43,908 bases of DNA, taken from NCBI RefSeq assembly GCF_004010195.1, contig NW_025214440.1, positions 1-43,908 on the forward strand, in the 5' to 3' direction. A program made the translations under genes and the position numbers. A model generated the notes under the pieces. That model did no database searches. It saw only the letters and a list, made by a program, of their open reading frames with translations, and was not told the DNA's origin. Below, piece after piece: positions 1-43,908 of this stretch. The stretch is from Chiloscyllium plagiosum (lineage: Eukaryota). Each line of letters starts with the position of its first letter. Within the stretch, counting starts at the first letter, position 1.

Positions 1-1090
1 GTGACCGTAACTCAAGCATTTTTAGCGTGTTGAGGAAAAGACCAAAAGAAAAAGGTTAGAAAAATAAAAATAATTTGGATGATGGAGGCAGATCTTTTCA
101 AAAAAAAAGACAGGATCTGGCCACAGTACAGTTAATTCTGTGAAACTGTAACAGAACAGCGTGGGGATGGTGGGGATTACATGCTCACAATGGAAGTGTC
201 ACTGCAGCATGTTACAACAAAGAAGAAATATAGGAAAACAAGACCGGAGAGCCTTGGGTGTCTACAAATGTTCAGACTGGAATTAAAAAGGAAAGCGAAG
301 CTTAAAGCAGGCATAAAGTGAGCAGGTCAATGGAGTCTCAGAAGTGTAGAGACCGTGCAGGGCTAAACTCAAGGAAGTAAGTAGAACAGCAAAAGTGTGT
401 GTGTGGGGGGGGGGGGGAAATGCTTACAAGAACTTAAGGACATTTTATCGGTTTATTAAGGGTAAGAGCGTAACAAGAGAATGAATAGGTAGTATTAAGA
501 TCCGAGGAGGCAACATGTACATAGAGCCAGAGAATATGTCAAACACGTACTACGTACCGGTCTTCAATTTGGAGAAGCAGTTCCTATATGCAATGTCTGT
601 TCCTGACAGTGTGACCTTGAGCAAATTGACACAGAAGCTGAGGAAGAATTGAAATTGACTCAGGATAAAAAGTGGGCAAACCCCGAGATCCAGATGGACT
701 GTATGTTAGATTGATGTGGAAGATGAGGGAGGAGATTACAGGCTCTTAAACTTTATGGGTTTTTTTTGTTGGCATGAGGTGGCATGATCGAACAGGACAA
801 CATCTAATGTAGGTTCAACTTCCACACAGAATGCTAGAAAAAAAAGACATAGGATTAAAGACCACCAGGTTTCACATCAGTGGGAGGGAAACAATTTTAG
901 AAAATTGTGATTCCTGGTGAGGAATGATCACTAAATATTTTCAAGGCTGAGATGGACAGATTTTTAACAAGGGTTACAGGGAAAATGCAGGAAAATGGAA
1001 TGGAAGGTTATCAGAATAAATGTACCCTAATTGAAAGGAAAAAAACAGAGTCAGCAAGCGGATGGACATACTGTCGCTCGTATATCTTCT
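1..1090 (+). mobile_element. Degenerate CR1 LINE fragments (ORF2 linker/RT start, then 3' end)
   Basis: Decayed CR1 ORF2-like text (ttttatcggtttattaagggtaagagc ~ FYRYIK.KR; gaggagattaca ~ EEIA), then a CR1 3' motif (aaatattttcaaggctgagatggacagattttt). No intact ORF. Confidence 0.6.
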
Positions 1091-1683
1091 GGTAAACGTT
1101 TTCTAATAGCCTGTGTTCATGGAACATCAGCATCTCTCCCTCAGGAGTGAGACACAGTTTGTAATGCAATCAATAGACTCAAGGAATTCATGAATGCAGT
1201 ACTAATAGACAGAAAAGACCAGAGGACTGCAACAACGCGGATTGGCTGTCAGGGTGAATATTTGCATCAGCGCAGTCACCACTACTAAAAGCAAGACACC
1301 CTCCAAGTCCAGGCATGGGCCTGATGTTAATGAGCGCTGAAGGCCCAAACAATACACCATTGTATTGTCTCCCGAGGAAAAGGGAAACCACTACCCCCTA
1401 CCAGGTGAAAGCCAGGAGGGCCCCACCGCAACACAGCTCCAGGTCACTGGGAGCAGTGACCCTCTGACAGCCCCGCTATCAGATATAGAAACAGACAGCG
1501 TGGACCCTGGTCTCAGCCTGATGACACCGAAGCGGGCAAATGGGCCGAGTGAGGAACTGGACAGCTACCTCAGCCCTGCGAGGGTCCAGCAGTTTGCATA
1601 CTGCATGGGGATGCAGACAGCTACCCGAGAGGGGCAGGACCAGCGACAATCGGACATGGGTAACCTTACAACCTGTTAACAAA

Positions 1684-4600
1684 ATGGGGTTTAAAATTGC
1701 AACTATCAATGTGCGCAGCATAAAATCTGCTGCGTGATGTGTTTCAACACTGGCCTTCCTGGCCAACGTGAAAGCCGATGTCCTGTTTCTGCAGGAGTGT
1801 GGGACACCGCACCTCAGCAGTTACAGGAGATGGTCGAGCTTGTGGGCCCATGGGCCGTCAGTGTGGTCGGGGGTAACGATAACTGCTCCTCGGGCCTGGG
1901 TATTCTGTTACGGGGAGGCAACTTCACCATCTCCGAGGTTAAGGAAGTGGTGGGCAGGCGCCTCCTCGTCGCTGATGTTACATACAGAAACGCTCCCGTG
2001 AGACTAATCAACATGTACGCCCCAGCGGGTAAGAGTGAACGGTTGGCCGTAGGAATGCTCCCCTGAGACTGATTAATGTGTACGCCCTAGTGGGTAAGAG
2101 TGAAAGGTTGGCCGTCCTGCAGCACGCTTCCACTGTTGCTGGCTACGTCCAGGCCGGTCATTCTGGCCGGAGACTTCAACTGTATCATTGATGCAGATGA
2201 ACGATCCGGCGGGGGGAAACAGTAAACTGGACACCACGTCCAGAGCCCTGATAGACACGGTAAAAGATGCCAAGCTGCATGACGTCTTCAGCGCCCCTGC
2301 AGACGGAGCGCAGCGTAGATACACCTGGTCACGGGCAGACGGGTCTATCCGCTCAAGGATAGATTACCAGTTTGTGTCCCGAACGCTCCGCTCCAGATCC
2401 ACCGACGTCAAGCCGGTGTTCTTCTCTGACCACTGCCTCCTGCTGGCCGACTGTCACCGACAGGACGAGCAGTGGGCTGGTAAGGGAANNNNNNNNNNNN
2501 NNNNNNNNNNNNNNNNNNNNNNNNNNNNNNNNNNNNNNNNNNNNNNNNNNNNNNNNNNNNNNNNNNNNNNNNNNNNNNNNNNNNNNNNNNNNNNNNNNNN
2601 NNNNNNNNNNNNNNNNNNNNNNNNNNNNNNNNNNNNNNNNNNNNNNNNNNNGTGCTCATGTTTCTTCTTCCAGAAGGTGCACAAAGAGAGCTCTGTGCTC
2701 AGCAGCCTGAAGGAAGAAGATGGCTCGGTAACGTCATCTCAGGCTGATATCATGAGGTTCAGTGAATCCTTCTATGCCAGTCTGTATGACTCGAAGCCAA
2801 CCGACAATGTGGCCTCCAAGTCGTTCCTGTCCTCTATCACGGAGGTCCTAGACGACGGAACACGAGAGAGGCTGGACCAGCCGCTATCTCTGGATGAGCT
2901 GACCAAGGCCCTCGAGTCCTTCGAAAAGAATAAAACTCCCGGAAGCGACGGCTTACCGGTCGAGCTCTATTCTGCTCTTTGGGACTTGATTGGTCGGGAC
3001 CTGCTGGAGGTGTATGTCAGTATGCTTCAGGCAGGTACCATGAGTGGATCCATGAGGAAAGGCATCAATTGGAGACCGATCTCACTGTTAAACACAGACT
3101 ACAAAATCTTGTGAAAGGTCATCGCCAACCGGGTCAGGTCTGGTCTGGGATCGGTGATCCACCCTGACCAAACCTGGGCTGTACCGGGCAGGAAGATCGC
3201 TGAGAGTCTCGCACTCCTCAGAGAAACGATTGCCTACGTGCAGGACAGTGGGGTGGACACCTGTCTCATCAGCCTGGATCAGGAGAAAGCCTTTGACAGG
3301 ATATCGCATACAAAAATGAGGGATGTCCTCTCCAAAATGGGCTTCGGGGAGGGAATCGCTAATTGGATCAGACTGCTCTACACCAACATTGTCAATGCAG
3401 TCTCAATCAATGGGTGGGAATCAGATAGCTTCCCAGTCAGATCTGGAGTCAGGCAGGGCTGCCCTCTCTCTCCTGCCTTGTTTGTTGCTGCATAGAGCCA
3501 TTTGCCGACTCCATCAGGAAGGATGCGAGCCTGAGAGGGGTGACTATTCCTAGCAGCGGGGGTCTGCAGGTTAAGGTCTCCCTGTACATGGACGACGTCG
3601 CCGTTTTCTGCTTGGATCCGCTGTCCGTGCACAGACTCATGTGCATCTGTGTCCAGTTCGAACGGGTCTCGGGGGCAAAGGTAAACCGAGGCAAGAGCGA
3701 AGCCATGCTCTTCGGGAACAGGGCCGACCAATCCTCGATCCCCTTCACGGTCAGGACTGACCACCTGAAGGTGCTGGGTATTTGGTTCGGGGGGGCTGGG
3801 GCGTGCGCCAAGACCTGGGAGGAGCGGATCAGGAAGGTGAGACAGAAACTGGGCAAATGGAAGCAACGGTCTCTCTCCATCGCGGGTAAAAACCTGGTCA
3901 TCAGGTGTGAGGTACTCTCAGTATTGTTATACGTGGCACAGGTCTGGCCTATCCCCAGAACCTGTGCCGCCGCAGTCACCCGGGCCATCTTCCACTTTGT
4001 GTGGAGATCAAAGATGGACCGGGTCCGAAGAGATGTAATGTACAAAGGCCGGAGCAATGGGGGAAAAAACACACCTAATGCAACCCTCACCCTGATGGCC
4101 ACCTTTGTGTGTGGCTGCATCAAGCTGTGCGTGGATTCCCGGTACGCAAACACCAAGTGTCACTACGTACTGAGGTTCTACCTGTCCCCGGTGTTGCGAA
4201 GGATGGGCCTGGCCTCGCTGCCGCGGAACGCTCCGAATAGTTGGACCGTTCCGTACCACCTGTCCTTCGTGGAGAAATTTATCAAGAAAAACACCTTTGA
4301 CCACAAGTCCATCAGGAAGTGGTCAGCACGTAATGTCCTTGAGACCCTTCGGGAAAAGGAGAGGGCAGATCCTGTCGAGCGGTTCCCTGAGCAGACTGTC
4401 AAAGCCATTTGGCAGAATGCCTCATCGCCAGAACTTTCCAACAAGCACCAAGACATGGCTTGGCTGGTGGTGAGAAGGGCTCTGCCAGTGAGATCCTTTA
4501 TGCACACCCGGACTCTCAGCCGCACCGCACGCTGCCCTCAAAGCGGCTGCGGGGGGGACAGACGAACATCAACTGTGCCTGGAGGATCATCAACTCGGTG

Positions 4601-4771
4601 AAGGACGCTCTCTGGGTGGTCCAAAACCTGTTGATCTTCCAGCTGAAGGAGTTGACCCCGGCTGAGTGTTGCAGACTGGCACATTCCAAGGACCAGGACT
4701 ACGTGTTGAGGGACGCGCTGAAGCTTGGGGCAGCTGCCTCCAAGGCGCGGTGGGGAAAGACCACCGTCTAA
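1684..4771 (+). pseudogene. Tx1 ORF2 (APE endonuclease - RT - C-terminal domain), frameshifted
   Basis: MGFKIATINVRS, VLFLQE, NMYAP, SRIDY, FSDH (APE); KTPGSDGLP, WRPISLLNTDYK, SLDQEKAFD, GVRQGCPLSP, YMDD at 3585-3596 (RT). Stops, frameshifts, small deletions near 3066 and 4560, and an N-gap at 2489-2651. Confidence 0.9.
1986..2115 (+). repeat. Diverged 65-bp direct tandem duplication in the Tx1 endonuclease
   Basis: 1986-2050 vs 2051-2115; 10 mismatches in 65 nt by manual alignment. Confidence 0.9.
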
Positions 4772-4983
4772 CATCTGCCTGCCTAAGAAGAACAGGGGGA
4801 CAATGCAGTCATTTGGGCTCCGCTGGCGTCTCAGCTCAATGTAATCCCACCAACCTGTGAATAGGAATGATCACCCTGTTTCGATACGCAAAGAAATGGA
4901 ATGTTTACAGAATGATGACATGTCCAATTGTATAAATTAAATATATATGAATAAAGTATATTTTTGAGAAAAAAAAAAACAAA

Positions 4984-5175
4984 TGTGGAGTGGTCTATTG
5001 ACGTGCTGTTAGTTGCAGAGTAGGTAGTAATGTTTTGGTTCCAGAGGCTTCAGTTAGCAGCAGCTTAGCAAAGGTGCAGGTAAGCTCAAGTAAAGTTTTT
5101 TTAACGCTAGTCTGACAGTAGTTGAGATGGCAGTTAGGGCAGTTGCATGTTCCTCCTATGGGATGTGGGAGCAGG
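4984..5175 (+). mobile_element. 5' end of a CR1 LINE (5'UTR + ORF1 start), cut by the Penelope element
   Basis: ATG 5127 gives MAVRAVACSSYGMWE, resembling the CxxC.MWE zinc-finger start of CR1 ORF1. Confidence 0.6.
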
Positions 5176-5200
5176 TCAGGCAGCATCCGAGGAGCAGGAA

Positions 5201-5237
5201 AATCGACGTTTCGGGCAAAAAGTGCTTCATCAGGAAT
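5201..5237 (-). ncRNA. Minimal type I hammerhead ribozyme motif (Penelope terminal repeat)
   Basis: Minus strand AUUC-CUGAUGA-AGCACUUUUUGCCC-GAAAC-GUC-GAUU: conserved core boxes and GUC cleavage triplet; stem II partly mutated. Confidence 0.7.
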
Positions 5238-5933
5238 CGAGGCAGGGTTCCTGCAGAGTGGAGAGATAAATGAGAGGGGGTGGAGGTGGGGAGAAAGTAG
5301 CATACAGTCCAACAGGTAAATGGGGGTGGGGATGGAGGTGATAGGTCAGGGATGAGGGTGGGAGAAAATAGCAAAGTGTCCATTGGGTGAATGGGGGGGA
5401 GGGGATGAAGGTGCTAGGTCAGAGGGGTGGGTGAAGTGGATAGGTGGAAAGAAAGATAGGCAGGTAGGACAGGTCATGGGGACGGTACTGAGCTGGAAGT
5501 TTGGAACTGGGGTGACGTGGGGGAAGGGGAAATGAGGAAGCTGGTGAAGTCCAAATTGAAGCCCTGGCGTTGAAGTGTTCTGAGGTGGAAGATGAGGTGT
5601 TCTTCCTCCAGGCTTCAGGTGGTGAGGGCGGGGCGGTGGAGGACGCCGAGAACCTGCAATGTCCTCGGCAGAGTGGGTAGGGGAGTGGAAAAGTTGGGCC
5701 ACAGGGCGGTGTGGTTGATTAGTGCAGGTGTCCTGGAGATGTTCCCTAAAACGCTCTGCTAGGAGGCGTCCAGTCTCCCCAATGTAGAGGAGACCGCTTC
5801 AGGAGCAACGTATGCAATAAATGATATTTGTGGATGTGCAGGTAAAATTTGATGGATTTGGAAGGTCCCTTTAGCGCCTTAGATGGAGGTGAGGGAGGAG
5901 GTTTGGGCGCAGCTGGCAGGGGAGGGTGCCAGG

Positions 5934-6003
5934 AAGGGAGGGTGAGTTGTTGGGGACGTGGACCTGACAAGGGAGGGTGAGTTGTTGGGGACGTGGACCT
6001 GAC
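5934..6003. repeat. Perfect 35-bp tandem duplication within the Penelope element
   Basis: aagggagggtgagttgttggggacgtggacctgac x2. Confidence 0.9.
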
Positions 6004-7889
6004 CAGGTAGTCACAGAGGGAACGGTCTTTGCGGAAAGTGGAAATGGCTGGGGAGGGAAATATATCCCTGGTGGTGAGGTCCATTTGGAGGTGGCGGAAA
6101 TGTCGTCGGATGATTTGCTTTATGTGAAGGTTGGTAGGGTGGAAGGTGAGCACCAGGGGCTTTCTGTCCTTTTTACGGCTGGAGCGATGGGGTTTGAGGG
6201 CGAAGGTGCGGGATGTGGATGAGATGCGTAGGCGGGCATCTTTAACCATGTGGGAAGGGAAACTGCGGTCTCTGAAGAAGGAGGCCATCTGGTGTGTTCT
6301 GGGGTGGAACTGGTCCTCCTGGGAGCAGATACGGTGGAGGCAGAGGAATTGGGAGTACTGGATGGCATTTTTGCAGCAGGTAGGGTGGGAAGAGGTGTAA
6401 TGCAGGTAGCTGTGGGATTCGTTAAAAAATGTCAGTGTCAAGTCAGTCATCATTAATGGAGATGGAAAGGTCCAGGAAGGCGAGGGAGGTGTCAGAGATG
6501 GTCCAGTTAAATTTAAGGTCGGGGTGGAATATGTTGGTGAAGTTGATGAATTGCTCAACATCCTCACGGGAGCACGAGGTGGCGCCGATGCCGTCATCAA
6601 TATAGTGGAGGAAGAGGTTGGGAGTGGTGCCGGTGTAACGACGGAAGATGGACTGTTCTACGGAGCCAACAAAGAGACAGGCATAGCTGGGGCCCTTATG
6701 GATGCCCATGGCTACACCTTTGGTCTGGAGGAAGTTGGAGGATTCGAAGGAGAAATTGTTAAGAGTGAGGACCAGTTCAGCCAAACGAATGAGAGTGTCA
6801 GTAGAAGGGTACTGATGGGGACGTCGGGAGAGGAAGAAAAGGAGGGCTTGGAAGCAGTGGTCATGGCGGATGGAGGTGTAGAGTGATTGGATATCCATGG
6901 TGAAGATGAGGTTTTGGGGGCTGGGGAAACGGAAGTCTTGGAGGAGGTGGAGTGCGTGGGTGGTGTCTCGAACATATGTGGGGAGTTTCTGGACGAGGGA
7001 GGATAGGACAGTGTCAAGGTCGGTATTGATGAGTTCGGTGGAGCTGGAGCATGCTGAGAAAATGGGTCAGCCAAGGTTGTCAGGCTTGTGGATCTTGGGA
7101 AGGAGGTAGAATCAGGCAGTGCGTAGTTCCCGGACTATGGGTTGCAAGCTGTGGGTGGGAGATCTCCTCCTGAGGCGATAAGTTTCTGTATGGTCTGGGA
7201 GATGATGGTTTGTTTTTGGGGGTGCGGTCATGGTAGAGGGGGCGGTAGGAGGAGGTGTCTTCGAGTTGGCATCATGGCTTCAGTAGTGCAGAGGTCAGTT
7301 TGCCAAACTACCACTGCACCCCCTTTATCTGCTGGTTTGGATTGGAGCTGAGGGAGTGAATGGCTGTGCGTTGTGAGGGTGAGAGGTTGGAGTGGTGGAA
7401 CGGGTTAGAAGGTTGAGTTGGATAATGTCTTGGCGGCAGTTGAAAATGAAAACATCGAGGGCCGGTAAAAAGCCAGCACGCAGTGGGTGGCGTGTGAAAT
7501 AGGAGGATGTCATTGATGCTGCAAAACGACAAACCAACGAAGTAGAGACTGCAAAGACAGATTGCTCCATGTTGTTCCTCCTAGCTCCCTTCGTAATGGT
7601 TCACGTGTGTTACATTAACGTGGTTTGCTGATGGTAAGGAGACACACCGGATGTTTGTGCGATGTCTCAAGGAAGCATCTTCCATCTCTGAGAAGATAGG
7701 CTAATCTTCTGCACGGTTCCAGAAGCTTTTGAGAATGGCCAACTCTATCAGAGTGTGGCTGCTGACAGGTTTGTGAACAACATGATGCTCAGTGCAGGGT
7801 CTCACTCCAACTGAACATTGAGACGTTGAGAGTTTTTCAGAAAGTGGAGCTCTCACTCAACCAACATGGAGGCTCCACAGAGATAGATA

Positions 7890-8500
7890 AACTATCATAG
7901 AGTAATAGAGTTCAACAGGCCTTTTTCCCCAAACTGGTCTATTTCGACTAAAATGTTCATCCATGCTAACTCCATTCCCTGCACTTGGCCCATATCCGTC
8001 TAAAGCTTTCCGATCATAAATTTGTCCAAATGTGAAAATATATATTGCGGGATACACGTTATATTTCACAATATCAATGTTTTGTTTTGGAAATAATGAA
8101 TGTTGGTTAATAACACTCAAGTTTTATTGCAATCACATTTTATTCTTTTGTTGCATAACAAGTTAAAACTCATTTCCTTCATAATCTCCCCATGGTACCA
8201 TCACCGCATGGATTAGTCTGGTGTAACACCTTTACACTGTCTCATTGTGGCAAGGAGATCATTCCTTAAAAAACGAGAGAAAATCTGTTCACAGTGCCCC
8301 AAGTACTGTCTCAATATCACTCTACAACTTCAATAAAGTGTCTTCACTCTTATATTTCTATCAGTTTTCAAAGAAGGACAGCACACATTTACTGTGCTGA
8401 TTACTTACTGCTCCGTATGACTTCTGTCAGTGGCTCATGACCAAGGACATCCAGCTCCTTTTCACTAAGAGCACTTCCCAACATCTCACCTTCTCATAAG
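7890..8500 (-). mobile_element. Degenerate CR1 3'-end fragments
   Basis: atcatagagtaatagag tail, cctgcacttggcccatatcc, and tgttcacagtgccccaagt are reverse complements of CR1 3' motifs. Confidence 0.5.
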
Positions 8501-8639
8501 TACAAAATGAGAAGGATGGTATGTTTTGCCAAATAATTTCATTGCCTTGCAAAGCGCTATGTTTCAGCACAGCCACACCAACAGCACACCACTATTGCCA
8601 TGGAGATGGTTGAACATGCTGAGAAGTTGATGGCCTAGC

Positions 8640-9075
8640 TGTGTGATCTCTGGAATATTAACCCAGGGACACAGGTGATGACCCAGACCATGGATTTTAA
8701 TCTCTCTACGGCAAATGTTGGAATTTGAATTCAATAAAATATCAGGAATTGAGAATCAAATGAAACAATGAAACCACTGTGTTTGTCCTACCTGGCACAC
8801 TCATACCCTTCAGGGTTGGAAATCTACCATCTTCACCTGGTCGGTCTTACATTTAACTCCAGATCCACAGCACTGTGGTTAACACACAATTGCAATTTAA
8901 AATGGCCAAGCCAGCCACTCAGTTACATCACTCGCTACAAAGTCTCAAAGAAGTGAAACCGGGCGGATCTCAGCACTGTCTCCTTACAGCCCATGGTCTG
9001 CAGTGCATCAGGAAGGCAGCTCACCAACACCTTCTCAGGACAATGAGGAAAGGGAATTAAATATGGGCCCAGCAT
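8640..9075 (+). mobile_element. Old shark SINE (SacSINE1/DeuSINE-like) with LINE-type 3' tail
   Basis: ggaatttgaattcaataaaa...ggaaatctaccatccttcacctgg...actccagatccacagc...aaggcagctcaccaacaccttctc; related pieces at ~9540-9850 (minus) and 35310-35520. The family name is from recall. Confidence 0.45.
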
Positions 9076-9269
9076 CTTATTAATGAATAATGAAAGATGA
9101 TCACACTCGGGAAAGAGAGACAAAGGGAAACAACTCACTTCAAACCGGGACTTTGATGTACACCTTACATGGGCATGAATTTCAATAACATGGGAACAGG
9201 AGGAAAATAAATAAGATTAATCTGGATTTTTATTTCCATTCCAGCTGATCATCAACAATCCCTTTGTTT

Positions 9270-9490
9270 CTTTCTCTCTATCTCTCTCTTTCTCTATCTG
9301 TTCAACTCCCTCCTTCTCCCCTTCACAACAGACATCCCTGTCACCAACATCAGTCACACTATTTCCTAGCTGCGTTCAGTTTTGATGTATGGCCGTTGGA
9401 CTCGAAATGTCACTTCTATTTTCTCTCGACCTGAGGCTGTCAAATCTCTTCAGTTTCTCTGGCACTTCCTCATTCGTCTTGTTTGTGATC
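9270..9490 (+). mobile_element. Penelope-derived terminal fragment with a decayed hammerhead motif
   Basis: ttgatgtatggccgttggactcgaaatgtc (9382-9411), followed by a ttttctctc...gctgtcaaatct...agtttctctggcact tail similar to 21570-21610 and 32205-32290. Confidence 0.5.
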
Positions 9491-10311
9491 TCTTGCATCA
9501 TTCTTTGTTTTTTATTCAAGCTTTCATGTTGTTATTACATGGGATGTCTGCATCACTGGCAAGGGCAGCACTTGTTGACCTCACTAAATGCCTTTTGCTG
9601 TGAGGCCATTCCTAGAGGCAGTTGGTCTGACGTCAGTCTTAATTCAAACCAGGTAATAATGCTGGATATTTTTACTAAAGGAAAACAGTGAAATAGATAA
9701 ACTTATTGACAAAGTGCTGGTGGGATTATATTAGTAAAATTCGCTTTTATTTCCTGTTCCTGTCATTTGAATTTAAGTTCTGTCATTCTCTGAAATAGGA
9801 TTTGAAACAGTGTCTTGAGTCACTGGGCTACTGAATTACGTGAATAGCGACATTACTACTCTGACACAGTGTACCTGTCATGAATTTACTTTACAGACAA
9901 GAACAAGATTGTGATGAAAACATTTGTAACGGAAAGAGAGATTATAAGACAACTGGAAGCATAAAGTCTGAATTTTACCAAGGTATAGATAATGGTTTAT
10001 TTAGCACCCACACTGACGTTAAGATGGGGTCTGGGGATATCATGGAGCTGGTCGTGGGTACCTTGGTGATGGAGAGAATACCAAGACATAAATCAATTCA
10101 GGGCAAATAGGTACTTCGAGATTGTGAACAGTCTTGTTCTCAGATGTTTGTGAGGGCGGGTGTGTGGGGGGTTCTGAAATTTGTGGGCAATGAATGGATT
10201 TGCCTTTGAAACTGAAGACAATAGTTTTGATCTTTACAAAATATTGATAACAGAAATATCATTGAAGTTCGCCGTGGCTTATGGGATTAATAAATTGATA
10301 GAGATGGGGAG

Positions 10312-10320
10312 ACTTACCAG
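10312..10320 (-). other. 5' splice donor CTG|GTAAGT
   Basis: Plus strand acttaccag at 10312-10320; perfect +1 to +6 consensus. Confidence 0.8.
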
Positions 10321-10576
10321 GAACACCAACAATAGCGAGCATGGGATAGTAACCAGCCTGCATAATCAGCAGTACACCATATATCCGATCTGATAATATG
10401 TGCCAATACGAGGAAACACGGTAAAGACCCCAGGATAAACTCCTTTCCATTGTTCCTGCATTCCAGTCTATTTTTCTTAGAGTCTGAACCATCGCTGCGA
10501 CATTCCAGTTTACTGTTCTCAGATTCTGATCCATTGTTGGAACAGTCCAGTGTGTTGTTCTCAGATTATGATCCAT
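10318..10576 (-). CDS. First coding exon of a GPR139/GPR142-like class A GPCR (N-terminus + start of TM1)
   Basis: MDHNLRT...RIYGVLLIMQAGYYPMLAIVGVP ends exactly at a consensus donor (CTG|GTAAGT, phase 1, 259 nt). YYP.LA.VGVP matches the TM1 start of the GPR139-like family, normally continued by (V/A)N in the next exon. The start ATG is ambiguous. Confidence 0.75.
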
Positions 10577-10615
10577 TGTTGGAACATTCCAGTCTACGGT
10601 TCTCAGATTCTGATG
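10448..10615 (-). repeat. 4 x 42-bp (14-aa) tandem repeat at the GPCR N-terminus
   Basis: HQNLRTVDWNVPTM / DHNLRTTHWTVPTM / DQNLRTVNWNVAAM / VQTLRKIDWNAGTM; no indels. Confidence 0.9.
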
Positions 10616-10708
10616 TCTCCTCTCCCTGTCTCTGCAACAGCTGATCCCTGTTAGTGTTGGATGCGATGCATCCGCAGCTATAATGGGATAAATCATTACA
10701 AGACGCCC

Positions 10709-10718
10709 TTTAAATATA
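10709..10718 (-). promoter_or_regulatory. TATA-like box of the GPCR gene
   Basis: Minus strand TATATTTAAAGGG about 135 nt upstream of ATG 10576. Confidence 0.45.
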
Positions 10719-11205
10719 GAAGAGGAAAGACATCCAGTGACATAATTAAGATCCATGTAGACTGACATCAATCACAGTCACTGAACAAACAGATCCAGTT
10801 AACTCCTTTCAGTATGCTACCTTCAGTTCACAATAACAATTGGATTGAATTGAATGTTGAATCGCTGGCTAATGGTCACATCTGCCATCAGCAATTACTG
10901 TCGTGAAGTTAGTTGCGAGGGAGAATGATGGATGCTTTCCTATCGCAGGCTCGATGCTTCTGCTGTTTTGTCCATTTGCAAGAATGTAACTGCCTGAACA
11001 CTCCACCATGACCACCCAAAATAAACACAATCTAGATATTGTTAACATGCTGATTGCACCTCGATTAGAACAGGTTCCTTGCAACAGATTCTCAGTGGGC
11101 ATATTTGCCCTGACCATGCACAGGAAGTGCGGATTTGTCTGGACATTCCTCTCATTGCTCTAATAAGATAACTTTGAATCTTCAACACACAATCTTCAAC
11201 ACAAA

Positions 11206-13310
11206 GTAGGCTTCAAGGGAAGGGCGCAATTGATATGTGGAGCATGTTCAAGGAGCAACTATTGAGTGTACTTGATGACTATGTACCTGTCAGGCAGGGC
11301 GGAAAGAGTCGTGTGAGGGAGCCGTGGTTTAATAAGGAATTGGAATCCCTTGTCAAAGGGAAAAGGGCGGCCTATGTAAAGATGAGGCATGAAGGTTCAA
11401 TTGAGGCGATTGAGAGTTATAAGGTAGCCAGGAAGGATCTGAAGAGAGAGCTAAGAGCAGCAAGGAGGGGACATGAAAAGTCCTTAGTTGATAGGATTAG
11501 GGAAAACCCTAAGGCTTTCTATAGGTATGTCAGGAATAAAAGAATGACTAGGAGAGGAATAGGTCCAGTCAAGTCTGGTAGTGGGAAGTTGCGTGTGGAG
11601 GCTGAAGAGATTAGGGAGACACTGAATGACTACTTTTAGTCAGTATTCACTCAGGAACAGGACATTGTTGCCGATGTGAGTACTGAGTCACAATTAATTA
11701 GAATAGATGGCTTTGAGGTATGTAGGGAAGAGGTGTTGGAAATTCTGGAAAGGATGAAAATAGATGAGTCCCCTGGGCCTGATGGCATTTATCCTAGGGT
11801 TCTCTGGGAAGCAAGGGAGGAGATTGCAGAGCCATTGGCCTTGATTTTTATGTCCTTGTTGTCTAAAGGAATAGTGCCAGAAGACTTGAGGATAGCAAAT
11901 GTGGTTCCCTTGTTCAAGAAGGGGAGTAGGGATAACCCTAGTAACTATAGGCGGTGAGTCTCACTTCTGTTGTGGGCAAAGTCTTAGAAAGAATTCTAAG
12001 GGATAGGATTTATGACCATCTGGATAGTAATAATGTGATCAAGGATAGTCAGCATGGTTTTGTTAAGGGCAGGTCGTGCCTCACAAACCTTATTGAATTC
12101 TTTGAGAAGGTGACTAAGGAGGTGGACGAGAGTAAAGCGGTAGATGTGGTGTATATGGATTTTAGTAAAGCGTTTGATAAGGTTCCCCATGGTAGGCTAC
12201 TGCAAAAAATACGGAGGTATGGCATTGAGGGTGAGTTGGACGTTTGGATTAGGAATTGGCTGCCTGGAAGAAGACAGAGGGTAGTAGTTGATGGTAAAGG
12301 TTCATCCTGGAGTGCAGTTACGAGCGGTGTTCCGCAAGTATCTGATTTGGGACCATTGCTGTTTGTCATTTTTATGAATGACCTGGAGGAGGAGGGGCTA
12401 GAAGGTTGGGTGAGCAAGTTTGCGGATGATACGAAAGTCGGAGGAGTTGTTGACAGTGAGGAAGGATGTGGCAAGTTACAGCGGGATATAGATAAGCTGC
12501 GGAGCTAGGCAGAAAGGTGGCAAATGGTGTTCAATGTAGGTAAGCGTGAAGTGATTCACTTTGGTAAAAGTAACAAGAAGATGGGGTACTGGGTTAATGG
12601 TCGGATACTTAGTAGTGTGGATGAGCAGAGGGATCTTGGTGTCCATGTACACAGATCTCTGAATGTTGTCACCCAGGTAAATAGTGCTGTGAAGAAGGCA
12701 TATGGCGTACTGGCTTTTATTAGTAGAGGAATTGAGTTCTGGAGTCCTGAGGTCATGTTGCAGTTGTATACGACTCCGGTGCGGCCGCATCTGGAATATT
12801 GTGTTGAGTTTTGTTCGCGATACTATAGGAAGGACATGGAGGCACTGGAACGGTTGCAGAGGAGGTTTACCAGGATGTTGCCTGGTATGGTAGGAAGGTC
12901 GTATGAGGAAAGGCTGAGGCACTTGGGGCTGTTTTCATTGGAGAAAAGAAGGTTTAGGGGTGACTTGATAGTGGTGTACAAGATGATTAGGGATTTAGAT
13001 AGGGTTGACCATGAGAAGCTTTTTCCATGTATGGAGTCAGCTATTACGAGCGGTCATAGCTTTAAATTAAGGGGTGGTCGGTATATGACAGATGTTCGGG
13101 GTAGATTCTTTACTCAGCGAGTCGTGAGTTCATGGATTGCCCTTCCAGTAGCAGTGTGGACTCTCCCTCCTTATGGGCATTTAAATGGGCATTGGATAAG
13201 CATATGGAGGATAGTGGGCTAGTGTAGGTTCGGTGGGCTTGGTTCGGCGCAACATCGAGGGCCAAAAGGCCTGTACTGCGCTGTATTTTTCTATGTACTA
13301 TGTTCTATGT
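11206..13310 (+). mobile_element. Relatively young 5'-truncated CR1 LINE (ORF2 RT + 3' tail)
   Basis: [63 protein letters not shown]; few disruptions; ends in ctatgtactatgttctatgt tail. Confidence 0.95.
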
Positions 13311-13424
13311 AATACGATAGAGCACTGTTTTCTGTAAACTCACAGCACCTTAATACACTTTATTGACTTCAAAGCAGTAAGACTTACATTTTTGGAATTC
13401 AGTCCAAAGCCAAAAATGGAATGT

Positions 13425-14029
13425 TGTCACAAAACCAGTCCTTGATTGTCCTTGATTTCTTTAAAGAGGCTCTAAACGGCCCAAGATTCTAATATGTCAG
13501 AATTTTGAAAGGTTCGTTGGTGTCCTTTTGTTTATACCTAACAGATAATGCCTCATCCAGAAGCCTTTCATGTCTTTAAAAAGAAACCTGCATAATCAAG
13601 AGGACATGGCCAGCTCCCTCGCTGGACAGGTTGAATCAGTTCTGGGGTTAGTTGAGTCAGGGTCACTGGACGCTCTCTGCCTCCTTCTGTCCTTTTGACT
13701 TTGTAACCTGTCAGCAGTTGTGTCAGTTTTACACTTGGTGTTGAGGGGTTTGTTTATTGAGATTGTTGCAAGTATTTTGGAACAGCATCCTTAAGTCAGA
13801 ATAGTCTGTTGGTTTCGGATAAGACACGTTATTCAGGTATTCTATTTTCGGTTCCTTATGTTTCATTTGGTAATTTGGTAAATAAATGTTGTGTGTTTAA
13901 AACACGGCAGTCTCACCAGCTAATTCACTCTGGGAATATCAGCTACACACTAACCTTCAACAAATAGCAAAGTTCTGGTCTGGGATACCTGCTTAAAATG
14001 TTTTGAGAGGTCGGGTTTGGCTCATAACA
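13425..14029 (+). repeat. 5' LTR of element A
   Basis: TGTCACAAA...CATAACA; homologous to 19132-20616 (e.g. ttagttgagtcagggtcactg, ggggtttgtttattgagattgttgcaagta). Confidence 0.9.
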
Positions 14030-17000
14030 GACTGGGGGCCCTTTGCAGTATTTAGAGAGCGAGTGGCAGGTGTTAGTGTCTCTTATTTCGTGTGTTGATT
14101 TGGTGAGCAAATAGAGCTTCAGATAGCAATGGTTCTTGCAGTAACCAAGCTTGTTTTGGAGGTGGAGGAAATGACCTTGGGTGTTTTACAAAATGCACAT
14201 AAGTCCAAGCCACGGGAATTAGTAGGCGAAGGGAGTTGAAGCTACCTCCTAATGTGAGGAAAGATGAGATGATTGCAGCAGTAACTCAGCATTCCAATTT
14301 GCTAGAAACTCCGTCAGGATCTGTAGAGGTGACTAATCTTCAATTGCAAATGAAGCAGCTTGAGTTAGAAGCAGAAATGAAGCAGTTTGAGCAACGACTA
14401 CCATCAGAAGAGGAAGAAAGAGAACGAATAGCTTTAGCAGAGGAAAACGAAAAAATAAGAAATAGCTTTAGCAGGAGAGAAAGAAAAGGGAGAGCATTTG
14501 TGCTTCAGAGATGGACACCTCGAGAAAGTGGCTAAACATTTTCAGTGGCCAGTGGCCAGTGACCATGTGGGTTTTGTTGACCCACACAAAACTTGTAGGT
14601 AGAGCTAGTGAGGTATTCGTAACACTATCAGAGGAGTGATCTGGAGTATATGAGGAGGAGACATGTGCAGATGAGCTTATGCCAGAAGCCTACAGACAAC
14701 ATTTCAGGAATCTAAGGAGGCATCCTGGTCAAATTCATGTTGAGTTTGAAAGGATCAAACAAAGTAATTTTGATAGATGGATAAGAGCTTTAAAAAGAGA
14801 GCAAACCTACGATGCTCTTCGAGAAACAATTAATTTGGAGGAGTTCAAAAATTCACTGCATGACAGTGCAAACCCATTTAGAAGAGCAAAGAGTTAAAAC
14901 GGCAAGGCTGGTAGCTGAAGTGGCTAATGATTATGACTAGTGATTAATGATTATAAAACTTGTTTTGGCTTCCAGAATCAATTTCAGTCCATGATGGATA
15001 GAAACTGGGGCAAAATAAAATCCTCAGAGAGAAAGGGAAAGGTAGATTTCGGTGAAGATCATAATGATAACTTTCCACAGGGCAAAAAGGAAATACTTGA
15101 AGGGGACAAAGAAGTTAAAAAGCTCTGGTGTTTCCATTGCAACAAATTAGGACACATGAAATCATTGTGTTGGTGGTTTCAGAAAAAGGAACAGACGCAG
15201 GAAAACGGGATAAGCCTGGGAGTTTCGTTGGAGTGGTAACAGAAAGCACAGTTGTGCTAGAAAGCTGCATCAGAGTGTACAAACTGATCGGAGGTTTGTA
15301 AAGGAGGAAGTGCCATATCTGCTTCGAAAATATACCTGCAAAGGGAAAGTTTATTCACATAGGCCAGGTAAAGAGGATACAATTTTAAGAGACTCGGCAT
15401 CCTCTCAAACTGTGATGCTGAAAAATGAGGAGTTATGTACTCCTGAAGAACTATTTCCAGAAAAGATACTGCTAAAGGCAATTCATCTTGAGACAAAAAG
15501 TGCAAAAGTTTGTAAAGCGAGGATAGCGTGTCCAGAAAAGTGTGGAGGAATTGTGGTAGGGGTATTGGACAAACTCTCAGCTCCAGGAATACAATTTGTC
15601 CTGACGAAAAAGATAGCTGATTTATAGATAGGAGTACTGTCAACTCTGGTTGAAAAGCCAGTGGAGACGCAGGCAACTGAAGCAATGCAGGAGTCTTATC
15701 CCAGAAACTTTCCTGATTGTGGGGTAACAAGGTCCCAGTGTCTCCAGTTGAAACAGGCAATATCAAAAATGTAAAGATAAGGAAGCTTAAGTGGCATTAA
15801 CAGAGACTTCGTTCCATCAGGTAGTTGAGACAAAACAGGAACAAGTAGGTGATCATGCAAATATTTTTAGTTCAGCTAAACCAATTGAGTTACAACAGAA
15901 AGATAAAAGCTTAAACTAGTTGTATCAAAAAGCATATATGTTAGGAATATTGAATGTATCCCTGAGTGTCATCACCTTAAAAATGATGTCCAGCTAAGGA
16001 AAGGGAGACTATCACATATTCAAGGAGATGTGAAATGTGAAGAGATTCATCAAATCGTTTTGCAAATGGGGTATAGAAAGGAGGTGATGCGAACCTTAAC
16101 TGAGCTACCAACTAGAAGTCATTTAGGAGTGAGGAAAACACAGGCTGAAATACAGAGACATTTTACTGGCCTGGACTGCAACAGGATGTAGTTGAATTTT
16201 ACCAGACATGTCATACATGTCAGGAAAATGGAAAAACACAAGCGATAATAAAATCTGCACATTTTTAAAACTATTCTGGCATTTGAGGAACCTTTTACAA
16301 GAGTCTTAATTGATTGGCTACGTTGCCGATCTCAAACAAAAAGTGGGCACCATTATTTGTTAACAATAATGGAGGCATCGACTAGGTTTCCAGAGGCCAC
16401 CCCAAGATGCCATAACACAGCTAAAAGAATTGCAAAGGAATTACTCTTTTAAAAAAAAATAGATACGGACCACCAATAGAGATACTGTGAGATCAAACTT
16501 CACATATAAATTATTGAATACAATGTCTTCAGAATAAAGCAATTCTAATCTAATGTGTATCATCCAAAATTGCCGGGAGCTAGAAAGGTGATATTAAACA
16601 TTATAGACCATGATGAGGGCTTATGATCAGGATTATCCAGATGATTACGGTAAGGAAGTCCCATTTTCGATTTTTGTGATCAGAGATACACCAAATTAAC
16701 AGAGCAAATTCGATCCATTTGACTTGGTGTTTGGGCCATTAAAATGGATTAAGGAGAAAGTAGTAAATCAGAATTCAAAGGTCATACTTTTGGACTATGT
16801 CTCAAATATTAGGGAACAATCAATAGCGTTAGGGAATTGGCTAGACAGCATTTAAAAATATTGCAGCATGCAATAAAACAGGAAACGGACAGGAAATTAA
16901 AAATTGGCAATTTTGCTATCGGGGATAAGGTATTACTGTTAGTTACAGTGATAGGTGAACCTTGAAAAGCAAGGCTTAGTGGACCATATAAAATAAAAAG

Positions 17001-18078
17001 GATATTGAGTAGGGGTAACTACTTGATAAGTACTCCAGACAGAAAGACATCTCACAATGTATGTAAAGTGAATATGCTCAAAATGTATTTTCACAGGGAA
17101 GGAAAGCAAGAGGAGAAGGTGTTAATGATTATGGCATTCCTTAAATAAAGTGGACAATGAGATAGTTGTCCAAAATTGGGATAAATGATTGAATCTTCTG
17201 AGAAAAATGGAAATGACCAGAAAGAGTTATTATTATTACATGGGGAGATAAGCAGGAATTAACTTGGAAGTACAAACCTAATTGTGCATAATGTAGCTTT
17301 AGGAGATGTTGTTATGATTAAGCAACATCCTTACAGGGATAATCTTCTGAAGCTGGCACAGGTTCAGAAGGGGATTGAATGCATGCTGTAAGATGACATA
17401 ATCAATGTGTGTTACAGTGACTGGAACTCACCCATAGTTATGGTGCCAAAGCCAAATTGTACCCAATAGTAATATGTGGACTATCGTAATGCCAGTGCCT
17501 TTAAAAACATTGGTGTATACCGAGTTCCATGGTTGGAAGACTGTGTTGAAAATGTGGGACAAGCAGCTTACATTTGGTATGAAAAACGTGCCGGCCACAT
17601 TTCAGCAGCTAACCAATAGGTTACCGGATTATCTAATGTTTGGTGTACATTGATGACCTGATGATTTTTAGTCAGTCATGGAAGGAATATATACAGCAAT
17701 TATTGGATTTGTTCGATTGACTTTGGAAGGAAGGCTGGGTGGTAAACCTAGCAAAAGTGAATTTGCTTTAAAACAAAGATGACCTTCCTGGGCCATGCTT
17801 TTGGACACAAATAAACGGTGTCATGGGATGTAAAAGTGAAGGTAATTGGGGAATTTCCCATACTGTTGACAAAAGGAACAGTACTATGGTTTCTGGAAAT
17901 GTGTAGATTTTATCGAAGGTTTGTGCCACATTTTCGCAATGGGATTGCTCCACTCACAGAATTGTTAAAGAAAGGCAAGAAGTTTCAGTGGGCAGAGGAC
18001 TGTCGAAAGGCATTTGACGGCATGAAATATGCATTAATCACTGCCCCACTATCAGCCACACGTGATTATGCAAAACCA

Positions 18079-18439
18079 TTCAAGGTGGCTTTAAATGCAA
18101 GTGCTATGGGTGTTGGTGCTGCACTCCTGCAGGAAAGCGACGAGAAGACAGAAAGACCAATTGTTTTTTTTTCTCCAAAAGTTGAATGTTCAATGTTAGA
18201 AATATTCAATAGATGAGAAAGTGACTGTGAGCTTTGTGTTGGCACTACAACATTTCAGTTTCAAGGTGGCTTTAAATGCAAGTGCTATGGGTGTCGGTGC
18301 TGCACTCCTGCAGGAAAGCGACGAGAAGACAGAAAGACCAATTGGTTTTTTTCTCCAAAAGTTGAATGTTCAATGTTAGAAATATTCAATAGATGAGAAA
18401 GTGACTGTGAGCTTTGTGTTGGCACTACAATATTTCAGT
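18079..18439 (+). repeat. Near-identical ~181-bp tandem duplication in RNase H of element A
   Basis: 18079-18259 vs 18260-18439, only a few differences. Confidence 0.9.
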
Positions 18440-18450
18440 GTTTATATCAC

Positions 18451-18752
18451 GGGCGGCACGGTGGCACAGTGGTTAGCACTGCTGCCTCGCAGCGCCAGAG
18501 ACCCGGGTTCAATTCCCGACTCAGGCGACTGACTGTGTGGATTTTGCACGTTCTCCCCGTGTCTGCGTGGGTTTCCTCCGGGTGCTCCGGTTTCCTCCCA
18601 CAGTCCAAAGATGTGCAGGTCAGGTGAATTGGCCATGCTAAATTGCCCGTAGTGTTAGGTATAGGGGTATGGGTGGGTTGCGCTTCGGCGGGTCGGTGTG
18701 GACTTGTTGGGCCGAAGGGCCTGTTTCCATACTGTAATGTAATCTAATCTAA
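18451..18752 (+). mobile_element. HE1-type tRNA-derived V-SINE
   Basis: A box TGGCACAGTGG, B box GGTTCAATTCCC, V-core gttctccccgtgtctgcgtgggtttcctccgggtgctccggtttcctccca, (taatc)n tail. Confidence 0.95.
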
Positions 18753-19131
18753 TTACCAGCAACACATCTGAGACAACCATGTACACTGTTCATAACCCAT
18801 TGGTGTTTTTGGAGAAATGTAAGGACAAAAATGCGAGACTGTTTAGCTGAAGGCTGTTGTTACAGCCATTCAATTTGAAAAGTGTGCATGTGGCAGGTTT
18901 TGAAAACACGATTATTGATGCATTTTCAAGACGTGAATGACTGATTGAGGCACTCTGTGATGGGAATACCACACACTGAATCCGGATGTAGCTGTGCATG
19001 TTTGCATGTTTATAGTAAATGAATGTACATCTGGATTTTAGTGTACTAACCACATTTTTTTTGGGAGGGTGGCGCGTTGAAACCTGAAGGCATCTTTGGA
19101 TATCGATGATCCAGTTTTATATCAGGGGAGT

Positions 19132-20616
19132 TGTCACAAAGGTGTCCTCTTTGCAAGTTTATGTTGTTCTTGAATTGTTTTCAGAGATTGTCTAACCAAC
19201 CCAACGTTCCAACATGTCTCAATTTTGAATGCTTCATTGGGGTGCTTTGGTTTTACCTAACAAATAATACCTCTGGCAGAAGGCTTTCAAGTCTCCAACA
19301 AAAAAACTGGTATAATTAAGGGGACGTGGGCATCTCTCCCGCTGCACAGGTCATTTCAGTTCGAGGATTAGTTGAGTCAGGGTCACTGTTGAAACTGGAT
19401 GCTCTCCCCCTCCTTCAGCCCTCTGACTACGTAACATGTAAAATTTTTGAATGCAAGATTTACTCTTTGTGCTCAGGGGTTTGTTTATTGAGATTGTTGC
19501 AAGTAATTTGGAACAGCGTCATTAAGTTGTGCTCGCCTGTCAAGTTCGGATAGGATGAATTATTCAGGCATGATTCGGAGATGCCGGTGTTGGACTGGGG
19601 TGTACAAAGTTAAAAATCACACAACACCAGGTTATAGTCCAACAAGTTTAATTGGAAGCACACTAGCTTTNNNNNNNNNNNNNNNNNNNNNNNNNNNNNN
19701 NNNNNNNNNNNNNNNNNNNNNNNNNNNNNNNNNNNNNNNNNNNNNNNNNNNNNNNNNNNNNNNNNNNNNNNNNNNNNNNNNNNNNNNNNNNNNNNNNNNN
19801 NNNNNNNNNNNNNNNNNNNNNNNNNNNNNNNNNNNNNNNNNNNNNNNNNNNNNNNNNNNNNNNNNNNNNNNNNNNNNNNNNNNNNNNNNNNNNNNNNNNN
19901 NNNNNNNNNNNNNNNNNNNNNNNNNNNNNNNNNNNNNNNNNNNNNNNNNNNNNNNNNNNNNNNNNNNNNNNNNNNNNNNNNNNNNNNNNNNNNNNNNNNN
20001 NNNNNNNNNNNNNNNNNNNNNNNNNNNNNNNNNNNNNNNNNNNNNNNNNNNNNNNNNNNNNNNNNNNNNNNNNNNNNNNNNNNNNNNNNNNNNNNNNNNN
20101 NNNNNNNNNNNNNNNNNNNNNNNNNNNNNNNNNNNNNNNNNNNNNNNNNNNNNNNNNNNNNNNNNNNNNNNNNNNNNNNNNNNNNNNNNNNNNNNNNNNN
20201 NNNNNNNNNNNNNNNNNNNNNNNNNNNNNNNNNNNNNNNNNNNNNNNNNNNNNNNNNNNNNNNNNNNNNNNNNNNNNNNNNNNNNNNNNNNNNNNNNNNN
20301 NNNNNNNNNNNNNNNNNNNNNNNNNNNNNNNNNNNNNNNNNNNTCGCTCCGGAAGCTAATGTGCTTCCAATTAAACCTGTTGGACTATAACCTGGTGTTG
20401 TGTGATTTTTAACTTTATTCAGGTATTGTATTTTCAGTTCGTTGTGTTTCATTCTTTACTTTAGTAAATAAATTCTATTTGTTTAAAAGTCGGCAGTTGG
20501 CCCAGCTAATTCATTCTGGGATTATCCACTGTAAACTTAACTTCAACAGATAGCAACATTACGGTCTGGGCTACCTGCTTAAGAATGTTTTGAGGGGTCG
20601 GGCCTGGACCATAACA
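19132..20616 (+). repeat. 3' LTR of element A, interrupted by an insertion
   Basis: TGTCACAAA...CATAACA; colinear with the 5' LTR once 19569-20423 is removed. Confidence 0.9.
19569..20414. mobile_element. Penelope-family insertion with inverted terminal arms, interior in an assembly gap
   Basis: 19607-19669 is the near-exact reverse complement of 20352-20416; flanked by direct repeat TTATTCAGG (19560-19568, 20415-20423), which is single-copy in the 5' LTR. Confidence 0.75.
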
Positions 20617-21394
20617 ATATACAATAACCTTGTTCAATTAAAGTCATGAACTAATGAGTAGGGGGTGGAATGAATATGACATTGGCTATGAGACAGAAAG
20701 GACTGGGGCCAGTGGCTAAGGAGCCCTGAGGGGAGTACAGAGATATCTCCCAGTCACGAGTATTCAGCCATCCCTTTTTCTGATAAATGGAATGAAATGC
20801 AATGCAGAACAAGATAACCGATGGCCTTTGGTACATGAAATGCTGAATGACAATGTTTACAGAACAGGACAATTTTAAATGTGATATACAGAATTATATT
20901 TTATACATAGACTGTTTAATTACAGGTTAAACAGGTAGTTAAGATAGTTTATATCTGGACCTGATATTTAGAAATAAGAACAGATACAGATAACAAAATG
21001 TGTGGCGTTGCAGTGAGTTACAGCAGAGTCAGAGTGAGGATACAGCTCGTACCGAGCTGCTATAGAGATGGTGGACTGCATGACAACCATTTTTGCTGAA
21101 ATTATTCAGACAAACGTATTTAAAATGTTCAGATACTGAGGAGATAATTTTAGTTAAAAAAAGGAAACAGACAATGTCATAATTAATAAACTATTCCATT
21201 TTTTATCAAGTGTAGCTGTCTCTCAAAGGCCTTTTAAAACAAAATTACTTTGATGAGATCCATGTATTTATTTTCAGAAATTAAAGAAGAAACCGGATCC
21301 AGTGTAATACATGTGTCACTGGCACAATTAATGGGAACAGGAATGGAGCATATTGTTAAAGTATAACCCGGTTCAACATCTCGACCAATCAAAA

Positions 21395-21612
21395 AAATAA
21401 GCAAAATATTAGAGATCGTGGAAATCTGAAATACAAATGCAAAATGTGGAGAAATGCAACAAATGACGCAGGATCTGGGCAGAGAAACAAAGTTAGCATA
21501 TCGAGTCTGATATGAACCTATTCTGAACAAGTCATGTTGGATTCAAACAAAGTTACTTCAATTTTCCTCTGCTCTGATACTGCCAGAACTTTGGGGTTTC
21601 TCTCCTGCACTT
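21395..21612. mobile_element. Old palindromic Penelope-terminal element
   Basis: Left arm ...ggagaaatgcaacaaatg...gcagagaaacaaagttagcatatcgagtctgatatga is roughly inverted to right arm tcatgttggattcaaacaaagttact...gatactgccagaactttggggtttctctcc, centred near 21520. Confidence 0.55.
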
Positions 21613-21613
21613 T

Positions 21614-21915
21614 GAATTGGTGCAATGTCAGGAAACAGAGATTAACGGTGGGCGGTAGCTTTTTGGACTGGATGCTTGTGCTCAGCAGTGTTTCACAGTG
21701 CTTGGTTCTAGGATTTCATTGTTTGTCATTTATGTAAATGATTTCTGCGAGAATATCAAATGCATAGTTAGTAAGTTTGCAGATGACACCAAAACTGGTG
21801 GCACTGTGGACAGTAAAGAAGGTTTTCTAAGATTACAAAAACATATTGATAAAATGGGTCAATAGGCTGACAAATAGCAGATAGAGTTCAAACAGGAGGA
21901 ATATGAGGTGCAGGC
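21614..21915 (+). mobile_element. CR1 RT fragment
   Basis: [27 protein letters not shown]. Confidence 0.8.
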
Positions 21916-23180
21916 AATATTGTGTGTTTGTTGCTGTCTAGTGAACAAGGAATGTTAGATTATACCCATCTCCTGGGTTCAAAACATCAACATCTTTCAT
22001 GATATTTGAGAGGTCTTACCTCTCCGTGGTTACCCTCTTGCTGTTAATGTGGTTGCACAATATCTTTGGATTATCCCTAACCTTTTCTGCCCATGCTATC
22101 TCATATCTCCCTTTTGCTTTCCTGATTTCTCTCTAAATAATGCCCCACACTCTTTATATTGATTAAGAGATTCCATTGAATGAAGTTTTCTACATCTAAA
22201 GTAAGATTTTCTTTGATTCTTGAATAAAACCTCAATGATTGTAGTTGTCCATTGTTTCTTAACCTTCCCAGCCTTACCCTTCACTCTAACAGGAATATAA
22301 TGCCGCTCAACTCTCATTGTTCGACTGTTGAATGCCTCCCACTTGACAGACATCGTCTTACCTGCCAATAGTCTACTCCCATGTAACTTGGAAAATCCAT
22401 GTTGCATGCCATTAAAATTTATGATACACCAATTTTAAAAAAAAGAAAGACTTATTCTTTTCCATAAACATTATGGAAATGATAGAGTTATGATTGCAAT
22501 ACCAAAATATTCCCTCACGTTTACTTCAGTCATTTGTCCGGCCTATTGCAATGATCTGGTTTTGCTCCTTCTCTATTAGGATCATCGACATATTGATGAA
22601 GAAAGTTTTCGTGAACACATTTGATAAATTCTTCACCATCCAACCCTTTAACACTGTGGTAGTCTCAATCAGTTTTTCAAAAATTAAAATCCCCGTTATT
22701 ACAACCTTATTGAGTTTGCATATATTCGAGATCTCCCTACATGTTTGTTTTTCAATTTTTTTCTTACTGTTGGAGAGCATATGGTACAATACCATCAACG
22801 TCACTTTATTTTCTTATTTTTAATTTCTACAAATATGTTTTCACTGGACGATTTGTCACAAACGAGCATTTAGTGCAATCTATTCATAGTGATCTTTACT
22901 TTATTATTTTTAATACTACCCACAAATTTTAACTGGATGATTTTTCAGAAATATCTTCCCCAATTACAGCAATAATTTATTCTTTATTCAAAACGGCAGC
23001 CCTCCCTCTCCCCACACACTACATGTCTTTTTCCATCCTTTCTATGACACTTAACATCTGGAATGTTGAATTGCCAGTCTTGAACATATCTCATGCGAAA
23101 ATGAGGACTGCAGATGCTGGAGATCAAGAGTGTGGTGCTGGAAAAGCACAGCAGGTCATGCAGCATCCGAGGAACAGGAA

Positions 23181-23212
23181 ATTCGATGTTTCAGGCAAAA
23201 GTCCTTCATCAG
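23181..23212 (-). ncRNA. Minimal hammerhead ribozyme motif
   Basis: CUGAUGA-AGGACUUUUGCCU-GAAAC-AUC: core intact, AUC triplet; stem I pairing is poor. Confidence 0.55.
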
Positions 23213-23219
23213 CCCATTT

Positions 23220-23250
23220 CTAATGAGGGGCTTTTGCCCGAAACTTCGGT
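23220..23250 (+). ncRNA. Mutated minimal hammerhead motif
   Basis: CUAAUGA-GGGGCUUUUGCCC-GAAAC-UUC: intact stem II but core G>A change; probably inactive. Confidence 0.5.
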
Positions 23251-24214
23251 TTTCCTGCTCCTCACATGCTGTCTGACCTGCTGTGCTTTCCCAGAACTAC
23301 ACTCTCGATTTGAACATCTCTCAAGCAACTTTCGGTAATAAATATGATGCCCCAATCCCATGTTCTTAATCATGGCCTGAGTTCATTGGAATTCCCTGTA
23401 ATACCCCTTACGTTGAAATAAATGAAATTTAGTGCTTCATAATTTCTACATACATTTGAATCTGTCCTCTTTCTTTTCTAGTTGACATGCCATCCTTACA
23501 TTCATAAACTTCGCAATTCATCCTACCATTTGCAATGCTACTTGTAATATCTCTCTTGTTGTCACTATCAATATAAAGTCTCCTACACAGACTGAGCAAA
23601 TCTCCCTGCTAAGATATTGGTTGCTTTCCTGTTTAGATTAGACCAATCATTTCTGATCAGGTCTTTTCTATTTTCAAATAGGTTCCAATCTCCCAAAAAT
23701 CTAAATCCTTCAACAGCACAGTAGCTCTTCAGCCATCGATTTTTCTCCTTTAACCTTTTGCTCCTCTTGGTTCAGTTTGGAATTGGGAGTAAACCAGAAA
23801 TTACAACTTTTAAGGTTTTATTTCTAATCTTCTAACTCAATTTTAAATTTACTCTGCACTGCTTTAATCTTTCCCTAAAAATATCATTCCTACCAATATG
23901 TACTATACCTTTTGACTGCTCAACCTCCCCTTTAACAATGTTGTTGAAATGTTTCGAGACGTTCTTAATCCTAGCACAGGGAAAGCAACAAACCATCCTA
24001 AATCTATGGTCACTGCCACAGAATCTCCTGTTGATGCCTCTGACAGAAGTGTGCACTGTAGCAATAATTCTACTAAATCTTCTCAAACGCTGCCGAACAT
24101 GAGAATTATTCCAAGTGTCCAAAAATTGATTAGTCTGCCATTTTCCTCAGAGAGACAATCCCCTTCAGTAGTTCTAAAAACTAAAAATCATTTTGATAGA
24201 GGAATAGCCACCGG

Positions 24215-24712
24215 AGAGGTTGCAGAGAAGGTTTACGTGGATGTTGCCCGGTATGGAAGGTGTTAGCTGTGAAGAGAGGTTGAGTAGTTTAGGTTTGTTT
24301 TCAGTAGAAAAAAGATGGGCGGGCGGGGGGGGGACTGATTGAGGTTTACAAAATCATGAAAGATATCGACAGGATAGATGGAGATAAGCTTTTTTCCAGG
24401 GTGAAGGATTCAATAACGAGACGTCACGTTTTCAAGGTGAGAGGTGAAAAGTTTAAGGGGAATACACACGGCAATTGCTTCACACTGAGGATGGTGGGTG
24501 TCTGGAACGCGTTGCCAGCAGAGGTGGTAGAGGCAGACACAGTAGATTCATTTAAGATGCATCTGGACAGATGCATGAGAAGGTGGGGAGCAGAGGGATA
24601 CAGATGCTTACGAATTGGGCGGCAGGTTTAGATAGTATATTTGGATCGGCTTAGGCTTGGAGCGCCGACGGGCCTGTTCCTGGGCTGTAACTTTTCTTTG
24701 TTCTTTGTTCTT
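24215..24712 (+). mobile_element. CR1 3' end (short insertion)
   Basis: ERLQRRFTWMLPG...VYKIMKDIDRID...VWNALPAEVVEA; tail ttctttgttctttgttcttt. Confidence 0.9.
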
Positions 24713-25029
24713 TCGAAGTATTGGTCTTTGGATCATAGTTGGGAAAATGTATCTGTGTTTCGGCACCTTGGGGAGTTGAATGGGATAACAGTGTGTTAGT
24801 TCAATGAACAGACTGCAAAACTGAAGCATGAGAAACTGGGAACCTGGATCACAAAACAAACCTCTGCATAAACATCACATTTTTGGGGAGGCAATATAAA
24901 TCTTGAAATATTTGAAAACTAAATACATTTACAAAGAGGAAAGGTTTTTGTTTACAGTTTACAGTTTAATGATGAGACCACTTTCAGTGTTTTTAAATTG
25001 TTATGATTCCTTCCCTCAGCATGGTCATT

Positions 25030-25515
25030 ATTCGACTAACCTTTACTTTCTGCTCAGTTTCTAACCTGCTGCTTTGGTTCCCACCCTCCTGTATCATCAA
25101 TTTAAATCTGCACGAACACACCTCCCTTCCAGGATGTTGGGGACCCTCCAGTTAAAGTGCAGATTTTGCTTCTTGTACATTTCCCACGTGCACTGGACGC
25201 GATCCAAATCATTCCAAAATCAGAAACAATCCTCCCAAACTAGTTCTTTACCACATATTCAACTGTACTATCTTCCTCTTCTTTGTCTCACTTTCAGGTG
25301 GCACAGGAAGTAATCCCAAGATTATAACCCTGGAGATCTTGCTTTTAAACTTACTCCTAACTCCCTGAACTTTCTTTGCAGGACCTTTCAACCTTTCACT
25401 CTTTTTACCAATATCATTGGTATCAATGTGAACTATGATGGCTGGCTTTCTACCCTCCCACTTCAATATGCCTTGAGCATGCTCAGTGCCACTCTGGATC
25501 CGGGCACCGACTGCC
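25030..25515 (-). mobile_element. CR1 ORF1 (SGNH/GDSL esterase) fragment
   Basis: IIVHIDTNDIGKK...SRVIILGLLPVP...KIVQLNMW. Confidence 0.8.
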
Positions 25516-25539
25516 CCTTTTTATGAAGAAATCATACAA

Positions 25540-25790
25540 CCGTGGAATCCGTACGGTGGGGAAGCAGGCCATTTCACACAGCACGTCCACGCTGACCTTT
25601 CAAAGAGTAACCCACCCTGACCCATTCCCATACTCTATTACTCTGCATTTAATCCTGACTAATGCATCTACCTGCCAACTATTGGCAAAAAAATACCCAG
25701 ACTCATTCCTCTACATTATGTTGAATCTGCTTTCTCGCAACAGATACTGCCAGAACTATTGAACATTCCAAGCAACTTCTGGTTTTGTCA
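25540..25790. mobile_element. HE1/CR1 3'-tail fragment (minus) plus Penelope-terminal fragment (plus)
   Basis: gtgggaagcaggcc...aacccaccctgacccattccc resembles 37870-37945; cagatactgccagaactattgaacattcc resembles 32209-32245. Confidence 0.5.
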
Positions 25791-26251
25791 CCGATGATGA
25801 GTGCATATTGATAAAAACAAATTGAAAAAGGAAAACAGCTGAATTTAAACTCTAGGGAGAAAACTAAATATTTGGTCATTCAATAATGCCAGTAAAGTTG
25901 CACTAAATTACTGCTGTTCATTCCATGAACATCACTTGTTCACTTTCCCAATTCATGAATAAAGGAGATTTTTACATCACTTTTGATATCAGAAATCTTT
26001 GAAATGTTGCACGTTTACTCCTTCATATGGGAATGTGATTACATCACATTCTTTCATCTCACGCAAAATGCATTACTTTGTCGAAGAATACAAGTAACAT
26101 TGTAAGTAATTGGAATGATAACTGGATAGATATATTTAGGTAAAGGAAGAATGAGAGAAAATGGGTATTTTCTGGAATAGAAAAGACTATTATGTAAACT
26201 TGCTAAGTTGATCAAATTTATGGAAAGCCATGCAGGGCAGATAAAGGATAT

Positions 26252-26922
26252 TGTTATGAACGTGTCGAGGTATATGTTACCTTTAAGAGAGACTGGAAGC
26301 AGGCACAAAGTTTTCTGGAAGAAGTTAAAATGTAACATTGGGCCGTGAAATCAATAGTGTTGCTGAGTTACCACGGAACAAAGTCCAATTCAAATTCGAC
26401 TAGTCCGTTTAACTTCTGCCCCAACATACTGAAATCACATTGGGTTTGAAATATAATGCTTTTGATGACATCAAAATCAATGAAATGATCTGATGTTTTG
26501 AGGTATAAAACTGGACATTTGAATATTTAGGGGGACAACTGCCAAGGACATCCACAAAAACAGACTGCGAGCTGAAGAGCTTCCTGACGGTTCTGTCTGT
26601 AAGACGTTTGTACAGCAGAACATCGAAGCTGACCGAGAGTAACATCTACACAGCAAAATCTACAAAAGAGAATCGACAACGCTGACTGTTTCAGTGAAGC
26701 AGTATTGAAGAGTGGGAGATAAAAGATACGTTCAACCGAAGGGATTTCTAAATAATTGTTGTTTTATTATTCTCTGGCGAACTTAAATAACAAAGTTGTT
26801 AATTTTACTTTAAATAGTGACTGGATCATTGCTTCTTAAAAGTAATGAGATTAAGGCATGAGGTGAAGTTATTCTGTGTGGCTGGTTTAAATTAGGAGAG
26901 GTGTTAACCCTGCGTTGTAACA
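26252..26922 (+). repeat. 5' LTR of element B
   Basis: TGTTATGAACGTGT...GTAACA; homologous to 31473-32187. Confidence 0.85.
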
Positions 26923-26925
26923 GGT

Positions 26926-26951
26926 TGGGGGCTTCCGTCCGCGATTTGAAC
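26926..26951 (+). other. Primer-binding site complementary to the tRNA-Pro 3' end
   Basis: TGGGGGCTTCCGTCCGCGATTTGAAC vs tRNA-Pro complement TGGGGGCTCGTCCGGGATTTGAAC, 3 nt after the LTR. Confidence 0.8.
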
Positions 26952-27626
26952 AGGTTTAAACAAACCCAAACTGAGATCTGGGTAGATTTGAATAGATTTG
27001 AGGTATGAAGAAAGCACAGTATATTTAAACATTTGCATGTTAGTGTCTGAGATCTTTAAATAAAATGTCATGGAGACAAATTGTTTAATTTCGATAATTT
27101 GTAGTTGGTTAAATTAAAAGTGAGAGAAATGACTCTTAAAATTTTAAGAGAGATTTGAAGATGATTTTCAAATTTGTCAAGAAAGTTTAGAAAGAAAGAT
27201 AAAGGCCAAACTTTTTGAATTAGCAAAGAGCATAGTTTTGTGTTTAACCAAGGACAAGAGTAAAGCTGAAATTGTCAGACGTTACTCAAACACGAAGGTA
27301 TGTCAGAGAAACCGACAAGTGCAGTACAGTGAAAAAAACTTAAATTACAATGAAGGAAAATTGAGTTTAAAGATAAACAAATGGAGAGAGAAAGAGAGAG
27401 AGAAGAAACAGAAAGCAAAACAGAAGAGGGAGAGATATATAGAAAAGGGAAAGAGAAGGTTCGCAGCTGAGCAAAAAGAGAGCGAATTTGAACTTGAGAT
27501 GTTGCAATTTAGTCAGCAAAGTCAAGTTAACAGAATGGAGATTAAAAGGAATGATAGTGATACACAGAACTATGTTAAAACTCTGGCAAATTTTGATGAG
27601 AAAAATGTTGAAGCAGGAGAGATGAA

Positions 27627-27889
27627 GGGCGGCAAGGTGGCACAGTGGTTAGCACTACTGCCTCACACCGCCAGAGACCTGCGTTCAATTCCCACCTAAG
27701 TCGACTATCTGTGTGGTGTTTGCACATTCTTCTGCGTGGGTTTGCTCTAGTTTCCTCCACCGCCCAAAAACGTTTAGGTTAGGTGAATTGGCTGTGCTAA
27801 ATTGCCCATAGTGTTAGGTGTTTAGGGGAATGGGTTTGGGTGGATTTTGGGCCGAAGGGCCCGTTTCCACACTGTGCGTAATCTAATCT
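27627..27889 (+). mobile_element. HE1-type V-SINE inserted in gag of element B
   Basis: Homologous to 18451-18752 with internal deletions; taatctaatc tail. Confidence 0.9.
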
Positions 27890-28132
27890 TATTTCATTGA
27901 AAACTTGGCTAGGCAGACAGAATGGTCCAAGGATTTATGGGGAATGCTAGTTCGGTATAAACTGGTACGTAGGGTGAGTGAAGTATATTCTCCATTGTCA
28001 GATGAGGAGTTAAGAGATTCTGAAGACGGCAAGCAAGCTATTTCAAGTGCTCACAAATTGGTACCTGAAAAATATAGACAGCAGTACAGAAACATAAAGG
28101 AGGAACCACGTCAGACTTATGTTGTGTTTGAA

Positions 28133-28210
28133 AGAACTAAACATAGGCATTTTGATAGGTGGATGCTTGCTAGAACTAAACATAGGCATTTTGATAGGTG
28201 GATGCTTGCT
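28133..28210 (+). repeat. Perfect in-frame 39-bp tandem duplication in gag
   Basis: RTKHRHFDRWMLA x2. Confidence 0.95.
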
Positions 28211-31200
28211 TTAAAGATAGATACGACATATGAGGCTCTAATGGAGATTATTCTGCTGAACGTGTTGAAGAACTCACTTCCAGAGATGACAAGAGTTCAT
28301 GTGGAGGAATATAAAGTTCAGGAATTGAAAAGGGCAGGAGAATTAGCAGATGAATACATGTTGCTGCATAAGACAAACTTCCAGTCAGAATTTCGTCCTG
28401 TGAGGGATAGAATTTGCGAGAAGGGGAGATGCTACAGTACAAAGGAAAGAGTAGAGAATAAGAGTTTACCACAAGTTAAAGAAGATGCCCAAGAGAATGG
28501 AAAGGAGGTGAAAGGCCTCAGGTATTTTTACTGTCATAGAATGGGACACAGAAAATTTCAATGGTTTCAAAAGGGCACTGGTAAAATGTATTTTCACTGC
28601 CATAACATCGGATATGTAAGGTCACAGTGCTGGTCATTAAGAAAGGCAGTATGGGAGAAGATATGGTAAAATAAGTTAAGCCAGTGGCATTAGTGAAGGT
28701 ATTAAAGGAATCCCAACAAGGTCCGAAGAGCTGCAGGAAAGTGCACAGCCTAGGCAGGGGCTGGGTATGGAGTTAGTATCTGATCTCTATAAAGAACTCG
28801 CCTCTGTGAGTAAAGTTTACTCAGAAACAATAGAGGGAGAAGGAGAAGAAGTTATCATTTTGAGAGATACAAGATCTAACCAGTTTCTAATAGTAAGAGA
28901 TGAGCAAATTTGCAGTCTTCCTGATCTGTTACCCGAGAATGTCGTATTTTGTGGGATAGTTGGATAGAAATTTAGCTTTCCTCTACTTAAGATCAGGTTG
29001 GAGTGCCGACACAAATTTGGGGAAGTAACCATGGGAGTGACTGACAGAGTGTCAGTTCTAGGAATCCAGTTTGTTCTTGAGAATGGTTTAGCAGGGTCCA
29101 AATTGGAAGCGATACCCCTAGTTGTGGAGAATCCCAAGGAAGACCAAGAAACTGAGGATTTAAAACAGAAATATACTGGTATTTTCCCAGTAACCAGATC
29201 CCACTATCCTAAGTCACAGCAAGAAGCACAAACTATAGACAACGATGAAGGAGTTAAGGTTCAGTTAGCTGACATCCTGTTTGACGTAATGGTGCAGAGA
29301 AACCATGAACAAAGAGAGGGTCAGTCAAAGGTGTTTAGTCCTGAAAGGCGAAGGGATTGGCAACAGACAGGCAAGATAATAAAACATATATATATGCGGA
29401 TGCGTACTTTGAGAGTGAGGAGGAGATATTTCTGATGATTATTATCAGAAATATAGAATCCTATGACGGAAGTGGAGACTACGGCAGGTTAGTGCAGAGG
29501 AGTAATGTGCTGAAGTGTGCCAGATTATGTTGCCGGTAGCAAAGAGACAGGAAGTATTATGGGTAGCACGTGAACTAACTGTGGGAGGTCACCGAATGGT
29601 ACGAAAGACACAGGCGAAGGGACAAAAACATTTTTAATGACCTGGAATGCACAAAGATGTGGTTAACTTTTGGCATACGTGTCATACATGCCAAATGGTA
29701 GGGAGGCCACAGGCTGTAATGAAACTAGCACCTCTGTCGTGAATTCCCACATTCGAAGATCCCTCCTTTTGGGTTATAACTGAATGTGTACGTCTCCTCC
29801 TGAAAAGTAGAGGAGAGAAAGAATTGGAAAATCAGGTGTTAATTACTGCCCCAAAGAGTGAGGAATCAAATCCAAATGTTGTGAATTTTGACGTTCCTCA
29901 AAATATGTTAAAAAAAAGTATAAGTCCTTGAGCAGTGGGGTCGATTAGTAAACTATCTGTCTCAGGAGCATTGAACGCAGTTGAAAGGTTTGTTATTGCA
30001 GTATGAGGACATATGCAAGGATAATATGTGGAGGACTAATGCTATTATACATGAGGTAGACTTGCGAATACTGTTCCGATAAAACAACATCAATATCCTC
30101 TTAATCCTCTCAAAGCCAGACCGGTCCAGAAGGAGGTGGAGGTCATGCTAAATGAGGTCATTATCGAACCAAACCAGAGTGAGTGGAGCTCGCTGATCAT
30201 ATTAGTGCCCAAACCGGATGGGACTCAATGATTTTGGCTGGATTATTGGAAGGTCAACACTGTTGCAAAATCAGACATATCCAATACTGACATTGGAGGA
30301 CTGTACGGAGAAAGTTGGACAAGTCAGTTACATCAACAAGTTGGAGTTAATGCGTAGTTTCTGGCAGGTACCTTTATCAGAGATGGCGAAAGACGTTTCT
30401 GAATTCTAACGCCATATGGACTGTATCAATTAAAAGTGATGCCCTTTGGAATGACGAATACACCCAACCCATTCCAAAGACTCATGGACAGAATTGTGGT
30501 CTGATTAATAAACTGTGCAGTCCGTTTGGATGATGTAGTGATCTTTAGTTCGTTCTAGAAAGATCACTTGGTACAGTTGGCAGAGCCTTTTGAACGAATA
30601 CAAGAAACAAACCTGGTGATAAAATTAAACAAAACTGAATTCGCGAAAGCAGCCATAATGTTCTTGGGACAAAATATCGGTCATGGAAGGTTGACCCCAT
30701 GGAACGCAAAGTCAAAAGGTTTCGAGCAATTTCCACGACCAGCCTCGAAGAAAAAGGAACTTCCCTCCTTTGTAGTCAGCGGATTCTATCGGAAGTTTAT
30801 TCCAAACGTCAGCAGTGTAGTGGCACCGTTAACCGACTTGCTGAAGAAGAACACAAAGTTTTGGTTGACAGAACAGTGCAGAACAAGGCATTCGACCATT
30901 AAAAAGAAATATTGATCACCAAACCAGTTTCAGCTACACCAAACGCTTGAAAACCTTTCATAGTTGCTGTTGACGCGCGTGACATAGGAGTTGGAGCTGT
31001 ACTGCTACAGGCCAATGAGATGGAATCGTAGTTTTCAAAGAAATTCAACATCCACCAGAGAAAATAGTCCACGACTGAGAAAGAACTATTGAGTTTGGTA
31101 GTAGAGTTATGATATTTTAATGTGTACTCATAAACAGTGTGTTGGAGACGGTTGTGTACACGGATCCCAATCTGCTTACATTCTTTGAACACTTTAAAGA

Positions 31201-31472
31201 ATACTTCATTGGAGTCTAATGTTACAGACATTTAATTTAAAAATCGTACATGTAGCGTGTCGTAAGAATGTAATGGCAGATGCGTTCTCACAGATTTAAC
31301 TGATAATGTTTAGACGAGATTTGTATTTATCCAATGTGAAATATAGGTAAATGGGAAGAAGTTAAGGTGAACTTAGATTTAAGTAATCCGTATGTTATTG
31401 TAATGTGTTTAAGAATAGAAAAACAAATGAGACCGTGTTTTCATTATGATGGTTCTTTTTTGAGAGAAAATG

Positions 31473-32187
31473 TATTATGAACGTGTAAAGGGTACTGTAC
31501 CTTTAAGAAAGTTGAAGGATTTACAAGCACAGTGAGTTCTGGAAAATTTACAAAGTAACATATGGTCCAGCAGCTGGCAGTATGAGACAAACAAAAATCA
31601 AATTTGATCAATCTGTTTAAATTATGTCCCAAGAAACTAAACTACAATCGAGTTTAAATTCGGCATTTGGCAATATGATAAAAAATGAAATTACCCGGTG
31701 CTCTGGGGTAGAAAGCTGAAAATAAAATTGACCAGTTGGGGGAGAACTGCCACGCCACCAACATCTGCAGACTGCCTGGAGAATAGCTCTCCGAAATGTA
31801 TCTTTGTTTATCATTGACCTGCGAAACAGAAACCCTAAGGAGAAGAAATGAAGACAGAGGAAGATACAAAGAGAAGATTCGACATCTGGCTGGTTCTGAA
31901 ATTTGAATGTTCTGGCATATCTTAGTTGAGGGGGGGATTATCGGACCAGTATTGGAGAAGAGAAATTTAAAAGATAGGTCAGAGAAAGGAGTTGCAAATA
32001 GTTGTTACTTAATTATTCTCTATTAGACTTTAAAAAAAACTTGTTATTTTTTACTTTAAATAGTGACCTTTAGGATGGATATTGGCCTTCTGAATTTTTA
32101 CTCATTACACCATGGGTTAAATCTTTTCTGTGTTGCAGGTTTAAATTAATGTTGGGTGGGGGGAGGTGTGGTTCCCCCGTGGTAACA
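31473..32187 (+). repeat. 3' LTR of element B
   Basis: TATTATGAACGTGT...GTAACA; shares tacctttaaga, ttttactttaaatagtgac and ggtttaaatta with the 5' LTR. Confidence 0.85.
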
Positions 32188-32309
32188 CATTAATTCGGAT
32201 TTATTTGTACAGATGCTGCCAGACCTGCAGAGTTTTTCCAGTACATTTCTGTCTTAGTTTCTGGTTTACGAAATCTGCAGTTTTCTTGACTTTCTTATGC
32301 GTATCACTG

Positions 32310-33745
32310 ACACCCACGGTTGAGGTCCTGGAGGGCAGGAAGACAGCTAATGTCGTTACATTATTTGTAATTTGGCTGCAAAGAAAACCCACGGAACGAC
32401 AGACCAGTGAGTTTAATGTCAAGGGTGGAAAAGTGTTTGTAGGAAATTATGAGAGGCAGGATTTACATGCATTTGTAAAGGCAAGGACTGAATAGGGATA
32501 TTCAGCATGGCTTTATGTCTGAGAATCCATGTCTCACAAACTAGATTGCAGTTTTTGAAGAGGTGATTGTGAAGATAGATGAAGGTAAAGCAGCATACGT
32601 TGTCTACGTGGACCTTCGTGAAGCCCAACAAGGTTCCACATGGTAGTAATAAGGTTAGATCACAGGGGATCAGGGAGAGCTATCCAATTAGATGCAAAGC
32701 TGCCTTGACCGTAGGAGACAGAGGGTGTTGGGAGAGATTTGCTGTTCCAATTGGAGGCCTGTGTCCAGCGTTGTGCCACAAGGACTAGGCTGCTGTTGTT
32801 CATTGTTTTAGTAAATGGTTTGGATGAGAACATTGGAACCGTTGGATAGTAATTTGGAGATGAACCCCCCAAATTGAAGTTATGGTGGACAGTGAAGAAG
32901 GCTATCTTAGAGAACAAAGATATCTTGATCAACATGACAAGTGGGCTGAGGATTTGTTGATGGAGCTTCATGCAGATAAATGTGAGATGTTGCATTTTGT
33001 TAGACAAACGAGTGTAGGAATTATTCAGAAAATGGTAGTGCGCTGGGGAGTATTGTCAAACAGAGAGATCCAGGTTCCAGATACATAGTTCTGTGAAAGT
33101 GGAGTTGCAGATTGACAGAGCAGTGAATAAGACATAAGGCAAGCTGTCTTCCATCGGTCAGAGCATTGATTATAGGAATTAGAGCATCAAGTTGTGGCTC
33201 TACAAGAGAATGGTAAGGCCATATTTGAAGCACTGAGTGCAATTCTTGTCGCCCTGCGATTGGAAGGATGTTATAAACTGGGAAGGGGACAAAGGTATTT
33301 AAAATGATGTGACGGAGATGGGAGATTTTGAGATATAATGATAGGCTGGGATTTTGTTCCTTTTGCGTTGGAGGCTGAGAGGTGACCTTTATTACATCAT
33401 GAGAGACATGGATAGGAAGAAGAGACAAGATCATTTCCTCCGGGTGGGTGTGTCCAGAACCAGAGAGGATAGGTTTAAGGTGAGAGGCAAGACATTTAAA
33501 AGAGATCTAAGGGACAGTTGTTTCTCACAGAGGGTAGTGTGTATATGTAGAGAGCTGTCAGAGGAAGTGGCATTGGGGAGTACAATTACAACATTTGAAA
33601 GACAATTTGATGTGTACATGAATAGGAAGGTTTTGAAGGGTCTGTGCCAAAAGAAGAAATATAGTAATCATTCAGTTTGGGAAACCAGGTGAGTGTGAAT
33701 GAGTTGAGCCAAAAGGTCTGTTTGCATATTGTATGATTCTAAGAG
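32310..33745 (+). mobile_element. Old CR1 LINE RT-to-3' end
   Basis: KTANVVTLF, QHGF, KVPHG, MVDSEEG, RLRGDL, FSQRVV; many frameshifts. Confidence 0.85.
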
Positions 33746-33899
33746 TCTGTGACTCTTTCACTCCTCCTTCATCACTAGTCCTTCAATGCAATCAATTCAT
33801 TTCCAAGTCAAAACTCATCAGCAATACTCTAAATGATCTAACTCTCCAAACTTTCTTAAATAGAGAATTCCTGACATTGATGTGGTTCTTTAGACCACA

Positions 33900-35290
33900 G
33901 CAGCAGCAGAAGCAGAATTAAATTCAAGCACAATCTGTAACATTTTTCCTGGGATAATCCCTCAGTCTACCATTCCAACCACGTTGATCTATGGTTCAGT
34001 GGTGTATAGGTGAACGTGCCACTGTCCCAATCGTGTGTACCTAAACCTGATGACAACCTGTGAAACTACCGTAATTGACCGCTTGCATTCCAAACAGCAG
34101 AACTAACATCTGATAGAGAGGGTGTAATGATCCTAACACCAACAAATCAACAGTACTTTCACTTCCAGCCATAAATGGTGATGGACGGTTAAACAATTTT
34201 ATGGAGGAGAGGTCTCCACTATTATCCCAATCCTAAATAATGGAACAGTCCTGTACATCAGTGTACAAGGATGATAAGGATGTCGTTTTGGCAAGATACT
34301 CCGCCAGACATGTTGAGTGGATAATCCACATCACCCTCGCCATGATGCCCACAGAGTCACAGATGCCCGTCTTCAATCAATTTAATTCACTGCAAGTAAC
34401 ATGAAGAAACAGGTGAACACAATAGCTACGACAAAGGCAATGGGCCGTGACACCATTCCTGTAATAGGACTGAAGACTTGTGCTGCACAACAAGCCGTGT
34501 CCCTGGGGAGGCTGTTTCATTCCAGCTCCAAGTAACATGAAGAAACAGGTGAACACAATAGCTACGACAAAGGCAATGGGCCGTGACACCATTCCTGTAA
34601 TAGGACTGAAGACTTGTGCTGCACAACAAGCCGTGTCCCTGGGGAGGCTGTTTCATTCCAGCTCCAACTCTGACATCTCCCTGGCAATGTGGAAAATTAC
34701 TCAGCTATGTCCTGTCCCCTTAGAGGAGAATAATTACAGTCTAACCATTTACCACCCCCTCAGTCCCATCANNNNNNNNNNNNNNNNNNNNNNNNNNNNN
34801 NNNNNNNNNNNNNNNNNNNNNNNNNNNNNNNNNNNNNNNNNNNNNNNNNNNNNNNNNNNNNNNNNNNNNNNNNNNNNNNNNNNNNNNNNNNNNNNNNNNN
34901 NNNNNNNNNNNNNNNNNNNNNNNNNNNNNNNNNNNNNNNNNNNNNNNNNNNNNNNNNNNNNNNNNNNNNNNNNNNNNNNNNNNNNNNNNNNNNNNNNNNN
35001 NNNNNNNNNNNNNNNNNNNNNNNNNNNNNNNNNNNNNNNNNNNNNNNNNNNNNNNNNNNNNNNNNNNNNNNNAAGCTGTTTCATTCCAGCTCCAACTCTG
35101 ACATCCTCTTGGCAATATGGAAAATTACTCAGCTACGTCCAGTCCCCTAAGAGGAGAATAGTTACAATCTGACCATTTACCACCCCCTCAATCCCATTAC
35201 GATTGTTAAACTGATGGAAGTTCTTTTGGACAGATCTGTCAAACAGCACAGAAATAACCGGCTCAGTGTGGTTTCCAACATGGTCCCTAC
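33900..35290 (+). mobile_element. Old CR1/L2-group LINE ORF2 fragment with duplications and an assembly gap
   Basis: TTKAMGRDTIPVIGLKTCA...LAMWKITQLCPV...IYHPLS (RT N-terminal motifs). Confidence 0.7.
34393..34664. repeat. Identical 136-bp tandem duplication; 34648-34770 recurs (diverged) at 35075-35198 across the gap
   Basis: Direct comparison of the copies. Confidence 0.9.
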
Positions 35291-35739
35291 ATGGTCCCTA
35301 CATGGAGTTGGTGCTGTTGTGGAAATGTCACTGGATTACTCATCCAGACCAGGCTAATACTCTGGCAGCTAATGGAAATTAATATCAATTAATAAAATAT
35401 CGAGATCTAACATCTAGTATCAGTAACTGTGATGCTGAAATCAATGTCGATTGCAAACTCCAATTTGCTTCATCAATGTACTTTCAGGAAGTGAATTCTG
35501 GCCTAGTGAATTCCATGCATTCCCGGTTGAGCCTGAAAGATACTCTAGACATACACGCATGTGATAAACTTTTCAATGGTCTCTAAAACGGTAAAGCAAA
35601 TTGTATCAAACGACTCTGTGGTTTGGAAGGATAAAACTGACAGAACTTCCATCACCAGCCTCAGTATCGGAAAAGGGAACGGGAAACACAGCCCTGTTGA
35701 CCCTGCAGAGGTCTCCTTCCTAACATCTAAGAGCTTGTG

Positions 35740-37135
35740 ACAGCCATACACCAGATGCATCTCGATCCCTCTCGTGTCGAAAAATCCTTATTTATATACA
35801 GTGCCTTGTGTTCCACAGCTTACGTGGGAGAGAAATCCCCAGAGTCACCAGTCACTGAGTGTAGACGTTTATTCTAATCGCAATGCAGAGTGGACTGTCT
35901 GTACCTAATACTGTGGCCCCTTGTTTTAGATGCCCGAGCAAGGGGAATTATCATCCCTGCTTCCAATCTGTCTCACCCTATCAGTGTTTTATATATCTCA
36001 CTGAGATCTCCACTCATTTTCCTAAAGCCCATATAATACTGGCCCACTCGCCCCAAACTATGTTCCCACAACAAGCCTGTCATCCCAGAGATCAGTCTGG
36101 TCATCCTTCGCTGCACTCCCTCAATGTCAGGTTTGCCCCTTATGAGGTAAGGAGACCAAAACTACGCACAATACTGCACAGTGTTCAAGATGGGCTGTCA
36201 CCAAGGCCCTGTACAGCTGCAGTAAAAAAAAACCCTTACACCTGTCAGCCAGTCCCCTAGAAATAAGGTCAACACACCATTTATCTTCCTGCCTGCTTTC
36301 TGCTTTTGCAATATTGCTTTCAGTGACTGGTGTATAAGGAGATACAGATCCTTTTCAATGTTCCAGCTCCCCACTTGCTGGGTCTATATACACTGGTCAG
36401 CATGCCAATGCCATTCCCAGTATTGGCTTCTGGTTTCAGAACTCACTGCCCTGCATGGACTTGGAGGGCTGCGCAGCAGGAAAACAAAAGGAATAAATCC
36501 CTTTTAAGATTAACATGTTTCATCCAATCTCTTTTCAAATGATAGTTTGCTGTACTATTGTCCTCAACAAAGTGCACACCGTCACATCCACCATTGATCT
36601 TCATCTGCCACGTCTTTGCCCATTCACTCCACTTGTCTCAATCACTTTGGAGATTTTTTTCTTAAATCCTCCCCACCCACTAACAATCCGACATTATTTA
36701 GTGCTGTCAAAGACTGAGAAATATTGATGCCCATTCACTCCACTTGTCTCAATCACTTTGGAGATTTTTTTCTTAAATCCTCCCCACCCACTAACAATCC
36801 GACATTATTTAGTGCTGTCAAAGACTGAGAAATATTGAATTTGATACCTCAACTAAATTTTTGACATGCATTGAGAATAGCTGGGGCCCAATCACTGATC
36901 CCTGGGACGCGCCATGATCCTTCCACTTCAAAACATATTGCTTTATACCTGCTCACTGTTTCCTGTCAGTTCTCCTATTCTAAAATCATGTTCATATTTT
37001 AGTCCCAATCCCATAATATTTGATTTTGCACACTAGGCCATAGTCTTTATCAAGATCTTTCTGAAAATCTAAATGTATTGCATCCATTTCTTCTCTGAAT
37101 GTATCGACCAGTCAGTTTCACAAATATGATTCCCA
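35740..37135 (-). mobile_element. Old CR1 fragments
   Basis: Reverse complements of CR1 motifs (ggagaccaaaactacgcacaatact; gctggggcccaatcactgatccctggg ~ PQGSVIGP). Confidence 0.7.
36617..36838. repeat. Identical 111-bp tandem duplication
   Basis: 36617-36727 = 36728-36838. Confidence 0.95.
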
Positions 37136-37139
37136 TTAC

Positions 37140-39300
37140 TTAAGAACGTACAAACTAGGAGCAGGAGTAGGATATCTGGCCCCTCCAGCCTGCACCACCA
37201 TTCAATATGATAATGGCTAATCATTTCATAGTCTCAGTTCCACGTACCCTCCCCTCCCAATCACCATAACTTTTAATTCCTTTACTGTTCAAACATTATC
37301 TGTCTGAGTTCAAGCATATTCAATGACAAAGCTTCAACAATTTCACTGGGCGAAGAATTCCATAGATTTACAACTTCTTGGTCAAGAAGTTCCTTCTCAA
37401 TTCAGTCCTAAATCTGCTCCATCTAATTTTGAGGCTTTGCCCTCCTGTCCTACTTTCATGTACTACTAGAAACGTCCGTTATATTTCTATCTTATCTACT
37501 CCCTTCACAATTATATATGTTTCTATCAGGTCCTCCCTCATTCTTTCAGTTTCCAATCAATATATAATTCCAGTCTACTCAGTCTTTCCTCATAACCACT
37601 CAACTCACCTCTGCAACCAACCTAGTGAGCCTCCTCTGCATCCATTGTAGTGCCAGAACTTCATTTCTAAAGTAGGGAGACCAAAATTGCATGTACTACA
37701 GGTCCCAGCACCGATCCCCGAGGCACTCCATTTGTCACTGATAAGCAACTATGTATTCGTTGCTTTATGTTAGCTAACCAATCCTCTACCCACGCTCATA
37801 CATTACCTCTAATGCCACACATTACGCAGCAGCCTCTTTGGCATCATTGTATTTTTTTTAGATTACTTACAGTGTGGAAACAGGACCTTTGGCCCACCAA
37901 GTCCACATGGACCTGCGGAAGCGCAACCCACCCAGACCCATTCCCCTACATTTTACCCCTTCACCTAACACTACGGGCAATTTAGCTTGGCCAATTTGCC
38001 TAACCTGCACGGTTTTGGACTGTGAGAGGAAACCAGAGCACCCGGAGAAAACCCACGCAGACACGGGGAGAATGTTCAAACTCCACTCAGTCGCCTGAGG
38101 CGGGAATTGAGTCCAGGTCTCTGGCGTTGTAATGCAGCAGTGCTAACCACTGTGCCACCGTGCCGCCCACAAAATGTCGTTTGGAAATCTCAGTACACCA
38201 CACCTACTGGGTTCCTGCAGTTGTAATGTCTTCATAGAATTCCATGAGGTTAGTTACACGTGGCCTGCCTTTCATGAACCAACACTGTGTCTGCCCAACG
38301 GGACAATTTCTATCAAGGTGCATTGCCATTTATTCCTTGATTACAGATTGGAGTATTTTCCCCACTACAGATGTTAGGCTAACCGGTTTACAATTCACCA
38401 CTTTTGTCTGTCTCCCTTTTTAAACAGTGGTGTCTAATCTCCTGTTTTCCAATTTGCTGGAATTGCATAAGAGTCCAGTGAATTTAGAAAAATTTCCACA
38501 AGTGCATTTACTATTTTTCTCATCACCTCTGCTAGTACCCTTGGACATATTCCATCAGGGCCAGGAGACGTATCTACCTTTGGCTCCATTCGCTTGTCCA
38601 ATACTACCTCTCTCTCTTGGAAATGGTTGTTTCCAGGTCCTCACTTATCTTCCTCTCTTTGACAATTACTGGCATGTTATTAGTGTCGTTCATTGTGTAG
38701 ACCGACTAAATATCTCTTCACTTCCTCGTCCATTTCCTCATATCCCATTACTAGATTCCCCTTCTCACCCTCTTAATGACTTCTTAATTGCTTACCTTAG
38801 CCATTCTTTTCGTTTTGTATATTTATACAATATTTTGCTATCTGTCTTTGTATTCTGAGGTAATTTAATCTCATAACCTATTTTATGTATCTTGATACCT
38901 TTTTCGTTGCTTTATGTTGACATTTAAAGTTTTCCGAATCTTCTACGTTCCCACTGGTCTTTGCCATTATTTATGCCATTGAATTTAATTCGATAGCCTC
39001 CCTTATTTCCTGAGACATTCACGACAGATTACCCTTTTCCTACAGTCCTTCCATTTCACTATTATATGCTGTTGCTGAGCATGTTGAAAAATTGCTTCGA
39101 AACTCACCTACTGTTCATCAATTGTTCCACCATAAAGTCTTTGCTGCCAGCCTTCTTTCGCCAACTCCTCTCTCATTCTATTGTCATCTGCTTTGTTTAA
39201 GCACAGGGTCCTGATCTAGGATTTTACCTTCTCACCTGTCATCTGTAATTCTAAATTCAGCCATAATATCAGTCCCAGTTATTTCTCCAAAAACATTTTT
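37140..39300 (-). mobile_element. CR1 LINE (3' end at ~37140), internally deleted, interrupted by a SINE
   Basis: taagaacgtacaaactaggagcaggagtagg 3' end; cccagcaccgatccccgaggcactcc ~ GVPRGSVLG; ccatcagggccaggag ~ SPGPDG. Confidence 0.8.
37857..38168 (-). mobile_element. HE1-type V-SINE
   Basis: Reverse-complement homolog of 18451-18752. Confidence 0.95.
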
Positions 39301-39369
39301 TTTACTAATTTCATTTTTTTTTCTCATGAGAGTTAGTTGATTTGTTTGGTTTGTTTCCTTCTATGAAGA

Positions 39370-40087
39370 CAGAATTGGCAGTGTGGAGGAACAGTGGGAT
39401 CTTGGTGTGCAGGTCCATAGATCCCTTAAAACTGCCACCCAATTGGACAGAGTTGTTAAGAAACCATATGTTGTTTTGGCTTTCATTAACAGGGGGATTA
39501 AGTTTAAGAGCCGTGAGATCTTCTTGCAGCTCCATAAAACTTTGGTTCGACCGCACTAGAAAAACTGTGTCCAGTTCTGGTCGCCCTATTATAGGAAACA
39601 TATGGATGCTTTGGAGAGGGTTCAGAGGAGGTTTACCAGGATGCTGCCTGGAATGGAGAGCTTACCTTACGAAGAGAGGTTGACTGAGCTCGGACTTTTT
39701 TTTTGGAAAAAAGAAGGAAGAGAGGGTACCTAATTGAAGTGTACAAGATAATGAGAGGCATAGATAGAGTTGATAGCCAGAGACTTTTTTCCCAAGGCAG
39801 AAATTGTTAACTTGAGGGGTCATAGTTTTAAGCTGTTTGGCAGAAAGTATAGAGGGGATGTCAGAGGCGGGTTCTTTACGCAGAGAGTTGTGCAAGCAAG
39901 GAATGCATTGCCAGTGGCAGTTGTTGAAGCGAGATAATTGGGGATATTTTAGAGACTGCTGGACATGCATATGGTCACAGAAATTTGAGGGTTCGTAAAT
40001 TATGTTTATCTTACATGAGGATCAATGGTTGGCGTAACATCGTGGGCTGAAGGCCTTGTTCTGTGCTGGACTGTTCTATGTTCTATG
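39370..40087 (+). mobile_element. CR1 3' end
   Basis: LYKTLVRP-like, ALERVQRRFTRMLPG, FFTQRVV; tail gttctatgttctatg. Confidence 0.9.
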
Positions 40088-40259
40088 AAGTAGTTATTTA
40101 ATAGTGCTGCCATTTCCCTGCTCTCATTCTCTATTCTCTGGATTGAGAATGCAAGGAAGCTGCACTTGTTATCTCTAATCTTTTCCATTGACAGTTCAAC
40201 TTATAACTCTTATTAATGTTGTCTTCAGAAACCCAGTAATTCATGTCCACACCATCTAA

Positions 40260-43200
40260 TCACAGGAGCAGAGACTCCGTCAGAAAATACAGTGCAATCT
40301 ACATTAGTCCCAAGCTCCTACACCAGTCCCATAGCCTGGAATGTTATGACACTTTATGAGCTCGCCTAAGTAGGTTTCTACCAGTTATTAGGTTACCAAG
40401 ATAACTCCCCTCTCAGGAAGTGCACTCCAGACCCTAACACCTTCTCGGTGAAAAACAATCCGCAAATCCTCTTTGCATCTCAAACCCTTCACTTTAAAAG
40501 TGTGCTCCCTTAATCTTGACCCTCTGTCTAAAATGGACAGCTGATGTCTATCCACCCGGTCCATGTTCCTCATAATCTTATCCTTCTGCAGCCCATTCCG
40601 CTCAGAATTCTCTGCTCCAAAGTAAACTACCCGAGTTTATTCAGCCTCTCTCCATAGCAGATAAGCTCCATCCCAGGGAACATCCTGGTGAATAACCTCT
40701 GCACCCCCTCCAGTGCAATCACATTCTTCCTGTAATGTGGCTCCCAGAAGTACACAAAGCATTCCATCTTGGCCTAACCAAAGTCCTGTATAACTCTTGT
40801 AATCTATCCCTCTATCTGTAAAGGTTATATTGAAGATTCCAAACGCATTGTTAACTCCACTATTACCCTGTCCAGTCCCACTGAGTGATGTGTGAGGAAG
40901 CACGCACTGAGCTTCCTAGTGTGCTGACATTCATTGAGTCATCCCCTGTCTAGTTCATTCTTCCAAAGTGCACCACCTCATATTTATCAGGGTTACATTC
41001 CATCTGCCATTAACTTGCTTATCTGACCATTCCATCTTTATATTCCAGTAAAATAAAACCTACCCCCTCACTGCCAACCACCAGGTCAATCTCTGTGATA
41101 AACACAAACTCACATACCATACTCCCCCACACCCTCCACTTTCATATCTACATTATTTATGGGTATCACAAATAATAAAGGTCACACTATTGACACCACT
41201 GGATACTACACCACTAGATACTGATATCGATTCATACAGTTTCCAGAACCACCCTCTTTCTCCTGCCATAAAGAAAATGTGAATGTCACTTACCAAGTTA
41301 CCTTGATAGCATGAGATTGTACTTATTTTATCAGCCTCCCATTTGGGGCTTTGTCAAAGGCCTTGCTAAAACAAATGATCAACCTCTTCGAAAAAATATC
41401 AATAAAATTCATTCGGCATGACTCCCCTCTGATGGCTATCCCTCTCTAAGTGAAGATCCATTTTCTCCCACCCTATTTTCCCCAATAGTTTTACTGACAC
41501 TGATCTGATACTCACTGATCAATATTTCCCTTGTCTACCCGCACCAACCGTTCCTGTAAAAGGTGTTCTGCATTCCTCTGGCCCTTCACCAATGACGAGA
41601 ATTTACTCAAACATTTGGGTCAGGACCTTGGTCTGATAGCAGGTTGTGATACAACACAGCCAGACCTGTGGACATGTCCAATTTTAAACCAGCCAAAACT
41701 ATCAATCCTTGCTCGCATTTCATATTAATCTGCTCATGAGTTTCCCAGTCCATTTTCTTCAGCCATGCCTCCTCTATTTCCTGAGTAAACCAGATGTGAA
41801 TCTCTCATGTCACAATCTATCAATGCTCTCCAGCTTCACACATTGATTACCCTCTTGGTTTCTAATGGGCCCTAATTATTCCCTGGTTATTCTGTTCTCC
41901 TTGATGTCCTTGTGGAATATCTTAGGGTGCTCACTAGTCCTGCTCGCACTTTTCAATGCCCCTATATTCTTCATTCCCCTCTGTGTGAATTTTGTAAAGC
42001 TTCATTTCGATCACCTCTCAATCTCTGAAAATCTACAGAATACAGGTGGAGTTCCCTCATCGGACAATCTTGCCATCCGAGGGATTAACCTAGAGAATGT
42101 GCATTCAGTCTATGTGATCAGTATATTTTACTTAGATCAGAAAATCAAAACTGTACACTATACTCCAGGTACAGTCTCACCAACACGATGTGTCACTGGT
42201 GCAGAACTTCATTTCAGAGCGAATTACTACATGAGCTGGGATCTGTACTGAAACCAATGCTAGCGATCACAGCGAAATAGACATCATCCGTGGTTTGAGA
42301 GCACAGAGCTCCTCAGCATCTATATTCTGATTCCTTCAAACAAAATAAAACTTAACTTTTATCTTCCCCATTTGCATATGTTCTTACCAATGCAATTTGC
42401 TTTATTGTTTTCGGGCTAACTTACCGTATGAATTTTTTAAAAAATCCTCCTGATATCCAACTATACCAAATCCACTTGTTCTGCATTGTTTATATCGACA
42501 AGGGACATCTTCAAGCAAAATCTTTGTAAATGTTGCCTTCCCTTTCAGAAATCTAGCATCATTCTCTAGACGTTTGCCATAACATTCCAAGTGCCCAATA
42601 TCACATTCTTTATAATAAATTCCGACAGATTCCCCACTCTGAAAAATAAGTTAGCTTGTCTGTAGTTCACCATTCTCCCACTTCTTCACTTTGTAAATCA
42701 TTGGAATGCATTTATAACATTCCACACTGAATATGGAAAACATACAGTGATGCACAATGTAACTATTATGTCCATTTCTGCTTTCTCTGAAATTCTGGGT
42801 ATGAAGTACATTTGGTCTGTCAGACTTATCAATACAGTTATGTTTTCAAATGCTACCTCATCACTGATATGAATTATTTTAGTCTTCAGTTACACAAGTC
42901 CCATGGTCACTTGGTATTTCTGGGAGATATTCTGGCCCCTCCTCCGTGAAGACAAACAGAAAGTAACTGGTTAGTTTCCCCCTGTCATCGAATCTGTTCT
43001 CCACAATAAATTATCCTGTCCACACATTCACTCTTCCACATTTGATCGTTTTCTTATTTTCCTTTCAAATATTCATGGCAGTTTTTCATCAGTTTTTTTG
43101 TTTCTGGTTAGTTTGCATTCTTGTTCTCTTTATAATTTACTTATCAGTTTATCAGTCTTCCTTCGTTGCATCCAAAATTTCAATGAATCCACAATATACG

Positions 43201-43908
43201 ACGCTTTTAGAGTCATAGAGTCATAGAGATGTACAGCATAGAAACCGACCCTTCGGTCCAACCCAAGGCACTTCCATCGATCTAACGCAAATTCTAACTT
43301 CTTTTGTTCACCATCGTTGAATCACCTTTCGCTTTTGCGATTTATGCCTTGGAGGGATATATGTATAAAGTAGACCTGACAGTGTTTCAGTAAAAAGTAG
43401 ACATTGCCTGTCTTTCATTAATTCATTTATTGTACTTTTCAAATTCACTAAAGCCAACTTTATTCTCATATCTTAATGGCTTGCATGACTCAGGTATATA
43501 CTCGAAATGTAAGAATTTTTTGTTTTGCTTTCAGACATCATATAAAATTCAATATATTAAGATCACTATTCCCAAAAGCTCCTTTACAGTAAAATCTTCG
43601 ATTTGATCTTCTGATCACACAGCACCAACTCCAAAATTGCCTGCTCAATAGCTCGGTGCTAAACATAATGCTAAAGCAACCCATTTCATACACACGCAAC
43701 ATTAACATTCACTTGGGTAAACACTGGTTAGGTGTGCCATCAAGCTGTCCATTATTACTGCAGTACCCACAAACCTGTATGTCTAATTCTCTTTTTAATG
43801 ACATATTTACATTTACATTGCATCTTTAACTTTGATACATAACTCCCATGAACGTTGCTTCTCCTTGCTGTTCCTAAGATCCATCTCACCAGATTCTGTG
43901 GAATTTGA
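40260..43908 (-). mobile_element. Mosaic of old minus-strand CR1 fragments
   Basis: Reverse-complement CR1 motifs (ctctgcaccccctccagtgcaatcac; ctttgtcaaaggccttgctaaa ~ FSKAFDK); short agagtcatagagtcatagag tail at ~43209-43265. Confidence 0.65.

Follow-up and report, generated by a model that had tools for sequence, protein, structure and literature searches.

The window analysed here, the whole stretch of 43,908 nucleotides from Chiloscyllium plagiosum (contig NW_025214440.1), contains on its minus strand, between 10576 and 10318, what we regard with a probability of about 0.97 as coding exon 1 of a receptor gene from a GPR139-derived family of class A G-protein coupled receptors (GPCRs) that has expanded in sharks. 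The exon encodes, from its N- to its C-terminal end, a repeat N-terminus, a short helix and the first half of transmembrane helix 1 (TM1). The features of the locus, in the direction of reading, are as follows.

10770..10811, minus: upstream block common to many paralogues, placed by a step in contig depth and a motif scan; probably the proximal promoter (putative)
10718-10709, minus: TATA-like box TATATTTAAA / TATATTTA, non-canonical in this copy
10577..10690, minus: inferred 5' leader, placed from the TATA spacing
10459..10614, minus: 42-bp tandem repeat of 3.7 copies, coding for 14-aa units and making up half of the exon
10318..10576, minus: coding exon 1 (259 nt from ATG 10576; 86 codons plus 1 base) of the GPR139-derived class A receptor
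10403..10444, minus: variable post-repeat segment, the region of highest entropy (2.2 bits)
10319..10387, minus: first half of TM1, where all residues conserved in the family (R, I, Q, YYP, L, A, G and P) are intact
10312..10317, minus: phase-1 splice donor GTAAGT (5' splice site), interrupting the codon that precedes N1.50
1..10317, minus: inferred intron, 10.3 kb or longer, containing remnants of retroelements and one 163-N gap at 2489-2651

GPR139 and GPR142 are class A GPCRs activated by aromatic amino acids, and their TM1 is interrupted by an intron near GxP|xN. An earlier note, made from the letters of this DNA, had pointed to an open reading frame ending in YYPMLAIVGVP with a GTAAGT donor at that very point, and this holds in full, all on the minus strand: the 86-residue version starting at ATG 10576 has exactly this C-terminal end, G10318 is the last base of the exon, and the donor follows at 10317-10312 in phase 1. 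The split of TM1 by an intron, which the same note had proposed, falls in the codon before N1.50, and the intron of GPR139 itself presumably lies at the same codon. The ATG-started frame from 10768 to 10259 (minus strand, 169 aa) continues through the donor and stays open to its end, so the remark that the track of open reading frames hides the donor by reading through it was correct. This longer frame was rejected as the protein, since it spans the TATA-like box. The hexamer GTAAGT is rare, with 7 occurrences among 42,771 bases of the minus strand (0.00016 per base), yet it sits where 100 of 120 tblastn alignments of family members end (72 at 10319 and 28 at 10322), which argues that its placement is not due to chance.

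Searched alone, the exon matches nothing in Pfam at E≤0.001 and gives no useful match in the PDB, the ESM Atlas or a word-indexed search, as would be expected of an open frame and a donor that arose by chance in non-coding DNA. That explanation is refuted, and its probability is negligible, by a phmmer search against 1.84 billion representative proteins, which returned 31 hits with a best E of 4e-46, and by the alignments that stop at the donor. The protein search of the 86-residue exon, suggested as a check in the earlier note, yielded shark matches named after GPR139; among 20 hits looked up, the 12 that bear a name or accession all come from sharks. The TM1 motif is present in 29 of the 31 hits, where it continues as x-N in 10 (spliced receptors), as (G/S/C)-(K/E) in 14 and as neither in 5; the second continuation indicates a frame read through a GTRAG donor at the same site. 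The Pfam family 7tm_1 is matched at E≤0.01 by 8 of the 31 hits, 5 of them above the curated cut-off, and the homologues P0023 and P0024 reach 62-64 bits against a cut-off of 30.5.

When 121 full-length shark receptors were aligned to the window with tblastn, 119 matched the exon (best E 5e-25), which, together with the 7tm_1 domain of the family homologues, bears out the proposal that a class A receptor related to GPR139 has its first exon here. A profile of exon 1 was built from the exon tails of 119 members, 2 of the 121 having been dropped; on it the 3' 44 residues of the exon score 67.1 bits, within the range of the members (50.6-94.3, with 15 of 119 lower), against 10.4 bits for the best of 1000 shuffles. 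Searching with an exon-1 profile yielded 31 long proteins, every one of them from a shark. The last 25 residues of the exon share 20 identities with the best member, and the median of 14 is the same as that among the members. Since its score lies within the members' range and the alignments stop at the donor, the exon appears to be a normal, undecayed exon of the family. Family transcripts are modelled as spliced at this phase-1 donor to a sequence that codes for the remainder of the seven-transmembrane (7TM) domain; the start of this second exon, given in the earlier note as (V/A)N..AIVIL, has to be corrected to (V/I/A)-N-x-x-T-I, in which the T is invariant.

Of 4,863 candidates compared with the full-length homologue P0024, 2,020 match it at E≤1e-10. 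The best 120 of these 2,020 are all from sharks, 116 of them named GPCR 139, and the other approximately 1,900 are presumably also family members for the most part, since human GPR139 reaches only 29 bits against P0024. The marks of class A receptors are retained almost throughout the 121 members (D2.50 in 120, R3.50 in 120, W6.48 in 121). The predicted structure of P0024 (mean pLDDT 70) comprises seven long helices and a short helix ahead of TM1 (residues 19-28), which is the equivalent of the variable segment 10403..10444.

Upstream of the exon, the TATA-like box noted previously is present, but its word fails the canonical TATAWAWR, and the loose pattern that it fits occurs 13 times in the 42,771 minus-strand bases; taken alone, the box is weak evidence. 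Four homologous read-through frames carry (S/T/H)-I-N-(K/E) at the same position, which by back-translation would fit a canonical TATA box in those four copies. The putative promoter block is delimited by summed contig depth, which is 37,215 in the bin 10770-10829 versus 1,869 in the next bin, and 20 contigs diverge behind 10811; likewise, the bin 10710-10769 has 13,385 and the bin 10650-10709 has 453. Within the promoter block shared by paralogues lie the words TAATTA (10748), TGTCAG (10767) and TGATTGA (10774), the first of which may be homeodomain-like and the other two Pbx/Meis-like; a motif scan of the block found no EBF-type site. Within the inferred leader, an upstream open reading frame of 6 codons starts at ATG 10671, and a further ATG at 10587, in another frame, overlaps the main start.

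The 42-bp tandem repeat, which the earlier note did not mention, places an in-frame ATG every 14 codons (10576, 10534, 10492 and 10450), so the true start codon is uncertain. Its units differ by 26 non-synonymous versus 7 synonymous single changes, which indicates little protein constraint on the repeat. N-glycosylation sequons are absent from the exon, as they are in 21 of the 114 members counted, 7 of the 121 having been left out for lack of the anchor motif. The same 42-bp repeat, in another reading frame, forms the C-terminus of the catshark gene model P0004, which probably combines a gene with the first exon of the paralogue next to it, and the model P0028 joins a family member to an integrin alpha. 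To judge from such models, the annotation of these receptor clusters is unreliable.

GPR139-like paralogues are reportedly numerous in the annotations of cartilaginous fishes, and the earlier note regarded the locus as part of a receptor expansion in sharks. The matches agree with this, and the confirmation extends to sharks only: the best 120 of the 2,020 include 64 from Heterodontus (horn shark), 25 from Heptranchias and 12 from Rhincodon, and 61 of the 64 Heterodontus sequences have pairwise identities below 95% over the exon-2 part (median 78%). In a quick tree of all 121 rows (none omitted, family members only, midpoint root), species labels change 14 times versus 53.1 after shuffling (0 of 200 shuffles as low), and there are species-specific clades of 56 Heterodontus members (support 95) and 20 Heptranchias members (support 96). 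This pattern fits lineage-specific duplication, by which the family appears to grow, with a possible share of gene conversion; kin also have labels in common.

The DNA around the exon is itself repeated. Contigs matching the 1.77 kb from 9450 to 11220 at ≥88% identity number 2,549 and 1,333 in two public runs (X1 and X4), both of which behave as genomic DNA, with all 30 bins covered and no joint at 10318. Summed depth drops from 78,075 in the bin with TM1 and the donor to 1,552 in the adjoining intronic bin, nine paralogous X4 contigs diverge at 10311, just beyond the donor, and a second block shared by paralogues spans about 10710-10811 and covers the TATA-like box and the sequence upstream of it. 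Close duplicates of the exon-intron boundary have 88-95% identity, and the 124-base piece 10331-10454 was matched without any difference. Exon, donor and putative promoter are thus common to many paralogues, and the summed depth, which is no copy number, hints at hundreds of related exons. The island that the earlier note described as free of transposable elements is multi-copy DNA, not unique. The start of the intron (9450-10300) is also multi-copy at ≥88% identity in both genomic runs; it could be a co-duplicated intron of a young subfamily or consist of short repeats. A search of Rfam gave 0 matches.

With this much duplication, the expansion could be mostly neutral, a duplication-prone cassette that spreads in repeat-rich regions and leaves few members functional. 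Co-duplicated flanks, a 42-bp repeat that evolves without codon constraint and the many partial gene models are in line with such a course, which we nonetheless regard as improbable: dozens of divergent full-length paralogues per species, as in Heterodontus, keep the invariant TM residues, which implies purifying selection.

A separate matter is the integrity of this particular copy. No exon 2, intact or decayed, was found in 1-10317 of the window by a scan of hydrophobicity and motifs; tblastn with the 121 members, and hmmsearch --max applied to all six frames, located none anywhere in the window, where the other tblastn matches are mostly to the ends of some gene models or weak (E≥0.01); and an acceptor-plus-Asn scan of 1-10317 gave 12 sites, none of them receptor-like. 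It follows that either the intron is at least 10.3 kb long or the exon is an orphan. In single-cell RNA data, which are too shallow here, run X5 contains 17 partial reads of 12.96 million and run X6 contains 0 of 8.3 million, with no joint; the comparison covered 4 of 16 listed runs.

The family may accordingly be real while this copy is an orphan or decaying first exon, left by duplication, from which no receptor is made. To the missing second exon within 10.3 kb can be added the non-canonical TATA box, the lack of sequons and the upstream ATGs, a LINE-like reverse transcriptase element whose start is some 520 bp upstream of this box, and the boundary duplicates of 88-95% identity in a family with many partial database models. 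The form of the box and the lack of sequons are weak signs of decay, and truncated or fused models among the homologues suggest that pseudogenes are frequent. On the other side, the frame is uninterrupted, the donor shows no flaw, and TM1 has conserved its residues as well as intact members have; moreover, long introns full of repeats are common in shark genomes. We therefore lean towards an intact gene, while an orphan exon has a substantial, though smaller, chance of being the true state; the copy may be truncated or a pseudogene.

Other elements of the window are mostly remains of retroelements. The inferred intron contains two broken non-LTR retroelements, at 1737-4601 (plus; zf-RVT, E 0.001) and at 5746-6898 (minus; RVT_1, E 8e-6), the second of which we take to be Penelope-like in look, and the broken LINE-like element upstream of the exon occupies 11235-13222 (plus; RVT_1, E 1.5e-13). 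Decayed LTR-retrotransposon-like remains lie at 14269-18439 and 27944-30915 (plus), with RT_RNaseH_2 at E 2e-15 and a weak SCAN match. The tandem-repeat listing of the window has 18 rows, and two-copy, near-exact tandem duplications are found at 18079-18439, 34393-34667, 36617-36838 and 28133-28210 (180, 136, 111 and 39 bp, respectively); these, one of which adjoins an N gap, are possibly assembly artefacts.

The ligand pocket of the family was examined by mapping positions through helix numbering and a family profile alignment to human GPR139. In GPR139, F3x33, H5x43 and W6x48 constitute a deep hydrophobic pocket, N7x38 and R6x51 hold the backbone of the amino acid in a model in which E3x32 acts indirectly, and replacement of N7x38 by Ala sharply reduces the responses to Trp and Phe while surface expression falls to 53%, according to the available part of PMC5430874. 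The aromatic floor of this pocket is kept in the 121 members (3x33 is Y in 89 and F in 28, 5x43 is H in 115, and 6x48 is W in 121). The polar anchors N7x38, R6x51 and E3x32 occur in none of the 121, where hydrophobic residues stand instead: F109, Y7, L3, I1 and V1 at 7x38, L71, F48 and I2 at 6x51, and L116 and V4, with a single R, at 3x32. Three residues are invariant additions (D2.57, R2.61 and D3.37, each in 121 of 121), position 7x35 is E or D in 118 of 121, P6.50 is absent, and 7.50 is T in 118 of 121. Mean entropy amounts to 2.2 bits in the post-repeat N-terminus, 2.0 in ECL3, 1.8 in ECL2 and 0.27 in TM3, with the conservation overstated because the 121 rows are those closest to one query. 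As far as these alignments tell, the family varies mostly on its extracellular face, over a near-invariant core.

The earlier note had considered amino-acid sensing possible. That the receptors are sensors of aromatic amino acids acting like GPR139 and GPR142 would agree with the retained aromatic floor, with GPR139 as the best PDB sequence match and with the aromatic ligands favoured by the wider GPR139/142-MIP-FMRFamide group (available text of PMC8557429). Sensing in the manner of GPR139 is nevertheless unsupported, as N7x38, R6x51 and E3x32 are found in 0 of 121 members, and two ligands would need no hundreds of paralogues; we consider this role quite unlikely. Rather, the family would constitute a diversified repertoire of receptors for outside ligands, the functional reading that we find reasonably probable. 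In such a repertoire, the fixed receptor core would bind a shared aromatic, probably cationic, group, while the N-terminal helix together with ECL2 and ECL3, forming a variable outer vestibule, would set specificity. The ligands would then probably be varied outside peptides, or else cationic molecules of aromatic nature, instead of free L-Trp or L-Phe, and the receptors would act in a sensory or sentinel cell type.

Two tentative proposals concern this cell type. That the family serves a chemosensory epithelium is possible but doubtful. A role in immune or barrier surveillance, on leukocytes, mast-like cells or sensory neurons of the skin, with a repertoire that senses microbial or host cationic peptides, has a slightly slimmer chance; the rodent Mrgpr and Fpr expansions offer a parallel, and lineage-specific turnover, a fixed core that has invariant acidic residues beneath an extracellular face that varies, and the PAF and peptide receptors among the next-best structural relatives would all be in keeping with it, but the same features also suit chemosensation.

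Taken further, the chemosensory proposal would make the family an undescribed seventh vertebrate chemoreceptor family, derived from GPR139, of which each shark would have dozens to hundreds of genes, sparsely expressed in chemosensory cells, a suggestion that we put forward as speculative. Lineage-specific expansion with rapid turnover, a trait of chemoreceptor families, is seen in the few label changes of the tree. Odorant receptors have pockets that vary, and the near-invariant TM3 would make the family unlike them. In a catshark library of brain and olfactory epithelium, the 50 most specific genes include no GPCR, and V2Rs are missing as well (PMC11979771, in the part available). If the suggestion is true, the repertoire exceeds the known olfactory receptor (OR) set of sharks and overturns the view that the smell and taste of cartilaginous fishes rest on only about 20-60 receptors; if the family is immune or peptidergic instead, it represents a large unstudied receptor system of sharks.

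Among known receptors, the label GPR139-derived rests on best matches, and the family would be best described as a greatly expanded derivative with a rebuilt pocket. A profile of 54 family sequences finds human GPR139 as its best PDB match (E 1.8e-14), followed by the PAF receptor (4e-10); a Foldseek search with the P0024 model brings up class A receptors of a general kind, among which GPR139 takes rank 4, at 21% identity. The ESM Atlas neighbours fall into 'GPCR 139', FMRFamide-receptor-like and Srw-type clusters, in agreement with the published link of GPR139/142 to the protostome MIP, proctolin and FMRFamide receptors (PMC8557429, available part). Orthology with GPR139 was rejected: 64 of the top 120 matches come from Heterodontus, and the identity to human GPR139 is 21%, against 70% for zebrafish GPR139 according to the available text of PMC7318219, which also gives GPR139 two exons.

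The family shares with GPR139 (PDB 7VUG, 9M42) and GPR142 the YY..L..xGxPxN pattern of TM1 and the residues F/Y3x33, H5x43 and W6x48. Unlike GPR139, which is a single conserved gene, it has dozens or more paralogues per shark, has replaced N7x38, R6x51, E3x32 and P6.50, has T at 7.50 in almost all members, possesses C3.25 and carries 14-aa repeats in its N-terminus. Shark proteins of RefSeq and GenBank named 'probable G-protein coupled receptor 139' (XP_048419718.1, XP_048379911.2) belong to the same family and have the same split point, and the 10 such homologues looked up are 42-62% identical over the exon. This name is automatic only, and no existing record was assigned to the present copy; the family as such is already in the databases under that name, and the locus is one more, ordinary member of it. 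GPR210A and GPR210B of bony fishes and the coelacanth are likewise extra GPR139/142-related fish genes, but they form small gene sets (PMC6504862, available part).

A literature search, in which subscription journals lay mostly outside the scope, found no description of this shark expansion. In the text available, 'shark' and 'cartilag' do not occur in the GPR210A/B survey (PMC6504862), nor 'cartilag' in a 2025 review of GPR139 (PMC12208981), nor 'gpr1' in the catshark genome paper (PMC11979771), and GPR139 has 0 occurrences in a survey of vertebrate chemoreceptors (PMC10869828) and in a catshark olfactory study (PMC10116579).

The family resembles the OR, TAAR, V1R, V2R, T1R and T2R families in its lineage-specific clades, which in those families arise by birth and death (PMC10869828, available part), and differs from all of them in belonging to another GPCR lineage and in conserving its TM pocket. 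According to the same source, the complete olfactory receptor genes of cartilaginous fishes number 20-62 (mean 43.8), the smallest repertoires among vertebrates, as compared with at least 61 distinct members of the present class A family in one shark, which stand outside the published OR counts under the name of 'GPR139'. The small OR repertoire of cartilaginous fishes has been explained as discrimination traded for sensitivity (PMC10116579, in the part available), an explanation that would need revising if the family is chemosensory.

Follow-up and report, generated by a model that had tools for sequence, protein, structure and literature searches.

An N-terminal repeat of variable copy number in a shark GPR139-like receptor family, with start codons that look like passengers of duplication

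Why would the first exon of a shark gene contain four in-frame start codons, each in a strong context and each 42 nucleotides from the next? The question is raised by a stretch of 43,908 nucleotides from Chiloscyllium plagiosum (contig NW_025214440.1), which is called the window below. An earlier note on this DNA had described a 42-bp repeat with an ATG in every unit and had proposed that repeat number or the choice of start could tune the length of a receptor ectodomain.

The array itself is readily confirmed. TRF run on the window reports a repeat at 10459-10614 with a period of 42, 3.7 copies, 81% matches, 0% indels and a score of 200, together with a weak period-21 signal (50% matches) in the same array. 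Aligned in register, the repeat consists of four 42-bp units on the minus strand of exon 1, from 10614 to 10447. Pairs of units share 30-35 of 42 nucleotides, and 25 of the 42 columns are invariant. The in-frame ATGs at 10576, 10534, 10492 and 10450 stand in the contexts ACAATGG, ACAATGG, GCGATGG and ACAATGG, respectively; each of the four units ends in ATGG, with a purine at -3 and a G at +4 throughout. The array contains no stops and the Trp is kept in 4/4 units, in agreement with the divergence by substitution only that had been described before.

In protein phase, the outermost unit opens with AGA-CAT (R-H) and not with ATG. The first ATG comes after this unit, so that translation from 10576 would cover just three units. 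The fourth ATG (10450) is the start of the unique MERSLS segment.

The repeat itself exceeds chance; its sub-features do not. When the same numbers of substitutions are placed at random under a uniform mutation model, all four ATGs are kept in 19% of the cases, ATG plus strong context in 7.5%, and the frame stays open in 51%. Between the units of the array, pN is about equal to pS. Taken together, these values give no clear sign of selection on starts or frame from the copy at the locus alone, and the selection on frame that had been thought plausible finds no support within this copy.

The layout of exon 1 and of the region upstream is given in Table 1. Exon 1 ends, as in the family, in a YYPxLAIVGVP-type motif (QAGYYPMLAIVGVP) followed by the phase-1 donor. 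Spliced paralogue models match up to the exon-1 end at 10318 only and then run on as GVP-VN. The family arrangement of 14-aa units followed by an M[DEG]RS segment of 44-46 aa is also found, with four units and 44 aa at the locus; this distance is 46 in 70/135 relatives and 44 in 13/135. Among the family N-termini fetched, the unique 44-codon part is best matched by P0168, P0078, P0082, P0138 and P0075, from zebra shark and whale shark. Translation from 10576 would give 86 residues to the exon end.

Upstream of the array, paralogous contigs peak over 10729-10826 and show loose ends at 10811 in all three contig runs. The upstream element corresponds to MDPNCVTG-like text in the gene models of other sharks. 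The TATA-like box coincides with S-I-N-K/E text of other sharks' models, and position 10713 differs in most paralogue contigs. The predicted RNA fold of 10440-10690 (minus strand) has a z of -2.24; close to the presumed 5' end it includes a small hairpin (about 10678-10658), whose bases vary among paralogues.

Table 1. Features of exon 1 and its upstream region, by position in the window
Feature	Position	Strand	Basis
Upstream element common to many paralogues; candidate promoter or regulatory block	10729..10811	-	contig peak and loose ends
Putative TATA-like box (TATATTTAA)	10710..10718	-	sequence
Upstream in-frame ATG (GTAATGA); would be used only with a transcript start further upstream	10694..10696	-	sequence
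Upstream ORF, 6 codons, weak context	10651..10671	-	sequence
Repeat unit 1, outermost, no own ATG, probably 5' UTR; ends in first in-frame ATG 10576	10573..10614	-	
Out-of-frame ORF, 8 codons, G at -3, overlaps first in-frame ATG	10561..10587	-	
Repeat unit 2; ends in ATG 10534	10531..10572	-	
Repeat unit 3; ends in ATG 10492; out-of-frame ATG 10503 (8 codons)	10489..10530	-	
Repeat unit 4, most diverged; ends in ATG 10450; out-of-frame ATG 10461 (31 codons)	10447..10488	-	
Unique 44-codon part: hypervariable N-terminal segment and first part of TM1 (...QAGYYPMLAIVGVP)	10319..10450	-	
Phase-1 splice donor G/GTAAGT; exon 1 end = 10318	10312..10318	-	sequence and paralogue similarity

The surrounding window has N gaps and is rich in retroelement remains. 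One of these, inserted some 370 bp ahead of the upstream element, is a broken LINE with a reverse transcriptase (11178-13222, plus strand; RVT_1, E 2e-24), presumably of CR1/L2 type. The N-terminus of one family model, P0082, matches this LINE, which is an annotation artefact. The presumed intron holds two broken non-LTR elements, one with an endonuclease-RT-zf-RVT arrangement (2104-4601, plus strand) and one with an RT and a GIY-YIG-like ORF (5346-7134, minus strand); we take the latter to be Penelope-like. Decayed LTR-retrotransposon remains, which we assume to be Gmr1-like, are found at 14203-18216 and 27148-30915 on the plus strand (RNase H, E 3.5e-15; weak SCAN match, E 0.0016). There are also two-copy tandem duplications at 18079-18439, 28133-28210, 34393-34667 and 36617-36838 (180, 39, 136 and 111 bp, 97-100% identity), some of them perhaps assembly artefacts. 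An N gap at 19671-20343 (within 19606-20416) is flanked by inverted 64-bp copies (97%), and 23123-23309 is an imperfect palindrome (79%).

Which gene does the exon belong to? The exon-1 peptide, compared with 1.84 billion representatives, gives 45 matches with a best E of 4e-56; ten of these were looked up, eight having shark names and two being nameless. Spliced relatives carry the 7tm_1 domain (PF00001), and so does the AlphaFold model of the paralogue P0111. The window ORF, in which TM1 is only partly encoded, has no Pfam match; with the 86-aa exon peptide, a word-seeded protein search yields nothing among 29 candidates and the Atlas no usable match. Based on the exon-1 matches to shark GPCR models and on the 7tm_1 domain of spliced relatives, the earlier proposal of a receptor N-terminus is supported.

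The family is extensive. A full-length member matches 2,020 proteins at E<=1e-20 and a second query gives 2,000; the 120 listed of the 2,020 matches are all from sharks, mostly under the name 'probable GPCR 139', and the 'probable GPR139' names of shark models are automatic. In three public runs, 2,575, 2,630 and 2,132 contigs fall on a 1.45-kb stretch at an identity of at least 85%. Contig depths are not taken as copy numbers here; thousands of contigs per run on the exon-1 stretch indicate that the family is large within single genomes. One run matches both flanks of the array exactly, and none of its contigs listed spans the array. A quick tree of 126 cores shows lineage-specific expansions, with strong support for a 19-row carpet-shark clade.

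Human GPR139 is the best relative with a solved structure, both by profile (E 1.4e-15) and by fold, at 23-24% identity to P0111. For comparison, the zebrafish GPR139 orthologue is 70% identical to human GPR139 (PMC7318219), and the shark proteins are therefore only distantly GPR139-like and not its orthologues. That the locus itself holds a true orthologue was rejected on an identity measured on the relative P0111, as the window is without the receptor core. Our literature search, mostly of freely readable papers, brought up no description of the shark family or of its repeat; gene-family tables in supplements may list the family. This shark receptor family with an N-terminal repeat is apparently undescribed.

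To follow the repeat across the family, we use 197 fetched proteins, of which 163 could be anchored at the exon-1 end, giving 158 unique N-termini. The 34 dropped comprise 14 unrelated or fragmentary sequences, one model carrying a deletion and 19 models in which the motif of the exon-1 end is missing. The family consensus unit is M[DG][QR]NLRT-IDWNVTT, 14 aa in length. Unit number ranges from 0 to 10 among the 158 N-termini: 23 have no unit, 62 have one, 40 two, 21 three, eight four, two five, one eight and one ten. All family counts refer to top-ranked matches only, to predicted models with starts chosen by annotation and to related sequences that are not independent.

Variation in unit number among paralogues, which had been suggested as a possible means of diversification, is therefore clear from these counts and from close relatives: among 33 pairs whose cores are at least 90% identical, 20 have unequal numbers of units, most of these pairs coming from one Heptranchias cluster. 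Neighbouring units are 14 aa apart in 117/130 pairs, which means that copy number nearly always changes by whole units. Contigs tell the same story. Loose ends at 10572 and 10500 in three contig runs join post-repeat sequence directly to outer units, so paralogues with fewer units exist in the same genomes. The same loose ends show units of the Pro form to be common in the species from which the contigs matching the window derive.

Some models depart from the common unit. P0002 and P0149 (small-spotted catshark) have homogenised 13-aa units, and P0018 has an acidic, Pro-rich 13-aa unit. Of the 19 family models (within P0170-P0197) that have no exon-1 end motif, those inspected, from bamboo, whale and zebra shark, begin at or after exon 2; repeats are consequently under-annotated in databases.

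The repeat at the locus is also peculiar in its glycosylation sites. It had been remarked that there is no N-x-S/T sequon despite many Asn, and indeed none of the four units (0/4) contains one in the exon-1 frame. As a pointer to the nature of the repeat, however, this remark fails, since 198 of 265 family units carry a sequon. Proteins without any sequon number 0/33 among those with at least three units and 8/135 among those with at least one. With a sequon in so many family units, its absence at the locus is a derived local loss, stronger than in most relatives, and a glycan function cannot apply to this copy. Sequons are rarer in the carpet-shark clade (7/16 units vs 191/249 elsewhere, p=0.006), which includes the five best matches to exon 1 at the locus. 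The chance of zero sequons in three units is about 0.016 at the family rate and 0.18 at the clade rate.

In our judgement, the array is probably the N-terminal variable-number repeat of a shark GPR139-like class A GPCR, that is, a glycosylated spacer of variable length whose start codons are passengers and which is relaxed in this copy. The first codons of the gene would have been duplicated, the heptad (M-D-x-N-x-x-T) first and then the 14-codon unit, and whole units would have been gained and lost by unequal crossover or slippage. Along with the ATG, each copy receives the A of the Thr codon before it and the G of the Asp or Gly codon after it, and so has a strong Kozak context at no extra cost. 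A typical family unit would add one N-glycan site (N-V-T) and several Thr, resulting in a spacer of variable length ahead of TM1. Judging from class A receptors in general, this spacer probably aids folding, surface delivery and spacing. In the copy at the locus, the outermost unit would be 5' UTR, below the TATA-like box and the upstream element, with translation presumably mainly from 10576; its spacer would have lost the sequons under relaxed constraint. Internal ATGs would be at most backup starts where the outer one is lost.

Alternatively, the locus may hold a dead or orphan exon 1 of a birth-and-death family, with an array that is decaying. We consider this unlikely because the 150-codon open frame is intact, as are the TM1 motif and the consensus donor, and the upstream element is present. 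What such decay would explain is the similarity of pN and pS among units, a frame that would stay open by chance half the time, the loss of all sequons, and the absence of exon 2, by motif, hydrophobicity and tblastn scans, from the 10.3 kb downstream in the window, which contains retroelement remains. Indeed, tblastn of nine paralogues matches exon 1 only, bar the LINE-derived N-terminus of one model. Nonetheless, among the 19 models that have no exon-1 end motif, the first residues of those inspected come from exon 2 or beyond, and a distant exon 2 would therefore not be unusual in this family.

Next, we consider whether the start codons form a device or were simply carried along. Across the family units, Met is found in 197/265 slots (74%). 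With each column left out of detection in turn, retention is 0.73 for Met, 0.92 for Asn, 0.84 for Asp and 0.82 for the preceding Thr. From the retention of the Thr codon, 0.74 would be expected for a three-base codon such as that of Met, and 0.73-0.74 is observed. In this protein-level test on related sequences, internal start codons are not conserved above background. The majority of non-Met slots (59/68) are one base from ATG, and such a slot is present in 54/135 genes. Strong context, as judged from the flanking residues, accompanies 164/197 Met slots and 53/68 non-Met slots (Fisher p=0.36). Start choice as a means to tune ectodomain length is thus not supported: Met occurs at the expected rate and context is unrelated to it. 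As far as sequence comparison can tell, the ATG of each unit seems to have travelled along with the duplications and not to serve as a means of setting protein length. What speaks against this view is that 12 of the 33 relatives with at least three units, and the copy at the locus, retain all their Met codons in strong context.

The remaining case for start choice is a specific one, in which the unit serves as a translational cassette. Ribosomes would start at 10587, bypass the first in-frame start, translate 8 codons and reinitiate at 10534, 10492 or 10450, or else transcription starts would be staggered; either way the resulting N-termini would be 14 residues, and in typical paralogues one glycan, apart. 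Besides the four strong in-frame ATGs, this scheme can point to out-of-frame ATGs with a purine at -3 in three of the four units (10587, 10503 and 10461). An out-of-frame ATG with G at -3 sits 11 nt ahead of three of the in-frame ATGs, two of the out-of-frame ORFs are 8 codons long, and the one from 10587 ends 26, 68 and 110 nt ahead of the later in-frame ATGs. Since the outermost unit has no ATG of its own, this ORF overlaps the first start and could shift ribosomes to later ones. In the family, Asn followed by a G-initial codon is found in 206/265 units, which permits the same out-of-frame ATG when Asn is AAT, and the outermost unit is without Met in 24 of the 30 relatives with visible upstream sequence, a biased sample.

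We nevertheless regard this scheme as rather improbable, given that neither Met nor its context is kept above background. The codons for W-N-V and N-L-R generate the out-of-frame ATG and its stop as a side effect, possibly an incidental one, and in unit 2 the out-of-frame ATG has been lost. Moreover, a strong first AUG normally captures most ribosomes, which argues against leaky scanning, and the first in-frame AUG at 10576 stands in ACAATGG and so does not have the weak context of leaky-scanning genes. If start choice exists at all, the out-of-frame ATG at 10587 would be a better route to it than leaky scanning. A broader form of the idea, which we hold to be doubtful, makes the unit a dual-purpose cassette across the family: with every copy would come a further N-glycan site, a strong in-frame start and an overlapping upstream ORF of 8 codons, and copy number together with loss of the outermost ATG would set the amount of receptor and a ladder of isoforms one glycan apart. 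If true, this would add a second layer of diversity above gene duplication, in a family with chemosensor-like variability.

The heptads also invite a structural explanation, in which pairs of them build a helical or coiled-coil rod and Met is kept as a core residue and not as a start. In either heptad, positions 1 and 5 are indeed mostly hydrophobic (0.91/0.96 and 0.82/0.95), which gives a 4-3 spacing, and there are weak, sub-threshold Pfam matches to coiled-coil families. Such a rod is very unlikely, considering that Gly occurs in 48% of the A heptads and Pro in 9% of the B heptads (in 2/4 units at the locus), that a glycan site every 14 residues fits poorly, and that 13-residue units exist (P0002). 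The AlphaFold model of the P0111 repeat is one helix over residues 4-52 with a pLDDT of about 50, and AlphaFold commonly draws disordered stretches as long helices of low confidence; the single-sequence model of the window peptide, again one long helix, is uninformative.

Finally, with a more distant transcription start, translation could begin at ATG 10696, 10756 or 10768; all four units would then be internal, and their ATGs would not serve as starts. The frame is open upstream to 10768, and two isoform models of a basking-shark gene plus several ab initio models span the same region. This option is nevertheless highly improbable, because two of these ATGs precede the TATA-like box and the third follows it by about 15 nt, because out-of-frame ATGs are present at 10743, 10733 and 10671, and because 93/158 models begin in or just after the repeat.

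With these alternatives weighed, we return to the spacer with passenger starts. From the earlier interpretation, the receptor N-terminus and the copy-number variation among paralogues are retained, while selected start choice, the inference drawn from the missing sequons and selection on frame within the copy find no support, in view of the background rate of Met and context, the sequons of most family units and the near-equality of pN and pS, respectively. On our best reading, this is a family-wide, copy-number-variable N-terminal repeat in a shark receptor expansion, with passenger starts and with glycan sites lost in the copy at the locus.

Cartilaginous fishes are described as having few olfactory receptor genes, with a mean of 43.8 (PMC10869828), and a relative paucity of GPCRs (PMC8455134). 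Around 2,000 database proteins, lineage-specific expansions and variable extracellular parts (conservation of 0.60 in extracellular vs 0.84 in intracellular segments, with boundaries set by eye) form a pattern typical of receptor sets that diversify in ligand recognition. For a class A GPCR, it is unusual to have at the N-terminus a rapidly changing glyco-repeat in which the start codon itself lies. Annotation is affected as well, since the start site and the first exon are frequently called wrongly.

Closest to the locus are RefSeq models of shark 'probable G-protein coupled receptor 139' (XP_059502962.1, XP_048456482.1, XP_059505611.1 and XP_067832995.1), which show the same order of 14-aa units, M[DEG]RS..., YYPxLAIVGVP and intron, at 53-59% identity over the matched exon-1 stretch. 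The locus differs from them in its four sequon-free units, the outermost without ATG. Further away, GPR210A/B are orphan relatives of GPR139/142 in coelacanth, gar and fishes (PMC6504862). Judged by that description, this non-tetrapod branch near GPR139/142 is a candidate sister group of the shark family; the section on GPR210A/B in the same account mentions neither sharks nor repeats.

Like the shark genes, GPR139 has two exons (PMC7318219), and the residues of its agonist site are F3x33, H5x43, W6x48 and N7x38 (PMC5430874). Human GPR139 and its relative GPR142 are class A receptors activated by Trp and Phe. At these positions, mapped via alignments in 126 relatives, the shark family shares H5x43 (119/126) and W6x48 (126/126) with human GPR139, together with an NPxxY motif without Pro. 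It differs at 7x38, which is Phe in 113/126 and Asn in none, and at 3x33, which is Tyr in 92 and Phe in 30. Unlike GPR139, the shark family is multi-copy, has hypervariable extracellular parts and bears an N-terminal repeat.

For the repeat itself, the nearest parallels are the stalks of PSGL-1 and GPIb-alpha, which are O-glycosylated and internal, belong to single-pass proteins and vary in unit number among alleles. As in these stalks, copy number in the shark repeat changes by whole in-frame units within an extracellular and, by prediction, glycosylated spacer. In contrast to them, the shark repeat stands at the very start of a GPCR, holds the start codon, offers N-glycan sites and varies among paralogues.
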